Source: Candidatus Sabulitectum sp. (lineage in GTDB: Bacteria > Fermentibacterota > Fermentibacteria > Fermentibacterales > JCC-6). From it: a stretch of DNA of 64,000 bases. Where the stretch lies: positions 4,966-68,965 of the forward strand of contig JAOZUR010000005.1 in the NCBI GenBank assembly GCA_029938555.1. Reading direction: 5' to 3'. Both the position numbers and the translations under genes were made by a program. The notes beneath the pieces were generated by a model. That model made no database searches. It worked only from the letters and a program-made list of their open reading frames with translations, and was not told the origin of the DNA. Position 1 is the first letter of the stretch. Each line of letters starts with the position of its first letter. This document shows positions 1-64,000 of this stretch, one piece after another.

Positions 1-1146
1 CCCACAGTATGCGCCATGGATATTAATGAGGATCATGTTTGGTGTGAGATATGGTGGGATGGAACATGGGGTGGCTGGTATGTTGATACTGTGAATAACC
101 CTAATTGTGCTTATGACAGTGATTATGGTGGGTCTAAAGACTGCAGCTGTATCTGGAGCTGGAGAAATGATGGATTTACATGGGATGCTGTTGCGTATTA
201 CTCTCAATCATGTACATTTACTGTAACCGTAACAGATTCAGCAGGAGTTCCAGTTGATAATGCTACTGTTCAGTTGGCCAGTGAGGGATGGCAGACAAGC
301 ACTCTTTACAGAGCAACATGGGGGCAGACCGATCGTAACGGGCAGATAACCTTCATTCTTGGTGACAATCAAAATTATTACATGAATATCTCGTGTGCCC
401 TTGGTAACTATGTAGGGCCAGGAGGGTATGTTGAAGCTATCACCAATAGTGTTGCAGGCACAGACTATTTCTTCGAATGGAGTCCTCCTGATTTGATGCC
501 GGAACTTAATATGAACCAGTTAAGTGAAGGCTCAATGACAAAGTATCTTATTCAAGTTGAGTATGATCTGCCAGTTGATATAATGAATGGAAGAGATTAT
601 TACGCCAGTACAAGGTCGGAGTATGCCGAACCCCTTGAAAATGGTACTGCGGATTTCTTCATCGTTGATTCTGCCAATTGGGATCTGTATCAATCTGGGG
701 ATGAATTTGATTGTTATGAACCGATTTATGGACAAAGTTCAGGGGAAGTATGGTTTTATGCTCCTCACACCGACGATTGGTACATTGTGTTCAGTGGTGA
801 CAGACATCAGGGAGTGGAAACATTAGCAGATGCAACAATCACCCTCTGGGAGCATGACGGTACAGGAATTAGTGAGGGAGTTGTTTTAGGGCAGGTAGCA
901 TCTATTTTTCCTAATCCATGCGTGAATCAGGCTTCTGTTAGTTTTGCTACAGCAGCTCCTGGAATGGCAGAAGTGGTTCTTTACGACATTCATGGTAGAG
1001 TTGTTGAAACTCTTTGTAATGAAGTAATAGAGGCAGGTAATCACAACCTTCAATTGGAATCATCAGCTCTTTCCAGCGGTCTTTACTTCATGAAATTCAG
1101 CGGTGAAGGGCTGAACTCAATGAGGAGCGTTACAGTTCTTAAGTAA
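1..1146 (+). CDS. Secreted transglutaminase-like protein, 5'-truncated by the window edge, with type-A T9SS C-terminal sorting domain
   Basis: The frame is open from base 1, with no stop before the ATG at 16. DHVWCEIWWDG...WYVD resembles the His/Asp half of a transglutaminase core; the Cys half would lie upstream. The last ~80 aa (FPNPCVNQASVSF...LYDIHGRVV...GLYFMKF...VTVLK) match the CTD pattern shared by 7 other ORFs here. Confidence 0.6.
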   Translation, partial: PTVCAMDINEDHVWCEIWWDGTWGGWYVDTVNNPNCAYDSDYGGSKDCSCIWSWRNDGFTWDAVAYYSQSCTFTVTVTDSAGVPVDNATVQLASEGWQTSTLYRATWGQTDRNGQITFILGDNQNYYMNISCALGNYVGPGGYVEAITNSVAGTDYFFEWSPPDLMPELNMNQLSEGSMTKYLIQVEYDLPVDIMNGRDYYASTRSEYAEPLENGTADFFIVDSANWDLYQSGDEFDCYEPIYGQSSGEVWFYAPHTDDWYIVFSGDRHQGVETLADATITLWEHDGTGISEGVVLGQVASIFPNPCVNQASVSFATAAPGMAEVVLYDIHGRVVETLCNEVIEAGNHNLQLESSALSSGLYFMKFSGEGLNSMRSVTVLK

Positions 1147-1167
1147 ATTCCATGGAGAATAGATATA

Positions 1168-1200
1168 ACGGGGGAGCTTCGGTTCCCCCGTATTCTGTTT
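1168..1200 (+). terminator. Stem-loop after the truncated cargo gene
   Basis: ACGGGGGA-gcttcggt-TCCCCCGT forms an 8-bp GC-rich stem at 1168-1191, 22 nt after the stop. A weak T-rich tail follows. Confidence 0.5.
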
Positions 1201-1485
1201 AAGGCACATAGATTAGAAGGTTGTTGTTTGTTAACGCTTCAAATAAGTAGATAGCAGTAGGTCGTTTAATGGCGATATAGGTCGCTATGCTACTTCATAT
1301 GTTTGTTCGCTCTTAGTTTCTTTTGTCTTTTTGTTCTTTGCTGGTGTTACAATAGTATTTTTATCTGCTAATCACAAGAGGAAGCTCTTATTTATTCGTT
1401 TATCTATGAATCAACCCGTTTAATTCCTTTCGCCGGAGTTATGTTTCCAGTTTTTCGTAGAAGAATTTCATTTAAACAATACTGC

Positions 1486-1893
1486 TTATGGATGGATTAG
1501 CTTAAGTGATGGGAAATAGGTTTTATATCTTGCTACATCCCTGGTGATTAGATTAAAGTTCGATATAGATGCGTGTGCACCAATAAAGAAATCAGGTAAG
1601 GTAGATATTTTTGTGCCATGATTTTTTTTGTATTCAAGAAAGACTTTACCTGCCAAGAAAAGAGCTTCACGGGGAATTTCAATTACATTTATAGTGCTGC
1701 ATTTAGAGATTGCTCTTTCAACTTCCTCAATTTTATTGAAGCCAATTGATACCTCTGTATAGACAATCGAATTTATGTATAATGTATTTGTTTGAGAGTA
1801 TTTATCTAAAATTTTTTCTGACCAATTTGCCCAAATGGGATCGTCAGTAAACAAATCCAGCAAGACACAGGAGTCAATTAATATGCCATTCAT
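1486..1893 (-). CDS. vapC: PIN-domain toxin (VapC family)
   Basis: 135 aa. The N-terminal ILIDSCVLLDLF carries the PIN acidic motif, with further conserved acidic residues downstream. It starts 1 nt after the stop of an AbrB-type antitoxin gene. Confidence 0.8.
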   Translation of the reverse strand: MNGILIDSCVLLDLFTDDPIWANWSEKILDKYSQTNTLYINSIVYTEVSIGFNKIEEVERAISKCSTINVIEIPREALFLAGKVFLEYKKNHGTKISTLPDFFIGAHASISNFNLITRDVARYKTYFPSLKLIHP

Positions 1894-1894
1894 A

Positions 1895-2113
1895 CTATTC
1901 TCTAGTGAGAGTCATGATTTCATCTGTTGTCATTTTAACGGTAGCTATCCCACGTAGTTTATTAAACTTCCCAGTTACTGTAGGTTCAGTGATTCTAACG
2001 ATGTAAAATCTACCGTTGTTCTCTCTAAAATCAATATCAGTTCCAGGTTTGATTCCCAATTCTTCTCTTACATTTTTGGGAATTGTAACTTGTCCTTTTG
2101 CAGTAACATGCAT
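1895..2113 (-). CDS. vapB: AbrB/SpoVT-MazE-type antitoxin (VapB)
   Basis: 72 aa. AKGQVTIPKNVREELGIKPGTDIDF is the swapped-hairpin AbrB/SpoVT motif. A GGAGGTG SD lies upstream, and the gene sits directly upstream of the PIN gene. Confidence 0.8.
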   Translation of the reverse strand: MHVTAKGQVTIPKNVREELGIKPGTDIDFRENNGRFYIVRITEPTVTGKFNKLRGIATVKMTTDEIMTLTRE

Positions 2114-2136
2114 AGTTCACCTCCAAGTTGAACATT

Positions 2137-2157
2137 GTAATACCAATATAGTATTAC
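2137..2157 (-). promoter_or_regulatory. Inverted repeat in the vapBC promoter region (candidate VapB operator)
   Basis: GTAATAC-N7-GTATTAC lies 24-44 nt upstream of the vapB ATG and overlaps TATATT/TACAAT -10-like hexamers on the minus strand. Confidence 0.45.
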
Positions 2158-2391
2158 TTCATTGACTTTGCAAGGTTACTTCTTTTTCACAATCATCCAG
2201 GTAATTGCAAGCGAACAAGAGTTGACTACATGAAAATTCATTTTCCTAATTGATGGTTATCTCAAGAAATATTAGAACCAACAGTAGAAATGATTTCTGC
2301 TATAAATAAGAGGCTGAATTTCTTCTTTGCTATGGGTTAACCTCTTCAAGAAATAACACTTCTTTGAATGAACAGATAATTACCAGCTGAA

Positions 2392-2808
2392 TCAATTTGC
2401 AGGTAATGCTGCGGCTTTGCTTGTATTGAAATAGTAGTGTTCTTTGATAGTGAGTAAACCAAGATAGTACAGGAATGATTTAAACTTGTCTTGTTCTACT
2501 ATGTCACTAAGGGCAAAGCTATGAATGAGAGTTGTTTTTGTCTGACCTGTTTCAACAATATCAGCAAGGATTGAAAAGTTACCGTTAAGCTCTTTTTCAT
2601 CAAAAATCATATCACGAATTGTCCAGTAACCTGTTCTTACATTCTCATCTATTAAATTACTTGGAATCTTCTTTTCTTGAGAGTACTTATTGAAAAAATA
2701 TAGAATCTGTGTTGTGTTATATACTTTTTCGTTAGTATTCTTTGAGAAGCAATAATTATTGTAGTATTGCTGAAGAATGCTTAAAATTATTCCCTTTCTT
2801 AATTTCCA
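2392..2808 (-). pseudogene. Remnant of an AAA-ATPase-like / PD-(D/E)XK (DUF1703-type) protein gene
   Basis: The frame stays open upstream of the annotated Met back to a stop at 2809-2811, with no plausible start. The translated ...QQYYNNYCFSKNTNEKVYNTTQILYFF...FKSFLYYLGLLTI resembles only the middle part of these normally ~500-aa proteins. Confidence 0.5.
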
Positions 2809-2867
2809 TTAATGATTTATATTGATATATGTGATTAGTTGTAATAAAATATCTAGAATGCTATAAC

Positions 2868-3743
2868 TTGTTTAAAGGGGGCTTTATAGTGAAATTTCGT
2901 AGTGTTTTTTTGTTAGCAATTTTTGTTTCACTTGTTTTTGCAACGGACAACGACGGATACAATCCAATAGCCTCAACTGCTCCAGTTAATACTCAAGACA
3001 CTGATGAAGTGTCACTAACAATTGTAAATAGTTTTGAGGCTGGACAGCAGGTTCTAGGGTTAGACAGTTATTCTGCTGGAACAAGCAACTATATACTCGG
3101 AGTTTGCAGAAACAATTCAGAAGTGATAACTTATGATTTAGCTGGAACTATTACTGGTACAATAGCTTTAGATGCTAGCAACACCAATTGTTTTGGTTAT
3201 GTCTGGAATGATTCACCCAGTGCAGACATTCATCATACAAATGACTGGGTAAATACTAACTTATTCACAACAGATGATTTGGGTTCATCATGGACAACTT
3301 CTCTAAATCCAGCAACCTATCAGGGGCGAGGAATGGACTTTGACGGTACTTATTACTGGGAAACAACACTAGCAGCTCTTTGGCGTTTTCAGCCAGGTAG
3401 TGCTGCAATAGAAATTCCTGTTACAGGAATTCCAGGGCCGTTAACTGGTTTAACTACTTTTCCTTACGGTGCTAATTTAGGCATCGCCGTAACTACTTAT
3501 AATATTCATAATATCTATTTCTTTGAATGGGATGGTTCTTCATTATCAAGCCTTGGTTATGCAGCATGCCCTGGAACAAACATTAGCTCTACCGGTTCTT
3601 ATGGATTAACCTATAATCCAACTACAGGTAGCATGTTTTGGTCGTATAAAAACACAAGTGATGAGTTTTTTATTGTAGAGTTTACATTCTCAATCACTTC
3701 TCTTGAACGCTCAAGCTGGGGATCAATTAAATCTATTTTTTAG
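2868..3743 (+). CDS. Secreted hypothetical protein, first gene of the cargo operon; no T9SS CTD
   Basis: Signal peptide KFRSVFLLAIFVSLVFA. The likelier start is GTG 2889, 8 nt after AAAGGGGG. No recognisable catalytic motif. It ends ...SSWGSIKSIF instead of the CTD. Confidence 0.6.
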   Translation: MFKGGFIVKFRSVFLLAIFVSLVFATDNDGYNPIASTAPVNTQDTDEVSLTIVNSFEAGQQVLGLDSYSAGTSNYILGVCRNNSEVITYDLAGTITGTIALDASNTNCFGYVWNDSPSADIHHTNDWVNTNLFTTDDLGSSWTTSLNPATYQGRGMDFDGTYYWETTLAALWRFQPGSAAIEIPVTGIPGPLTGLTTFPYGANLGIAVTTYNIHNIYFFEWDGSSLSSLGYAACPGTNISSTGSYGLTYNPTTGSMFWSYKNTSDEFFIVEFTFSITSLERSSWGSIKSIF

Positions 3744-3772
3744 GATAGTACTAGCAAAAAAGGGAGGATCAT

Positions 3773-5836
3773 TTGTTTTTAGTGATTTTATTGGCAGTAC
3801 TTAATGTTCCGATTGGTATTCATGACAATGCTCTTCTAAGTACCGATTTTTCCGGTTCAATTCTTGTGTGTAATCAAGATACAATCTCAACTGAACGGGG
3901 TTCTGGAAGAAATATTGTTTCTGTTGGTAATGATCTGTTCTGGAAGCAATGTCCGTCAGGAGAGAAACAGGCAATAGTAAGCCTTAACACAGGTGAGATA
4001 TTCAGTGCAGAATTTTTTAGCGGTCCTTATTCTTTTGAGAACGGATTACTTGTTTCTATTCCAAATGAAATTCTTATTCTGAGTTATGCCGGTTCTATTG
4101 TAAATTCTTACTGGATTGGTGAATACCCTGGAAGCTTAGCGTCCAGCAATGAATACGTTTGGTTTGTCTCTTCAGAAACAGGTGAATTGAAACAGCTAGA
4201 CATATTTACAGAACAGATCAGTACTGTTAATTTATCATTTACTCCCACATCAGTTCAATATGCCGGTTCTTCTCTTCTACTTGGCTGTTCTACCGGAGGT
4301 TACAGAGTTATTGACTTAGATAGTGAGAGTGTTATTCTATTAGAAAATGCTTTTTTTGCTTATTTTTCTCATGAAAATGAAATTACCTTCTTAAGGCATA
4401 AAACTGCAAGTGGTTGTGAAACCATAGAATGGGAAACTGTATTAGTAAACATCTTCACTGGACAAGAAATGGTTATTGATGAAATTAGTGAAATAGCCTT
4501 GTTTTCTACTTCTGTTTCTACCACAGATGATCCAAATGCACATTTTGATGTGCCATACATACACCAGAGATGGGATACGCCTGACTGGTTTGATGGTAGC
4601 TGGAGTTGTGGCCCTACATCCTGTATGATGGCGGTGCAGTACTACAATCGTTTAACCCCTGATTCTATCTGGTGCAGTTACCCAACAGGCCACTGGAGTG
4701 AGTGGGGAAACTATATTCCAACTGAATATACTTTTTTAGGTCACACTTATGATATTTTGGGAGAAGCGCCAGATGAGGTGTGGGTGCCGGGAGCACACGG
4801 TTTTATATGTAGGGGGTATCAAGGTGCTGGCTGGAACGAGATGATTTCATGGTTAGATCAGCACGGCCTTACTTCCCAATGGCTTGGAACAACTTGGAGT
4901 GCCTGTACATCAGAGCTTGATAATTCATGGACAGTTGTAGCATCAACAACAAGCCCATATACAGGGGGGCACATTCTTTTGTTTAATGGTTATTATTCAA
5001 ACCATTCTGTGATCTGTAACGACTCTTTTGGCAATCAGAATCTTCCTGGCTGGGGTACAATGAGGAATGGTAAGGATGTTGTTTATGATTGGCCGGGATA
5101 CAATAACGGAAATACAATGCTTGGAATTTCTCAGTTGTTTGCAGCTCGTTCTGAACCACTTACTGTTGCAGATGAATTAATTGATGACAGGTCTTTGGGT
5201 TACAGGAAACTTGGTTCCTCGTTGTATTGGCATGAACAGGAAACAGGTTTTGACGGTTACTCTTGGTGGACCTATTCTACAGCTGCACTTCCAGATACCT
5301 GCTGGGTTGAATGGAATCCAGTATTGCCTTCTGAGGCGTGGTATAATGTTGAAACTTTTATCCCATCTTCACATGCAACAGCCACAGGTATTTATCATAT
5401 CAATACAACTTCAGGCTGGGAAACTGTTTCTTTAAACCAGAATAACCATTCAAATGAATGGGTTGAAATAGGGGCATTTTATCTTTCACCTTCATTAGCT
5501 CAGGTTAAAATGGGAGATTACACCGGAACAGGTGGTCAGTACATTTCATTTGATGCAATTAGATTCACAATACAAACATCAATAGATGAAGATAATGTGT
5601 CAGATGTATTTACAGATTTTTCTGTTTCGCAAAATCCGGTAACAAATACTTTACCTTTTTCTTTTAATCTTCCGAATAGTTTTATTGGAAGTGTTAAGAT
5701 TTTTGATATGAATGGTAGGCTGGTTTTAACCACTGAATCACAAGTACCGGCAGATTTTCTTTCTCCAGGACTTTACCATGCGGTTATAGGCAATCAGAAT
5801 AACATAAACTCAATCAGATTTACAGTAATAGAATAA
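3773..5836 (+). CDS. Secreted C39-like (papain-fold) cysteine peptidase domain protein with golvesin-C-like domain and T9SS CTD
   Basis: TTG start 5 nt after AGGGAGGA. WSCGPTSCMMAVQYY (Cys) and TGGHILLFNGY (His) fit peptidase_C39-like domains. The pattern W..W.P.LP..AWYNV..FIP.....A...Y.I....GW..V.LNQ......W..IG.F......V.......G.YISFDAIRF fits a golvesin/Xly-type domain. C-terminal CTD: QNPVTNTL...IFDMNGRLV...GLYHAVI. Confidence 0.6.
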   Translation: MFLVILLAVLNVPIGIHDNALLSTDFSGSILVCNQDTISTERGSGRNIVSVGNDLFWKQCPSGEKQAIVSLNTGEIFSAEFFSGPYSFENGLLVSIPNEILILSYAGSIVNSYWIGEYPGSLASSNEYVWFVSSETGELKQLDIFTEQISTVNLSFTPTSVQYAGSSLLLGCSTGGYRVIDLDSESVILLENAFFAYFSHENEITFLRHKTASGCETIEWETVLVNIFTGQEMVIDEISEIALFSTSVSTTDDPNAHFDVPYIHQRWDTPDWFDGSWSCGPTSCMMAVQYYNRLTPDSIWCSYPTGHWSEWGNYIPTEYTFLGHTYDILGEAPDEVWVPGAHGFICRGYQGAGWNEMISWLDQHGLTSQWLGTTWSACTSELDNSWTVVASTTSPYTGGHILLFNGYYSNHSVICNDSFGNQNLPGWGTMRNGKDVVYDWPGYNNGNTMLGISQLFAARSEPLTVADELIDDRSLGYRKLGSSLYWHEQETGFDGYSWWTYSTAALPDTCWVEWNPVLPSEAWYNVETFIPSSHATATGIYHINTTSGWETVSLNQNNHSNEWVEIGAFYLSPSLAQVKMGDYTGTGGQYISFDAIRFTIQTSIDEDNVSDVFTDFSVSQNPVTNTLPFSFNLPNSFIGSVKIFDMNGRLVLTTESQVPADFLSPGLYHAVIGNQNNINSIRFTVIE

Positions 5837-5852
5837 ACAGGGAAGGATTTTT

Positions 5853-8381
5853 ATGCTTTTTGTAGCGCTAGTTATGGCAACCTTATCACCGATGGGTGAC
5901 TGTGATATAAACCTTGAACATTATGATGTTTCCAGTGGAGTTTCAGTAGACATGCTTCTTCCAGCCCATCTTTTGGTAGAAACAACTGAAGAGATAGAAC
6001 CGGGCATTCTTCCTGAAGGTGATTACCTTTATGATTTGGCCTGGTCGGCAGATGGGCAAACCGTTCTTGTTGCAAACTATATAACGAAGAATCTTTCACT
6101 TATCAGTCAGGCTTCAGGAACTGTTATTGCGGATATACCAACAAACGGTCTTAGACCGGGAGCAGTAGCTACCTGTGCCAACTATACTGTTACCGCTTTT
6201 CCATTTGATGATCTGGTGGCGATTACTGATGAAACAGGAACCATGCTTGGCACGGTGAGTACCGGTGAGCAGCCATGGAGAATTGTATTCAGCCCAGATG
6301 GGGAAACAGCATACATAGGGTGCGATATTAATGATGAATGTTTAGTTATAGATTTATCAACTCAAACTGTTTTACAAACAATTGAGAACTTTCCATTCTG
6401 GCTTCAAACCTTTGGCTGGGGTTCGGAATCACCAAGAAACTACATAACTTTCAGTACTTTTACCGTAACAGAAGATGGTGAATACTTAACAGTTCCAAAC
6501 GGTGAAGATGCTGTTTTATTCTTTAATACAACAACAGGTTTGGTTGATCACACTGTTAATGTACCAGATGCGAATTCAGTTGCCCTTTCCGGTGATGGCA
6601 GCAAACTTATTGTTATGGCGGCAACCTCTAATGTTACCCTTTATCAGATTGATATTGCATCATTTGCAGTAACTGAATCTGTAACTGTAACTGGTAATTC
6701 TCCTGGAATGACAAGAGAGATAGCGGTGAATCAGGATGGTACTAAAGCTTATATATCCACATCTAATAACACATCAACTCTTGTGAATTTTACCAATCAA
6801 AATTTTACCCAATTCACAAGTACCTACTCTGCTTTCTGGACAGGTGCGAACTTCGACCACACACTTGCAATAAGCGGTCAGTACCGGTTTAGTGTTATCG
6901 ACTTTGAAACAGAAACAATGGTAGCACAATATCAGGGTAACTCGCAGTACCTTGGAGAAACTTCACCTGTGGCTAATCTTGCAGCAGGTATGAACCCTGT
7001 GGGTCATGAAGGTTTATATTTTTATTCCTTCACTAACTCATCAGTAAATTATTTGGGTGATGTTCTTTCCGGCTCGCCTGTGGAAGGTGATGCTCCACGC
7101 AGAGTTGCAATTTCACCAGACGGTAACTGGGCGGTTGTTTCAAATACATTAAGTGATAATGCCTCTTTGATTGATCTTAATGCTCTTCAGACAATAGCAG
7201 TTCTGGATATTGGTGACAGGGTTCAGAATGTTAAATTTACCCCTGACTCCAGATATGCAGTTATCTGTGGTTTCAATAGCAACTCAATTAAAATAATCGA
7301 TACGCAGACAGCTACTGTTGTAGCAAATGTACCAACAGGAACAAGACCGGGAGTTATTGACATAAATCATGACGGAACAATGGCTTGTGTTGGCAATATT
7401 TCATCAAATACCGTTTCCTTTGTAGAACTGAATGGTGCAGCGAGTACAGAAGTAGCTGAAAAAAGTTGTGGTACTATTGGTGTGACATGGGCCGGTTATG
7501 GTGTTTCAAGTGGAGTAGTTATTTCCCCTGACGGTTCAATCGTTCTTGTATGTGACAGCTTCAATGATAACATCAGGTTATACAGCATGAGTGATTACAC
7601 CGAGATAGCAGTTATTCCTGTAGGTGATTTTCCTCTGCAGGCTGCTTTTAACGCAGACGGTAGCAGGGCAATGGTTACCTGCTACACAGATGACAAAGTT
7701 TATTTACTTGATATAGATGGAGCCTCTTCATCTGTTCTGGGTAATTGGGCTTCCGGTGATGGTCCATTAAGAATCGCCTATGACCAGACAGAGAACAAGT
7801 TTGCAGTAGGACTGATTATGGATGATCAGGTGCGGTTCTATAGTGCCGAAGATGGTGCGTATCTGGGAATGGAAAGTTTCCCTGAAGGAGTTCTCCAACC
7901 AGCTTTTGCTCAAAATGGAGACTTGTTTACTCTTACTAGCAGTTCATCTTCTAATGCTTCACGATTATACCGTGAATCAGATTTTACTGAGCTTCCTGCA
8001 ACAGGTTGCACTTTTGACTACAACAATGCCACAAATCGTGTTGTCATAGCAATTCCAGGGCCAGACATTGCTTATGTTATCCAATACACCACAGAAGGTA
8101 TTGAAACCAATCCAATTTCTTTATCAAATATTGTTTCTGTTAACCCTAATCCGGTAGTTTCGAATCAAGTGACATTCGGTTTTACTTTAGCAGAACAGAC
8201 TATCGGTGAACTTGCAATTTTTGATCTGACAGGGCGAAAAGTTACAGAGATTGATTCAGGCGATTTCTCGGCAGGTACAAATTCTATTACAACCACCACA
8301 AATCTCCCTACTGGAACTTATGCTGTTAAATTTTCTGCACCGAATACAACCATTATCGGTAGATTTTCAATTATCAATTAA
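5853..8381 (+). CDS. Secreted multi-bladed beta-propeller repeat protein (YVTN/YncE-like) with T9SS CTD
   Basis: Repeated (F/I)SPDG..A(Y/V)(V/I).. blades: FSPDGETAYIGC, ISPDGNWAVVSN, FTPDSRYAVICG, INHDGTMACVGN, ISPDGSIVLVCD, FNADGSRAMVTC. CTD: NPNPVVSNQVTF...IFDLTGRKV...GTYAVKF. Confidence 0.65.
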   Translation: MLFVALVMATLSPMGDCDINLEHYDVSSGVSVDMLLPAHLLVETTEEIEPGILPEGDYLYDLAWSADGQTVLVANYITKNLSLISQASGTVIADIPTNGLRPGAVATCANYTVTAFPFDDLVAITDETGTMLGTVSTGEQPWRIVFSPDGETAYIGCDINDECLVIDLSTQTVLQTIENFPFWLQTFGWGSESPRNYITFSTFTVTEDGEYLTVPNGEDAVLFFNTTTGLVDHTVNVPDANSVALSGDGSKLIVMAATSNVTLYQIDIASFAVTESVTVTGNSPGMTREIAVNQDGTKAYISTSNNTSTLVNFTNQNFTQFTSTYSAFWTGANFDHTLAISGQYRFSVIDFETETMVAQYQGNSQYLGETSPVANLAAGMNPVGHEGLYFYSFTNSSVNYLGDVLSGSPVEGDAPRRVAISPDGNWAVVSNTLSDNASLIDLNALQTIAVLDIGDRVQNVKFTPDSRYAVICGFNSNSIKIIDTQTATVVANVPTGTRPGVIDINHDGTMACVGNISSNTVSFVELNGAASTEVAEKSCGTIGVTWAGYGVSSGVVISPDGSIVLVCDSFNDNIRLYSMSDYTEIAVIPVGDFPLQAAFNADGSRAMVTCYTDDKVYLLDIDGASSSVLGNWASGDGPLRIAYDQTENKFAVGLIMDDQVRFYSAEDGAYLGMESFPEGVLQPAFAQNGDLFTLTSSSSSNASRLYRESDFTELPATGCTFDYNNATNRVVIAIPGPDIAYVIQYTTEGIETNPISLSNIVSVNPNPVVSNQVTFGFTLAEQTIGELAIFDLTGRKVTEIDSGDFSAGTNSITTTTNLPTGTYAVKFSAPNTTIIGRFSIIN

Positions 8382-8390
8382 GGAGATAAA

Positions 8391-10067
8391 ATGAAATCAT
8401 TATTTGTGTCTCTAATTTGTGTTTTTACAGTTTTGGCAGCACCAGTTTCAAGAACGATACTGGTATCTACAGAAGCTGGTGACTTTTATGAAAGCGAGTA
8501 CTCTGATTTGACTTTTCAAACGGAAATTCAATCAACTCCTTCACTTCTTGAAGCCCCAGAAATTCTTTGGCATTTCTCTGATCCAGATGGCCCTCTGCAA
8601 AAAAATGCATATCTAAACTATAACTATGAACATGTTTTTTCTGGTGGCTGGTACAGCCCTGGAACACTTTACGACGGGTACAGTGGTGATGGTAACATTA
8701 TCTGGCAGGTTGACGAACCGGAACTCGAGCCAGATGAGTATTGCCAATGGCTCAGAACTGGTGTAGCAGCTGCTAAAACAACAGATATTTTTTATCAGGC
8801 GCAGATGTGGAATGTTTATAACAACAATGGCACACCAGACGACTATTCAGATGATTTTATGGTTTCCGAAGGCAACACTTCCGTTAAAATGTTTACTTCT
8901 GCTTCAGAAACCCCAGTTTGGAGTTATCAAGAAAACGGTGGGTCTGGAGCATTTATAGCTGCATGGATTGATAGCCCCGGTAAAGTTGCCTGTTCTGACG
9001 ATGGCTCTATTTTTGCCATATCTGGAACGATAGATGATCATCTGGCTGTTTACTTTTTCCATTCTGATGGTACCGCTCCGTATCTTACTTATGAAAATAC
9101 AGATAGATTTAATGCTCCCCGCCAGGTGAGGTTAACAGCAGATGGCTCAAAGTGTATTTTTAGAGAAAATGGTAAGCTTTTTCGAGTAGACACTGCTACA
9201 GGTGTTTTGGAAGATACGCATACCCTTGAAGCCTCAGCAGATTGTTTTGCCATCTCACCAGATGGTTCAGTAGTGGCTTATGGTTATGTCAATGCAAGAA
9301 TAGCCACCTGGGATGGTTCAAATTACACAACTGTTGTAACACATTCTGTTCCTTCTCATTATGGTGGTGCAGCAGTTATAGCTGCTGATAATGAAACTGT
9401 TTATTTTGGTTTTCGAAGATCATCTTCTTTGGGAAACAGAATCCTTCGATTTGATGTTTCAAGCTCAACACCAGTATGGACTTATGACTATCCAATAGGC
9501 TCGGGTATTCTGCAGGATGGAATTAAATGGTTAGATTGTTCAGATGATGGGGAATGGGTAATTGCTGGCTCATGGGGATGTGAAACTGGTGGAGGTAATG
9601 AGGTTCAGGTATTCAGTGATGATGACCCTACCTCTCCTGTTTTTACAATCAATACGCCAGGCTCAATGTACCATGTGGATATGAGTGCAGATGGGCGATA
9701 TGCAATTGCTGTTGGAAAAAATGTTCATGCAAATGTTAATGGAGCAGGAACTGATCTGTACTACATAAATATTAGTGACATGGGCATTGAAAGCCCACCA
9801 GTTACTAATACAATGCAAATTTTTTCCATATCTCCCAATCCGGTGATTAATCAATTTACAGTAGAGTTCTTTATGCCAATGGAAAGTACTGTGGCTATCA
9901 GGCTTTTTGACCTGTCCGGTAGAATGGTTCATGAGCTTGCACAGCAAAGTTTATCTGAAGGTTTACATAGTATATTATTATCAACGGATTTGAATACAGG
10001 AATCTATTTTTGCAATATTGAAACAAATGGTAGTACGGCAACAACAAAACTGGTAATAACGAATTAA
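8391..10067 (+). CDS. Secreted beta-propeller-like protein with T9SS CTD (paralog A)
   Basis: Signal peptide MKSLFVSLICVFTVLA. Long blocks shared with the next ORF include CFAISPDGSVVAYG, ARIATWDGS, LRFDVSSSTPVWTYD, WLDCSDDGEW and TPGSMYHVDMS. CTD: SPNPVINQFTVEF...LFDLSGRMV...GIYFCNI. Confidence 0.6.
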   Translation: MKSLFVSLICVFTVLAAPVSRTILVSTEAGDFYESEYSDLTFQTEIQSTPSLLEAPEILWHFSDPDGPLQKNAYLNYNYEHVFSGGWYSPGTLYDGYSGDGNIIWQVDEPELEPDEYCQWLRTGVAAAKTTDIFYQAQMWNVYNNNGTPDDYSDDFMVSEGNTSVKMFTSASETPVWSYQENGGSGAFIAAWIDSPGKVACSDDGSIFAISGTIDDHLAVYFFHSDGTAPYLTYENTDRFNAPRQVRLTADGSKCIFRENGKLFRVDTATGVLEDTHTLEASADCFAISPDGSVVAYGYVNARIATWDGSNYTTVVTHSVPSHYGGAAVIAADNETVYFGFRRSSSLGNRILRFDVSSSTPVWTYDYPIGSGILQDGIKWLDCSDDGEWVIAGSWGCETGGGNEVQVFSDDDPTSPVFTINTPGSMYHVDMSADGRYAIAVGKNVHANVNGAGTDLYYINISDMGIESPPVTNTMQIFSISPNPVINQFTVEFFMPMESTVAIRLFDLSGRMVHELAQQSLSEGLHSILLSTDLNTGIYFCNIETNGSTATTKLVITN

Positions 10068-10096
10068 AATTAGAATTAGAACCAGGAAAGGAATTC

Positions 10097-11755
10097 ATGA
10101 AAATCTTAAGTTTGATACTTTTGCTGGCTTTAACAAGCCTAGCGTTCTCTGCTAGCAGAACAACATCTGAAGTTACTATCGATGGTGAGGTTACAACTAC
10201 TACCTATTCCAATACGGAGGTACTGATTGAGTCCCCAGTTACACCAGAAGCTCCTGAAGTAATATGGCAATACACTGAGACCGCCGGTATAACGCAAAAA
10301 AACTGCCCTATCAGCCAAAATGCTGAGTTTGTTTTTACAGGCGGCTGGTATGGTGGCGGTGTAATGTTCACCGGTATTAACGGTGATGGTTCAGCTCTCT
10401 GGGAAACAGATGAGCCAGTAGTTGAAACAAATGAATATTGGATTTGGTTAGGTACTGGAACTGCAGTTGCTAAGACAGCAGACATTTTCTATACGGTTCA
10501 AGAATGGACTATTTACAATGACAACGGTACACCTGGTGACACTTCAGATGATTTCCTTGTTTCTGAAGGTAACACAAATGTTTCTCTTTACAATTCTGCT
10601 TCCTCAGTTCCAATATGGTCTTACTCCGGTGATTCTGATGGGTTCATCTCTGCTTCTGTTCAAGAACCGGGAAAATACGCTTGTTCTGATGATGGAACTA
10701 TTTTTGCAACAGCAGGCGCAAAAGATGGCCATCTTGCCATTCAATTTTTCAATTCTTCCAGTGCCACGCCAATAACAACTTATGAAGACGCTTCCATTGA
10801 ATACTTCCCACGCCAGATCAGGTTAACTGCTGATGGTACCAAGTGTATTTTCAGAGTTTCTGCAAATCTTTACCGAGTAGATGTTGCTACTGGTACTTTA
10901 GAAGATACCTACTATCTTAATGCCGGTAATGATTGCTTTGCCATCTCCCCAGATGGTTCTGTTGTTGCTTATGGTTTTACTGCAGCCAGAATTGCTACAT
11001 GGGACGGCTCTGAATACAGCCTTGTAGCAGGGGCCCCTGTAAGCGGTTTCTATGGAGGTGCTGCAACAATAGCCCATGACAATCAAACCATATATTTTGG
11101 TTTCAACAGCAGCAACTATAAAACTACTCGAATTCTTCGATTTGATGTTTCCAGTTCAACACCACTCTGGACCTATGACTCCCCTACGGGAACAGGCTCT
11201 AATCAGAATGCTATGCAGTGGATGGATTGCTCTGATGACGGTAGATGGATGGTTGCAGGCTCATGGGGTATTGAAAATGGAGGTCCGGAAGTACTGGTAT
11301 TTGACGACCAGAATCCAGAAGAACCTGTTTTTGGAATCGATACTCCAGGTTCAATGTTTCATGTTGATATGAGCCCTGATGGTCAGTACATAACAGCTGC
11401 AGGGAAACATGTTCATGCGAATACGATGGGTGGTGGAACTGATGTTTATTTCGCCCAGATTGATTTGCTTGGGATTGAAGGAACTGAATCTTCAAATACT
11501 ATGAATCTTTTACCAATCAACCCAAATCCGGTAACAAATAATCTTAATGTGAACTTCTCTATTCCAACAGCTGGAACTGTAAGCCTTGGTGTTTACGATC
11601 TTTCAGGAAGATTGGTTCAAAATCTAACTCAGGCACAACTTTTAACTGGTTCCCATAATTTATCTTTCACTACAGAGTTAAACACAGGTGTTTATCTTTG
11701 TCGTCTTACTTCAAATGAAGGTTCGATTACACAAAAGTTTGTAGTTACCAGATAG
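10097..11755 (+). CDS. Secreted beta-propeller-like protein with T9SS CTD (paralog B)
   Basis: Colinear with 8391-10067 along its whole length; about half the positions are identical by eye. CTD: NPNPVTNNLNVNF...VYDLSGRLV...GVYLCRL. Confidence 0.6.
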   Translation: MKILSLILLLALTSLAFSASRTTSEVTIDGEVTTTTYSNTEVLIESPVTPEAPEVIWQYTETAGITQKNCPISQNAEFVFTGGWYGGGVMFTGINGDGSALWETDEPVVETNEYWIWLGTGTAVAKTADIFYTVQEWTIYNDNGTPGDTSDDFLVSEGNTNVSLYNSASSVPIWSYSGDSDGFISASVQEPGKYACSDDGTIFATAGAKDGHLAIQFFNSSSATPITTYEDASIEYFPRQIRLTADGTKCIFRVSANLYRVDVATGTLEDTYYLNAGNDCFAISPDGSVVAYGFTAARIATWDGSEYSLVAGAPVSGFYGGAATIAHDNQTIYFGFNSSNYKTTRILRFDVSSSTPLWTYDSPTGTGSNQNAMQWMDCSDDGRWMVAGSWGIENGGPEVLVFDDQNPEEPVFGIDTPGSMFHVDMSPDGQYITAAGKHVHANTMGGGTDVYFAQIDLLGIEGTESSNTMNLLPINPNPVTNNLNVNFSIPTAGTVSLGVYDLSGRLVQNLTQAQLLTGSHNLSFTTELNTGVYLCRLTSNEGSITQKFVVTR

Positions 11756-11772
11756 TCTAAGTTTTTTAGTTT

Positions 11773-11810
11773 ACCCGCATTTTCTTAAAAGAGAATGCGG
11801 GTAATTTTTT
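11773..11810 (+). terminator. Rho-independent terminator closing the cargo operon
   Basis: ACCCGCATTTTC-ttaaaa-GAGAATGCGGGT stem with one bulge, followed by aaTTTTTT. It lies 18 nt after the stop at 11755. Confidence 0.75.
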
Positions 11811-11872
11811 ATACAGTAATGATTTACGAAATTATGCTTATTTTGATATAAAAGATCTCTAAACAGGTATAA

Positions 11873-12274
11873 TTATGAACAACCACATTTTGCTATGAAA
11901 ACAATAAGAAGTACAAAAACTAAAAAAGCGATAAACTTTATTGTACCAGTTATTGAACCAAGACAGCCTCCGCCGCTTGAATTTTGTGTAGTTCCCTGTT
12001 CGTTGTAACTATCGGTATTATTGTAAGTCTCGCCATCATTCTGTGGTCTGTTTTTTGCACCTGGATTATGTGAAGCTTTAACAAAACGATTCTTTTGCCC
12101 GCTATCTCTGCTTGTTTTACCGCGAGAAGATGTTTTTTCTTTTTTCCTTGAAAGTATCGATTTACCTGAACTAGCTGATTTTCGAGAACTGCTGGAAGAT
12201 TTACTACTTTTCGATGAGTGTCTAGATTTACCTGATGAGCCTCTTGATTTGCCTGATGATCTGCTCTTTTTCAA
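11873..12274 (-). CDS. Ser/Lys/Arg-rich low-complexity protein with a single C-terminal transmembrane helix
   Basis: TTG start 5 nt after GGAGGTG. The N-terminal ~110 aa are almost only S/K/R/G/N. The C-terminus IKFIAFLVFVLLIVFIAKCGCS is a hydrophobic anchor ending in CGCS. Confidence 0.5.
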   Translation of the reverse strand: MKKSRSSGKSRGSSGKSRHSSKSSKSSSSSRKSASSGKSILSRKKEKTSSRGKTSRDSGQKNRFVKASHNPGAKNRPQNDGETYNNTDSYNEQGTTQNSSGGGCLGSITGTIKFIAFLVFVLLIVFIAKCGCS

Positions 12275-12340
12275 TTTCCACCTCCGTTAATGATTTTCAT
12301 TAACATATACGAAAAAAGGTAACAAACAAACAGGGGATTT

Positions 12341-13693
12341 CTATTTCTTTTCTCGGCTCTGAGTTACACGAAGATTTAAGAAGCGTACTTTGCTCCATAT
12401 TCTTAACTTCCCAAGAACTACATTTAGTGGAACAGCATTTGGCTCTTTAACTCTGGAAAGAGGGAGAAGGGCGCTTAATCTGGCGAATGCAGTAATTAAG
12501 AACAATACTTGCATGGGGTGCAGGGATAGACCGAAAATTGTAAGAGGAGCTGGCATGAAAAAACCAGAAGCTAACATTGTTATCATCATGCCCATACCAC
12601 AGAATGCACCAAACAGGCCAGAATAGATTTGAGCTTTGTTTTCAGGAGCAATTGCAAGAACTAGATTTGCTGTGACAACACCAACGCATCCCCACATACT
12701 TCCAGATATCAGGGACTCCACATAAATAATCCACAGATTAGAGGGAGACACAAAAAGCCATACAAAAGGAACAACAGTTCCAATGCCAATAGCTAATTTC
12801 ATGGCTGCAACATTACCATACCGATCAATGAGCCTTCCCCAGTATTTAAGTGTAAGAATTGAACCAATGGTACTAGTCATTCCATATAAGAGCATTTCAG
12901 TCACGCCCATATGTAATACTTCAATCATGAACGGCTGCCAGAATGGTGCTCCTATGCCAACAGCAAGCATCCACCAGGATCCAAAGACACATAGTCTTCT
13001 GAAATTTTTATCTTTAAAGGGTTCCTTGAATAGTTGCCTAACCGGCATGCTTGTGGTTTCAGTTGGTCTCTCGGGTTGTTTTGAGAGAATTTTAAGGCCG
13101 ATTAATCCAATGATTCCTGCCACTATAAACATGGCTGCCATGACCAACTTAAGCGCATGCGGATCATCGCTGTAAAAGTCAACAAGTAAACCCAATAGAA
13201 AAGCTGTTGAAAGACCGAATCCTAATAGAACGGCATTTCTTTTAGCAAAAAAGCGACCTCTGATTCGAAGGGGAACCATTCTAGCCATCCACCCCGCCCA
13301 GATATTAGCAGAAACTGCCAGCAATGCAGTGGAAATAGCGAATACAACAAGAACTGCTGTGAGAGATATACGGTCAGATAAAAAAAGAGGAATAATACCA
13401 AGAAAAGGTGTAAGTGCTCGACCTGCCACCGCCCAGTTTACAGTTGCTGATTTGTGTAGAGTTAGCTTTCGGGTAACCAGTGCTCCAAGTGGCATCAGTA
13501 TAAGGAAAATCTGCCCAATTGCTGATAGTATTCCAAACTGAATAGAAGAAGCTCCAAGCATAACAAGAAGCTTGGTTAAGAATACAGAACCTGGTCCAGC
13601 CAGGCTGGTGTATACCTGCGAGTAAACACCTTCAGTAATTGATATTCTGAAGGTTTCCCTCAGCTCAGATGGTTTTGTTTTTAGATCACCCAT
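12341..13693 (-). CDS. MFS-type transporter
   Basis: 450 aa with about 12 hydrophobic segments arranged 6+6 around a charged central loop (KQPERPTETTSMPVRQLFKEPFKDKNFRR). Confidence 0.65.
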   Translation of the reverse strand: MGDLKTKPSELRETFRISITEGVYSQVYTSLAGPGSVFLTKLLVMLGASSIQFGILSAIGQIFLILMPLGALVTRKLTLHKSATVNWAVAGRALTPFLGIIPLFLSDRISLTAVLVVFAISTALLAVSANIWAGWMARMVPLRIRGRFFAKRNAVLLGFGLSTAFLLGLLVDFYSDDPHALKLVMAAMFIVAGIIGLIGLKILSKQPERPTETTSMPVRQLFKEPFKDKNFRRLCVFGSWWMLAVGIGAPFWQPFMIEVLHMGVTEMLLYGMTSTIGSILTLKYWGRLIDRYGNVAAMKLAIGIGTVVPFVWLFVSPSNLWIIYVESLISGSMWGCVGVVTANLVLAIAPENKAQIYSGLFGAFCGMGMMITMLASGFFMPAPLTIFGLSLHPMQVLFLITAFARLSALLPLSRVKEPNAVPLNVVLGKLRIWSKVRFLNLRVTQSREKK

Positions 13694-13881
13694 AAAGGAA
13701 ACATACTTACCGATGCAACTGTGGCAAACTATTCATAGAAGTTTTTCTCTGGCTTCCAGTTACCAGCTGGCAACTCCAATGGTTGTTTCGTTGCAATACA
13801 GGTCAGTTGGGTTATAATTGAGATACCGAATATATTGAAACAAGATTCAGGCTCTACAAACGAGTTTATGGGAAGGGATGC

Positions 13882-14751
13882 ATGAAAAAATTGTTAAGCA
13901 AATTTCGGTTTTCTGTTCCTCTTTTACTACTTTCCATGGTTGCATTTTCCTCAGACCAATGTATTTGGCAGGGGGTAGGGCGAACAGTTGCAGTTGGTGA
14001 TGTCCACGGTGATTATGATCAGTTTGTTTCAATTCTTCTTGAGGCAGGGCTTATTGATTCCGACCTGAACTGGGTTGGAGGAAAAACACACCTAGTTCAA
14101 ACTGGTGATGTTCTTGATAGGGGACCTGATTCCAGGGCGGTAATGGATCTGATTATGTCTCTTGAAGAGCAAGCTCCTTTGCATGGAGGGTATGTACATT
14201 TTCTTTTAGGCAATCATGAAATAATGTTGATGAAAACAGATTTAAGATATGTTCATCCTGGTGAAATTCTTTCTCATGGCGGTTTGAAGGAAATGGTACG
14301 AACTTTGCGCCCCAATGGTTATTATGGTAACTGGCTTGCAGAGCACAATACTATCATTAGAATTAACAATGCTTTATTCACCCATGCAGGCATTTCAGGG
14401 GAGTATTCAAATTTTTCAATTCCAGAAATAAATGAAACAGTGCGAGAGGAAATTAATCGCAATTGGTCTGAACCTTCAGGAATTCTCTCATCCATGGGGC
14501 CTGTGTGGTTCAGGGGGCTTGCAAATGATAGAGGAAGTGCAATAGAACGAGTACTGGAAGAGACTCTTGAAACAAATAATGCAGATTATATTGTAATAGG
14601 TCATACTGTTAATATTAGCGGAATAATCAGTAGGTTCAGTGGAAGAGTCGTGTTGATAGATACAGGCATGTCGAGGAATTATGGAGGTATGGCTCAGTAT
14701 CTTGAGCTTGACGATTTTGGGTATAAAAAATATATAGTATTTTCTGATTGA
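13882..14751 (+). CDS. Secreted PPP-family metallophosphoesterase (calcineurin-like / Shelph-like)
   Basis: Signal peptide followed by the three PPP signatures GDVHGD, GDVLDRGPDS and GNHE. Confidence 0.75.
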   Translation: MKKLLSKFRFSVPLLLLSMVAFSSDQCIWQGVGRTVAVGDVHGDYDQFVSILLEAGLIDSDLNWVGGKTHLVQTGDVLDRGPDSRAVMDLIMSLEEQAPLHGGYVHFLLGNHEIMLMKTDLRYVHPGEILSHGGLKEMVRTLRPNGYYGNWLAEHNTIIRINNALFTHAGISGEYSNFSIPEINETVREEINRNWSEPSGILSSMGPVWFRGLANDRGSAIERVLEETLETNNADYIVIGHTVNISGIISRFSGRVVLIDTGMSRNYGGMAQYLELDDFGYKKYIVFSD

Positions 14752-14810
14752 TTTTTTAAGTATTAACCTATTTTTTTCTTAGAATATAAGTAACTCTAGA
14801 GGAGGTTTTT

Positions 14811-16832
14811 ATGATTTTGTTAGTTCAGGCAATTATGGTTCTGCTATCAATTCAGGTGGCTGATATTTCATTTCAGATTGATTCAGAAGTTGTTGAATTT
14901 TCAACCTTTAGAGGTAATGATGTTGTTTCCATCCCAGGTGGGGCTTCGCCTTTTTCTGAAGGCGAACCCAGCCTTCCAGCTGTTGGTTACTCAATGGTTA
15001 TTCCTCAGGGAACAAGGCTTGAAGGGGTTGAGGTTGAAGTTGTTTCAGAGTTTGTTTTTACTGGAATCTATAATATCATTCCAGTAATATGTCTTCCACT
15101 AAATCAACCTATTCCAAGTTTTCTTTCTCGTTCACCGCTGTATTCTTACAGTTCATTCCCCTCAAATTCTATTCAAGATTTGAATACTGGTGACAAAACT
15201 GGTTTCAAAATTGCTTCATTCTCTTTTGTGCCATTTGCATGGAATCCTCTCACGGGAAAACTTTCTCTAATAACTGAAGCAATTCTTAAACCTGTTATTA
15301 TTACTGTTGATGATGAACCACGGTATCACCTTTCTGAAATTCAGATAAACACGGCAATTTCTGCTCTTAGGTCTGTTGTTAGTAACCCTGAAATGCTTGA
15401 AATGTATTCTCCTGATTTATCTCCAGCTGTAGACGGAGCTCCGTGGGTTGTTATAGCGGATTCTTCTTTATTGTCTGCACTTGAACCTCTTATTGAACTT
15501 AGAGCTATTACACATGGTTCTTCTTTTAAGTCAACCCAGTGGATTTATGATAATTATGAAGGGTATGATACTCAGGAGAAAATTAGAAATTACCTAAAAG
15601 ATGCTTATCTGAATCAAGGGCTTGTATACGCTCTTATTGTTGGTGATTACGGTGAAACTACTCGGATATCCAGTTTGTCTATTGGTGGAAATGTGATGAA
15701 CTCCACAACTGACCTCTATTATAGTGATCTTAACGGTTCCTGGGATCTTGATGACGACCATGAATATGGAGAGTTAACTGATGGTATTGATTGGTACAGT
15801 GATATTTACATAGGAAGATTTAGCACCGATGTGCCGTCTCGTCTTGAAACTATTGTTAACAAAACGGTAGCTTATGAAACCACTGCTCCTGAAGGTTCCT
15901 GGCAAACTACTGCACTACTGGCAGGAGCAGGTTTATGGGTTGATGACCCACCTGGATATTGGGGTTCTTTTGTTTGTGATTCAGTTGATTCCCGAATACC
16001 TGAATCTTGGACTGTACACAAATTGTATGAAGATTATTCAACTCACCCAAACAATCAGATTGAGCTTCTAAATCAAGGTGTTTCATATTGCACATTAAAC
16101 GGTCATGGAAACCCTGGTGGAGTTTACTGGTACTTTGATCCGCCAACTGAAATTGTAACTAATTCAAATTATTCTGATATTAGTAATGCGGGAAAACCTG
16201 CTGTTTTCCATTCTATGGCTTGTCACCCGGGGCACCTTCAAGATGTTGCCTGTATTGCTGAAAGATTAATGTTCTGGCCCCATGGTGGAGGAGTTGCAGT
16301 GATGTTTAATTCTCACTGGGGTTTTGGAACACCTCCAGCTTTTGGTCCCAGTGAGTGGCTTGAACTTTATTTTGCGGAAGTACTTATACAGGATGAGCAA
16401 TATGAAATAGGAGTGGCACACGCTGTATCAAAAGATGAATTTAAGGCTAATGTCAGTATTACAATGCAGACCTGGGTTCTCCAGGAAAATAATCTACTTG
16501 GTGACCCTGCTCTTAGATTCATAGCTGGGCAGATGGGAATAGAAACGGAAGAGAGTTGTTCGTCTTTCTCTTCTCCTGTTATTTACTCACCTTCTCCTAA
16601 TCCTGTAATTGGTTCTTGTGAAGTTAACTTCATTATGCCAGTTACTGGAACTGCTACTTTAGCAGTTTATGATCTTTCTGGAAGAATTGTCACAACAGTC
16701 TACCAGGGGCTTCTTAATGAAGGACAAGGAAGTATTAACTTAGATGTTTCAACTCTTGCAACCGGATGTTACAGTATTGTTATTAATTCTGAAACAGGAG
16801 CATCCTCAACACAGATGCTTGTTTTAAAATAG
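14811..16832 (+). CDS. Peptidase C25 (gingipain-like) family protein with T9SS CTD
   Basis: GAGGAGG SD. His motif LNGHGNPGG and Cys motif FHSMACHPG, spaced as in clan CD C25 peptidases. CTD: SPNPVIGSCEVNF...VYDLSGRIV...GCYSIVI. Confidence 0.7.
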   Translation: MILLVQAIMVLLSIQVADISFQIDSEVVEFSTFRGNDVVSIPGGASPFSEGEPSLPAVGYSMVIPQGTRLEGVEVEVVSEFVFTGIYNIIPVICLPLNQPIPSFLSRSPLYSYSSFPSNSIQDLNTGDKTGFKIASFSFVPFAWNPLTGKLSLITEAILKPVIITVDDEPRYHLSEIQINTAISALRSVVSNPEMLEMYSPDLSPAVDGAPWVVIADSSLLSALEPLIELRAITHGSSFKSTQWIYDNYEGYDTQEKIRNYLKDAYLNQGLVYALIVGDYGETTRISSLSIGGNVMNSTTDLYYSDLNGSWDLDDDHEYGELTDGIDWYSDIYIGRFSTDVPSRLETIVNKTVAYETTAPEGSWQTTALLAGAGLWVDDPPGYWGSFVCDSVDSRIPESWTVHKLYEDYSTHPNNQIELLNQGVSYCTLNGHGNPGGVYWYFDPPTEIVTNSNYSDISNAGKPAVFHSMACHPGHLQDVACIAERLMFWPHGGGVAVMFNSHWGFGTPPAFGPSEWLELYFAEVLIQDEQYEIGVAHAVSKDEFKANVSITMQTWVLQENNLLGDPALRFIAGQMGIETEESCSSFSSPVIYSPSPNPVIGSCEVNFIMPVTGTATLAVYDLSGRIVTTVYQGLLNEGQGSINLDVSTLATGCYSIVINSETGASSTQMLVLK

Positions 16833-16853
16833 ATAAACCGGTGTACTAAATGG

Positions 16854-17711
16854 TTACGGGTTGTGCCAGCTTGCAACGCCATCAATAATAAAACCGTGGT
16901 TAGGATCCAGTGGTGAAGGGCAATAAACAGCATAGGTAGAATCCGTTGCAAAGAGAGTATATTTTAATCCACACTCATAACAATATATTCCGGCTAAGCC
17001 AAGATCTTCTAAAGAAGAGGTATAAGTATTGCTTCCTGCAAAATAAATCACTTCTAGCCCAGCTATAAGATGCATATTTGTTCTGCAATCATTATACCCA
17101 GGTATATACCATGAAGGAATACCAGTTTTTATCATGCCATGATTTGGAATGGAAGGAAGAGGGCATTCAATGGTGTATTCTGTTTCATTTCCCGTAATTA
17201 TATAGGAAAGATTACATTCTGGACATTTTTTGTAACTGTAACCCAGCTCTTCAATGCTATTTGCATATCTGCCAAATTGAGCGTAGTGGTTCTCTTGGTT
17301 AGAAATCAGCGATAGCATATTGTTATGACATCCATAAGAAGGTGGATATGTCCATGAGTGAACTCCATCAATAATATTTCCATGGTTAGGATCCAGCGGA
17401 GAAGGACAAAAAACTGAAAAGGTTGAGTCAGTACAAGTAAGAATATATTCCAATTCGCACTCGGCACAGGTTAAACCTGTTAGCCCAAGTTCTTCAAGAG
17501 TGGTGGCATATTCGTTATGTCCTGCAAAATAAATAACTTGTTGACCTACGACTACTCGCATATGTGTTCTACATTGTTCAGTAGGATCCGGTTGGTATTT
17601 ACCTTCTTGAAAATCAGGTTCTAATGGAGAGTTATTCAATAGATCGGTTTGGGTACAGGAAAAGAGCGAAACCAACATGAAAACAAAACTAATGGATAAT
17701 ATAACTCGCAT
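16854..17711 (-). CDS. Lipoprotein composed of three tandem 81-aa Cys-containing repeats (pilin-headgroup-like)
   Basis: Signal peptide plus lipobox (LVSLFSC). Repeats span aa 47-127, 128-208 and 209-285. Each has C-x34-CxxC-x16-CP.P..PNHG.I..G..SW. Confidence 0.6.
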   Translation of the reverse strand: MRVILSISFVFMLVSLFSCTQTDLLNNSPLEPDFQEGKYQPDPTEQCRTHMRVVVGQQVIYFAGHNEYATTLEELGLTGLTCAECELEYILTCTDSTFSVFCPSPLDPNHGNIIDGVHSWTYPPSYGCHNNMLSLISNQENHYAQFGRYANSIEELGYSYKKCPECNLSYIITGNETEYTIECPLPSIPNHGMIKTGIPSWYIPGYNDCRTNMHLIAGLEVIYFAGSNTYTSSLEDLGLAGIYCYECGLKYTLFATDSTYAVYCPSPLDPNHGFIIDGVASWHNP

Positions 17712-18056
17712 TTTAACCTCCTAATATATAATGTATAAGAATATTATTTTATTTACTACCGTAGTCAATAGGTGATTTATAGTAGGACAATAATTCTTGT
17801 AACAAAATTACTATTACAAGTATAAAAAGTTACCATATGTTAAATCATATTCATGCCAAGAAGGTAGACCATTCTCGATTTTATCATGGTAGGTAACTGT
17901 ACCATAGGACAACCTACGAAAAACCGAGTCGATTTTTATGCATCGCTTTGCGGAAAAGTCTTGACTTTTATGCAAAGTGGTTCAGAAGCATTTATTTATT
18001 GATCCTTGATGAAATACATAAAATGCCTGGGCGGAAAATCTCCTCATTGGATAGTT

Positions 18057-18069
18057 GGGGAGGGGGGGG
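18057..18069. repeat. G-rich homopolymeric tract GGGGAGGGGGGGG
   Basis: A G4-A-G8 run in an otherwise AT-rich 498-bp divergent intergenic region, about 140 bp upstream of the 18210 start. Confidence 0.9.
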
Positions 18070-18209
18070 TAAAGTCAATACCATGTGTTGATTGGATATA
18101 CAAGCAGATATTTATGTTCAAATTTAATTGAAAATATTTTTCTTTAGGTTAGAAATGAAGGGTTGATTTAATCTAACATCTGGACAAGCGAGTAAGAAAA
18201 GAAGATATT

Positions 18210-19844
18210 GTGTTTATTACTGATTATATAGAATTTAGGTTTCTAAAAGAAAAGAGAAGAAATTTGTCAGTGAAAAAAGCGTTTTCTTGGATGCTATCAG
18301 ATGTGTTGCTTTTCTTTTTAATTCTTTCTCCTTTTCTTTACATTATTGGGGTTGTTTTGTGGCATGGTATTCCTGATGTGACCAATTCTGGTGATGGTGC
18401 TTTGCTGGAGATGTCCACAAGGTCTTTGTTTACTCGTGGAATTCTTTTAGGACCGTATTCCAGATTTCTTTTCTTTCATCCAGGACCACTCTATTTCTTT
18501 ATCAGATATCCATTTTACATGTTAATGGGGCAGAGGAACGCAAGTTTTCTTGTTGTTACATCTTTAATTTCCATGGCAAGTTTATTTGGAGGCTGGTATG
18601 TGGTGAGGCAAGTAACAAATAAGTTTACATCTTTAATTTTTACTGCAGTATTTGCTCTTTTTCTTTTAAGAACCGATAAGGTTTTGTGGCTTTCCGAATG
18701 GAATCCTCACATAATATTGTTTCCATTAATCCTCTTTACAATCGTTATGGCTGCTGTGAGTTCACGGGAATTGAAATACTTATATCTTGGCGTTATAACC
18801 GGCTCTTTTGTGGCTCAAACACATATTGGAGGCATTCCAGTACTTGCTTTTTCTCTTGTCTCAGTTTTTTTGTGTGTTGTATATCCATGGATAATAACTT
18901 CGGATCATAAACGATTTTCATCTAAGTATCTAAAGCATTTACTTGTGAGTTTTATTTTGCTTTTTCTTTTATGGGCACCTCCGATTTATGAACAGATTAC
19001 TGCTGAAACTCAAGGCAATATGAGTAAGATTAGTGAATTTTTACAGGAATCTGAACCAGATCAGAACATGAAAACTGCTCTTGAACCATGGAGTGACATG
19101 TTAACCAGTTTTGAATTGACGGGTTTTTATCAGCATCTTCGCAGGAATGACCTTGTTGGTACTTTTTCTATTACTATTGTTGCTCTAAGACTGCTTTTTT
19201 TGGCCATAGGGTTTTCTTTACTCAGGCGTAAGGGCAGGTTCGGGTTTTTATGTGCTTTAAATCTGATATGTATCCTAATACATGGAATTACTTACTACTC
19301 TGTAACACAAATTCGTGGTGAACTCAATCCTTACCTTATTGAATGGATGAAAATAGTGGCCCCTTTGTCTTTATTCACTATTTTATCTTCATCTTTCGCT
19401 TTGATTGGAAGAGGAGATAAAGCCGTGGTAGTGAAGAAATTTTCCAGATATGGGTTGATTCTTTTTATTTTGTATGCATCTATGACTTTACCTATTGAAG
19501 CCAGTGGATATTTTAGAACAGATCTGGATCAATCTTTTTACGCTGAAACGGTTGTTCAGGAACTATCTGTACCTCTTAAAGAAATAATGAATCAACAACC
19601 GGAAACCTACTTTATTTTGAGGCTTCAATCTCAGGAGTGCTGGTTGGTTATGTTTGGTTTGCTGAATGAATTGGAAAAACAGGAATATCGAATCTGTCTC
19701 GAAGATAATGTGTGGTTTACATCCACATTGCCTCCAACTGGTTCAACAACAAGAATATTACACATTGGAACTCTCACAGGCACCGGCGAGAATAATCCCA
19801 CTCTAATTGCTCGATATGACAATATTGGGATCATACTTCAGTAA
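18210..19844 (+). CDS. Polytopic membrane protein, possibly a GT-C-type glycosyltransferase
   Basis: GTG start. About 10-12 predicted TM helices in the first ~420 aa, with an acidic first loop (NSGDGALLEMSTR), then a ~120-aa soluble C-terminal domain. The family assignment is weak. Confidence 0.4.
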   Translation: MFITDYIEFRFLKEKRRNLSVKKAFSWMLSDVLLFFLILSPFLYIIGVVLWHGIPDVTNSGDGALLEMSTRSLFTRGILLGPYSRFLFFHPGPLYFFIRYPFYMLMGQRNASFLVVTSLISMASLFGGWYVVRQVTNKFTSLIFTAVFALFLLRTDKVLWLSEWNPHIILFPLILFTIVMAAVSSRELKYLYLGVITGSFVAQTHIGGIPVLAFSLVSVFLCVVYPWIITSDHKRFSSKYLKHLLVSFILLFLLWAPPIYEQITAETQGNMSKISEFLQESEPDQNMKTALEPWSDMLTSFELTGFYQHLRRNDLVGTFSITIVALRLLFLAIGFSLLRRKGRFGFLCALNLICILIHGITYYSVTQIRGELNPYLIEWMKIVAPLSLFTILSSSFALIGRGDKAVVVKKFSRYGLILFILYASMTLPIEASGYFRTDLDQSFYAETVVQELSVPLKEIMNQQPETYFILRLQSQECWLVMFGLLNELEKQEYRICLEDNVWFTSTLPPTGSTTRILHIGTLTGTGENNPTLIARYDNIGIILQ

Positions 19845-19933
19845 TTGTATTTTGCGCTAATCTTCTTATTCAGAGCATTTTTGATACAGTAGCGTTTTCG
19901 CTATATTAGCAGACAGACCTGAAAGAGGAGGCC

Positions 19934-21274
19934 ATGGATTCAACAAAAGCAATTCTTGAAAGTATTTCAGACGGAGTTTTTACCGTTGATTCCTATTGGA
20001 AGATTACCTCTTTCAATCGGGCAGCTGAAGAGATAACCGGTATTTCCAGAGCAGAAGCTATTGGTAGGCAGTGCAGTGAGGTTTTCAGATCATCAATGTG
20101 TGAGTCTGCTTGTGCCCTGAGGGAATCTATGTCCACTGGAAATCAGATCAGGTGTCGTGCAGGTTACATTGTAGATTCTGATGGCGAGAGAATTCCAATA
20201 AGTGTTTCCACAGCAGTTCTTCGGGATGAGCATGGTAATATTCTTGGAGGAGCTGAAACTTTTAGAGATCTCAGTGAAGTGGAAAATCTTCAGAATCAAC
20301 TTCAAGAGCGTTATCAGGTTGGTGATCTGGTAAGCAGAAGTCATGTTATGCAAAAAGTTTTCAAAATGATTCCTGCTGTGGCATCGTCGCCTACCACTGT
20401 TCTGATCCAGGGGGAGACGGGAACAGGAAAAGAGGTGCTTGCAAGAGCAATTCACTCTAGTGGTTCCCGTGGTGAATTACCTTTCATTGCTGTGAACTGT
20501 GGTGCTTTACCTGATGCTCTTCTGGAGTCGGAGCTTTTTGGATACAAGCGCGGTGCATTTACCGGAGCAAATTCAGATAGAGTAGGAAAATTCCTTGCGG
20601 CTGAAGGAGGAACGCTTTTTCTTGATGAAATAGGTGACATAAGCCCAGCCATGCAAGTTAAATTATTACGGGTACTGCAGGAAAAAACAGTTACCCCCTT
20701 GGGATCAAATGAAACTATTTCAGTAAAGGCCAGAATTATCAGTGCTTCTAACAGAAACCTTCTTTCACTTGTGCAATCCGGTTCTTTCAGGCAGGATCTG
20801 TTCTATAGAATCAATGTGGTGAGGTTTGAAATACCTCCTTTGCGGGACCGAGTGGAAGATATTCCTTTTCTGTTTGATATGCTTATTGAAAAACATTGTT
20901 ATGCTCAGGGAATTGATTCTAAAGAATACGATTCTCAGATATTGCCAATTCTCATGGGTTACTCTTGGCCTGGTAATGTAAGAGAACTGGAAAATTTAGT
21001 TGAAAGAGCTATTGTTCTTTCCACTGGTCGTTTGATATCTATAAATGATCTGCCTTCTGAGATTCTTCCAGTACGGAGTAAAACTGTTTCAGGATCAGGA
21101 TCAATGCGTGGAGCAAAAGCTGATACTGAAAGGCAAATGATTCATGCAGCACTAAAGAATTCCGGATTTAATAGAACAGCCGCTGCTACAGAATTGGGTA
21201 TACACAAAACAACTCTTTACAGAAGAATAAAAGCTTTGGGTATTTCCTTGCCTGATTTGGATGGCCGTAGCTAA
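19934..21274 (+). CDS. Sigma54-dependent transcriptional activator (PAS sensor + AAA+ + Fis-type HTH)
   Basis: Walker A GETGTGKE, ESELFGY, intact GAFTGA loop (KRGAFTGA), Walker B LFLDEI, and C-terminal HTH NRTAAATELGIHKTTLYRRIK. The N-terminal PAS-like domain carries C47-x8-C56-x3-C60-x13-C74. No receiver domain. Confidence 0.9.
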   Translation: MDSTKAILESISDGVFTVDSYWKITSFNRAAEEITGISRAEAIGRQCSEVFRSSMCESACALRESMSTGNQIRCRAGYIVDSDGERIPISVSTAVLRDEHGNILGGAETFRDLSEVENLQNQLQERYQVGDLVSRSHVMQKVFKMIPAVASSPTTVLIQGETGTGKEVLARAIHSSGSRGELPFIAVNCGALPDALLESELFGYKRGAFTGANSDRVGKFLAAEGGTLFLDEIGDISPAMQVKLLRVLQEKTVTPLGSNETISVKARIISASNRNLLSLVQSGSFRQDLFYRINVVRFEIPPLRDRVEDIPFLFDMLIEKHCYAQGIDSKEYDSQILPILMGYSWPGNVRELENLVERAIVLSTGRLISINDLPSEILPVRSKTVSGSGSMRGAKADTERQMIHAALKNSGFNRTAAATELGIHKTTLYRRIKALGISLPDLDGRS

Positions 21275-21391
21275 TTCGCTACTGAATCCTTCTTGCACCG
21301 TTGCAATAACGCTACTGATATTCCATTTAAGTAAAATTCAATAATTTATTAATATGCTGTAGAATAAGAAGATACAGTTAAATTTTAATTC

Positions 21392-21407
21392 TGGCATGCA
21401 ATATGCA
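21392..21407 (+). promoter_or_regulatory. Sigma54 (-24/-12) promoter
   Basis: TGGCATGCAATATGCA aligns with TGGCAC-G-N4-TTGCW with exact GG/GC spacing. It lies 117 nt after the activator stop and about 25 nt upstream of the likely TTG start (21433) of the first operon gene. Confidence 0.7.
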
Positions 21408-21414
21408 TTAGTGG

Positions 21415-21861
21415 TTGCTGGAGGTGAACAAATTGAGAATAGCTCTCACGGTCTGGAATGGAAGAATAGCCCCTGTTTTTGATGTGGCAGGTACAGTAAG
21501 ACTTGTTGAACAACACGGGAAGATTGCAAAAAGCGATGAAACAATAACCCTTCCACAGGGAAGTGGCATGAGGATTCGTGTGGATGCACTTGTAGAACTT
21601 CAAATTGATGTTCTAGTATGTGGTGCCATTTCAAGACCTGTTCGCCAAATGATAGCTGATTCTGGAATAAAGATTCATTCTTTTATTTCAGGAGAGGTAA
21701 ATGAAGTGCTAGAAGCACTTTTCACAGGCACTCTTGAAGAAAAACCTTTTCTCATGCCCGGTTGTGGAATAGGTAGGAACAGGAATGGCTGTAGAAGAGG
21801 TGCTGAAAACTTTGGTCGGGGAAGAAACCGAGGTTTTTTCTGCGAAAAGAAAGAGGTTTGA
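21415..21861 (+). CDS. NifX/NifB-C-terminal-like (dinitrogenase FeMo-cofactor-binding domain family) protein with Cys/Arg/Gly-rich tail
   Basis: RIALTVWNGRIAPVFDVA...LVCGAISRPVRQMIADSGIKIH.FISGEVNEVLEA fits one flavour of the Nitro_FeMo-Co domain. The tail is MPGCGIGRNRNGCRRG...GRGRNRGFFC. The likelier start is TTG 21433, 7 nt after GGAGGTG and downstream of the sigma54 promoter. Confidence 0.7.
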   Translation: MLEVNKLRIALTVWNGRIAPVFDVAGTVRLVEQHGKIAKSDETITLPQGSGMRIRVDALVELQIDVLVCGAISRPVRQMIADSGIKIHSFISGEVNEVLEALFTGTLEEKPFLMPGCGIGRNRNGCRRGAENFGRGRNRGFFCEKKEV

Positions 21862-21862
21862 T

Positions 21863-22120
21863 ATGCCACGTGGAGACAAATTAGGACCAGACGGAAGAGG
21901 ACCTCGCGGAGGTGTTTGCGTTGGAGCTGGTCAGAGCAGAGGAATGGGATACGGAAGAGGTAGAGGTTCAGGAAACGGCGCTGGTATGGGTCGCGGCAGA
22001 GGTTTTGCCGGAGTTTACCCTGTAAATCAGAATTCTGAACAGGAAGATTTAAAGAATCGTACACAGGAACTTGAGAAAGAACTTGCAATACTGAAGAGCA
22101 AGCTGGATCAGGGTTCTTGA
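21863..22120 (+). CDS. DUF5320-like Gly/Arg-rich protein with C-terminal coiled coil
   Basis: ATG 21863, in frame inside track ORF 21785-22120, 6 nt after AAAGAGG and 1 nt after the preceding stop. MPRGDKLGPDGRGPRGG.C.G...GMGYGRGRGSG...GRGRG, then EDLKNRTQELEKELAILKSKL. Confidence 0.6.
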   Translation: MPRGDKLGPDGRGPRGGVCVGAGQSRGMGYGRGRGSGNGAGMGRGRGFAGVYPVNQNSEQEDLKNRTQELEKELAILKSKLDQGS

Positions 22121-22129
22121 TTTTAACAG

Positions 22130-22163
22130 GTCAGCCGGTGTTTTTTTGAAAATGCCGGCTGAC
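22130..22163 (+). other. Intra-operon stem-loop
   Basis: GTCAGCCGG-N16-CCGGCTGAC, a 9-bp perfect stem whose loop contains T7, lies 10 nt after the DUF5320-like stop. There is no 3' T-tract, so it is not a canonical terminator. Confidence 0.5.
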
Positions 22164-22185
22164 ATCAAATATGGAGGAAATTAGA

Positions 22186-22545
22186 ATGAAAATAGCAGTA
22201 CCCAGTCCAGGGAAAGACTTGGAATCTGATGTTGATAGCAGATTTGGAAGAGCTTCAGGCTTCATTGTTTACGATACAGATGAAAAAACTTTTATCGTTG
22301 CAGATAACAGTCAAAACTTGAATGCAGCACAGGGCGCAGGCATTCAGGCTGCTCAGAATGTATCCAGCACCGGAGCCGGTGTTGTAATTGCTCCTAGCTT
22401 TGGACCAAATGCATTTAAAGTATTAAAGGCAGCAGGTGTGAAAGCAGTTACTTGTTCTGCTGGAACTGTAAAAGCTACAATTGAAGATTACTTAAACGGC
22501 AAACTTAGCGAATCAGATGCCGCAAATGTGGAAGGTCACTGGTAA
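22186..22545 (+). CDS. NifX/NifB-C-terminal-like protein (second flavour)
   Basis: ATG 22186, 8 nt after GGAGG; the track ORF starts 15 nt earlier. MKIAVPS...VDSRFGRASGFIVYD...GAGVVIAPSFGPNAFKVLKAAGVK is typical of the soluble Nitro_FeMo-Co family. Confidence 0.75.
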   Translation: MKIAVPSPGKDLESDVDSRFGRASGFIVYDTDEKTFIVADNSQNLNAAQGAGIQAAQNVSSTGAGVVIAPSFGPNAFKVLKAAGVKAVTCSAGTVKATIEDYLNGKLSESDAANVEGHW

Positions 22546-22546
22546 A

Positions 22547-23395
22547 ATGAGAATAGCTGTTGCTTCAGGCAAGGGCGGTACAGGCAAAACCACTGTTGCA
22601 GTTGCTCTTAGTATGGCTGTTTCAGAAAAGGTGTTGTACGCTGACTGTGATGTTGAAGAGCCCAATGGAAGCATTTTCTTGAGGCCGGAAATATCAAGAA
22701 CAGAAAAAGTGCTTGTGGAAGTACCGGAAATAGATGAAGAAAAATGTATTTCCTGTGGGAAATGTGCCAAGTTCTGTCAGTTCAATGCTCTTGTTTCTCT
22801 TGGAACCCCGCCTCTAGTTTTTCCTGAACTGTGTCACAGTTGTGGTGGATGTGCCATTGTTTGCCCTACTGACTCAATCTCATGGAAAAAAGTTTCCATA
22901 GGTGAGATAACAGTTGGCAGTGCTGACAGTGGAAGAGTTTCAGTGATACAAGGTAAACTGAATGTTGGTAGTTCCCTTGCGCCACCTGTTATCAGGCAAG
23001 TAAAATCACACATAGCCGATGATATTCTTACTGTAATTGATTGTCCTCCAGGAACAGCATGCCCTGTGATTGAATCACTAGACGGCGCGGATTATGTGCT
23101 TCTGGTCACTGAACCCACTCCTTTCGGGTTGCATGACTTAATACTTGCAGTGGATACGGTTCGAGTGCTTGGAATGCCGTTCTCTGTTGTTATTAACCGG
23201 TTTGATGAAGGCGATGACGGTGTAGAGAATTACTGTAAAAATGAAAAAATTCATATCATGGCAAAGATTCCCCACAGGCGTAGTATGGCAGAAGTTTATT
23301 CCCGAGGGGGGATTCTTTTTGATGCTATTCCAGAGATGCTTGATTTATTCAAAAGTATTCCCCAGATGATTGAAAGGGGGATTGAGGTAGAATGA
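22547..23395 (+). CDS. MinD/ParA-family P-loop ATPase with inserted 2x[4Fe-4S] ferredoxin module
   Basis: ATG 22547, 1 nt after the previous stop. Deviant Walker A ASGKGGTGKTT, followed by CISCGKCAKFC and CHSCGGCAIVCP, then DCPPG and a second P-loop half. Confidence 0.8.
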   Translation: MRIAVASGKGGTGKTTVAVALSMAVSEKVLYADCDVEEPNGSIFLRPEISRTEKVLVEVPEIDEEKCISCGKCAKFCQFNALVSLGTPPLVFPELCHSCGGCAIVCPTDSISWKKVSIGEITVGSADSGRVSVIQGKLNVGSSLAPPVIRQVKSHIADDILTVIDCPPGTACPVIESLDGADYVLLVTEPTPFGLHDLILAVDTVRVLGMPFSVVINRFDEGDDGVENYCKNEKIHIMAKIPHRRSMAEVYSRGGILFDAIPEMLDLFKSIPQMIERGIEVE

Positions 23396-24264
23396 AAGAA
23401 ATAGTTGTAATAAGTGGTAAGGGCGGAACGGGAAAAACCAGCATTACCGGATGTTTTGCAGCGCTTGCAGAAAACGCTGTACTGGCTGATTGTGATGTTG
23501 ATGCAGCAGATCTGCATATGCTTCTAGCTCCCGAGATTATAAGTCGAAATGATTTTATCAGTGGCAATGAGGCTATTGTAAGAGAAGATGACTGCACAGG
23601 TTGTGGTGTCTGCAAGAAGAATTGCAAGTTTGATGCCATTGAAGTAACTCCAGAAGGTAAATATCGCGTTAATCCTTTCAGTTGTGAAGGTTGTATGGTT
23701 TGTGTGGAAGTATGCCCTGTAAAAGCTATAGATTTTCCACCAAATCATTGTGGAGAGTGGTACTTTTCACACACAAGATTTGGACCAATGGTTCATGCAA
23801 GACTTGGAGTTGCCCAGGAAAACTCCGGTAAACTTGTAAGTACTGTAAGGTTAGAGGCTGCTGCAAAGGCTAAGGAATTAAACAAGGATTTTGTAATTGT
23901 GGATGGACCTCCGGGCATTGGATGTCCTGTAATCGCAAGCATAACCGGTGCTGATTTGATTGTGGTTGTTACAGAGCCAACAATTTCTGGAAGACATGAC
24001 ATGAAAAGGGTACTTCAACTGGCACAACACTTTTCAGTACCTGCATGTGTAATTGTAAATAAGTGGGATATCAACCCGGAAATGACTGAAGTTATAGAGG
24101 CGGATGCTAGAAATAGTTCAGCTGAACCGCTGGGCAGAATCCCTTATGATAGAGCCTTCACAGTTGCACAGATAAATGGCAGAACTCTGGTGGAAGAAAC
24201 CACCGGTGAGTCTGTGGAAAAAATAACTACTATCTGGGAGAAAGTATGTCAGAAACTGAAGTAA
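23392..24264 (+). CDS. MinD/ParA-family P-loop ATPase with inserted 2x[4Fe-4S] ferredoxin module (paralog)
   Basis: ATGA start/stop overlap with the upstream gene. SGKGGTGKTS, CTGCGVCKKNC, CEGCMVCVEVCP, VDGPPGIGC. Confidence 0.8.
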   Translation: MKEIVVISGKGGTGKTSITGCFAALAENAVLADCDVDAADLHMLLAPEIISRNDFISGNEAIVREDDCTGCGVCKKNCKFDAIEVTPEGKYRVNPFSCEGCMVCVEVCPVKAIDFPPNHCGEWYFSHTRFGPMVHARLGVAQENSGKLVSTVRLEAAAKAKELNKDFVIVDGPPGIGCPVIASITGADLIVVVTEPTISGRHDMKRVLQLAQHFSVPACVIVNKWDINPEMTEVIEADARNSSAEPLGRIPYDRAFTVAQINGRTLVEETTGESVEKITTIWEKVCQKLK

Positions 24265-25142
24265 AAGAAGGTCAGAGCTGCGAGGGAAGTTGTGATTCAT
24301 GTGCCGTGAGTTCATGTGATGCCAGTGAGCAGAGACCAGGTGAAGATGAAACAGCATTTGCCAATCGTCAGAAGCTTACAAAGAGATTGCTTGGGATAAA
24401 ACACAAGATTGTTGTTCTTTCAGGTAAGGGTGGAGTTGGCAAAAGCACAATTGCAGTAAATCTTGCGATTTCTCTTTCTCTTGCAGGTAAAAAAGTAGGC
24501 CTTCTGGATGTTGATATCCATGGTCCTTCAATTCCAACAATGTTACATCTCGAAGGGGCAAGGGCTGATACTGATGGTGAAAGTATACTTCCTTTGGAAA
24601 TGGGAGGCCTGAAGGTGATGTCTGTTGGTTTTCTTTTGGAAAACAGAGACAGTGCTATTATCTGGCGAGGACCTATGAAAATGGGTGTAATTGAACAGTT
24701 GCTTAGAGATGTTAAATGGGGTGATCTTGATTACCTTATTATTGATTCTCCACCAGGAACAGGGGATGAACCACTTTCAGTTGTTCAGCTTATTGGTGAA
24801 CTTGATGGGGCAGTAATGGTAACAACTCCTCAAGCTGTAGCTGCTGCTGATGTGCGCAAGTCACTTGATTTTTGCCGCCAGCTGAAGCTGAAAGTTCTGG
24901 GAATAGTAGAGAATATGAGTGGTTTTATCTGTCCTGACTGCGGAAAAGAGACAGCAATTTTTCAGGGTAATAATGGTGAAACCATGGCATCTGAAGCAGA
25001 TGTTCCATTCCTTGGAAAGATACCTATTGATCCAGCTGTAGGGGTTTCATGTGATTCAGGAACTCCATTTATGTATCATTACAGTAAAACAGAAACAGCT
25101 AAGCGTTTTGAAAGTGTAATTAACAAAATCATAAATGATTAA
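24246..25142 (+). CDS. Mrp/Nbp35/ApbC-family Fe-S cluster carrier ATPase with N-terminal 4-Cys motif
   Basis: SGKGGVGKST, IIDSPPGTGDE, and a CPDCG cluster-bridging motif. The N-terminus has CEGSCDSCAVSSC (C-x3-C-x2-C-x4-C). It overlaps the upstream gene by 19 nt. Confidence 0.85.
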   Translation: MSETEVKEGQSCEGSCDSCAVSSCDASEQRPGEDETAFANRQKLTKRLLGIKHKIVVLSGKGGVGKSTIAVNLAISLSLAGKKVGLLDVDIHGPSIPTMLHLEGARADTDGESILPLEMGGLKVMSVGFLLENRDSAIIWRGPMKMGVIEQLLRDVKWGDLDYLIIDSPPGTGDEPLSVVQLIGELDGAVMVTTPQAVAAADVRKSLDFCRQLKLKVLGIVENMSGFICPDCGKETAIFQGNNGETMASEADVPFLGKIPIDPAVGVSCDSGTPFMYHYSKTETAKRFESVINKIIND

Positions 25143-25150
25143 GGAGAAAC

Positions 25151-25483
25151 ATGCGTATCGCAATACCAATGGCAAATGGAGCCCTATGTATGCATTTTGG
25201 CCACTGCAGCACCTTTGCACTGGTTGATGTTGAAGATAATAAAGTAACAACAACTTCCGAGGTTGTGCCACCACCACACCAGCCTGGTCTTCTTCCTCCA
25301 TGGTTAGCAGAACAGGGTGCAACATTGATTATAGCTGGCGGTATGGGTTCAAGAGCGCAGAACCTTTTTACTCAGAGCGGTATTAAGGTTGTCACTGGAG
25401 CCGCAGGTACAGGACCAAAGGAAATAGTAGAGAATTATCTTGCCGGTACTCTTGAAGCCGGTGAGAATGTTTGTGATCACTAA
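25151..25483 (+). CDS. NifX/NifB-C-terminal-like protein (third flavour, HFGHC type)
   Basis: MRIAIP...CMHFGHCSTFALVD...PPPHQPGLLPPWLAEQGATLIIAGGMGSRAQNLF...GIKVVTGA...NVCDH. It starts 8 nt after the Mrp stop, behind a GGAG SD. Confidence 0.75.
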   Translation: MRIAIPMANGALCMHFGHCSTFALVDVEDNKVTTTSEVVPPPHQPGLLPPWLAEQGATLIIAGGMGSRAQNLFTQSGIKVVTGAAGTGPKEIVENYLAGTLEAGENVCDH

Positions 25484-25493
25484 ATTGTTCAGA

Positions 25494-25538
25494 TAAAAAA
25501 AGGGCGACTCAAACAAATGAGTCGCCCTTTTATTTTTT
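25494..25538. terminator. Bidirectional rho-independent terminator
   Basis: A7, then AGGGCGACTC-aaacaaat-GAGTCGCCCT, then TTTTATTTTTT. It lies between the convergent operon end (25483) and the RRM gene end (25544). Confidence 0.85.
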
Positions 25539-25543
25539 ATTAA

Positions 25544-25804
25544 TTAGTAGCGGCGAGGTCTTGGCTCGCGTGGCTTTGCTTCATTAATTTTAAGAGGTCT
25601 ACCATCAAGCTCAATGCCGTCGCCTTCAGCGATAGCCTTTTTTGCAGCTTCATCTGGCATTTCAACAAAACCGAATCCGCGACTGCGTCCAGTTTCTCTG
25701 TCAGTGATTACTCTTGCTTCAGTAACATCACCATACTTCTGAAAAAAGTCTTTAAGTAAGTCATCATCAACGCCCCAGGAGAGGTTTCCTACGTACAGGT
25801 TCAT
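25544..25804 (-). CDS. RRM-type RNA-binding protein (copy 1)
   Basis: 86 aa. RNP-2 LYVGNL and RNP-1 RGFGFVEM. Confidence 0.9.
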   Translation of the reverse strand: MNLYVGNLSWGVDDDLLKDFFQKYGDVTEARVITDRETGRSRGFGFVEMPDEAAKKAIAEGDGIELDGRPLKINEAKPREPRPRRY

Positions 25805-25845
25805 TAGTATCCCTTTCGTACTATGCTGTCTTAAAATTCACCGTT

Positions 25846-25906
25846 CTTCGCGACAACACAAAAGAAGCACGGTTTATTCCAACTCTGGAATGCTGGTAAT
25901 ATGCAT
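25846..25906 (-). promoter_or_regulatory. Conserved leader/upstream boxes of RRM gene copy 1
   Basis: The boxes cttcgcgacaacacaaaagaa (25846-25866) and ctggtaatatgcat (25893-25906) recur at the same distance upstream of copy 2. Confidence 0.5.
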
Positions 25907-25942
25907 GATTTGGTTTTTAATTGCAAAGGCCTGCGAAAAAGC

Positions 25943-25974
25943 AAAAAAAAAGGACGACTCAAAAGAGCCGTCCT
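25943..25974 (-). terminator. Terminator of RRM gene copy 2
   Basis: On the minus strand: AGGACGGCTC-tttt-GAGTCGTCCT (one mismatch) followed by T8. It lies 15 nt after the stop at 25989. Confidence 0.7.
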
Positions 25975-25988
25975 TATTAAACACTGTA

Positions 25989-26249
25989 TTAGTAGCGTCT
26001 TGGTCTCTCTTCACGAGGCTTTGCTTCGTTAATTCTGAGAGGTCTGCCATCAAGCTCAACGCCGTCGCCTTCAGCGATTGCTTTTCTTGCTGCTTCTTCT
26101 GGCATTTCAACAAAACCGAAACCACGACTGCGGCCAGTTTCTCTGTCTGTGATTACTCTTGCATCGGTGACATCACCGTAGTTAGCGAAAAAGTTTCTGA
26201 GAGAGTCATCATCAACACCCCAGGAGAGGTTTCCTACGTAAAGATTCAT
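25989..26249 (-). CDS. RRM-type RNA-binding protein (copy 2)
   Basis: 86 aa, colinear with copy 1 and differing at only a minority of positions. LYVGNL / RGFGFVEM. Confidence 0.9.
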   Translation of the reverse strand: MNLYVGNLSWGVDDDSLRNFFANYGDVTDARVITDRETGRSRGFGFVEMPEEAARKAIAEGDGVELDGRPLRINEAKPREERPRRY

Positions 26250-26292
26250 TAGTATCCCTTTCGTATCATGTCATCACATTGATTAACCGAAT

Positions 26293-26355
26293 CTTCGTGA
26301 CGACACAAAAGAAACCGGCTGCACCTTTACCTTAAAGTACACTGGTAATATGCAT
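26293..26355 (-). promoter_or_regulatory. Conserved leader/upstream boxes of RRM gene copy 2
   Basis: cttcgtgacgacacaaaagaa (26293-26313) and ctggtaatatgcat (26342-26355). The SD context tacgaaagggatactaATG is identical in both copies. Confidence 0.5.
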
Positions 26356-26432
26356 AACTTTTCTAATATGTAAAGGGCTATATTGTAAACCGTTAATTTC
26401 ATAAAAAGTGGTTTGTTTTTTTATGTACTTTG

Positions 26433-26454
26433 AAAGTATAGAATTCTATACTTT
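26433..26454. promoter_or_regulatory. Perfect 22-bp palindrome in a divergent intergenic region
   Basis: AAAGTATAGAA|TTCTATACTTT lies between the RRM copy 2 gene (minus strand) and the MATE transporter gene (plus strand). Confidence 0.4.
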
Positions 26455-26687
26455 TTACAAGAAAGCATGTCCATGGAATTGTAACTAATTATTAATACAG
26501 AAGATAGAAATGTATGGTTCAGGAATTTGGATTCAGATAAGTTTCATGGCATATTGTAGCAGAATGAAAAGTTTATAAATCTATTGAATTAATTCGGTGT
26601 GGTAAATGTAAGCATTTATAATTTTTATTAAGAATTTTTTTCAGACTTTATTGATAAAAGAGTATTTTCATGAGAGGCTTTGTTTGA

Positions 26688-28067
26688 ATGAGTAAGTACG
26701 CTCCAGATTCCTATAGAGGAATCATAACAATTTCACTGCCAATTATTGCAGGTATGGCTGGAAGAACAATTATGATGTTCTGTGACCGGTTGTTTCTGGC
26801 TCAGCACAGTCAGCTTGAACTTCAGGCAGCACTTCCTGCGGGGATTTTAAGTTTTACTCTTTTGTGTATTGTTTTTGGAACAGTGAGTTATTCAACTACT
26901 TTTGTTGCTCAATTCTTTGGTTCAGGTAACAAAGAAGGTTGTTCCAAATCTCTCGCGCAGGGGTTGTATCTTACATTATTTTCTATTCCTATTCTTGCTG
27001 CCATGACAATTCCTGGTTCTATGCTTCTTAAGCTTTCCGGTCATTCTCCTGATGTGCTGGCTCTTGAGCATATCTATTTCAGAATTCTCATGCTTTCAGC
27101 TTCTGGTCCTGTTTTTACCGCAGCAGCTTCCGCTTTTTGGAATGGCAGGGGGAAAACAATTCCTGCAATGGTGGCGGTTTTGATAGGTTCTGGAATCAAC
27201 ATAATATTAGATTATGTTATGATTTTTGGAAAATTCGGTTTTCCTGAAATGGGTATTGAAGGTGCTGCAATTGCAACAGCAATTTCTTCTTTTATACCAG
27301 GAACCATACTGACAATCGCGGCATACACAGGTAAAACTGCTAAACGATACAGAACTCGTGAAAATTTCAAGTTCTCCTGGCCACTTACAAAAAGAATTCT
27401 AAAATTCGGTTTTCCAGCAGGATTGCAAATCTTCCTTGATGTGGCCAGTTTTACAATTTTTATCTTCATTGCAGGAAGAATGGATGTGCTTGATTTTACA
27501 GCAAATAATATTGCTTTCAGTGTTAATAATCTCGCTTTCAATCCTCTTTTGGGTTTTAGTTTTGCAACCACAGTAATTGTCGGAAGATGTATTGGTATGG
27601 GTAATACTGATATGGCGATAAGGGCTACCAGGCGAACATTGCTTCTTTCTCTTTGTTACTTCGTACCTCTGGCTGTTACTTTTATACTTTTTCCAGGGTT
27701 TTACACCAGTCTTTTCTTCAGCCCTGATTCTGCATGCTCCATTGAAGATTTATCATCAACAGCAGGTAAACTTCTTACAATTGTTGCTGCCTGGGGTATT
27801 TTTGATGCTGCCAGTTTGATGTTTAGTGGAGCTCTTAGAGGTGCTGGAGATACAAAATTTGTAGTTAAAATCTCTGGACTTATTGCATGGTTATTTTGGA
27901 TACCAGGAATTCTTTATCTTTATGCTGTGGTTAAAACTGGAATTGTAAACCTTTGGCTTTTTACTAGTATTTATGTTGCTGTTCTAGGTGTTTTATTCTA
28001 CTTACGATTCAGGTCTGGAAAGTGGAAACATATTGATCTGGTTGGTGATTCATTGAAATCAAATTAG
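26688..28067 (+). CDS. MATE-family efflux transporter
   Basis: 459 aa with 12 TM segments. The N-terminal motif ISLPIIAGMAGRTIMMFCDRLFLAQ and a duplicated 6-TM architecture are typical of NorM/DinF-like proteins. Confidence 0.75.
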   Translation: MSKYAPDSYRGIITISLPIIAGMAGRTIMMFCDRLFLAQHSQLELQAALPAGILSFTLLCIVFGTVSYSTTFVAQFFGSGNKEGCSKSLAQGLYLTLFSIPILAAMTIPGSMLLKLSGHSPDVLALEHIYFRILMLSASGPVFTAAASAFWNGRGKTIPAMVAVLIGSGINIILDYVMIFGKFGFPEMGIEGAAIATAISSFIPGTILTIAAYTGKTAKRYRTRENFKFSWPLTKRILKFGFPAGLQIFLDVASFTIFIFIAGRMDVLDFTANNIAFSVNNLAFNPLLGFSFATTVIVGRCIGMGNTDMAIRATRRTLLLSLCYFVPLAVTFILFPGFYTSLFFSPDSACSIEDLSSTAGKLLTIVAAWGIFDAASLMFSGALRGAGDTKFVVKISGLIAWLFWIPGILYLYAVVKTGIVNLWLFTSIYVAVLGVLFYLRFRSGKWKHIDLVGDSLKSN

Positions 28068-28240
28068 TATAGATATGTTTGTCTTGACTATGCGATTTTT
28101 ATTAAAGTGATACTGAATTGTTCCTGTAAATTTGGTTTTAGATGGAAAACAGTATTGGAACGAAAGTGTATTAGTATGGGTACACCTAATTGATTATGAA
28201 GGTGTATAGGCTTTTTCACTTACCTATTGAAAGGTTTGTT

Positions 28241-28810
28241 ATGAAAAAAATGATTCCTGTTCTTTTAATTGTGTCGTCTTTACTAATTGCTTCAGAATTT
28301 GTTATAGGTGATAACAATCAGCCGTTATCCGATCCTTTCTGCGGCAGTTGAGGATCTTCCTCAAAACACTACCAGGTGGTAGTATCTGAGTCTCAGTTAG
28401 GTGAACCAATAACAATTACTGAAATAGCCTTCGAAAGGGCCCCAATGGGTTCTCCATCAGTTCTTTTGCATAATTTCAAAATAGCACTTAGCCAGGCGGC
28501 AGGATCAACTATCGAAAGAAGATTCGCAGCTAATTTATCTGAGAGCTCTAGTTTTCAGGTGGTGTACTCAGGCTCAAGAGTGGTTGCTGCTGATGGAGGA
28601 GACGGCAGGGTGAGTTTTGTTCTTGATACCCCGTACCAGTATTCTGGTGGAGATTTGCTTATAGATTTGTCTTATGCTGATATTGAAGGCAGCATGTATG
28701 TATGGAGTTGGGCTCCTGAGGAATATCGTCTTTTATCTGCAAACAGCATTAATGCATCACAGGGAAATGTTTCTCCACTGGTTCCTGTTGTGGTTGTTAT
28801 TGGTGAGTAG
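28241..28810 (+). pseudogene. Signal-peptide ORF interrupted by one in-frame TGA (pseudogene, assembly error or recoding)
   Basis: ATG 28241 encodes MKKMIPVLLIVSSLLIASEF...DPFCGS, then TGA at 28349-28351. The same frame continues GSSSKHYQVVVSESQLG... to 28810; the track ORF begins at GTG 28376. No family was recognised. Confidence 0.5.
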
Positions 28811-28821
28811 CACCTCAAAGA

Positions 28822-29577
28822 TTATGTCGCAGTAAGAATTTCAACACCGTTTTCTGTCACCAGAATAGTGTGTTCAAATTGTGCACTTAAGCTTCCATCT
28901 GCTGTGGTAACAGTCCAGCCATCTTTTGGGGAAGTTTTTACTTTGTAAGACTTTCCCATTATTATCATTGGCTCAACTGTGAATATCATTCCTTTCTGAA
29001 GTCGGATTTTGTTAGCTTTTGTATAGTGGTGGAAAACTTGAGGATTCTCATGAAATTTCCGACCTATACCATGGCCTGTGTAGTCTCTGACTATTGAGTA
29101 TCCAAATTGGCCTACATATTTCTCGATAGCTTTTCCTACAGCAAAGAGATAGTTTCCATGTTTTACTGCTTCAATCCCAAGGTACATGGCTTTTTCTGTT
29201 CTGTTTACAAAATCTTGTGTTTCCTTATCAACTTCACCAATCAAAAATGTTCGTGAAGTATCACCGTGAAAACCATCAAGAATTACTGTCACATCTATGT
29301 TTAAAATATCACCGTTTTTTAGAATATCTGTTCTACTAGGAATACCATGACAAACCACATTATTAATTGATGTGCAGATACTTTTTGGGAACCCTCGGTA
29401 ATTCAAGGGGGCTGATACAGCACCATTCATTTTTGTAAATATAACTGCCAATTCATTTAGGTAATCGGTGGAAACTCCAGCTTTCACAAAAGGATTTATG
29501 TGATTTAGCAGTTGTGCTGCAAGTTTTCCAGCTTTTCGCATTTTGTCTATTTCACCGGGGCTTTTTATCTTGATCAT
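28822..29577 (-). CDS. map: Type I methionine aminopeptidase
   Basis: VCHGIPS, NIDVT...DGFHGDTSRTF, YTGHGIG, FTVEPM and QFEHTILVT cover the full metal-ligand set. Confidence 0.9.
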   Translation of the reverse strand: MIKIKSPGEIDKMRKAGKLAAQLLNHINPFVKAGVSTDYLNELAVIFTKMNGAVSAPLNYRGFPKSICTSINNVVCHGIPSRTDILKNGDILNIDVTVILDGFHGDTSRTFLIGEVDKETQDFVNRTEKAMYLGIEAVKHGNYLFAVGKAIEKYVGQFGYSIVRDYTGHGIGRKFHENPQVFHHYTKANKIRLQKGMIFTVEPMIIMGKSYKVKTSPKDGWTVTTADGSLSAQFEHTILVTENGVEILTAT

Positions 29578-29633
29578 TATTTAACCACCATATCTTTATG
29601 ATTATTCTTAAAATTGTTCCTTAGGATGTTAGG

Positions 29634-30272
29634 TCAGATTATGGTAATAACTTTACCTACACCACCTTTTATGTATTTTTCTGGGAACAGTTTCCGAATA
29701 TCTTCTTTGTGTTTTGTGCAATGAGTTGAACATACAATATTAATGTGTTTAAGATATTCAAAATTGTTGAATCCGTGCAAGCCACCGATGATACCATGTA
29801 CATGCCCAAATTGAGAGATTACTTCAAGAATATTTGGAACTCCTGGGTGAGCGCATCCAATTAGCAATACAAGTCCGCTATCTGTGCTTATGGCTAAAGA
29901 TTGTTCATTACCCATTTCACCTGTAAGAAAGATACCAGGGTAGATTTCTTTAGGACTTTTGTAGTAATTTACCTGGTTAGGATATCTGATTCCTCGAAAA
30001 GAAAATGGAACATGAATGGTTGCTTTTGAATTTTCATTCAGAAATGCAGAAAGCCCACCTATGTGATCAAAGTCACCATGAGATATGACAATATCGTGTA
30101 CTGTTTCAGGATTGATTCTTAGAGTAGCCAGGTTTTCAAGAAGAATTTTTCCATTTCCACCGGTATCAAAAAGAATGTTTCGGTGGGCAGTTTCAATAAA
30201 ACATGACCAACCCCAATCAGCTTTAAGATCTGATCTGGTGGTGGTATTATCGTAAACAATTGTTACTTTCAT
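29634..30272 (-). CDS. MBL-fold metallohydrolase (COG1237-like)
   Basis: VISHGDFDHIGG (HxHxDH variant). The N-terminal TIVYDN...DWGWSCFIE...ILFDTG pattern fits this subfamily. Confidence 0.65.
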   Translation of the reverse strand: MKVTIVYDNTTTRSDLKADWGWSCFIETAHRNILFDTGGNGKILLENLATLRINPETVHDIVISHGDFDHIGGLSAFLNENSKATIHVPFSFRGIRYPNQVNYYKSPKEIYPGIFLTGEMGNEQSLAISTDSGLVLLIGCAHPGVPNILEVISQFGHVHGIIGGLHGFNNFEYLKHINIVCSTHCTKHKEDIRKLFPEKYIKGGVGKVITII

Positions 30273-30922
30273 TAGCTCTTTATTGCTTTTAGTAACCGCA
30301 GGTGGTTATTGAAAAACAATTTCTCATTAAAACTACTGAAACCATAACTGGTCAATATCTGTTTCCAGTCCCGCTCAACATATTCAAAAGCATATCTGCA
30401 TTCCACTATTTTGAAAGGAATTCTAAAATACAAGGGTGTTTGATCTGTGATGAATTCATTGAAGTCTAGAATGACAAATTCTCCTCCGTCTTTCAAAGCA
30501 TTGAAAGCATTAGAAATTATGTTTTTCTGAATTTCAAAGGGAAATCCGTGAAAAACAAAAGAAGTAAATACTTTGTCATATTTTTTTTCAAGAGTAAGGG
30601 GTTGGTCAATACGCTGATTAGTAATGCTGATGTTACTGAACTTTTCTGTTTTTTTTCTGAATTGTGCAATCATTTCTTCTGAAATTTCAAGCCCTAGTAT
30701 TTCACCGGTGCCAGTGAGGTACTTTTGCATTAAAAGAGCATTTCTTCCGGTGCCTGCTCCAAAATCTAAAATAGTATCATCTGGTTTTATTTCAATCAGT
30801 CTGATTGCTTTTTTGATGAATTTATCGTAAAGACCCAGTGATGCTGTATTTATCAAAGTATCATAACATTTCGCTGAAAAACCTTGTATTTCAACCTTTG
30901 ATTCAGGGTAAAACCTGCTCAT
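30272..30922 (-). CDS. Class I SAM-dependent methyltransferase
   Basis: Motif I ILDFGAGTGRN, acidic loop GLEISEEM, and motif post-II. It overlaps the downstream MBL gene by 1 nt. Confidence 0.75.
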   Translation of the reverse strand: MSRFYPESKVEIQGFSAKCYDTLINTASLGLYDKFIKKAIRLIEIKPDDTILDFGAGTGRNALLMQKYLTGTGEILGLEISEEMIAQFRKKTEKFSNISITNQRIDQPLTLEKKYDKVFTSFVFHGFPFEIQKNIISNAFNALKDGGEFVILDFNEFITDQTPLYFRIPFKIVECRYAFEYVERDWKQILTSYGFSSFNEKLFFNNHLRLLKAIKS

Positions 30923-31108
30923 AATAAACCTCCATTAGATTTTATTCTTTTATGATACGCAGGTGGCAACGTGTCAAGTAGGAAATCCAATTTTGCAGTT
31001 TGTGGTCTGATTCACATAAGTTGCAGGATTCTTTTATACTATGCAGTCAACAGAAAATAGTTTAACCGTATTGATGTGATTTTACAATGATTTGGTTTTA
31101 GGTGAAAA

Positions 31109-31591
31109 ATGCAGATGAGTTTACTTGAAGACAGTGGTGCTAAATTTTCACAGGACAGAGTTCATAGGTATTCGCTGTGGAGAATTTGGGATAAGAGCAA
31201 GGATTATGCTGTTTTTGTGGGATTGAATCCTTCCACAGCAGATGAATACAAAAATGATCCCACAGTTAGAAGGTGTGTTAATTATGCATTTGACTGGGGG
31301 TTTGGTGGTCTCTATATGCTAAATATTTTTGCTTTCAGGTCAACTGATCCAGGCAATCTGTATTCTGCTGATGACCCCATTGGTCCCGAAAATGATTTTT
31401 TCCTGCGAACAATTAGCGAGCAAGCAGGTATTACTGTAGCTGCATGGGGCAACCACGGTGAGTTCATGAATCGTGGGGAAGATGTGAAAGCTCTTCTTAC
31501 AAATCCTTTTTGTCTTAAGCTCACAAAAACCGGCTCACCAGGTCATCCGTTGTATCTGCGCAAGGATATAGAGCCATTTCCATTTCTTTAG
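31109..31591 (+). CDS. DUF1643-family protein
   Basis: RYSLWRIWD...VGLNPSTADE..NDPTVRRC...GFGG..MLNIFAFRSTDP matches my recollection of the DUF1643 signature. Confidence 0.55.
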   Translation: MQMSLLEDSGAKFSQDRVHRYSLWRIWDKSKDYAVFVGLNPSTADEYKNDPTVRRCVNYAFDWGFGGLYMLNIFAFRSTDPGNLYSADDPIGPENDFFLRTISEQAGITVAAWGNHGEFMNRGEDVKALLTNPFCLKLTKTGSPGHPLYLRKDIEPFPFL

Positions 31592-31606
31592 ATGCAGCGA
31601 TGATTT

Positions 31607-32482
31607 ATGCTTAAGGAGATCAAAGCAAAATCTATGCTGCATTTTCATAAGCAAACATTTGCAACAAACTGGGATGCAAATATATACAGAGGATGTGAGC
31701 ACAATTGCAGATATTGTTTTGCTCAATATTCACATAGATACCTTGAAGACAAAGATTTTTTTGAAGATATTTATGTGAAATCCAATGCATCACAGATACT
31801 TGAAATAGAGTTAGGTAAAACAAAGTGGGAAAAACATCCGGTGAATGTTTGCGGGGTTTCAGACTGTTATCAGCCAGCAGAAATTAAGTATAAAATAATG
31901 CCTGCGGTTATTAAATCTTTTATAAAAAACAAAAATCCACTTGTGATTTCAACCAAATCAATTCTTGTCCTGCGAGATATTGATTTATTGGAAGAACTTA
32001 ATAAAGTTGCACAGGTATCTGTTCTGGTTTCAGTTTCAACTCTTGATGAGAAAAAGCGAGAGTTAATTGAACCGAATACTTCATCTACTTTGGATAGACT
32101 TCAAATGCTGGAGCAGTTTCAGAAAATAGGTTGCCAAACCTCAGTTCTTTTCATGCCAATTATTCCATTCATTTCAGATGATGAACATAATCTAGATTCG
32201 ATATTTAAAATAACAAGTTCACTTGGGCTTGGATCAATCCAAGGGTGGCCTCTGCATCTTCATGGAAGAACCAGAGATGTGTTTTTTGATTTCCTGCGAA
32301 AGAATTTCCCAGAGTTACTATCAGAATACAGCAGACTTTACACAAAAGGCACTGTTTCCGATTCTTACAAAATTAATCTTTTAAAGAAAATCACTGACCT
32401 GAAAGATAAATATCATTTATTCGGGAAGTATACCCAAACAAAACCCAAGAACCCAAATGCAATTCAACTAAAATTGTTTTAA
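31607..32482 (+). CDS. Radical SAM protein (COG1533 / SplB-like 'DNA repair photolyase' family)
   Basis: CEHNCRYC (CxxxCxxC) near the N-terminus. NIYRGC.H.C.YC context and ~290 aa length. It starts 15 nt after the DUF1643 gene. Confidence 0.6.
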   Translation: MLKEIKAKSMLHFHKQTFATNWDANIYRGCEHNCRYCFAQYSHRYLEDKDFFEDIYVKSNASQILEIELGKTKWEKHPVNVCGVSDCYQPAEIKYKIMPAVIKSFIKNKNPLVISTKSILVLRDIDLLEELNKVAQVSVLVSVSTLDEKKRELIEPNTSSTLDRLQMLEQFQKIGCQTSVLFMPIIPFISDDEHNLDSIFKITSSLGLGSIQGWPLHLHGRTRDVFFDFLRKNFPELLSEYSRLYTKGTVSDSYKINLLKKITDLKDKYHLFGKYTQTKPKNPNAIQLKLF

Positions 32483-32618
32483 TTTCTAAATTTAGTATAG
32501 CCAAGTTAAGTATCTGCGTCAACAGTTGACAAATTTAAAATTTTGCTGATAATATGCAATAATGTGCAAATTACATGTCTATTGTTTGTGGAGCATAATT
32601 CAATTGAAAGGATGTAGT

Positions 32619-34436
32619 ATGAGTAGAGAAATACCAATGGAAGATTTTTTCAGAAAACCAGCAAAATTTCTTGTGAGAATATCTCCTTGTGGTAATTATC
32701 TTGCATGGTTGGAACCGTGGCAAAGTAGATTGAATGTACATGTGAAAAAACTTGATTCTGGTTTTGTTACCCGAGTAACCTCTTCTATAGAGCGAGATAT
32801 ATCTAGTTATATATGGGCAAGCAAAATGCAAATTGTTTACATGATGGATAAGGGAGGCAATGAAAATCAGAGATTGTACGGTGTGAATATTGATGGTTCA
32901 AATACCATTGACTACACTCCATACGAATCGGTTAAGTGCATGATTCTTGCAAACCTTCCTGACGATAATAAACACATTCTTTTTCAGATGAACCACAGAG
33001 ATAAGAAAGTTTTTGATGTTTACAGGTTAAATATTGAAACAGGGAAAAAAGAAAAAATTTCTGAGAACCCAGGTAATGTAACAGAGTGGTTTGCAGATTT
33101 CCATGGTAAGGTTAGACTGGCAAAAACCGCTGATGGATTAAATTCAGCTCTAATTTATCGAGAGAATGAAAAAGCTGAGTGGCTTCAGATAGCTTCCTAT
33201 GATTTCAGGCAACACGCTAAACCTATTGTTTTTTCTGCTGATAATTCATTTGTATATGTCTCGTCCAATGTGAACAGAGATAAAGTTGCAATTTTTGAGT
33301 ATGATTTAATCACAGGTAAAGAGGGTAAGGTTGTTTTTCAACATCCAGAGGTGGATGTGTGGAATCTGTTGTATTCCGTGAAGCGTAGAGTAATAACCGG
33401 TGTTTCTTATGAATTAGAGAAACGAGAATTTTATTATTTTGATGAATTCAGTAGAAAAATTCAGACATTTCTTGATGAATTGCTTCCAGATTATCATAAC
33501 AGCATAACCTCGTTTGACCATGAAGAAACAAAGTGCATTGTGCATTCAGGAAGTGATCGTACTTTTGGTTCCTTTTACCTGCTTGATTTGCTGAATTGGA
33601 AATTAGAGAAACTCTTTGATCTTTCTCCGTGGCTTCATGAAGATGAGATGGCAATTATGAAACCTATAAAATACAAAGCAAGAGATGGTAAGACTATTCA
33701 TGGATATCTGACTTTACCCAAGGGAGTTAATCCCAAAAATCTACCACTTGTTGTTAATCCACATGGAGGTCCATGGGCTCGTGATAGTTGGGGTTTTCGC
33801 CAACCAGTTCAATTCCTAGCCAACAGAGGTTTTGCGGTACTTAAAATGAATTTCAGAGGGTCCACAGGATATGGTCGTGAATTTCTTGAAAGCGGGTATG
33901 GTCAATGGGGTCTGGATATGCAGGATGATATTACAGATGGCGTTAACTGGGTGATCGATTCGGGTATTGCTGATCCTAAGCGAATTGCAATTTATGGAGT
34001 AAGTTACGGGGGATATGCAGCATTAATGGGCATTGTGAAAACACCGGATCTTTATTCAGCTGCAGTTGATTATGTGGGAGTTTCAAATCTATTTACAATT
34101 CTGGAAAATATGCCGACCTATTGGGAGCTTAAGCGGAAAATGATGTATGAGAAAGTCGGACATCCAGTTATTGATAAAGAAAGATTGGAAAAAACATCAC
34201 CTGCACTGAATGCAGACAAAATTAAAACACCACTATTTATAGCTCAGGGTGCTAATGATCCTCGTGTTAACAAAAGTGAATCAGATCAAATGGTTTCAGC
34301 ACTGAGAAAACGAGGTGTTTTTGTGGAATACATGGTTAAGGAAAATGAAGGTCATGGATTCAGGAATGAAGAAAATAAGTTTGACTTTTTTCGAGCCATG
34401 GAAAGATTTTTGAAGAAACACATAAAAAAAGGCTAA
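32619..34436 (+). CDS. S9-family serine peptidase (prolyl oligopeptidase / dipeptidyl aminopeptidase-like)
   Basis: ATG 32619, 6 nt after GAAAGGA; the track ORF has a 19-aa implausible extension. N-terminal propeller region; catalytic GVSYGGY (Ser), GANDPRV (Asp), EGHGF (His). Confidence 0.85.
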   Translation: MSREIPMEDFFRKPAKFLVRISPCGNYLAWLEPWQSRLNVHVKKLDSGFVTRVTSSIERDISSYIWASKMQIVYMMDKGGNENQRLYGVNIDGSNTIDYTPYESVKCMILANLPDDNKHILFQMNHRDKKVFDVYRLNIETGKKEKISENPGNVTEWFADFHGKVRLAKTADGLNSALIYRENEKAEWLQIASYDFRQHAKPIVFSADNSFVYVSSNVNRDKVAIFEYDLITGKEGKVVFQHPEVDVWNLLYSVKRRVITGVSYELEKREFYYFDEFSRKIQTFLDELLPDYHNSITSFDHEETKCIVHSGSDRTFGSFYLLDLLNWKLEKLFDLSPWLHEDEMAIMKPIKYKARDGKTIHGYLTLPKGVNPKNLPLVVNPHGGPWARDSWGFRQPVQFLANRGFAVLKMNFRGSTGYGREFLESGYGQWGLDMQDDITDGVNWVIDSGIADPKRIAIYGVSYGGYAALMGIVKTPDLYSAAVDYVGVSNLFTILENMPTYWELKRKMMYEKVGHPVIDKERLEKTSPALNADKIKTPLFIAQGANDPRVNKSESDQMVSALRKRGVFVEYMVKENEGHGFRNEENKFDFFRAMERFLKKHIKKG

Positions 34437-34446
34437 GAACGGAAAA

Positions 34447-34470
34447 GGGGGCCAGTTTTCACTGGCCCCC
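34447..34470. terminator. GC-rich hairpin between convergent genes
   Basis: GGGGGCCAGT-tttc-ACTGGCCCCC, a 10-bp perfect stem, lies between the S9 peptidase stop (34436) and the PFOR stop (34499). The T-tracts are poor. Confidence 0.55.
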
Positions 34471-34498
34471 AATGTATATCACAAACAGTCAGATGGTA

Positions 34499-37400
34499 TT
34501 ATTCGCCACCGGACCAGTTCATTTTTGCCATCTGCTCGTAAAGATGGAAGCGTCTGTTAATGTCTATCTGTGCATTTGCCAGAAGCTTTTCAGCATGCTC
34601 AGGATTGCTGCGCATGAGTGAATTCCATCGACCTTCTGCCTCTGCAAACTTGTGGAAAGGAAGAGATGGTTTTTTGCTGTCAAGCTGAAGTGGAGATTCG
34701 CCCTTTTCAATCTTTCTAGGATCAAAACGGAAGAGAGGCCACATTCCACTATTCACTGCAAGTTTGTGTTCATCCATTCCCTTGGTCATGTTAATACCAT
34801 GGGCTATGCAATGACTGTATGCAATTATCAGGGATGGGCCGTCAAAGCTTTCAGCTTCATTAAATGCTTTTACAGTCTGGTTCCAATTGGCTCCCATTGC
34901 AACCTGAGCCACATAGATGTTGCCATAAGTCATACTGATCATGGCAAGATCCTTCTTTGGCATTGGTTTGCCTGCTGCTGCAAATTTAGCCACAGCGCCC
35001 ATAGGAGTTGCTTTTGAGCACTGGCCACCGGTATTTGAATAAACACCTGTATCTACAACCAGTACATTCACATTTCTACCCTGGGCAAGTACATGGTCAA
35101 GACCGCCGTAACCGATATCATAGGCCCAGCCATCTCCACCGATAACCCAGACAGATCGTGGAACAAAGTAATCAGCCAGTGAAACAAGCTGACGGGCTTG
35201 TGGTGTATCAATCTGCTCAAGAGCCTTTTTAAGGTACTCTACACGCTCGCGCTGCTGTGCAATATCAAGCTCTGTTGTAATGCTGGAATTAAGCAGACTG
35301 TCCACAAGATTTTCATCCAGTTTGTCTGCCAATCCATTAAGAAGCTCAGCAGCTGTTTCTGAATGTTTATCTGTTGTCAGGCGGAAACCGTAACCGAATT
35401 CAGCAGCATCTTCGAAAAGGCTGTTGTTCCATGCGGGTCCTCTGCCTGATGGATCCTGGGCGTAAGGCGTGGTAGGTAAATTTCCACCGTAGATTGATGA
35501 ACAACCTGTTGCGTTGGCAATAACTGCTCTGTCACCATAAAGCTGACTGAGAAGTTTAACGTAAGGAGTTTCTCCACAACCGGCACAAGCGCCACTGTAC
35601 TCAAACAGAGGTCTGAGTAACTGACTTTCCTTTACAGTTGCAAGATTTAGTTCTGTACGATCAAAATCTGGAATTTCAAGGAAGAACTTGTAGTTTTCTA
35701 CCTCATCGTGACGAAGAGCAGGCTGTGATTCCATATTGATTGCTTTTTTACCTTCAACAGCTTTGTTTCTAGCAGGGCAGGTATGAACGCAGGCTCCACA
35801 TCCTGTACAGTCTTCAGGTGCAATCTGATTGGTGTATGTGTAAGCTTTAAACTTAGCCTTACCGTCAGTTGACTTGAAGGTTTCAGGAGCATTCTCAAGC
35901 AATGCCTTATCATAGTATTTCATGCGGATAGCTGCGTGAGGGCAGACCAGGTTACAAAGACCACACTGAACACAAACCTCTGGATCCCATACAGGAATCT
36001 CTAAGGCTATGTTTCTTTTCTCCCACTGAGTTGTGGCTGTTGGCCATGTACCATCGTTAGGTATTGCGCTTACAGGAAGATCGTTACCACACTGTGCCAT
36101 GATTGTTGCTGTAACATTCTGAACGAATTCAGGAGCTTCAACAGGAACTACAGGTGGGATTGTTATATCACTGGTAATTTCTTTAGGATAATCTACTTCA
36201 TGAAGGTTTGCAAGAGCTTGATCAACAGCTATAAAGTTTTTCTGAACAACATCCTGCCCTTTTTTACCATAACTTTTTTCAATAGCACCTTTGATTTTTT
36301 CAATGGCTTCGTCTTTTTCAAGAACACCGCTGATTGCAAAAAAGCAGGTCTGCATGATGGTATTGATCATAACACCCATACCAGTGTCACCGGCTACTTT
36401 GTAAGCATCAATAACATAAAATACTAGTTCTTTTTCAATCATGTCTTTCTGGACCCTGCGAGGAAGGTTGTCCCAGATTTCATCACTGCTGAAAGGAGTA
36501 TTTAAAAGGAAAGTAGCACCTTTTGCAGCATACTTAAGAATATCGTACTTTTCAACGAATACAGTCTGATGACAGGCCACAAAATTAGCTTGGTCAATAA
36601 GACATGTACGCCTGATAGGATCTGGCCCGAAGCGCAGGTGACTTACAGTAAGAGCACCGGCTTTTTTGGAATCATAAACAAAGAAACCCTGAGCATAATT
36701 GTCAGTGGTTCCACCAATGATCTTGATGCTATTTTTGTTTGCACCAACAGTTCCATCGGAACCAAGACCCAGGAAAACTGCCTGGTGAAGACCTTTTGTT
36801 TCAAGAACAAACTCAGGAATTTCAATGTTGCTGTTTGTAAGGTCATCAATAATACCAACAGTGAAGTTATTCTTGAGTTCGCCTTTTGCATTATTGAAAA
36901 CACCAAGAACAGATGCTGGTGTAAACTCTTTACCTGAGAGGCCGTAACGACCACCCACAACTTTGATAGCAGATCTGCCTGCCACCCGTAGTGCTGTACA
37001 TACATCTTTGTACATAGGTTCACCATCGTTACCTGGTTCTTTTGTTCGGTCAAGTACGCTGATTGTTTTTACGCTTTCAGGAATTGCTGAAAGGAATGCA
37101 GAAGCATCAAAAGGACGATAAAGTCTGACTTTTAAAACGCCTACTTTTTCATCTTTTGCAACAAGGTGCTCTACAGTTTCATGGGTAACTTCACAGGCAG
37201 AACCCATAAGAATGATAATGTGCTCAGCATCAGGGGCACCAACATAATCAAATAAATGGTAGTGTCGGCCGGTAAGTTTACCGAATAAATCCATGTATTC
37301 CTGTACTATTGCAGGTGCAGCATCATAATATGGATTAACACTTTCGCGGCCCTGGAAGTAAACATCTGGGTTCTGACTTGTTCCGCGAACTACAGGACGA

Positions 37401-38032
37401 TTTGGGTTAAGCCCTCTGTTCCTGTGAGCAAATACAAGTTCATCATCAATCATTTCAGAAAGAACTGAATCATCAAGTGCTTCAGATTTCTGAATTTCAT
37501 GGCTTGTTCTAAAACCATCAAAAAAGTGCACGAATGGAATACGACTTTTAAGGGTAGCTGCGTGTGCAATAGCGGAAAGATCAGTTACTTCCTGAACACT
37601 TGCACTGGAAAGAAGACCGAAACCTGTGTTTCTTACAGCCATCACATCACTGTGATCACCAAAAATTGAGAGTGCCTGGGCTGCAAGGCTTCGTGCTGCA
37701 ACATGGAACACGGTAGGGGTAAGTTCTCCTGCAATTTTGTACATTGTAGGGATCATTAGAAGGAGACCCTGACTTGCAGTGAAGGTTGTAGTAAGAGCGC
37801 CTGTTTGAAGGGCTCCATGTACAGCAGCGGAAGCTCCGCCTTCGCTCTGCATTTCCTGTACCAGAGGAATGGTTCCCCAGATATTTTTCTGTCCTGCTGC
37901 TGACCATGTGTCACTATGCTCGCCCATTGGGCTTGAAGGAGTAATGGGGTAAATCGCCACTACTTCACTAAGCTTGTGAGCGACACGCGCGGCAGCTTCA
38001 TTACCGTCAATAGTTATCATCTGTCTGCTCAT
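34499..38032 (-). CDS. nifJ: Pyruvate:ferredoxin (flavodoxin) oxidoreductase, single-polypeptide form
   Basis: 1177 aa. Ferredoxin domain CVQCGLCNLVCPHAAI / CTGCGACVHTCP. TPP motif GGDGWAYDIGYGGLDHV. Canonical N-terminus IDGNEAAARVAH. Confidence 0.95.
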   Translation of the reverse strand: MSRQMITIDGNEAAARVAHKLSEVVAIYPITPSSPMGEHSDTWSAAGQKNIWGTIPLVQEMQSEGGASAAVHGALQTGALTTTFTASQGLLLMIPTMYKIAGELTPTVFHVAARSLAAQALSIFGDHSDVMAVRNTGFGLLSSASVQEVTDLSAIAHAATLKSRIPFVHFFDGFRTSHEIQKSEALDDSVLSEMIDDELVFAHRNRGLNPNRPVVRGTSQNPDVYFQGRESVNPYYDAAPAIVQEYMDLFGKLTGRHYHLFDYVGAPDAEHIIILMGSACEVTHETVEHLVAKDEKVGVLKVRLYRPFDASAFLSAIPESVKTISVLDRTKEPGNDGEPMYKDVCTALRVAGRSAIKVVGGRYGLSGKEFTPASVLGVFNNAKGELKNNFTVGIIDDLTNSNIEIPEFVLETKGLHQAVFLGLGSDGTVGANKNSIKIIGGTTDNYAQGFFVYDSKKAGALTVSHLRFGPDPIRRTCLIDQANFVACHQTVFVEKYDILKYAAKGATFLLNTPFSSDEIWDNLPRRVQKDMIEKELVFYVIDAYKVAGDTGMGVMINTIMQTCFFAISGVLEKDEAIEKIKGAIEKSYGKKGQDVVQKNFIAVDQALANLHEVDYPKEITSDITIPPVVPVEAPEFVQNVTATIMAQCGNDLPVSAIPNDGTWPTATTQWEKRNIALEIPVWDPEVCVQCGLCNLVCPHAAIRMKYYDKALLENAPETFKSTDGKAKFKAYTYTNQIAPEDCTGCGACVHTCPARNKAVEGKKAINMESQPALRHDEVENYKFFLEIPDFDRTELNLATVKESQLLRPLFEYSGACAGCGETPYVKLLSQLYGDRAVIANATGCSSIYGGNLPTTPYAQDPSGRGPAWNNSLFEDAAEFGYGFRLTTDKHSETAAELLNGLADKLDENLVDSLLNSSITTELDIAQQRERVEYLKKALEQIDTPQARQLVSLADYFVPRSVWVIGGDGWAYDIGYGGLDHVLAQGRNVNVLVVDTGVYSNTGGQCSKATPMGAVAKFAAAGKPMPKKDLAMISMTYGNIYVAQVAMGANWNQTVKAFNEAESFDGPSLIIAYSHCIAHGINMTKGMDEHKLAVNSGMWPLFRFDPRKIEKGESPLQLDSKKPSLPFHKFAEAEGRWNSLMRSNPEHAEKLLANAQIDINRRFHLYEQMAKMNWSGGE

Positions 38033-38066
38033 AATTACCAGCTTTCGCTAAGGTTATAAAACATTA

Positions 38067-39449
38067 CTAATACATCTTGCCAAAGGTTCTTGGGAAGGGT
38101 ACTACATCTCTGATGTTATCCATTCCCGTTAAGTACATCAAAAGTCTTTCGAAACCAAGGCCAAAACCGGAGTGCGGTGCAGTGCCCCAGCGTCTGAGTT
38201 CCATGTACCATTTGTAGGTTTCCATATCAAGACCCTGTTCAATAGCTCTTTTTTCAAGCAGAGGTAACCTGTGTTCCCTCTGACTACCACCAACAAGTTC
38301 GCCTACTCCAGGAGCCAGAAGGTCGCAGGCACGAACTGTTTTTCCATCATCATTTACATACATATAAAAAGGTTTCATGGATGCAGGATAATCAATTACA
38401 AAAACGGGTTTTCCAAAATGCTCTTCTGCAAGAAATCTTTCGTGCTCAGTGGCAAGATCATCACCCCACTGAGGGATTGTATCGAATTTTTTCTTAGCTG
38501 ACTGAATAATCTTTATCGCTTCTGTATACGTTACTCTGCCAAAGTCATTTTCAAGAAGAGATTTGTACCTGGCCAGTAGGCTTTTTTCAAAAAACTTAGA
38601 GAAGAAAGTTATGTCATCATTGCATTTTTCCAAAAGATATGATGCAGTGTACTTAACAAATTTCTCAATCAAATCAAGGTTATCTTCCAGATCGAAAAAT
38701 GCCATTTCAGGTTCAAGCATCCAGAATTCAGCTCCATGAATTCTAGTATCAGACGGGTCAGCACGAAAAGTGGGGCCAAAAGTATATACTTTGCCAAGTG
38801 ACAGTGCAAATGGTTCTGCTTCAAGCTGTCCGCTTACTGTCAGAAATGCTTTTTTCTTGAAGTAGTCTTTGCTGTAGTCAGCTTTGCCGTCTTTAACTGG
38901 AAGTTTATCAAGTGGGAGAGTTGTTAACTGAAAAGTTTCGCCAGCGCCCTCACAATCACTTTCAGTAATGAAAGGTGTATGTATATTGAAGAATCCATTG
39001 TCATCAAAAAATCTGTGAACTGCCATTGAAATATGATGACTGACCCTGAAAACACTGCCAAAAGTGTTTGTTCTGGATCTTAAATGGGGTTTTGTTCGAA
39101 GAAATTCAAGCGAATGTCTTTTTTTCTGTAGAGGGTATTCTTCATCAACAGAACCAATGATTTCAAGTTCAGCAGCAGCGATTTCAACTGATTGTTCTTT
39201 CCCCTGACTTTCAACAACACAACCAGTGACACAGATGCAGACACCGGTGAGTAAAGAGGATAGTATTTCAGTTGAAAACAATTCGCGATCAAAAACAACC
39301 TGTAAATTATTATTTGTTGATCCATCATTCAGAGCAGCGAAAGTTACACTTTTGCCTTTTCGAGCAGTTTTCACCCAGCCGTAAATTGTTACAGTGTCGC
39401 CGGTATGAGCTCCGCCCAGAATCGAATCAATTTTGTTTCGACGGATCAT
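38067..39449 (-). CDS. asnS: Asparagine--tRNA ligase
   Basis: 460 aa class IIb. GWVKTAR....FAALNDGS....LQVV anticodon-binding N-terminus. Motif 2 FGPTFRAD.S.T..H.AEFWMLEPEMAF. C-terminus GFGLGFERL...VVPFPR. Confidence 0.8.
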   Translation of the reverse strand: MIRRNKIDSILGGAHTGDTVTIYGWVKTARKGKSVTFAALNDGSTNNNLQVVFDRELFSTEILSSLLTGVCICVTGCVVESQGKEQSVEIAAAELEIIGSVDEEYPLQKKRHSLEFLRTKPHLRSRTNTFGSVFRVSHHISMAVHRFFDDNGFFNIHTPFITESDCEGAGETFQLTTLPLDKLPVKDGKADYSKDYFKKKAFLTVSGQLEAEPFALSLGKVYTFGPTFRADPSDTRIHGAEFWMLEPEMAFFDLEDNLDLIEKFVKYTASYLLEKCNDDITFFSKFFEKSLLARYKSLLENDFGRVTYTEAIKIIQSAKKKFDTIPQWGDDLATEHERFLAEEHFGKPVFVIDYPASMKPFYMYVNDDGKTVRACDLLAPGVGELVGGSQREHRLPLLEKRAIEQGLDMETYKWYMELRRWGTAPHSGFGLGFERLLMYLTGMDNIRDVVPFPRTFGKMY

Positions 39450-39563
39450 TCTGGAACCTCCAAGTAGATAATTAAACTAATAGTGGGAGAATCGCTAATC
39501 TACAAAGAAAGGGCTTCAGAGTCCACTAATCCCACAGAAAATGAAGTAGTGATTTTATTATGT

Positions 39564-39597
39564 AAAAAGAACCTGCCGGTAATTTTCCAGCAGGTTC
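39564..39597 (-). terminator. Rho-independent terminator (minus strand)
   Basis: On the minus strand: GAACCTGC-N13-GCAGGTTC followed by TTTTT. It lies about 185 nt downstream of the radical SAM stop (39782) and upstream of the asnS promoter region. Confidence 0.6.
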
Positions 39598-39781
39598 CCT
39601 TTGTGACACAAACTATTGAAAGGGTGTTCATATTGAAAGGAGGGATTTCTTTGTGAACACTCCCTTATATTCAAGTATATGGAAATTGTTCCAGTTACTT
39701 AGGAGGAGGCGATACTGGTGATTTGTTTCAGCCATGGAGTGCATAAAAGAATTTGGATTTCTGAATGTTAAGTTGTAAAGA

Positions 39782-40741
39782 TTAAAGAATACTTGATTTC
39801 TGTATAAACGGTATGTCTTCCATGGTATAACCGAGATCTTTGCCTTGCCATGAATCTCTGTACATCAGTTCCCGCCTTACTCTGTTCATTACTGCAAGTT
39901 TGTTAATGGCCCATTCAGGGGCAACTAGCATTCTTGGAGGGGCTTCTCCTGTGACCCGTTGAATAACTACCTCTGGTCTTATTCGCTGGATGAAATCAGC
40001 AGCAAGTTCTGCATATTCACTTCTGCTAATTAGATCGAATTCATTGTTTTTGTGTAACTCAGCAAGTTTTGTGTTTTTTATTATGTGCAGGTTTTGAAGT
40101 TTCACACCAGCTGTACCTGATTTGTTCACGAATTCAGCTGTCGCCAGAGTCTCTTGTTTTGATTCTCCGGGAAACCCAAGAATTACGTGGGCTGCTGTTC
40201 TTATTCCCCGGTTATGAAGTTTTTCAAAAGCCTTTTCTGAATCGTAAACTGTATGCCCGCGGTTCATCCGAAGAAGGGTTAGATCACAACTGCTTTGAAC
40301 ACCAAGTTCCACCCATACAAAAGTTTCCTGAGATAAATCTTTAAGAAGGTCCATTACATCGTCACTTATGCTGTCAGGTCTTGTGCATAAAGATAACCCT
40401 CTGATACCGGGAAAATTTAGAGCTTCTCTGTACATAATTTCAAGACTTTTTACATCTTTGTATGTTGTGGTGTAATCCTGAAAGTAAGCAAGGAAATTGT
40501 CAGTTTCGTGTCTTTCTCTAACGTATTCAGTGGCCAGTTCCAACTGTTGAGTCACGGTCATTCCAGGTTTGTAGTGTTTGGGTTCACTTCCTTCTGGATT
40601 GCAAAAAACACAACCTTCTGTGCCTTTTGAACCATCTCTTGTGGGGCAGGTAAAACCTCCGGCAATGCTTACTTTGTATACTTTTTCGCCAAAAGTATTC
40701 CTGAAAAAAGCGTTAAGACTGTGATATCTGTTTTTATTCAA
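39782..40741 (-). CDS. TIGR01212-family radical SAM protein (YhcC-like)
   Basis: TTG start. GGFTCPTRDGSKGTEGCVFCN near the N-terminus, preceded by YHSLNAFFRNTFGEKVYKVSI, is characteristic of this family. Confidence 0.75.
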   Translation of the reverse strand: MNKNRYHSLNAFFRNTFGEKVYKVSIAGGFTCPTRDGSKGTEGCVFCNPEGSEPKHYKPGMTVTQQLELATEYVRERHETDNFLAYFQDYTTTYKDVKSLEIMYREALNFPGIRGLSLCTRPDSISDDVMDLLKDLSQETFVWVELGVQSSCDLTLLRMNRGHTVYDSEKAFEKLHNRGIRTAAHVILGFPGESKQETLATAEFVNKSGTAGVKLQNLHIIKNTKLAELHKNNEFDLISRSEYAELAADFIQRIRPEVVIQRVTGEAPPRMLVAPEWAINKLAVMNRVRRELMYRDSWQGKDLGYTMEDIPFIQKSSIL

Positions 40742-40820
40742 TTTTAACTCTTTTCTCTTTTCTAAGATGTAATTTTGCTGTGCCTATCTACTGTAATGAT
40801 CTGCGAATTATAATAAACAC

Positions 40821-41615
40821 ATGGAAAAAGCAGCAGAAGTATTTTTTGAGCACTTTGGCCTGATCCCAGGCAACAGTGCTGCAGACATTTACAAAATAGG
40901 TGAGGTTTTTGCAGAAATCCCCTGGGAGAACTTGACCAAATTTCTTCTAAAAGCCACAGGTAGTAATAATCCCAGGCTGGCAGAAGAGGTCATGTCAGAT
41001 CATGTTCATTCTGGAACCGGTGGTACTTGCTATTCTCTCACAGAAACACTTGGCTGCATTGTTTCAGCTTGCGGTTTTTCCGCAAGACCTCTCACCGGTC
41101 ACATGAATCATGGCCGTAATATTCATTGTGCTTTGTTGGTGGAAGGCAAGGCGGGTAGGTTCATTCTTGATCCAGGTTATGTTGTACCAGGTGCGGTGAA
41201 ACTTTCAGATTCAGGTATTGGTGAAATTGAAACTGCAGGTCGAAAAATGATTTGGACTCCAGTTTCTGGTGGTTGGCAACTGTTTACCATAGAGAATCAA
41301 CAAAAGCAGCTTCGGTATAAACTTGATTCCCGTATTCTTTCAAGAACTGAGTTTCTAAAATACTGGATTGAATCATTTGAGTCTTCAGGATTGAATAGTC
41401 TTTACTTGAATAGAACTGGTTCTCTCGGCGGACGAGTCAGTGCGCATAATGAAAACCTTCGAATAATAGGAGATTCAGGTAAAAAGAATCTCAAAATAAA
41501 AAGTGATTATTCTAAAAAAATAAAGGAAACTTTCGGAATCTCCACAGATATTTCAAACGCAGCATGGGTCGAGTTGCAAAAACAAAGGGAAAATAGAAAC
41601 AATGTCTCTTCCTGA
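40821..41615 (+). CDS. Arylamine N-acetyltransferase-like (Cys-His-Asp fold) protein
   Basis: GGTCYSLTE (Cys), NIHCALLVE (His) and FILDPGY (Asp) have the order and spacing of the NAT triad. Confidence 0.5.
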   Translation: MEKAAEVFFEHFGLIPGNSAADIYKIGEVFAEIPWENLTKFLLKATGSNNPRLAEEVMSDHVHSGTGGTCYSLTETLGCIVSACGFSARPLTGHMNHGRNIHCALLVEGKAGRFILDPGYVVPGAVKLSDSGIGEIETAGRKMIWTPVSGGWQLFTIENQQKQLRYKLDSRILSRTEFLKYWIESFESSGLNSLYLNRTGSLGGRVSAHNENLRIIGDSGKKNLKIKSDYSKKIKETFGISTDISNAAWVELQKQRENRNNVSS

Positions 41616-42189
41616 GAATTTCCCACTTGTGATGGCTGTAGTCAGCGTTCTTTATGGTGATTCTGAGAGTCTTAAACAGGCTGTACATCATCTTCAATTA
41701 CAGTTCGGTGAACTTGTTCTTTTCAGTGAGTCGTTTCCATTTGATAAATCAGATTATTATCAAGCTGAAATGGGGACTTCGATTCGCAGGGTTTGGTTGT
41801 GTTTTGCCCCTCTTTGTGATCCTTCAGAGTTACCTGCCTGGAAGGAAAAATGTATCATTTTGGAAGATCAGTTAAGTAATAATGGTAAAAGACTTGTTAA
41901 TATTGACCCTGGATATCTGGATCATGGGAAACTAGTTCTTGCAAGCTGCAAAGCTGCTCCTGATAAAATTTACATGGGCAGAGGTATTTTTGCCCATATC
42001 TGCTTAAGGTACAAAAAAGGCGACTTTCATGGGCCAGAACACAGTTTTGCAGACTTCATAGATGGAAGATTTGATAAATTTTTCCGGTCTGCCAAGCAAT
42101 TGCTGCGAAAACTTCTTAAAGCAGATCCACGCTTGCAAGAGCCGCCATTGCAGGTTCCAATTCCTGGTCAGACAGACATCCGAAGCTAA
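41602..42189 (+). CDS. DUF4416-family protein
   Basis: FPFDKSDYYQAEMG...RLVNIDPGYLDHGKLVLASCKAAPDKIYMGRGIFAHICLRY..GDF matches my recollection of DUF4416. It overlaps the upstream gene by 14 nt and the convergent aminotransferase gene by 74 nt. Confidence 0.55.
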   Translation: MSLPENFPLVMAVVSVLYGDSESLKQAVHHLQLQFGELVLFSESFPFDKSDYYQAEMGTSIRRVWLCFAPLCDPSELPAWKEKCIILEDQLSNNGKRLVNIDPGYLDHGKLVLASCKAAPDKIYMGRGIFAHICLRYKKGDFHGPEHSFADFIDGRFDKFFRSAKQLLRKLLKADPRLQEPPLQVPIPGQTDIRS

Positions 42190-43279
42190 ATCTTAGATGA
42201 TGTTTACCTGTTTCACCAAAAGCATCACCTGGTATGGTAGCAATGGCATAATTTTCGATTAGATGATCCGCAAGTGCATAAGAGTCAAATTCATCAGGTA
42301 TTTGGGCCAGAGTAAAAAACCCACCACCAGCTTCTTTCCACTGAAGCCCTTTTGATTTATTCATGGCATCTTTGCACAAATCCAGACGATGTTTTACCTC
42401 TAGTGATCTTTTTTCAACCCATCCATTTAGCTTTAAACAGTGTTCTAACAGAATTTGTCCAGGAGTGGAGGGGCAGATAACAACAGAGTCTTGAATTTTT
42501 AGAGCTTGTTCAAGAAGGTAGTCTGCGCCGAATAGGTAACCAAGTCTCCAGCCTGAGAGGCTGAAGCTTTTCGAAAAACTACCAAGAGTTAATACATGTT
42601 CCTGATTTGTTTCCATCCATGGGTGGAATGTGCTTCCTGTGAAATTAAATCGTTCATAGGTTTCATCGATTATAAGAACACAGTTATTTTCCCCGGTAAG
42701 TTTAACGATTCTTCTGATCTCTTCTTCTGTTAAAACTGCTCCAGTGGGATTGCCTGGATTAACCAGAACCATCACTTTTGCATCGGGAATTCGTTCTTCA
42801 AGTTTTTCCCATGGTAAACTCCAACCGGCATCTTCAACCATGGGAATTGAGTCAAGCTCTAGATTAGAAAACTGAATAGCAAAAACATGATCGAAATAAT
42901 ATGGTTCCAGCACTATGACTCTGTCACCTGGGTCTGCCACAGCCATTAACGCAGAAACAAAAGCCTGACTTGCACCGCACGTAAGGTGGAGTTCTGAAGC
43001 TGGATTGATACTTAAATTTCTTCTTTTTTTCATATCTTCAGTTAAGGCAGTTCTTGTGGATAGTAATCCTGGATCAGGGCTGTAGAAATGAAAACCTTTT
43101 TTACCCATGTTGTTTTTTAACAAGTTGACTGATTCCTGTGGAGGTGAATACCACGGAACAGCTTGAGCCATGGAATATATTTCTTCATGGTTTTCTCTCA
43201 TTGTTCGAACCTTGTTCATAATTGAGTGGATTGGAGGCATGTGAATCTGAGTAGTTCTTTTGGACATCTTAGGTGACAT
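42116..43279 (-). CDS. Class I/II pyridoxal-phosphate-dependent aminotransferase
   Basis: NPGNPTG, IIDETY, and the PLP-lysine motif SFSKSFSLSGWRLGY. Confidence 0.8.
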   Translation of the reverse strand: MSPKMSKRTTQIHMPPIHSIMNKVRTMRENHEEIYSMAQAVPWYSPPQESVNLLKNNMGKKGFHFYSPDPGLLSTRTALTEDMKKRRNLSINPASELHLTCGASQAFVSALMAVADPGDRVIVLEPYYFDHVFAIQFSNLELDSIPMVEDAGWSLPWEKLEERIPDAKVMVLVNPGNPTGAVLTEEEIRRIVKLTGENNCVLIIDETYERFNFTGSTFHPWMETNQEHVLTLGSFSKSFSLSGWRLGYLFGADYLLEQALKIQDSVVICPSTPGQILLEHCLKLNGWVEKRSLEVKHRLDLCKDAMNKSKGLQWKEAGGGFFTLAQIPDEFDSYALADHLIENYAIATIPGDAFGETGKHHLRFSFGCLSDQELEPAMAALASVDLL

Positions 43280-43353
43280 CTGATTCCCCTTTTTCTTGCA
43301 GTTTCAGTTTCTTGATAAATGATTTATAAAAGGAGGAGACAAGAAGGGAAAGA

Positions 43354-44226
43354 ATGAGAATTATTGTAACATCCAGTTGTGACATTCAGAATGCCGAAAG
43401 ACTTAGCCAGGTACTGTTATTGGCCGGTCATGAGGTGCTTTTTCAGCCCAATGAAAATGTTAACAGTTTTCAGCCGGATGTGGTTATATGTTTTGGAAGA
43501 CCTATGGTTGTTCCCGGTTCATTTCATGTTCAGGTTGTGCGGTGGGCATTAGAATCTGTTCAGAATGAAGCTGATTTTTATGTTTTTTCGAACAAGTCAA
43601 ATGTTCCTCTTCTTTTTGAAAAAAGATATGCTGTGATTCCTTTTGCTGTAGATACAAATAAATTTTGCCCATGTTCTGTTTCAAACTCAAAAACCATAAT
43701 TGCCCTTGGGAAACTAAATCCTGCAAAAGGCCATAAAACTCTTATTCAAGCCATGACATTGGTTGATGAAAAGATCACAGCAGTTATTGCAGGCCAGGAA
43801 GATTTTTATACAATTGAACAGATGTCAGATTTTGCAGAATTAATGGGGGTAAAGCATCGTATTTCTTTTCCAGGAAAAGTCGGAGATGTAAACTCTTTGT
43901 TAAATAGTGCATCTGTGGGCATTGTCACCAGTCTTGGGAATCAGCAGGTTTCAAATGCGGCAATGGAGATAATGTCTTCAGGAATCCCTTTACTGGCCGC
44001 AGCAACTGGGGGGTTGTGTGATCTAGTGATTGACGGAGTTACTGGCCTTATTCATTCACCTGGAAACTGGAGGCAGCTAGCCGGGCAGATAAATCATATA
44101 ATGACAAATCATGGGCTTGCAGATGAGTTGTCTGTAAATGCCAGAAATTATTGTGAAAAACATCTTTCTTTTAACACAGTTGGAAAGATGTGGACTCAGC
44201 TTTTGGAACAACTTTGCTTTTCTTGA
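43354..44226 (+). CDS. Glycosyltransferase (GT-B, family 4-like; short N-terminal half)
   Basis: The C-terminal half has GKL.P.KG...LI.A, FPG...D....L..A, ...S..E..SNA.MEIMSSG.PL.AA..GG..DLV.DG.TG, the GT4 EX7E-region pattern. Confidence 0.65.
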   Translation: MRIIVTSSCDIQNAERLSQVLLLAGHEVLFQPNENVNSFQPDVVICFGRPMVVPGSFHVQVVRWALESVQNEADFYVFSNKSNVPLLFEKRYAVIPFAVDTNKFCPCSVSNSKTIIALGKLNPAKGHKTLIQAMTLVDEKITAVIAGQEDFYTIEQMSDFAELMGVKHRISFPGKVGDVNSLLNSASVGIVTSLGNQQVSNAAMEIMSSGIPLLAAATGGLCDLVIDGVTGLIHSPGNWRQLAGQINHIMTNHGLADELSVNARNYCEKHLSFNTVGKMWTQLLEQLCFS

Positions 44227-44263
44227 TGTACATATTGTTAAGACTTATTAGAAAGGAAGAATT

Positions 44264-45067
44264 ATGAAACTAACAGTAATACTTTTAATTGGTGTGGTGG
44301 TCTCAAGCTTTGCTTATGGTTCAATCTGGGATTGGGGTGAGTATTCCAGGCGTTTTGTAGAAAATACTACTTGGGGTCCAGGCGAAAGATTGGTTTTTAG
44401 TGTAGAATACGGAATAATTAAAGCTGGAACTGCAACTCTTAGCGTTACTGGACCTGTGAGCCATAATGGTCTTCTTGCATATCAAATAACTGCTGAAGCT
44501 AGTTCCAATCCGGCTTTCAGTAGCTTTTTTGAAGTTAGAGATGTAAATGAAGCTCTTTTAGACATAGTGCAACTTCATTCTCTGACATATATGAAAAGCA
44601 TTCAAGAGGGTGACTATTCCAGTAGTGAAGAAATGTATTTTGATCAAGAAGCTGGAATTGCGTATTACCCCGAAGAGAATAATCCTGAACTTGCAGAAAT
44701 GGCTATTCCTCCCCATTCGCTGGATGTTTTGAGTGCTTTTTATTATGCGCGTATTCAAAACCTTGAACCTGGTGGAAATTTTTCAATTGATGTTCATGTG
44801 GATAACGATAATTATCCTATGGAAGTACTTGTGCTTGACAGAGAGAGAATTCGCACAAGAGCAGGCAGTTTCGACTGTATTCAATTACAACCGGTTCTTC
44901 GAGGTGATGGTATTTTTAAACAGCAGGGTGAAATTTTTATATGGGTCACAGATGACGAAAGACATATGCCTGTTCTAATGAGTGCATCAATTATAATTGG
45001 TGAGATTACATGTATGCTTGAGGACTATACACTTGGAACACCACTGGAAGTAGAGAACCCATTTTAA
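44264..45067 (+). CDS. DUF3108-family exported protein
   Basis: Signal peptide, then GERLVFSVEYGIIKAGTATLSV... and a beta-rich remainder typical of DUF3108. Confidence 0.5.
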   Translation: MKLTVILLIGVVVSSFAYGSIWDWGEYSRRFVENTTWGPGERLVFSVEYGIIKAGTATLSVTGPVSHNGLLAYQITAEASSNPAFSSFFEVRDVNEALLDIVQLHSLTYMKSIQEGDYSSSEEMYFDQEAGIAYYPEENNPELAEMAIPPHSLDVLSAFYYARIQNLEPGGNFSIDVHVDNDNYPMEVLVLDRERIRTRAGSFDCIQLQPVLRGDGIFKQQGEIFIWVTDDERHMPVLMSASIIIGEITCMLEDYTLGTPLEVENPF

Positions 45068-45993
45068 TGCAATCAAAGGAATTAAAGCTTCATCTTTCCG
45101 CAACAATTGAAGAACTTAATCGAATGAAAGTTCTTGTGACTGAACAGAAAGAATTACCCTACGGTATTCAATTGTCTCTTTCGGGGTATGGTTCTTCATG
45201 TAAGATAAATCTGTATAACTCAAAGAAAAAAGGTAACTCAACCATACAAGCAGGTGGTGATAAAAGTTTTTTAGGTATGGTGCTTGAAAGACTGAACAAA
45301 ACCGCTAATTCAACTGTTGCAAGTAGTTCTTCTGTTCCAGCTGGTCTTAGAGCCGGTAGTGATGAAGCAGGAAAAGGAGAGTACTTTGGGCCGCTTGTTG
45401 TGGCCGCTGTTGCCTGTGAACAGTCTGTATCAAATAAGCTTGTAAAAATAGGGGTTGCTGACTCAAAAAAACTTTCAGCAGCAAAAATAAGAGAATTATA
45501 TGAAAAGATTACAGTCATGGGCGATCTCAGATACTCCGTGTGCTGCATTTCTCCAAGAGAATACAATAGGTTGTTTGAAGAGTTCAAGCGGAAAGGTCAA
45601 AACAGTCTTGATACTTTGGCAATGGCGCATGGAAAAGCTTTTGAGGATTTAGTTGCTAAAGGCGATGAACCAGATTTTGCGGTTATTGATAAATTCTGTG
45701 AAATGAAAAGATTAAAACCGTGGTTAACTATCCCGGTTTCAAAAGTTGAACTTCGAGTGCGAGCTGAAGATAGTGAGCCAGTTGTGGCTGCCGCTTCAAT
45801 AATTGCCAGAAGTGTTTATTTGGAAGAGCTTGAAAGACTTTCCCTATTGTATGGTGTAACTCTTAGGCCAGGGGCTGGAGCAGCTATTGATTCGCTTGGC
45901 AGGAAGCTCGTAAGCAAAAAAGGTGAAACCATTCTTATTGAAACTGCAAAAGTGCATTTTGCAAATACAAGAAGGATTGTTCGCACCACTTGA
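45067..45993 (+). CDS. rnhC: Ribonuclease HIII
   Basis: N-terminal DUF3378-like domain (...CKINLYNSKKKGNSTIQ). Catalytic GSDEAGKGEYFGPLVVAAV, DSKKLS and SIIARSV. The start overlaps the previous stop by 1 nt. Confidence 0.8.
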   Translation: MQSKELKLHLSATIEELNRMKVLVTEQKELPYGIQLSLSGYGSSCKINLYNSKKKGNSTIQAGGDKSFLGMVLERLNKTANSTVASSSSVPAGLRAGSDEAGKGEYFGPLVVAAVACEQSVSNKLVKIGVADSKKLSAAKIRELYEKITVMGDLRYSVCCISPREYNRLFEEFKRKGQNSLDTLAMAHGKAFEDLVAKGDEPDFAVIDKFCEMKRLKPWLTIPVSKVELRVRAEDSEPVVAAASIIARSVYLEELERLSLLYGVTLRPGAGAAIDSLGRKLVSKKGETILIETAKVHFANTRRIVRTT

Positions 45994-46106
45994 CCTAGCA
46001 CTGTGTTATTAAGATAGTTGCGTTGACTTTGGGCTGAGTAGTCCTTGATTCAGGGGTGAATCAAAAAAACACTTGTTGTAAAACAGAAAATCCGGAGGGA
46101 TTACAA

Positions 46107-46370
46107 ATGAGATTTTTAGCACTTGCTATGCTTCTTCTTGCTATGGCTATCGTAGGTATGGGTTGTGACAATGGTGAAATGGCTGAAGGAAGCAACGATG
46201 CAGTTGTTCAGCCTGCTGAAGAAGTAGTAGAAGAAGTTGTTGTTGATGACGTAGTAGTTGAAGAAGTTGTTGAAGGCGACGTAGTTGTTGAAGGCGACGT
46301 AGTTGTTGAAGGCGACGTAGTTGTTGAAGAAGTAATTGAAGAAGTACCAGCTGAAGAAGTTACAGAGTAA
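46107..46370 (+). CDS. Small acidic Val/Glu-repeat lipoprotein
   Basis: ATG 46107, 7 nt after GGAGGG. Signal peptide plus lipobox (IVGMGC). The mature part is almost entirely V/E/D, including (VVEGDV)x3. Confidence 0.6.
   Translation: MRFLALAMLLLAMAIVGMGCDNGEMAEGSNDAVVQPAEEVVEEVVVDDVVVEEVVEGDVVVEGDVVVEGDVVVEEVIEEVPAEEVTE
46273..46326 (+). repeat. Three perfect tandem 18-bp repeats inside the acidic lipoprotein gene
   Basis: gaaggcgacgtagttgtt occurs three times head to tail, at 46273-46290, 46291-46308 and 46309-46326. Confidence 0.95.
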
Positions 46371-46393
46371 TTTCGTTTTATAGAGTTTTAAAA

Positions 46394-46420
46394 AGCGGCG
46401 CATTGCGTCGCTTTTTTTTT
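46394..46420 (+). terminator. Rho-independent terminator
   Basis: AGCGGCGC-att-GCGTCGCT (8 bp including one G-T pair) followed by T9. It lies 24 nt after the stop. Confidence 0.8.
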
Positions 46421-46581
46421 GCGCACAGATAATCCCGCTGTGAACCTGCAAAAAAATGAATTAGGCTGCCACAGTTTCTTTTAATGCAAGGACTGGTTTG
46501 TCTAGGTAAACCTGATTATCATGAAGCATTGGATTAATTTTTTAATATTCTTAATGTATTTCTCCTTTTTGAAAGGAATGT

Positions 46582-49500
46582 ATGAAAAATCTAATGCCTG
46601 GTTTTATTATTGAACAGTTTAAACAAGAAAATTTCAAAGGTTCCTTTAATGCCTTCGTTATGATAGTGGATATTTCAGGTTTTACCAGACTAACTGAAAC
46701 CCTTATGTTGCATAAAAAACACGGTGCAGAAGTATTAACTAATGTTATTAATGGAATATTTGAGCCAATAATAGAAAAAATCTATCAACAGAACGGAATG
46801 GTTTCCTCATTTGCAGGAGATTCATTTACTGCGATATTTAGAGAAACAAATGTAAATGGTGAGAACAGCATAAATCAAATCATTTCAACAGCTTTGTTTG
46901 TTCAGGATCTCTTTTCCAAAAACATCAGTACACTTTTTGCACCATCTGTTGATCTCAATATGGAGATAGGAGTCAGAATTGGTCTGTCTTTTGGACAGAT
47001 TGAGTGGGGAATACTAGGTAAGGCTGGTAAGCATACTTATTACTATAAAGGTAAGGCAATTCGGAATTGTGTTAAATCAGAGAAGCATGCTGTTAGTGGC
47101 AGTATCGTTGTTGATTCGCGAATTATTGAGTTAAATCTGATAGATGATAGAAAAATTACTCTTGAAAAAATATCAGATGGGTATTTCAGTCTTGAATCAA
47201 TCGAATCAGCACCAGGACTGCAAGCCACAAAACTAGTGGAGAATACCAAGTTGTCTAGAAGTGAGCTTGAGCCATTCATTTTTGATTCAGTGCTTGATTT
47301 TAAAGGAAAAGCAGAATTTAGAGAAGTTGTAAGTGTTTTCATTTCATTTCGAGAACCGGAAACTGAAAAAGAGATGAATGATTTTGTAACAGGGGTTATT
47401 GAAAAAGCTTACAATTATGGTGGATTTTTTAACAAATTAGATTTTGGAGATAAAGGTAAAGTTGCTTTAGTTCTATTTGGTGCCCCAAAGTCTTATGAAA
47501 ATAACATAAAAAGAGCACTGAATTTTATTCTGAATCTGCAACAATCCAGCATCTTAGATTTTCGCGCTGGAATCTCTTATGGAACAGTTTATGCAGGAAT
47601 CATGGGCAGCGCACGAAGATGCGAGTACACAGTTATTGGTGACACTGTGAATTTTTCTTCTAGGTTAATGACAGGCGCTAAGTGGAATGAAATCAGAGTG
47701 AGTGAAGTTATTTCTGTTAAACAGAACCAGTTATTTGAATTCAAAAAACTTGGTGATTTTAAGTACAAAGGAACAACTAAAGTTGCTACCTACCAGTTGC
47801 TTTGTAGAAAAGACAAGCAGATAGATAGATTTTTTGAGAGTGAATTCATAGGTAGAGAAATTGAATTGCAACAGCTTAAGCAGTTCACTGAACCTGTTTT
47901 TCAAAAAAAATCTGCTGGCGTCACATATATTTACGGCGAAGCAGGGCAAGGCAAATCAAGATTGGTTTGGGAATTTAGAAAACGAATTGTATCAGACAAT
48001 AAAGCCAGACAAAACATGAAGAGAATTTCATGGTTTTTTATGCCGTCCGAAGAGATTTTCAGGAAGAGTTTTAATTGTGTCAACTACTTTCTTAACAACT
48101 ATTTTAACATCTCTGAGGAAAACAGTGAAGCTCTGAATGCACGGAATTTCAAAACAATTCATAATGAATTGATATCTAAACTTCATAAAATCAGAAACTC
48201 ATGCCATTTGTCTCAAGATAGCACTACATTAGCAGAAATAATGAAAGAGTTAGATAGAAGCAAATCTATTCTTGCAGGTTATCTAGGTATTAAGTATGAA
48301 AACTCGTTGTTTGATCAACTTGACGGAAAAGGCCGATATGAAAACTATTTGTATGCGGTGAAAGAACTTATAAAAGCAGAAAGTTTAATTAACCCTGTAA
48401 TTATTGAATTGGAAGATGCTCACTGGTTAGATGAAGATTCAAAAGAATTTTTGAAAATACTCACAAGAAATATTGAAAATTTTCCTGTTCAAATTCTCTG
48501 TCTTGTTAGATATAATGATGATGGTAGCAAGTATTCCCTTGACCTTAGTAATACTGTAAAAACAAATTCCTTGGATTTAAATGTATTTTCAAGAAAAAAT
48601 ATATCTGATTATTCAAGAATGGTATTAAAAACAGAAAGATTCCTTTCCGAGGAATTGCAGAATTACATTTACGAGAAAACGGATGGAAATCCATTTTTTA
48701 TGGAGCAGATACTGCTTTATCTAAAGGAACTGGATCTATTTCAATTGGATAAAAATAAGAATCTATTTTTTGACATGAAAGAAATAGAGAAAATTCCTTC
48801 CAGTATCCAGGCAGTGGTTATTTCCAGGTTAGATAGGCTGAGTCATGAGATGAAACAGGTAGTTCAAACTGCTTCCGTTCTTGGTAGAGAATTTTATATC
48901 AGAATTTTGTCGCAGATTTTAGGAAATGATAAACAGTTCCAAACGATATTTAAAAACAATCTAAGAGACATTGAACAAGAAAAAATATGGATGCCAATCT
49001 CTCAAATAAGTTACATATTTAAACATGCTCTGCTTAGAGATAGTGCTTATGGTATGCAACTTCAATCAAAACTTGTTCAGTTACATAAGTATGCAGCTTT
49101 CAGTTACGAAGAAGTATTTAAATTAAATTTGAAAGATTATTACGGTGATTTAGCTTATCACCATGAAAAAAGTGAAAACATAGATAAAGCGATTTATTAT
49201 CTTGAAAAAGCTGGTGATCACGCAAGTAAGCATTACAGAAATGATAGTGCACTAAAGTACTATGAACAGGCTATTGCAAATCTGAATTCCTACACAGAAG
49301 GTATAGAAGATTCAATAAATGTTAGTGAAAAATTAATAGATATACATCTGAAAAAAGGTGAAGTTTTACAGTTAATCGGCAAGTGGGATAAAGCGTTGTT
49401 TGATTTCAAAATAGCAGTTGGACTGGCTGAAGAGATAAATGATAATAACCGTTTAGCACAGGCAGAAGGTAAAACAGGGTGGCAGTTGTGCCTACAGGGT

Positions 49501-50832
49501 AATCATTCAGAGGCTCTTAGCTGTTATGAAAAACAGTTGAAAATATGCAAAGACTTGGAAGATATGGCAGGAATAGCTGTTGCATCAGGTGGAATTGGAC
49601 AGGTTTACTGGAAGACAAATCAGTATGAGAAAGCAATGGTTAACTTTGAACATCAACTTGAAATATCAAAATCACTGGATAACAGTAGTGAAATTTCAAA
49701 GGCTTATGGGAACATTGGAAACATTCATAAAAACAAAGGAAATTATTCTGAGGCTATGTTGTGTTATCAAACACAACTGAGAATTAATGAAAAAAATAAA
49801 GATAAGCAGGGAATGTCATTTGCGTTAGTTAACATAGGGCGTGTTTATGAAGATAAAGGTGATAGCAAAAAAGCATTGGAATATTTCACTAAAATGCTTG
49901 ATTTAGCAAAAGAAATTGGTGACAAGCGTTTTATTTCTTTCGCCATGGGTAATATAGGCATTATATATAACTTTCTTAGTGATTTTGAAAATACACTGAA
50001 ATGTTACGAAGAACAGTACAGGATTTCTGTAGAGCTTGGAGATAAAAATGGAATGGCTATGTCTTTAGGAAACACAGGCAATACTTACTATTTACAGGGA
50101 AATTACAGCAGAGCAGTACAGTATTTTACAGAGACATTACAGCTATACAGAGAATTGAAAAACAAACGAGGTATTTCAATAGCAAATGGGCTTATCGGTG
50201 TAATTTCCCGAAAAAAGGGTGAGTACAGTAAAGCCATTCAGTATTTTAACAGTAAATTAGACACCTGTGAAGAGCTGGGTGACAAACTTGGGCTTTCCAA
50301 TGCCCTGGGTTATCTGGGTGATGTGTACTTTAGTAAAAAGCAGTTAACTAAGTCACTTGACTACTATTTACATGCTTTGTTAATTGATGATAAGATAGAT
50401 TCTAAGCCACTTACAATCAATCATTTATTGGGTAAAGCAAATTGTCTTTTCTTTATGGGGCAGTACAAAGAGTCTAGGTTTTGTATTGATTCAATTCAAT
50501 CGATTGCCTTGGAGTTAGATGATCAACACTATGTATTTATGTCTAAAGTTATGGAAGAGAAAATCAACTACAAAACATCAGAGAGTGTTACAAAGAAAAA
50601 ACAGTGTATTGATAACCTTATTTTTATGCTTTCCGAAGAAATGGAAGAAGATAGACTGATTGAATTGAATTATGAGATTTCAATAATGCAAAATCAATTG
50701 AATATTAGTTATGCAATAAACTACAGGCAGAAAACAATCAATCTTCTAAAGGAACAATTCGAAAAGACTCCTGATGTTAGACATTTGAATAGAATAGAAG
50801 AGTTGCAAAAACAAAATTCAGGAGACTTATGA
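46582..50832 (+). CDS. Tandem class III nucleotidyl cyclase domains + STAND/AAA_16-type P-loop NTPase + TPR array
   Basis: Cyclase domain 1 has VMIVDISGFT...AGDSFTAIF. Domain 2 has VFISFRE...GDKGKVALVLFGAP...IGDTVNFSSRLM. Walker A is IYGEAGQGKSRL and Walker B VIIELEDAHWLD. The C-terminal third contains about 8-9 40-aa TPR-like repeats (A.GNIG..Y...G.Y..A...Y...L.I..ELGDK.G). Confidence 0.85.
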   Translation: MKNLMPGFIIEQFKQENFKGSFNAFVMIVDISGFTRLTETLMLHKKHGAEVLTNVINGIFEPIIEKIYQQNGMVSSFAGDSFTAIFRETNVNGENSINQIISTALFVQDLFSKNISTLFAPSVDLNMEIGVRIGLSFGQIEWGILGKAGKHTYYYKGKAIRNCVKSEKHAVSGSIVVDSRIIELNLIDDRKITLEKISDGYFSLESIESAPGLQATKLVENTKLSRSELEPFIFDSVLDFKGKAEFREVVSVFISFREPETEKEMNDFVTGVIEKAYNYGGFFNKLDFGDKGKVALVLFGAPKSYENNIKRALNFILNLQQSSILDFRAGISYGTVYAGIMGSARRCEYTVIGDTVNFSSRLMTGAKWNEIRVSEVISVKQNQLFEFKKLGDFKYKGTTKVATYQLLCRKDKQIDRFFESEFIGREIELQQLKQFTEPVFQKKSAGVTYIYGEAGQGKSRLVWEFRKRIVSDNKARQNMKRISWFFMPSEEIFRKSFNCVNYFLNNYFNISEENSEALNARNFKTIHNELISKLHKIRNSCHLSQDSTTLAEIMKELDRSKSILAGYLGIKYENSLFDQLDGKGRYENYLYAVKELIKAESLINPVIIELEDAHWLDEDSKEFLKILTRNIENFPVQILCLVRYNDDGSKYSLDLSNTVKTNSLDLNVFSRKNISDYSRMVLKTERFLSEELQNYIYEKTDGNPFFMEQILLYLKELDLFQLDKNKNLFFDMKEIEKIPSSIQAVVISRLDRLSHEMKQVVQTASVLGREFYIRILSQILGNDKQFQTIFKNNLRDIEQEKIWMPISQISYIFKHALLRDSAYGMQLQSKLVQLHKYAAFSYEEVFKLNLKDYYGDLAYHHEKSENIDKAIYYLEKAGDHASKHYRNDSALKYYEQAIANLNSYTEGIEDSINVSEKLIDIHLKKGEVLQLIGKWDKALFDFKIAVGLAEEINDNNRLAQAEGKTGWQLCLQGNHSEALSCYEKQLKICKDLEDMAGIAVASGGIGQVYWKTNQYEKAMVNFEHQLEISKSLDNSSEISKAYGNIGNIHKNKGNYSEAMLCYQTQLRINEKNKDKQGMSFALVNIGRVYEDKGDSKKALEYFTKMLDLAKEIGDKRFISFAMGNIGIIYNFLSDFENTLKCYEEQYRISVELGDKNGMAMSLGNTGNTYYLQGNYSRAVQYFTETLQLYRELKNKRGISIANGLIGVISRKKGEYSKAIQYFNSKLDTCEELGDKLGLSNALGYLGDVYFSKKQLTKSLDYYLHALLIDDKIDSKPLTINHLLGKANCLFFMGQYKESRFCIDSIQSIALELDDQHYVFMSKVMEEKINYKTSESVTKKKQCIDNLIFMLSEEMEEDRLIELNYEISIMQNQLNISYAINYRQKTINLLKEQFEKTPDVRHLNRIEELQKQNSGDL

Positions 50833-52073
50833 GATTATTACACACATCCGATTGGCATCTTGGTCGTTCGCTTTATGGAAGAAAGAGATACTCTGAATTT
50901 GAGTTATTTCTAAACTGGCTGGTTTTAACATTAGAAGAGAAATACATTGATGTTTTGTTAGTTGCTGGTGATGTTTTTGATACAAGTACGCCTAGCAATA
51001 AAGCACAGGAATTGTATTACAGATTCCTGTGTCGAGTTGCAGCTTCCTGCTGTAATTCTATTGTGATTATTGCAGGCAATCATGATTCGCCTTCGTTTTT
51101 GAATGCCCCCAGGGAATTGTTAAAGGTATTAAATGTGCATGTGGTTGGTTCTATTACAGATAATCCAGAAGATGAAGTTATTGTTTTGAACAACAACAAC
51201 AAAAACGAACCACAAGCCATTGTTTGTGCTGTACCTTATCTGCGTCACAAGGATATTCGCTGTGTAGAAGCAGGAGAAAATATAGAAGACAAAAACGAAA
51301 AACTCACTCTTGGTTTATCCAACCATTACAGGGATGTTTGTGATTTGGCAGAGCAAAAAAAAGCAGCTTTCTCAGATGATGGGTTTAATAATGTACCAAT
51401 TATTGCAATGGGTCATTTGTTTACAACCGGTGCAAAAACGGTAGATGGAGACGGGGTAAGAGAACTGTATGTTGGGTCTATTAATCGGATTGAAGAAGAT
51501 GTATTTCCATCTTCAATAGACTATCTTGCCCTTGGGCATTTGCATGTTGCTCAGCCTGTTGGTGTTTCAAACAGAAAGTGGTATTCAGGTTCACCAATTC
51601 CAATGGGTTTTGGTGAGGCCAATCAGGAAAAGAAAGTATTTGTTATAGAGTTTGCAGAGGGTGATTTTTTGTTTGATAAGATTCCAGTGCCTTGTTTTCA
51701 ATCACTTGTGCGCATTTCTGGTTCTCTTGAAGATATTCTTGTTAAATTAAATCAACTAAATGAAGATTCTAGCACTGCATGGCTTGAAATCGAGTATACT
51801 GGAAAAGATGTTGTGGGCAATCTTCGAGAAATGCTAAACGAGATGTTGTCTGGTTCAAATTTGGAAATACTAAGAATAAAAAACAGGCAGATGTTTCACA
51901 AGGTGATCAATTCTCTGAATCAAGATGAAACACTTGATGACCTGAAGGTTAGTGATGTTTTTCAGCGATGTCTTGAGACTTTTAATGTTCCTGAAGATGG
52001 GCGTAAAGAGCTGACTGATTGTTTCCATCAGATAGTAAAAGATCTGTTGGAAGAAGATGCCAATGCGGAGTAG
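50829..52073 (+). CDS. sbcD: Exonuclease SbcD (Mre11-like nuclease subunit)
   Basis: LLHTSDWHLG, AGDVFD, AGNHDS and GHLH phosphoesterase motifs. ATGA overlap with the upstream stop. Confidence 0.9.
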   Translation: MRLLHTSDWHLGRSLYGRKRYSEFELFLNWLVLTLEEKYIDVLLVAGDVFDTSTPSNKAQELYYRFLCRVAASCCNSIVIIAGNHDSPSFLNAPRELLKVLNVHVVGSITDNPEDEVIVLNNNNKNEPQAIVCAVPYLRHKDIRCVEAGENIEDKNEKLTLGLSNHYRDVCDLAEQKKAAFSDDGFNNVPIIAMGHLFTTGAKTVDGDGVRELYVGSINRIEEDVFPSSIDYLALGHLHVAQPVGVSNRKWYSGSPIPMGFGEANQEKKVFVIEFAEGDFLFDKIPVPCFQSLVRISGSLEDILVKLNQLNEDSSTAWLEIEYTGKDVVGNLREMLNEMLSGSNLEILRIKNRQMFHKVINSLNQDETLDDLKVSDVFQRCLETFNVPEDGRKELTDCFHQIVKDLLEEDANAE

Positions 52074-52094
52074 CAGAAACACAGGTGAATTTTA

Positions 52095-55000
52095 ATGAAA
52101 ATTCTAGAGTTAAGATTTAAAAATCTAAATTCTCTTTATGGTGAATGGGTAATTGACTTTACTCATCCCGAGTATTTGTCCAACGGTATTTTTGCACTTA
52201 CTGGACCCACCGGTGCAGGAAAATCAACAATTCTTGATGCAATTTGTCTTGCTCTTTATGGTGCAACTCCACGGCTTGGTAAAATTACTAAAGCAAATAA
52301 TGACATCATGTCACGACAGACCGGTGATTGTTATGCTGAGGTTCTTTTTGAATCAGAAACCGGAAAATTCCGCTGCAATTTTGCTCAACACAGGGCAAGG
52401 AAAAAAGCTACAGGTGATTTACAACCACCACAACATGAAATTTCTTATGGCACATCCAATGGAAAAGTAATCGAAAATCAGATAAGATCGGTTGCCAAAG
52501 TTATTGAGCAGAAAACTGGAATGGACTTTGATAGATTTACCCGTTCTATATTGCTTGCCCAGGGAGGTTTTGATACATTTCTTAAAGCCGGTATTGAAGA
52601 AAAATCAAAAATTCTAGAGCAGATAACAGGTACTGAAATTTACACTACCATTTCAAAACGCGTTCATGAACGCTCCCGCCAAGAGAAAGATTTACTGAAC
52701 ATATTAAATGCGGAAACAACTGGTTTTAATGTGCTTGATCAGATTCAGGAAGTGGAAATCAAGCAGAATTTAGAGGAATCAGAGCAGAAACAAACAGACC
52801 TGTCTATTTTGGTAGATGAATCAGGTAAGAGTATTGAATGGTTAAATGGCATTAAGTCTAAACGGCGGGAGCTGGATGATTTATTTAATCAGACCGAAAA
52901 ATTGAAGTCTACCATGGAAGATTTTGTACCACAACGGAAAATACTTGAATTTGCTTTAAAAGCTGCAAATTTTGATGGTATTTATGCAACGCTTATTGTG
53001 AAAAGAAATCAGCTGGAAGTTGAAAAAGGATCTTTGAAAGATGAAGAAACAAAGCTGCTCTCACGAAAATTTTCTGTAACTAAGAATGAAGAGATATTAA
53101 AGGGGGCAGAGCTGATCCGTGAGAAAGCTGGAAATGAGATAAGAGAAATAACTCCAGTTCTTGTTAAGGTTAGATCCATTGATCAATCTTTGAATGAGAT
53201 GAAAAGGACTGTTAATGATCTGGAAAAAGATGTAATCAAACAAAAGCAGGAGATTAAAAAAATAAGTTCTGAAGAAAAGAAAATTCTGAAAGAACGGGAA
53301 ACTGCCAAGGATGAAATCAGGCAAGCGGATGAATATCTTAAAAATAACTCTAGGGATCAGTGGCTTATTAGCGGTTTTGCCGGTGTGGAAGAGCGATTCA
53401 TCACTATTCTTGCCACACAGAAAGAAAAATCAATAATTGCAGATTCTGTATCTATTGCTAGGAAGACACTCAAAACAGCACAAAATACCCTTAAAAAGCG
53501 TACAGTGCAGTTGAACTTGGCAAAAGAAAAAGCAAAAAAAACTGAGTTATCAGTTAATGAAGGTAACAATTTTCTTACTGTTTTGCTTGATGGTGTTTTG
53601 CTAAGAGAGTACCGAACTCAAAAAGAAACCCTGCTTCGAGAGATGTCTTTTCATAAAAAAATAGAGGACTTAAAACAGCACAGGGAAAAACTGATAGATG
53701 GTGAGGTTTGCCCATTGTGCGGCGCTGTGGAACATCCTTTTGCTGAAGGAAACACTCCGGTAGTAGATGATATTGAAATCAAGATAAACGGTTTAAGTGA
53801 TTTAATAAAGCAGGCAGATGTTTTAGAATTACAAAACAAACAGTTAGCTGATGTTGACAAAAAGGCAGTGTTGAATCTTGCTGATTCTGATAAAAAGAAT
53901 TCAGATGCAGAGAGTGAAAAAACTTATGCAGAAAAGAGTCTTAAAAACACTCAAGATAGACTTGATGAGATTACCCAAAACCATAATGAATTGAAAATTT
54001 CTCTTTTAGAGAGATTGAAACCTCTGGGCATAGAACAAATTCCCCATACAGATGCGGCAGTGTTACTTGATTCTTTAAGGGAAAGACTTAACAAATTCCA
54101 GTTTCAAGCTCACATACAAAGTGAAGTGAAGAAACAGATATTGGAATATGACAATAAGCTTGAGAGAATTTTGGGTATATCTGAAACACTAAATGTATCT
54201 TTGCAGAAGACTTCTATTTTGTTTGATAATAGGAAGAAGGACTTGTTAAATCTGGAAGAGCAGCGGAAGAAATTGTTTGGGAAGAAAAATGTAAATACAG
54301 AGGAAAATAGATTTAAAAGGATACTTGCAGAAGCAGAAGAGAATTTTAATCAGGCTGGAATTTTAGATGAACAAGCTAAGCAGAAACTGCTTTCCGTTGT
54401 TGAGCGTATAGATAAGCTGAAAGACTTGATCAAAACCGATCAAGAGAATTTAAAAGTGATTGAATCTGATTTTGTAATTAATTTGAATTCTGATGGATTT
54501 GCAAACGAAGAGCAATTCAATAAAGCCTGTCTTTCAGTAAAAGAGAGAGATAAATTGTTACATAAAGCAAAAGAGCTTGATGAAAAAGAAACACGATTAA
54601 CTGTAACAAGAAAAGATAGGGAAATTCGCCTGCAAGCAGAAATAAGTAAATGTATCACAAATTCTTCAATGGAAGAATTGAAACCCATTTTTGAAAAATC
54701 CAAATTTGAACTTGTACAGATAATTGATTTGATTGCCGGTTTTAAACATAAAATTTTAGAAAATGTTAAAGCCAAAGACTTGATAAGGAAAAAGCAGATT
54801 GAAATTGAAAAACAGAAAAAAGAGTGTTCCAAATGGGAAAAGTTGTATAATCTTATTGGTTCAGCTGATGGAAAGAAGTTTAGAAACTTTGCACAGGGAT
54901 TAACCTTTGAACTAATGGTTTCACACGCCAACATACAGCTTGGAAAGATGACAGATAGGTATCTATTATTAAGAGATGATCTGGAACCTTTGAAGCTTAA

Positions 55001-55343
55001 TGTAATTGATAACTATCAAGCAGGAGAAATCCGCTCAACAAGAAACCTATCAGGAGGAGAAAGTTTTATAGTCAGCCTTTCTCTTGCTCTGGGGCTTTCC
55101 AGCATGTCCAGCCACAAGGTAAGAGTCGATTCGCTTTTTCTTGACGAGGGTTTCGGTACACTTGATGAAGAAACACTTGAAATGGCACTTGATACTCTTG
55201 CAAACTTGAAACAGGATGGAAAACTCATTGGGGTAATTTCACATATTTCATCATTGAAAGACAGGATTACAACGCAGATTTACGTTTCCCCTGAGTCTGG
55301 TGGTAAGAGTTTAATAACTGGTCCAGGATGCCGAAGGGTTTAG
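52095..55343 (+). CDS. sbcC: Exonuclease SbcC (Rad50-like ATPase subunit)
   Basis: Walker A GPTGAGKSTILDAI, long coiled coil with central zinc hook CPLCG, signature LSGGESF, and Walker B LFLDEGFGTLD. Confidence 0.9.
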   Translation: MKILELRFKNLNSLYGEWVIDFTHPEYLSNGIFALTGPTGAGKSTILDAICLALYGATPRLGKITKANNDIMSRQTGDCYAEVLFESETGKFRCNFAQHRARKKATGDLQPPQHEISYGTSNGKVIENQIRSVAKVIEQKTGMDFDRFTRSILLAQGGFDTFLKAGIEEKSKILEQITGTEIYTTISKRVHERSRQEKDLLNILNAETTGFNVLDQIQEVEIKQNLEESEQKQTDLSILVDESGKSIEWLNGIKSKRRELDDLFNQTEKLKSTMEDFVPQRKILEFALKAANFDGIYATLIVKRNQLEVEKGSLKDEETKLLSRKFSVTKNEEILKGAELIREKAGNEIREITPVLVKVRSIDQSLNEMKRTVNDLEKDVIKQKQEIKKISSEEKKILKERETAKDEIRQADEYLKNNSRDQWLISGFAGVEERFITILATQKEKSIIADSVSIARKTLKTAQNTLKKRTVQLNLAKEKAKKTELSVNEGNNFLTVLLDGVLLREYRTQKETLLREMSFHKKIEDLKQHREKLIDGEVCPLCGAVEHPFAEGNTPVVDDIEIKINGLSDLIKQADVLELQNKQLADVDKKAVLNLADSDKKNSDAESEKTYAEKSLKNTQDRLDEITQNHNELKISLLERLKPLGIEQIPHTDAAVLLDSLRERLNKFQFQAHIQSEVKKQILEYDNKLERILGISETLNVSLQKTSILFDNRKKDLLNLEEQRKKLFGKKNVNTEENRFKRILAEAEENFNQAGILDEQAKQKLLSVVERIDKLKDLIKTDQENLKVIESDFVINLNSDGFANEEQFNKACLSVKERDKLLHKAKELDEKETRLTVTRKDREIRLQAEISKCITNSSMEELKPIFEKSKFELVQIIDLIAGFKHKILENVKAKDLIRKKQIEIEKQKKECSKWEKLYNLIGSADGKKFRNFAQGLTFELMVSHANIQLGKMTDRYLLLRDDLEPLKLNVIDNYQAGEIRSTRNLSGGESFIVSLSLALGLSSMSSHKVRVDSLFLDEGFGTLDEETLEMALDTLANLKQDGKLIGVISHISSLKDRITTQIYVSPESGGKSLITGPGCRRV

Positions 55344-55407
55344 TTTGTTGACCTGTCTTAATTGTATTCTTATGCTACGCTTTCGTATTTTCTAAATTCG
55401 CCACCAA

Positions 55408-57693
55408 ATGAAAGGGTACTTGTTTATGAAGCTTTTTTTCTATCTTCCTCTCTTGTTTCTTACTTTTGCTGTGAACGGTCAGGTATTGTATCGAAACAGT
55501 GATTCTCAAGCTGAAACCGCTGGGTTTGTTCAATCAGATGCTAATGGTTCAATAATTGAGTTTAATCTCTTGGATCTTGAGATGTTTGATGCAGAGCCAT
55601 CAAGGTTTGGTCAGGCTGTTGTGTTTCGGATTCCAACGGATGGTGATTTTCTTGGAATTATTGGTTCACCGGATCTTCCTGTTGTAAGGAAAATGGTTTT
55701 GATTCCGAATTACGGAGATGTAGAACTGGAAGTTATTCAGGAAGAGACTGCGATTCTTGGAGATTACCGTATTGCTCCCTGGCAGGAAAGAAAAACCTGG
55801 TCAGGACAAATACCAGAGTACAGAATAAACAATGATGTATATCAGAGTTCTATGGCATTTCCAGCTGCTTCTGTAGAAATCGAAAACACAAGTATTCTGC
55901 GAGATATCAGGGTTGCCTGGGTGAGATTTAATCCAGTTCGAGTTAATCCTGTTACAGGTGAGACTTTCATCACAACAAACATAACTGTGAGAGTGAAAAC
56001 CACTGATCAACCAGGCGAAAATGAGCTTGATAGAGTGCCTTCCGGGTACACAAGAAGTTTCCTTCCTATTTATAATCAGGTTCTTGGCTTTCAGAATGAT
56101 CTTGATTCGGTAAATGGAAGTTATGTGTTTATAGGAAGCACAGAATCCCTTAATCTTGCACAGGATCTTATAAACTGGAAGAAGCAGAAGGGTTATGATG
56201 TTCAGTTGGGAGATTTGTCAACAATAGGAGGCAGCGTATCGGAAATTGATGCATGGCTTGAAGATGCTTTCAATAACTGGACAAATCCGCCGGAATATGT
56301 CATGCTGGTTGGTGATGATTATGTGGTACCATCGCCGCAGTATTCAGGTTCTGCAACTCATGCGGCTGATAATCAGTATGCAGTTGTTGGCACTGGCCCC
56401 CTTCCATCAATGCACATTGGTAGGATTAGTGGAAATGATACTGATGACCTTGCTTACATATCCTGGAAGATAGTAATGGCAGAGCGAGAACCTTATCAGC
56501 CCGCTGGTGATAGCTGGTTTGATGCAGGTTTTAGTATGGCTTGTACAGACTTTGAGGCCCCCCAAGAGGCTTATAGAATCCATCAGTTGTTCATGGCCGA
56601 GGCCCTTGAGTCAACTTTCTATTGCGCTGCTTCAGGAGGTGTAAACCCTACTCTTTCCGCTGTTACTTCTGATTTTAATGAAGGTGTTTCAGCTGTGAAT
56701 TATATAGGCCATGGTACTGTCACAGGCTGGGTAACCTCCGGTTTTAATATCTCTTCAATTTCCAATCTTACAAATGGAAGACGAATGCCATGGGTTTTTA
56801 CAATTGGTTGCCAGAACGGTGAGTTCGACGGGTATTACTGTTTTACTGAAGCGTTTTTATCTGAAGGAACCATTAGCGACCCCAAAGGAGCCATTAATGT
56901 AATGGGTTCTTCCACAAATACACCTGTTGGACCAGGCGATACCCTTCAAGTACACACTTTCAGGGGTTATTTTACCGAGGATATCTATCATCTCGGTGCT
57001 GCACATACCTTTGGTAAGGCAGGCTGTTATACCTCTTTTGGTTCTAGTGGCGTAGATATGATAAATATGGCACATGTGTTTGGTTGCCCGGAGACTGATA
57101 TTTTTACTGACACATCACCCATCTCACCGTTATCAAATTCTCATTCACCTACCGTAAATGCAGGTTCTTTCCAAGTTACTGTTACCGATGGAACAGAAAC
57201 TCTTATAGAGGGTGCTCTTGTTGGTGTTTATTATGCTGATACCGGTGAATTGCTTGACGGTGCTTACACAGACGCCTCAGGTGTTGCGAATTTCACCATT
57301 GAAAGTCTTCCCGGTGCAAATGCAGTTACAATAACATCAACCGTTCACAATCGTGTACCTGCAATTACTTATGCAAATACCACAGGTACAGAGGAAACGG
57401 AAACAGCAGCACTTCCTGTGTTCCATCTTGCAAACATTCATCCTAATCCAATATCATCCACAGGAACCATTTCATTTAGCACATCTGTAACAGGTAATGT
57501 GGAGATTGAGATTTATGATATTGCAGGAAGGAATGTTACAACAGTTCATTCTGGTAATATGGAAGCGGGAATTCATTCTCTTTTATGGCAGCCAGCCAGT
57601 TCAACTGGAACACCAATTCCCAATGGCCTTTATTTCATTAGTCTTACAACACCGCAGGGTAGATTAACAAGGTCATTCGCAATTCTCAGGTAG
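55408..57693 (+). CDS. Peptidase C25 (gingipain-like) family protein with T9SS CTD (second paralog)
   Basis: Alternative start ATG 55426, 9 nt after AAAGGG. His motif YIGHGTVTGW and Cys motif FTIGCQNGEFD (compare gingipain ...ACVNGDF). CTD: HPNPISSTGTISF...IYDIAGRNV...GLYFISL. Confidence 0.7.
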   Translation: MKGYLFMKLFFYLPLLFLTFAVNGQVLYRNSDSQAETAGFVQSDANGSIIEFNLLDLEMFDAEPSRFGQAVVFRIPTDGDFLGIIGSPDLPVVRKMVLIPNYGDVELEVIQEETAILGDYRIAPWQERKTWSGQIPEYRINNDVYQSSMAFPAASVEIENTSILRDIRVAWVRFNPVRVNPVTGETFITTNITVRVKTTDQPGENELDRVPSGYTRSFLPIYNQVLGFQNDLDSVNGSYVFIGSTESLNLAQDLINWKKQKGYDVQLGDLSTIGGSVSEIDAWLEDAFNNWTNPPEYVMLVGDDYVVPSPQYSGSATHAADNQYAVVGTGPLPSMHIGRISGNDTDDLAYISWKIVMAEREPYQPAGDSWFDAGFSMACTDFEAPQEAYRIHQLFMAEALESTFYCAASGGVNPTLSAVTSDFNEGVSAVNYIGHGTVTGWVTSGFNISSISNLTNGRRMPWVFTIGCQNGEFDGYYCFTEAFLSEGTISDPKGAINVMGSSTNTPVGPGDTLQVHTFRGYFTEDIYHLGAAHTFGKAGCYTSFGSSGVDMINMAHVFGCPETDIFTDTSPISPLSNSHSPTVNAGSFQVTVTDGTETLIEGALVGVYYADTGELLDGAYTDASGVANFTIESLPGANAVTITSTVHNRVPAITYANTTGTEETETAALPVFHLANIHPNPISSTGTISFSTSVTGNVEIEIYDIAGRNVTTVHSGNMEAGIHSLLWQPASSTGTPIPNGLYFISLTTPQGRLTRSFAILR

Positions 57694-57721
57694 TTGTTTA
57701 ACAGAAATTCAGGGGCGGTTT

Positions 57722-60037
57722 TTATACTGTCCCTGAGTTACTTTGGGGTTTGTGTTTTAATGAAACTCTTCCGTTTCGAATAACTCTCAGTGGAAACCAG
57801 TGCTCAGGCAGGTGGTCCAGGTAGGGTGGTCGGATAAATCTTCCACCAAGCAGAACAAGATCTGCCTTTTGCTCACTGTTTCTTATGAGTCTTCCAGCTG
57901 CTTGAATTACTCGATTTATTCCTGGAATGGCGAATGCATGAAGAAATCCATCTCTTTTTGTATCCTGATATCTCTCTTGAAGAAGTTTCTGACGCATGGA
58001 AATTGATGGCAGGCAGGGGCCTGCAATGAAACATCCGCTTAAATCAGGGATGCTAAGGTCAACGCCTTCTGCAAAAAGACCTCCAGCTACCACAAGAATC
58101 AGATGATTGCCACTGTTTATTAATTGTACAAAAGCTGCTCTTTCACTTTCCGTCATCTCTCGCTTTTGTGTTATCAATTCAACTCCCGCTTCTTCGGCAG
58201 CCAGGGCTATTTTTTCCATCCAGGAAAATGATGGGAAAAAAACCATCCAGGTACCAGGTTTTTTAGATCGAGCACCTTGAAACCGTTGAATCATTATTTT
58301 TGTCTGTTCATCTCTGTATTTGTAAAGTGTGCTGATGGCTGGATCTACCCATACAGACAGATTGTCCTTAGGAAATGGCCATCCCACTGCTTTGGTGGTT
58401 AGTGTTTTTTTAGTCCCTAAACCAAGTTCAGCAGAGAAGTGTTCCATTGGTTCAATTGTGGCTGAGAAACAGGTAATACTTGAACACCTGGAATGTTCTT
58501 CCGTAATAAACTTTGAAGGGTCTGTACAGTACCACTGGATAAGAGTATCTGTCCCTTCTTTTCTGGCAAGTAGATGGAAGCGTTCATCTAGATTTTCTGA
58601 TACCCTTGAAAAAACAGTTATTGCTCTGCTTAATAACACAACCTCACTAGGAGCGTTTGCATCACCACCTAGTGTTTTTTGCCATTTTCGTCTGTTGATT
58701 CCCGGTAACTCTATTTCGTCAGATAGTTTAACGGTATTCTCTTTGTATGGCCAGGGTTGATCTGCATAAGCTTGCAAGACATTTCTCCAGGGGCGAAGAA
58801 GATTTTGTAGTTTTCGATTGCCTCTGGCATAAGACCAGGCTTTTTCCATCCATTTAGTTTTTATCTCTGGCGACCATATACCACGAACTCTTTCTGGCAG
58901 ATTAGCTGCTTCGTCAATCAGAAGAGAACATCTTGCAGCTGTTAACTCGTTATCGAAAAAGCGCTTTAGTCTTATTCCTGGATCAAATACATAATTGTAA
59001 TCACAAGCTATTAAATCACATCTCTGAGAGACAAATAAAGCAAGTTCAAATGGACAGACTTCCGCCTGAATTGATTCTCTTTTAAGGTCTTCAGCTGTTA
59101 TTATTACATTCTTTGTTAGTTTTTCTATTACACCGGATGCTCTTATACGAGATTCAAATTCCTCAGCATAAGGGCATAACTCAGTGTTACACCGTTCCAT
59201 ATCCATGGGGCATGAGTTTTCTCGAGATGATAGAATAATTGTTCGAAGTGGAAAACCCTGTTTTACAATTCTTTCAGCTGTTTCAGTAAGAATTTTCTTT
59301 TGAGTATTTTTTGAAGTGAGAAAAAAAAGTATTCTCCAGTTGGTTACAGCTGGTGCAATTGCCCCTGCTAGAACTGCAATAGTTTTACCGGTACCAGTTG
59401 GGGCTTGAACAAGAAGCTCGGCTTTTTCATTTCCAGTGTTTCTTACAAGATCCATTATTTCCTTCTGCCCAGCACGGATACTGCTGAAAGGAAAACTGAA
59501 GGATTTTAGCGCTTCGTTTAACTCAATATGCCGCTTCCATTCATTATTCACAAAAAAAGAAAGATCTTCTACGAAACCTTGCCAAAGGTCCACTATCTTT
59601 TTGTCTTTTAGATCAATTGGAAATTCAAGGGATTCCTTTGAGTCTGGATCTGTATAGATCAGGGCAGCATTTTTTGCACCGAGGGCATTTGCATAAAAAA
59701 GAACTTGAAGTAGATGGTGAGTTGCAGGGGATTTTGGCATAGGCTGAGCTGTTTTTACTTCGATAACAGTTTCACCATCTTCAGTTAGAAGATCTGCTCT
59801 TCCTGTGATATGAAAATTGATACCGTTTTCTTTTGTTAAAAGCATGGCAGGAACTTCACAATTGCAAATTCTGAGTTCTGCCAGTTCTTTTTGCTTTCTG
59901 GTGTGCTCCCTCTGTCTTGTTTTTATATCAATAGATGAGTCGCCACTTCTTAAAGTATCAGGTGGGCGACACAAACCAATAAGAACTCTTATGGAAGACG
60001 TCACCGTACCTGAATCTTTATCGAAAGGTATTAGCAT
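57722..60037 (-). CDS. XPD/DinG-family Fe-S helicase with N-terminal PD-(D/E)XK (RecB/Cas4-like) nuclease domain
   Basis: The N-terminus has GRADLL...VIEVKT...HLLQVLFYANAL (D, ExK and QxxxY motifs). The helicase has Walker A QAPTGTGKT, a four-Cys region C...C....C...(n)...C between motifs I and II, LLIDEAANL, FAEGVDL and VIQAAGRLIR. Confidence 0.7.
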   Translation of the reverse strand: MLIPFDKDSGTVTSSIRVLIGLCRPPDTLRSGDSSIDIKTRQREHTRKQKELAELRICNCEVPAMLLTKENGINFHITGRADLLTEDGETVIEVKTAQPMPKSPATHHLLQVLFYANALGAKNAALIYTDPDSKESLEFPIDLKDKKIVDLWQGFVEDLSFFVNNEWKRHIELNEALKSFSFPFSSIRAGQKEIMDLVRNTGNEKAELLVQAPTGTGKTIAVLAGAIAPAVTNWRILFFLTSKNTQKKILTETAERIVKQGFPLRTIILSSRENSCPMDMERCNTELCPYAEEFESRIRASGVIEKLTKNVIITAEDLKRESIQAEVCPFELALFVSQRCDLIACDYNYVFDPGIRLKRFFDNELTAARCSLLIDEAANLPERVRGIWSPEIKTKWMEKAWSYARGNRKLQNLLRPWRNVLQAYADQPWPYKENTVKLSDEIELPGINRRKWQKTLGGDANAPSEVVLLSRAITVFSRVSENLDERFHLLARKEGTDTLIQWYCTDPSKFITEEHSRCSSITCFSATIEPMEHFSAELGLGTKKTLTTKAVGWPFPKDNLSVWVDPAISTLYKYRDEQTKIMIQRFQGARSKKPGTWMVFFPSFSWMEKIALAAEEAGVELITQKREMTESERAAFVQLINSGNHLILVVAGGLFAEGVDLSIPDLSGCFIAGPCLPSISMRQKLLQERYQDTKRDGFLHAFAIPGINRVIQAAGRLIRNSEQKADLVLLGGRFIRPPYLDHLPEHWFPLRVIRNGRVSLKHKPQSNSGTV

Positions 60038-60161
60038 GGTTTGTCTTTCCCTTTGTGAGTGTTAAAACAACTATGAAATATAGCTAATTAATTAAGAAAA
60101 AAACTAGTATATATGGAGCGATAACAATTTGCAAAATAAGAAAGGAAAATGTGACTGTATT

Positions 60162-61556
60162 ATGAAAAAACAGACTTTTACAATTCTCTTGTTTTTGTTT
60201 TTGGTGTTTTTCGGTGGTTCAGCTTTGGCAAATACAATTCTTTATGTAATGCCGGAGGAAACAGCACTTCATGAGGGTACATGGTTGCAATGGCCTCACA
60301 ATAATTTGTATGGCCCGTACTACATAGAAGATGTTCAACCAACATGGGTCTCTATGACCAGCGCTCTTCAGTCCGGCGAGAATGTTCATATCATAGCATA
60401 CGATGCTACTGAGCAATCAAACATAATATCGGTATTGAATGCCGCTGGAGTTCCTTTGGATAATATTGATTTTTTCATTCATCCCACCGATGATGTTTGG
60501 ATTCGAGACAATGGACCAATGTTTGTTTACGATCAAAATGATGACATGGTAATTCTTGACTGGGCTTTTAATGGTTGGGGAGGAGATACTCCATATTCTC
60601 TCTGCGATGTAATTCCACACAGTATCAGCTTAGATATTTCTTTGCCATGGATTGATTTAAGTGATATGGTTCTTGAGGGTGGAGCCATTGAACACGATGG
60701 TTATGGAACCATGATGGCCACAAGAAGTTCGATAACTCATCCAAGCAGAAATCCTTCTTTAACTGAAAGCCAGATTGAAGAGTATCTTACGGTTTATATG
60801 GGAATCACGAAATTTATCTGGCTTGATGGTCTTTATGGGTCTGAGATTACAGATATGCATATAGATGGTGTAATGAAGTTTGCAAACGATAGTACAATAG
60901 TGACAATGAGTAATTCTGATCTTCTTTACTGGGAGCTTACACAACCAGATATTGATGTTCTGTATGCAGCAACTGATTCAGAGAATGAACCTTACAATTT
61001 TGTGTACATTCCTCTTACGCAGAACAATGTTGTAACCACTTATGGTGCAAACCTCGGTTACAAGGGATCTTATGCTAATTACTATATTGCAAATACAGTT
61101 GTTCTTGTTCCAACTTACAATGATCCCAATGATTTAGTGGTTATTGATATTATTCAGGAACTTTACCCAGATCGAACTGTGGTTGGTATTGATGTAAGAA
61201 ATTTGTATGCATATGGGGGAATGATTCATTGCGTAACACAGCAACAGCCGGTAGACCTGAGTTCTTCTGGTATGACCCAGGGAGTATCAGATTTTTTTCA
61301 GTTGTCTCAGAATAGTCCAAATCCATTCAGTGAGACTTCTTCTATTTCTTTTTCAACTGCTGAGATAGTTTCTGTGGAAGTAGATGTTTATGATATTATG
61401 GGGCACATAGTTAAAGATATGTCACCCTTTTCAGCCTCTCCAGGTGAGCACTTTGTTATGCTTTCGGCAGACGAGCTTGGCAATGGTGTTTACTTTTACA
61501 CAGTAAAGGTTGATGGTCAGATAATGTCAAGCAGAAGAATGATGGTAATAAAGTAG
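60162..61556 (+). CDS. Secreted agmatine deiminase / Porphyromonas-type peptidyl-arginine deiminase family protein with T9SS CTD
   Basis: ATG 60162; the track ORF starts 33 nt earlier at TTG. Signal peptide FTILLFLFLVFFGGSALA. WIRDNGPMFV, LEGGAIEHDGYGT, and the catalytic Cys motif GGMIHCVTQQQP. CTD: SPNPFSETSSISF...VYDIMGHIV...GVYFYTV. Confidence 0.75.
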   Translation: MKKQTFTILLFLFLVFFGGSALANTILYVMPEETALHEGTWLQWPHNNLYGPYYIEDVQPTWVSMTSALQSGENVHIIAYDATEQSNIISVLNAAGVPLDNIDFFIHPTDDVWIRDNGPMFVYDQNDDMVILDWAFNGWGGDTPYSLCDVIPHSISLDISLPWIDLSDMVLEGGAIEHDGYGTMMATRSSITHPSRNPSLTESQIEEYLTVYMGITKFIWLDGLYGSEITDMHIDGVMKFANDSTIVTMSNSDLLYWELTQPDIDVLYAATDSENEPYNFVYIPLTQNNVVTTYGANLGYKGSYANYYIANTVVLVPTYNDPNDLVVIDIIQELYPDRTVVGIDVRNLYAYGGMIHCVTQQQPVDLSSSGMTQGVSDFFQLSQNSPNPFSETSSISFSTAEIVSVEVDVYDIMGHIVKDMSPFSASPGEHFVMLSADELGNGVYFYTVKVDGQIMSSRRMMVIK

Positions 61557-61579
61557 CTTTTAAGAAAAAATACAGTAGC

Positions 61580-61611
61580 AAAAAAAAGAGCCACCAGAAT
61601 CTGGTGGCTCT
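61580..61611 (-). terminator. Rho-independent terminator (bidirectional hairpin, strong on the minus strand)
   Basis: AGAGCCACCAG-aat-CTGGTGGCTCT, an 11-bp perfect stem with an A8 run on the plus-strand 5' side (T8 on the minus strand). It lies between convergent stops at 61556 and 61625. Confidence 0.85.
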
Positions 61612-61624
61612 TGATTTATGAGTC

Positions 61625-62122
61625 TTACTGAACTGGAGTCAATGTATAAGTCAAAGTGAAAAGACCTTCTACATAGTCACCATCAATATGAATTTCAGAC
61701 TGGTCATTTGCAACATAAACAGTGAGAGAAGCACCATCAGACATGCAGCTCATTCCCATACCTTCGGGAACATCCCAACCACAGTCGCCATAGTAGAAGT
61801 CATAAGTATCAAAGATACCGAACTCGGTATCTTCTGCGAATTCAGCAACAAGTACAAGTGTTCCATCAGCATCTTCCTGAGAAACAATATCCATTCCATT
61901 CTGCACAAGGAAATCCTGTGGCCATGGTGCTGGAAGTACTGTTGTTGTCCATCCACCCTCACTGACTTCAATAACTTCAACAACTTCAACTTCTTCAATC
62001 GCAACTGTTTCTTCTGTTACATCTTCTGGTGTTTCAGTAGTAGCAACTTCTTCTGCTGGTTCGCCACAAGCGAACAAAACAAGACTCATTGTTAATGCAA
62101 ATAACAGTACTGATAATTTCAT
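61625..62122 (-). CDS. Acidic lipoprotein with Val/Glu-rich linker
   Basis: Signal peptide plus lipobox (LVLFAC). An EEVATTETPEDVTEETVAIEEVEVVEVIEVSE linker is followed by a ~100-aa acidic globular part. Confidence 0.6.
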   Translation of the reverse strand: MKLSVLLFALTMSLVLFACGEPAEEVATTETPEDVTEETVAIEEVEVVEVIEVSEGGWTTTVLPAPWPQDFLVQNGMDIVSQEDADGTLVLVAEFAEDTEFGIFDTYDFYYGDCGWDVPEGMGMSCMSDGASLTVYVANDQSEIHIDGDYVEGLFTLTYTLTPVQ

Positions 62123-62407
62123 AATCCCCCCTAGAGATTTTTTAAAAAAATGCTGTTGCCAGCTAGTGCTCTGTACGCCTTAATACTTCGGTATAAAACG
62201 AAGCTTTATGATTTACGGAGTATAAGTATATCTCGGAAAACCGAGAGGGCAATATAATTTCATGAGAAGACATAACCAAGTGCCTTGTTAAGCAAAAGCA
62301 GTTGATTGCATGATTTTCATTTCATTTCATTGGTTTGTTTCGTTTTGTCGTGTAGTTGCTCAGGGGTTTTCTGTATATTCCCCTATCAAAATCAAAAAGG
62401 AGATTTC

Positions 62408-63616
62408 ATGCAGAAAAAGCCCCTTATAAGTGCCTCAGAGAGGCTCACCAAGCTTCCACCGTATCTTTTTGCAGAACTTGACAGACAAAAAAAGGCTGCA
62501 AAAAAACGCGGGCTTGACCTTATCGATTTCGGAATTGGTGATCCTGATATGCCAACGCCAGACGTGATTGTAGAAGCTGGTCAGAAAGCCATTGCTGATC
62601 CTGTAAATCATAGATATCCAGATGGATCTGGCTGTGATTCATTCAGAGAGGCATGCCAGGGTTGGATGAAAAGTCAGTTCGGAGTGGAATGCGAAACTGC
62701 TTCAGTTATCGGTTCAAAAGAGGGGATTGCTCATATTCCCATGGTTTTTTGTAACCGAGGCGATCTTGTATTGATTCCAAATCCAGGTTATCCTGTATAC
62801 CGAGCTTCCGCTATATTGGCTGATGCTATTCCTGTGGATTTACCACTGCTTGCAGAGAACAGTTTTTTGCCGGATTTTGATAAAATCCCACCAGCGGTTC
62901 TTAGAGATGCAAAAGTTCTTTTTCTAAATTACCCCAATAACCCCACAGGCGCCGTTGTTACACTTGAGCAGATGACAGAAATCGTAGAATTTGCAAGAGC
63001 CAATAATCTTCTTCTTGTGAGTGATAACTCATATAGCCACATTAGATTTGACGGCGAAAAGCCTCAAAGCTTTCTTCAGGTGCCCGGTGCAGAAGATGTA
63101 GTTCTTGAATTTCATAGTCTTTCAAAAACTTTCAATATGACCGGTTGGAGAATTGGTTTTGTTGCCGGTGGAGCTGATCTTTTAAGCACATTTATGGGTG
63201 CAAAAGAAAACATTGACTCTGGAGCTTTTACTGCAATCCAGAAAGCTGCAGAAGTTGCCATGGATATGCCTCCAGACCTTCTTGAGCAAAGAATGGAAAT
63301 CTATAAGGAAAGAAGAGATATTCTGGTGTCAGGGCTTAAAAAACTCAGCTGGGACGTTTTCGATTCTCCAGGTACTTTTTATGTTTGGGTAAAGCTTCCT
63401 AGAGGTGCAGACTCAATGGTTTTTGCTAAAAAAATGATTAACCATGCCGGAATTGTTATTACTCCTGGTAGTGGGTTTGGAACTTGGGGCGAGGGATATA
63501 TTCGATTTGCTCTTACAATTCCTGCAGCAAGAATTCACCAGGCAGTTGGAAGACTTGAGCAGATGGAATTACACAAGGGAAGGCTTCTGAAATGGTTGAA
63601 AAAAACAGGAGACTGA
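62408..63616 (+). CDS. dapL: LL-diaminopimelate aminotransferase-type class I aminotransferase
   Basis: ATG 62408 after AAAAAGGAG; the track ORF carries a 34-aa implausible extension. LPPYLFAELD...IDFGIGDPDMPTP, NYPNNPTG, and PLP-lysine SLSKTFNMTGWRIGF. Confidence 0.6.
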   Translation: MQKKPLISASERLTKLPPYLFAELDRQKKAAKKRGLDLIDFGIGDPDMPTPDVIVEAGQKAIADPVNHRYPDGSGCDSFREACQGWMKSQFGVECETASVIGSKEGIAHIPMVFCNRGDLVLIPNPGYPVYRASAILADAIPVDLPLLAENSFLPDFDKIPPAVLRDAKVLFLNYPNNPTGAVVTLEQMTEIVEFARANNLLLVSDNSYSHIRFDGEKPQSFLQVPGAEDVVLEFHSLSKTFNMTGWRIGFVAGGADLLSTFMGAKENIDSGAFTAIQKAAEVAMDMPPDLLEQRMEIYKERRDILVSGLKKLSWDVFDSPGTFYVWVKLPRGADSMVFAKKMINHAGIVITPGSGFGTWGEGYIRFALTIPAARIHQAVGRLEQMELHKGRLLKWLKKTGD

Positions 63617-63948
63617 CAGGAGTACTGCGATTGGAAGGGGTTTCTCTAACACTTCCAGTTGGGGCTTTTGCTTTTGAACGAATTGAGCCCAGAAAAATTC
63701 TTCTTGATCTTGAATGGCAAGGTGAGATATTAGCAGGAGAGCATCCTGTGGTGGATTACTCTGAAGTGTGTTCTTCTTTGAAAAGTAAACTTGAACCAGA
63801 GTATTTATTTATAGAGCAACTTGCAGCAGATACTCTTTCTCTTTTGGTGGAATTGTGGCCAGGGGTATGGACGGTTACTGTGTATAAGGATCACCCCCCA
63901 ACAGATCCGCCCATGGAAAGAGCCTCCATTACCATTAGCAGCAAATGA
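63592..63948 (+). CDS. folB: Dihydroneopterin aldolase
   Basis: 118 aa. L.GV.L..PVGAF.FER......L.DLEW and VDYSEV......K......FIEQLAAD follow the FolB pattern. An HPPK gene follows directly. Confidence 0.6.
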   Translation: MVEKNRRLTGVLRLEGVSLTLPVGAFAFERIEPRKILLDLEWQGEILAGEHPVVDYSEVCSSLKSKLEPEYLFIEQLAADTLSLLVELWPGVWTVTVYKDHPPTDPPMERASITISSK

Positions 63949-64000
63949 AAAGAGCATTTGCACTTAGTTTGGGTGGAAACCTTGGTAAGGTTCAAGATAG
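63945..64000 (+). CDS. folK: 2-amino-4-hydroxy-6-hydroxymethyldihydropteridine diphosphokinase, 3'-truncated by the window edge
   Basis: ATGA overlap with the folB stop. MKRAFALSLGGNLG matches the HPPK N-terminal (a.ialGSNlG) motif. Only 18 codons are visible. Confidence 0.5.
   Translation, partial: MKRAFALSLGGNLGKVQD

Follow-up and report, generated by a model that had tools for sequence, protein, structure and literature searches.

The orp cluster of Desulfovibrio vulgaris Hildenborough has been under study since 2011; its ORP complex consists of Orp3, Orp4, Orp5, Orp8 and Orp9 and is under sigma-54 control (cited in PMC6345978, PMC3897727 and PMC4641369). The activator OrpR senses redox state through a [4Fe-4S] cluster and controls the orp operons only (PMC8359166), and MrpORP passes Fe-S clusters to Orp3-Orp4-Orp8 in vitro (PMC6345978). 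In D. vulgaris the UAS lie at -131 and -88 and the IHF sites at -79 and -43 (PMC3897727). The complex has been hypothesized to act in the cell division of strict anaerobes or in placing their septum. The systems closest to the locus described here are orp1/orp2 with OrpR of D. vulgaris (DVU2103-DVU2109) and Dde_3197-3202 of D. alaskensis G20.

We analyzed a stretch of 64 kb (hereafter the window) and, with a probability of about 0.88, read one of its regions as a complete orp (ORange Protein complex) system in Candidatus Fermentibacterota, in which orpR is followed by a single sigma-54-dependent operon. The first-pass annotation had described this region as an orphan set, a combination of genes for which no function was established. 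The combination is in fact the published orp cluster (PMC6345978, PMC3897727, PMC4641369, PMC8359166), so that the locus, with its redox-sensing activator OrpR, adds one more member to a system already known.

Results

Eight co-directional genes (g1 to g8, all on the + strand) occupy positions 19934-25483, in the order of a PAS/AAA+/HTH sigma-54 activator, a conserved -24/-12 promoter and seven packed genes, closed by a strong bidirectional terminator. ORF calls and Pfam searches agree with the first-pass annotation on this layout and on the domains, and the junctions that it listed read the same from the sequence: 1 nt between g2 and g3 and between g4 and g5, an ATGA overlap for g5/g6, a 19-nt overlap for g6/g7 and 8 nt between g7 and g8. 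The g3/g4 junction, absent from that list, is a 65-nt gap containing a conserved hairpin. The same eight-gene order was found in six Fermentibacterota contigs, and a nearly identical co-linear order in Geobacter sulfurreducens. By sequence and comparison we assign g1 to OrpR, g3 to Orp5, g4 to Orp8, g5 to Orp4, g6 to Orp3, and g7 plus g8 to Orp9/MrpORP; for g4, g7 and g8 the assignment is based on the D. gigas structure and an NCBIfam model. A Nitratidesulfovibrio locus encoding OrpR, a DUF5320 protein and two ATPases, found via the published D. vulgaris UAS, served for comparison.

The first gene, orpR (g1, 19934..21274), encodes a sigma-54 enhancer-binding protein with PAS, AAA+ and HTH domains and a GAFTGA loop (Pfam Sigma54_activat, 229 bits, plus PAS and HTH_8). 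Identity is 46-49% with the Desulfovibrio and Nitratidesulfovibrio OrpR genes that neighbour D. vulgaris-type UAS, and 59% with Geobacter OrpR. A cysteine triad, Cys47/Cys56/Cys60 (Cys-x8-Cys-x3-Cys), is invariant in 7/7 homologues and has its counterpart in C52/C61/C65 plus D/E54 of D. vulgaris OrpR (PMC8359166). Together with Glu49, these cysteines are predicted to form the redox-sensing [4Fe-4S] site.

The start of g2 (21433..21861), earlier placed at 21415, is a TTG at 21433 behind the conserved GGAGGTGAAC, where the relatives have ATG or GTG. The protein matches Pfam Nitro_FeMo-Co at only 24.5 bits, under the cut-off of 26.3. Nevertheless we assign it the NifX fold, because its orthologues pass the cut-off (28.5-36.9 bits) and because the best 14 PDB matches that Foldseek returned for its AlphaFold model (pLDDT about 90 over residues 1-110) are all NifX-fold proteins. 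The globular part, residues 1-110, is followed by a disordered cationic Gly/Arg/Cys tail (residues 106-142; pI 10.7, 8 Gly and 7 Arg in 37 residues). C63 (LVCGAIS) and the cysteine of the MPGC motif (108-111), the latter among three in the tail, are invariant. From these two cysteines and the cationic tail we infer a further cluster-binding or cluster-storing subunit, possibly an Orp7 counterpart and possibly IssA/IssX-like. The next gene, g3 (21863..22120), encodes an Orp5-type DUF5320 protein (Pfam, 43 bits), as does the Orp5-position gene of the Nitratidesulfovibrio locus; its N-terminal half is Gly/Arg-rich (pI 11.8, one Cys, 20 Gly in 50 residues) and its C-terminal part an acidic helix.

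The orange protein itself, of Orp8 type, is encoded by g4 (22186..22545), has the NifX/MTH1175 fold (Nitro_FeMo-Co, 75 bits) and matches D. gigas ORP (2WFB, E 2e-18), TM1290 (1RDU, 3e-20) and MTH1175 (4e-15). It is followed by two MinD-type ATPases, g5 (Orp4 type, 22547..23395) and g6 (Orp3 type, 23392..24264), in each of which Pfam finds CbiA/MinD and two Fer4 motifs. Both carry the deviant Walker A motif GKGGTGKT and two copies of CxxCxxCxxxC, which in g5 are inserted after the P-loop at residues 67 and 96 and in g6 lie at residues 68 and 98. The ATPases of the Nitratidesulfovibrio locus pair one to one with g5 and g6: g5 is 37% identical to the first ATPase of that orp2 operon and g6 47% identical to the second (64% to the Geobacter protein). 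More than 8000 homologues of g6 were found.

The last two genes are most simply described together. The Mrp/NBP35 Fe-S carrier g7 (24246..25142; NUBPL/Mrp ParA, 345 bits), the P-loop half, has GKGGVGKS as its deviant Walker A motif, CPDC at residue 229 and four N-terminal cysteines (12, 16, 19 and 24), and covers positions 4-250 of the NCBIfam MrpORP model NF041136 with 389 bits, alone under the equivalog cut-off of 450. The stand-alone Di-Nase half g8 (25151..25483; Nitro_FeMo-Co, 68 bits) covers positions 265-365 with 136 bits and contains the full set of three Di-Nase signatures that PMC6345978 lists: CMHFGHC, VPPPHQPGLLP and, at the C-terminus, CDH. Joined in silico, the two proteins match the model in one stretch, positions 4-365 of 365, with 523 bits. 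Judged from these matches, g7 and g8 are MrpORP (Orp9) split into two genes.

The regulatory architecture read from the DNA comprises two palindromic boxes, an AT-rich spacer, the -24/-12 promoter and a predicted leader of ~15 nt ahead of the seven genes and the terminator. The pattern GTAGC-N6-GCTAC, allowing at most one mismatch, occurs three times in the 64 kb against 0.58 expected, and 3/3 matches lie in orp regulatory DNA. UAS 1, the perfect palindrome GTAGCTAATTCGCTAC (21267..21282, + strand), spans the orpR stop codon at about -143 from the predicted transcription start, and its CGTAGC-N6-GCnAC is invariant across 7 loci. This conservation is not purely regulatory, because one half of the box lies on conserved codons of orpR; part of the conservation may come from the DGRS codons. 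UAS 2, GTTGCAATAACGCTAC (21300..21315, +), at about -110, also matches the palindrome and is conserved in related loci, with GGTTGCAACCATGCAACC at the equivalent position in Geobacter. Between UAS and promoter, at about -75, we noted by eye an IHF-like site, ATTCAATAATTTA (21336..21348, +), which matches WATCARnnnnTTR at 8/9 specified positions and whose location resembles that of IHF2 (-79), a functional site of orp1 in D. vulgaris (PMC3897727); because it is not conserved in the relatives, it is a candidate only. Overall, the spacing of these elements agrees with that of D. vulgaris.

The -24/-12 promoter that had been noted after the activator gene is TGGCATgcaatATGCA (21392..21407, +), with GG at 21393-4 and GC at 21405-6 (GG-N10-GC spacing) and a predicted start near 21418. 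As a motif match it has two mismatches from the consensus and is not significant, though its TGGCA...TGC is invariant in 7/7 related loci while the flanking DNA varies; Geobacter has TGGCGTgcccgTTGCT at the same place. In footprinting over the 7 loci, conservation coincides exactly with the boxes, the ribosome-binding site and the -24/-12 element. Neither rpoN nor ihf was found in the window. The third box, GTAGCGTTTTCGCTAT (19889..19904, +), lies upstream of orpR and overlaps a -10-like TATATT (19902-19907); in all 7 related loci the block CGTwGC-N6-GCTATAtTAC is unchanged, and the box is a candidate autoregulation site over the orpR promoter.

Between g3 and g4, a hairpin without a U tract (22130..22163, +; core CAGCCGG...CCGGCUG; -23.5 kcal/mol, z = -4.4) also occurs in five relatives with differing loops and compensatory changes at six pairs; it had no match in Rfam. 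The strong terminator noted earlier is a bidirectional intrinsic one (25498..25531) with a 14-bp stem (-24.7 kcal/mol, z = -6.9), common to the orp operon and a convergent RRM gene.

Discussion

Transferred from Desulfovibrio, the system would work as follows. [quoted passage not shown] The g7 Mrp protein would dimerize around a [4Fe-4S] cluster bridging at CPDC and give clusters to g5 and g6, each presumed to have two ferredoxin-type [4Fe-4S] sites. These ATPases would form a complex with the orange protein g4, the holder of a non-covalently bound metal-sulfide cluster, and the complex would also take in the DUF5320 protein g3 and the Di-Nase protein g8, in which the Cys/His motifs would provide a [3Fe-4S]-type site. 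In our view, the complex most likely serves, biochemically, as a dedicated and redox-gated route for trafficking Fe-S or thiometallate clusters. The first-pass annotation judged rightly that this is a sensor-switched, redox-related Fe-S module; its ATP-driven assembly or delivery line for a complex cofactor we keep as a hypothesis. A published biochemical function, which it had named as evidence against its reading, exists for parts of the orthologous clusters, while the role of the whole complex is still called unclear (PMC8359166).

Three other readings were weighed. In one, g5 and g6 are redox-sensitive, membrane- or pole-binding ATPases that position cell division in the manner of MinD, with the small proteins as their regulators. 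This is the hypothesis published for D. vulgaris, where orpR inactivation causes morphological defects and MrpORP is polar (PMC8359166, PMC6345978), and the deviant Walker A motifs of g5 and g6 suit it, as do their amphipathic C-termini (mean hydrophobic moment 0.62-0.78), a test that is suggestive only. However, minC, minE, ftsZ and other division genes were not found in the window or the related loci, and the authors of the hypothesis themselves call the role of the complex unclear (PMC8359166). We regard it as possible but less likely than not; as far as the parts go, it does not conflict with the orp reading. Less probable, and in our judgment unlikely, is a thioferrate-like Fe-S store or buffer, in which the cationic Gly/Arg tails of g2 and g3 hold anionic Fe-S polymers that the ATPases and Mrp mobilize. 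Such a tail is what IssA uses to bind thioferrate, and Gly-rich, high-pI tails also occur in an uncharacterized mesophilic 'IssX' clade (PMC5524996); the IPR003731-type fold of g2 with its disordered tail and the very basic half of g3 resemble these, and MTH1175 ends similarly in GSGRGRRR. Yet the g2 tail is half as long as that of IssA, poor in aromatics and anchored by the invariant MPGC cysteine, and therefore points to a discrete cluster site; moreover, an Orp5 homologue is reported, as cited in PMC6345978, to carry a [2Fe-2S] cluster and not a polymer.

The last reading, very improbable in our judgment, is that of a detached module for nitrogenase-cofactor maturation: another part of the genome would encode a nif, nfl or cfb system, for which the NifX-like proteins and the P-loop ATPases would work. 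Three proteins do have the Nitro_FeMo-Co domain, NifX in the NifEN complex and NafY are among the distant Foldseek matches to g2, and the comparison covered the window, beyond which the genome extends. But nifHDK, nifEN and nifB are absent from the window among ORFs of at least 110 aa, as the first-pass annotation had stated for the 64 kb, and the gene-neighbourhood comparison that it proposed found nif neighbours at none of the ten related loci examined. At E <= 0.01, g2, g4 and g8 matched no NifX-, NafY- or NifB-specific NCBIfam model but MrpORP only, and in sequence they come closest to ORP, MTH1175 and Thermotoga TM proteins, all from organisms or settings that lack nitrogenase.

Comparison with known systems

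The orp reading, which we prefer, places the locus beside several described families. The NifX, NafY and NifB C-terminal domains (FeMo-co and NifB-co carriers) share the PF02579 fold, as the Foldseek matches indicate, and the general theme of non-covalent binding of anionic metal-sulfur clusters; unlike them, the proteins here have neither a nitrogenase context nor a radical-SAM domain, and are closest to ORP, MTH1175 and Thermotoga TM1290/TM1816. Like IssA (thioferrate storage) of Pyrococcus furiosus and the IssX clade, g2 joins the same globular domain to a disordered Gly/Arg-rich, high-pI tail, but this tail has 37 residues instead of 70, few aromatics and three cysteines including the MPGC one, and the gene sits in an orp operon. 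With the Mrp/NBP35/ApbC/Cfd1 carriers, g7 shares GKGGVGKS, Walker B and a CxxC for a [4Fe-4S] cluster bridging the monomers, differing in its N-terminal four-Cys cluster, as in MrpORP and Nbp35, and in being tied by gene context to the ORP proteins.

To our knowledge the co-linear cluster of G. sulfurreducens (CP010430.1) has no experimental characterization. It has orpR, g2, DUF5320, ORP, ATPase, ATPase and Di-Nase genes at 49-64% identity, with a palindrome and TGGCGT-N5-TTGCT ahead of g2; it differs in lacking the g3/g4 hairpin, in having a metallo-beta-lactamase-fold gene directly after the cluster, and in its Mrp gene, which lies 4 kb downstream and not between the ATPase and Di-Nase genes as here. 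D. vulgaris and D. alaskensis share with the present locus OrpR with its Cys triad, two MinD-ferredoxin ATPases, DUF5320, the orange protein and Mrp plus Di-Nase, as well as the control scheme: palindromic enhancer boxes lie some 90-140 bp ahead of a sigma-54 promoter, with a spacer of AT-rich or IHF type, and a further box sits at the orpR promoter. In contrast to the two divergent operons of D. vulgaris, there is one co-directional operon here; MrpORP is encoded by two genes 8 nt apart, unlike in D. vulgaris, and the OrpR box is GTAGC-N6-GCTAC instead of GGGCGYRTTTTGCGCCC. Compared with both Desulfovibrio species, the OrpR loop is GAFTGA, not GAFTDA, the additional NifX-fold gene g2, a possible orp7 equivalent, heads the operon, and the host is a fermentative bacterium of the FCB group, not a sulfate reducer.

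Gene set and operon anatomy

The ORF listing gave eight genes (g1 to g8), all on the + strand, at 19934-25483, and together with the Pfam searches it bore out the first-pass annotation in placing a sigma54 activator at the head of a co-directional set. This gene, g1 (19934-21274, +), carries PAS, Sigma54_activat (229 bits), AAA_lid_14 and HTH_8 domains in Pfam/NCBIfam. Downstream, Pfam assigned g3 to DUF5320 (43 bits), g5 and g6 to CbiA/MinD with two Fer4 motifs apiece, and g7 to the NUBPL/Mrp ParA family (PF10609, 345 bits). Motif searches located a deviant Walker A sequence in the same three ATPases, GKGGTGKT in g5 and g6 and GKGGVGKS in g7 (residue 60), as well as two CxxCxxCxxxC motifs in g5, two in g6, and CPDC at residue 229 of g7, which therefore has both features of the Mrp/NBP35/ApbC proteins (GKGGhGK[ST] and CxxC). 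The DUF5320 protein, the two MinD ATPases with paired cysteine motifs and the Mrp carrier had all been recognized at first pass. Three NifX-like proteins had also been claimed, and here the profile-HMM searches agreed for g4 and g8 (Nitro_FeMo-Co, 75 and 68 bits); g2 gave only a weak match to this family (24.5 bits against a cut-off of 26.3), but its fold is confirmed by an AlphaFold model and by matches in the PDB.

With the most likely start codons, the junctions between the downstream genes are as first read (1 nt, 1 nt, an ATGA overlap, a 19-nt overlap and 8 nt), but the tight packing is broken between g3 and g4, where a gap of 65 nt contains a stable hairpin. The g2 gene starts with TTG at 21433, preceded by the conserved GGAGGTGAAC, and its relatives have ATG or GTG at this place. 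The strong terminator proposed for the end of the set is a bidirectional element at 25498-25531 with a stem of 14 bp (-24.7 kcal/mol, z = -6.9).

The genes correspond to the orp system

The NCBIfam equivalog NF041136, "iron-sulfur cluster carrier protein MrpORP", matches both g7 (positions 4-250) and g8 (265-365), and this match pointed us to published work on the ORange Protein (ORP) complex, whose type locus is DVU2103-DVU2109 of Desulfovibrio vulgaris Hildenborough. In that organism two sigma-54 operons, running divergently on either side of the activator gene orpR (DVU2106), encode the MinD-like Orp3 and Orp4, each with a pair of [4Fe-4S] motifs; Orp5, a homologue of a small [2Fe-2S] protein; the orange protein itself (Orp8), which binds a Mo-Cu-S cluster; and MrpORP (Orp9) (PMC6345978, PMC3897727, PMC4641369, PMC8359166).

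When g7 and g8 were fused in silico, the product scored 523 bits against the NF041136 cut-off of 450, in a single stretch spanning the whole model, while g7 alone scored 389 bits, below the cut-off. In this locus g7 and g8 are separate genes, with a stop codon and 8 nt between them, instead of one Mrp/Di-Nase fusion. All hallmarks of the MrpORP Di-Nase domain (CxHFGHC, PPPHxPGxxP, CDH) are nevertheless present in g8, as CMHFGHC, VPPPHQPGLLP and a C-terminal CDH, and g7 has an N-terminal four-Cys cluster like that described for MrpORP (PMC6345978). The g4 protein, of the small NifX-fold type to which the orange protein DVU2108 belongs, matched the D. gigas ORP structure 2WFB over residues 2-108 (E 2e-18, 70 bits). 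In g1, C47, C56 and C60 together with E49 (pattern C-x-[DE]-x6-C-x3-C) match C52/C61/C65 and D/E54 of D. vulgaris OrpR (PMC8359166); the Cys triad is invariant, and the acidic position is D or E, in 7/7 homologues including two Desulfovibrionaceae.

Reference genomes were scanned with the published D. vulgaris OrpR box, giving mostly chance matches; the relevant ones among the 80 loci listed were in Desulfovibrio sp. W18 (L032) and Nitratidesulfovibrio (L054). L054 ends inside orpR, and OrpR, the DUF5320 gene and two ATPases were compared there. Its OrpR homologue (49% identical to g1) lies beside the box; after it come, at the place of Orp5, a DUF5320 gene (28.4 bits; cut-off 27) and then two ATPases, of which the former pairs best with g5 (37%) and the latter with g6 (47%), against 28-32% for the cross-pairs. 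These identities and the DUF5320 gene make the small, Gly/Arg-rich g3 of the Orp5 type, g5 of the Orp4 type and g6 of the Orp3 type. On sequence evidence, the region of g1 and g3-g8 is an orp system. The initial reading of an orphan module is not supported, because this system already has a name and a literature, the correspondence resting on the MrpORP model, 2WFB, the OrpR triad and L054. The correspondence was tested for OrpR, Orp5, Orp8, Orp3, Orp4 and Orp9; g2 is a possible counterpart of Orp7.

Distribution and layout

The nearest named protein relatives come from MAGs of Candidatus Sabulitectum and Candidatus Fermentibacteria (84% identity for g6), and the eight-gene order and its flanks are identical in six such contigs. 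In Geobacter sulfurreducens the series orpR, g2, DUF5320, ORP, two ATPases and Di-Nase keeps this order, and Mrp is found at a distance of 4 kb. In D. vulgaris two divergent operons flank orpR, whereas here all genes are co-directional, as in Geobacter and the six Fermentibacterota loci; the order shared by Fermentibacterota and Geobacter implies that the single-operon layout is common. Judged from these gene orders, divergent operons are a trait of the D. vulgaris type locus and not of the orp system.

In Tichowtungia (Kiritimatiellota), a core of ORP, two ATPases and Mrp is accompanied by additional redox proteins, and a DUF134 regulator replaces OrpR. This variant cluster (5035-11984 of the T. 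aerotolerans locus L123) comprises DUF134, DUF5320, C_GCAxxG_C_C, ORP, a DUF89/ARMT1-like protein, the two ATPases, Mrp, a metallo-beta-lactamase-fold (MBL) protein, a glutaredoxin-like protein, a ferredoxin and Di-Nase. An OrpR homologue without adjoining orp genes was seen in L032 (3405-4880); it is 46% identical, has the Cys triad intact and a D. vulgaris-type box upstream, and next to it lie genes for a PAS histidine kinase and a repeat protein. The g6 family has >8000 homologues, with ~60% identity among Fermentibacterota, Geobacter, Kiritimatiellota and Lentisphaerota. The Mrp/Di-Nase fusion arose several times, and the separate Mrp and Di-Nase genes found here agree with this repeated origin (PMC6345978).

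Regulatory elements

The palindrome GTAGC-N6-GCTAC, with at most one mismatch, occurs three times in the 64 kb (0.58 expected), always in orp regulatory DNA: at 19889 before orpR, at 21267 (UAS 1) and at 21300 (UAS 2). It differs in sequence from the D. vulgaris consensus and is a putative OrpR-binding box. When the orpR-g2 spacers of seven loci were aligned, they were variable save for two boxes, TGGCA-N7-TGC and the ribosome-binding site. The TGGCA-N7-TGC element (21392-21407, +) has the canonical GG-N10-GC spacing of a sigma-54 promoter, and its constancy across this footprint upholds the -24/-12 promoter predicted ahead of g2. A scan with the consensus TGGCAC-N5-TTGCW, allowing one mismatch, missed this promoter, which rests on the footprinting, and returned four matches, no more than chance. 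Geobacter has a palindrome and TGGCGT-N5-TTGCT at equivalent places. Relative to a predicted start at ~21418, the boxes would lie at about -143 and -110 and an IHF-like site at about -75; the D. vulgaris equivalents are at -131/-88 (boxes) and -79/-43 (IHF sites) (PMC3897727). The candidate IHF-like site, ATTCAATAATTTA (21336-21348, +), agrees at 8/9 specified positions and is not conserved in relatives.

UAS 1 (21267-21282) covers the orpR stop codon and the codons of the conserved C-terminal DGRS, so that the same bases would be both coding and regulatory. The box upstream of orpR (19889-19907) is invariant in the seven loci and overlaps a -10-like TATATT. A sigma-70 scan upstream of orpR returned no promoter; the TATATT was read by eye and stands at a poor 15-nt spacing from TTGATA. 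A box over the putative orpR -10 suggests autoregulation of the activator gene, and the overlap fits the negative autoregulation of DVU2106 that is said to be reported in the abstract of Fievet et al. 2011.

Five related Fermentibacterota loci share the hairpin between g3 and g4 (22130-22163, +; core CAGCCGG...CCGGCUG), their loops differing and six of its pairs showing compensatory changes; locus L128 and Geobacter lack it. The missing U tract led us to reject a role as terminator. By processing or stabilising the mRNA, the hairpin may set the levels of g2-g3 and g4-g8 differently. An Rfam scan of the region gave nothing above threshold.

Possible functions of the cluster and the g2 family

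The account with the best support carries the Desulfovibrio model over to this locus; orthology and cis-elements are what the sequence shows, and the function is inferred by this transfer. By analogy, the [4Fe-4S] sensor activator would turn the operon on at low redox potential only, the Mrp carrier would load clusters onto the two MinD-ferredoxin ATPases, and the ATPases would form a complex with the small cluster-binding proteins. It is unlikely that the genes are instead a remnant of nitrogenase maturation, as no nif context was seen in any of ten loci and g2, g4 and g8 had no NifX, NafY or NifB match in NCBIfam. Pfam scans of all window ORFs of at least 110 aa found no nifH, nifD, nifK, nifE, nifN or nifB, as the first-pass annotation had stated for the 64 kb, and a literature search for Fermentibacteria and nitrogenase found nothing. 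The label "dinitrogenase FeMo-cofactor biosynthesis protein" is unsuited because it wrongly implies nitrogen fixation; orpR and orp-type names fit the eight genes. A role in cell division is the published hypothesis for D. vulgaris, and its authors call the role unclear (PMC8359166). As to MinD/ParA traits, g5 and g6 have the deviant Walker A with its signature lysine, their C-terminal hydrophobic moment (0.62-0.78) is only suggestive of an amphipathic membrane-targeting helix, and no MinC/MinE partners lie near them in the window. Literature searches for DUF5320 and for more recent studies of what ORP does returned nothing relevant.

A storage role for g2 and g3 like that of IssA (cf. PMC5524996) is possible. 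IssA-type Fe-S storage proteins combine an IPR003731 globular domain with a long, cationic, Gly-/aromatic-rich disordered tail. The AlphaFold model of g2 has a pLDDT near 90 over residues 1-110, and its best 14 PDB matches are all of the NifX fold (PH0822, TM1816, MTH1175, MJ0327, ORP, NifX and NafY among them). Its tail (residues 106-142) is disordered, Gly/Arg-rich and cationic (pI 10.7), with four aromatic residues and the invariant MPGC, but at 37 residues it is shorter than that of the IssA type. W8, R11, P14, F16-D17-V18, C63 and M108-P109-G110-C111 are invariant in the family. Some homologues (P0168, P0196, P0214, P0216, P0220, P0222) carry an extra C-terminal CxCPxCG...CPxCG zinc-ribbon-like module past the Gly/Arg tail.

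A wider reading, speculative and in our estimate improbable as a whole, would join these features: g2 would represent a class of NifX-fold proteins that is widespread, associated with ORP and so far uncharacterised (WNxRIAPVFD, CGAIS, MPGC; a variable cationic tail; sometimes a zinc ribbon). Together with DUF5320 it would hold anionic Fe-S or thiometallate species, as a scaffold or store in the manner of IssA, and the OrpR-controlled operon would be a redox-gated line by which strict anaerobes assemble, store and deliver clusters alongside ISC and SUF. The altered cell shape in Desulfovibrio would then be a secondary effect.

Genomic neighbourhood

The window also contains type-9-secretion cargo, peptidases, transporters, two RRM proteins, PFOR, an aminoacyl-tRNA synthetase and SbcCD. 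The RRM genes (25544-25804 and 25989-26249, minus strand) are paralogous, encode 86-aa RNA-binding proteins and converge on the orp terminator, and most of the related Fermentibacterota loci examined have one or two such genes at this position. At a distance of 4 kb from the cluster, an MBL gene (29634-30272, minus) shows remote homology (E 1e-19 to 1e-21) with the MBL genes of the Geobacter locus L122 (CP010430.1; 9268-10113) and of L123 (9748-10590), which directly follow the orp genes there and are 39% identical to each other; it may be a recurrent orp accessory gene. On the other side, a lipoprotein-like ORF of 285 aa (16854-17711, minus) has no Pfam match; it contains three internal Cys-rich repeats that all end in CPSPLDPNHG/CPLPSIPNHG. 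Many proteins with a type-9-secretion C-terminal sorting domain are encoded at 16-16832 and 55408-61556, including two C25 (gingipain-like) peptidases and a Porphyromonas-type peptidyl-arginine deiminase, a set consistent with a proteolytic fermenter of the FCB group.

Comparison with known orp systems

Many anaerobic phyla share the conserved ORP system, and the present locus brings no new kind of system; ORP is new for this phylum. It extends OrpR/sigma-54 control and the full protein set beyond Deltaproteobacteria to a fermentative FCB-group lineage, and the compact single-operon layout, not the divergent one of D. vulgaris, is common to distant phyla. It draws attention to two components that have been little studied, DUF5320 as Orp5 and the g2 family marked by MPGC. 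The main interest lies in what the ORP complex does and in the g2 family, as yet uncharacterised. Compared with D. vulgaris, the locus described here is distinguished by its co-linear layout, its split MrpORP and an OrpR box of its own.
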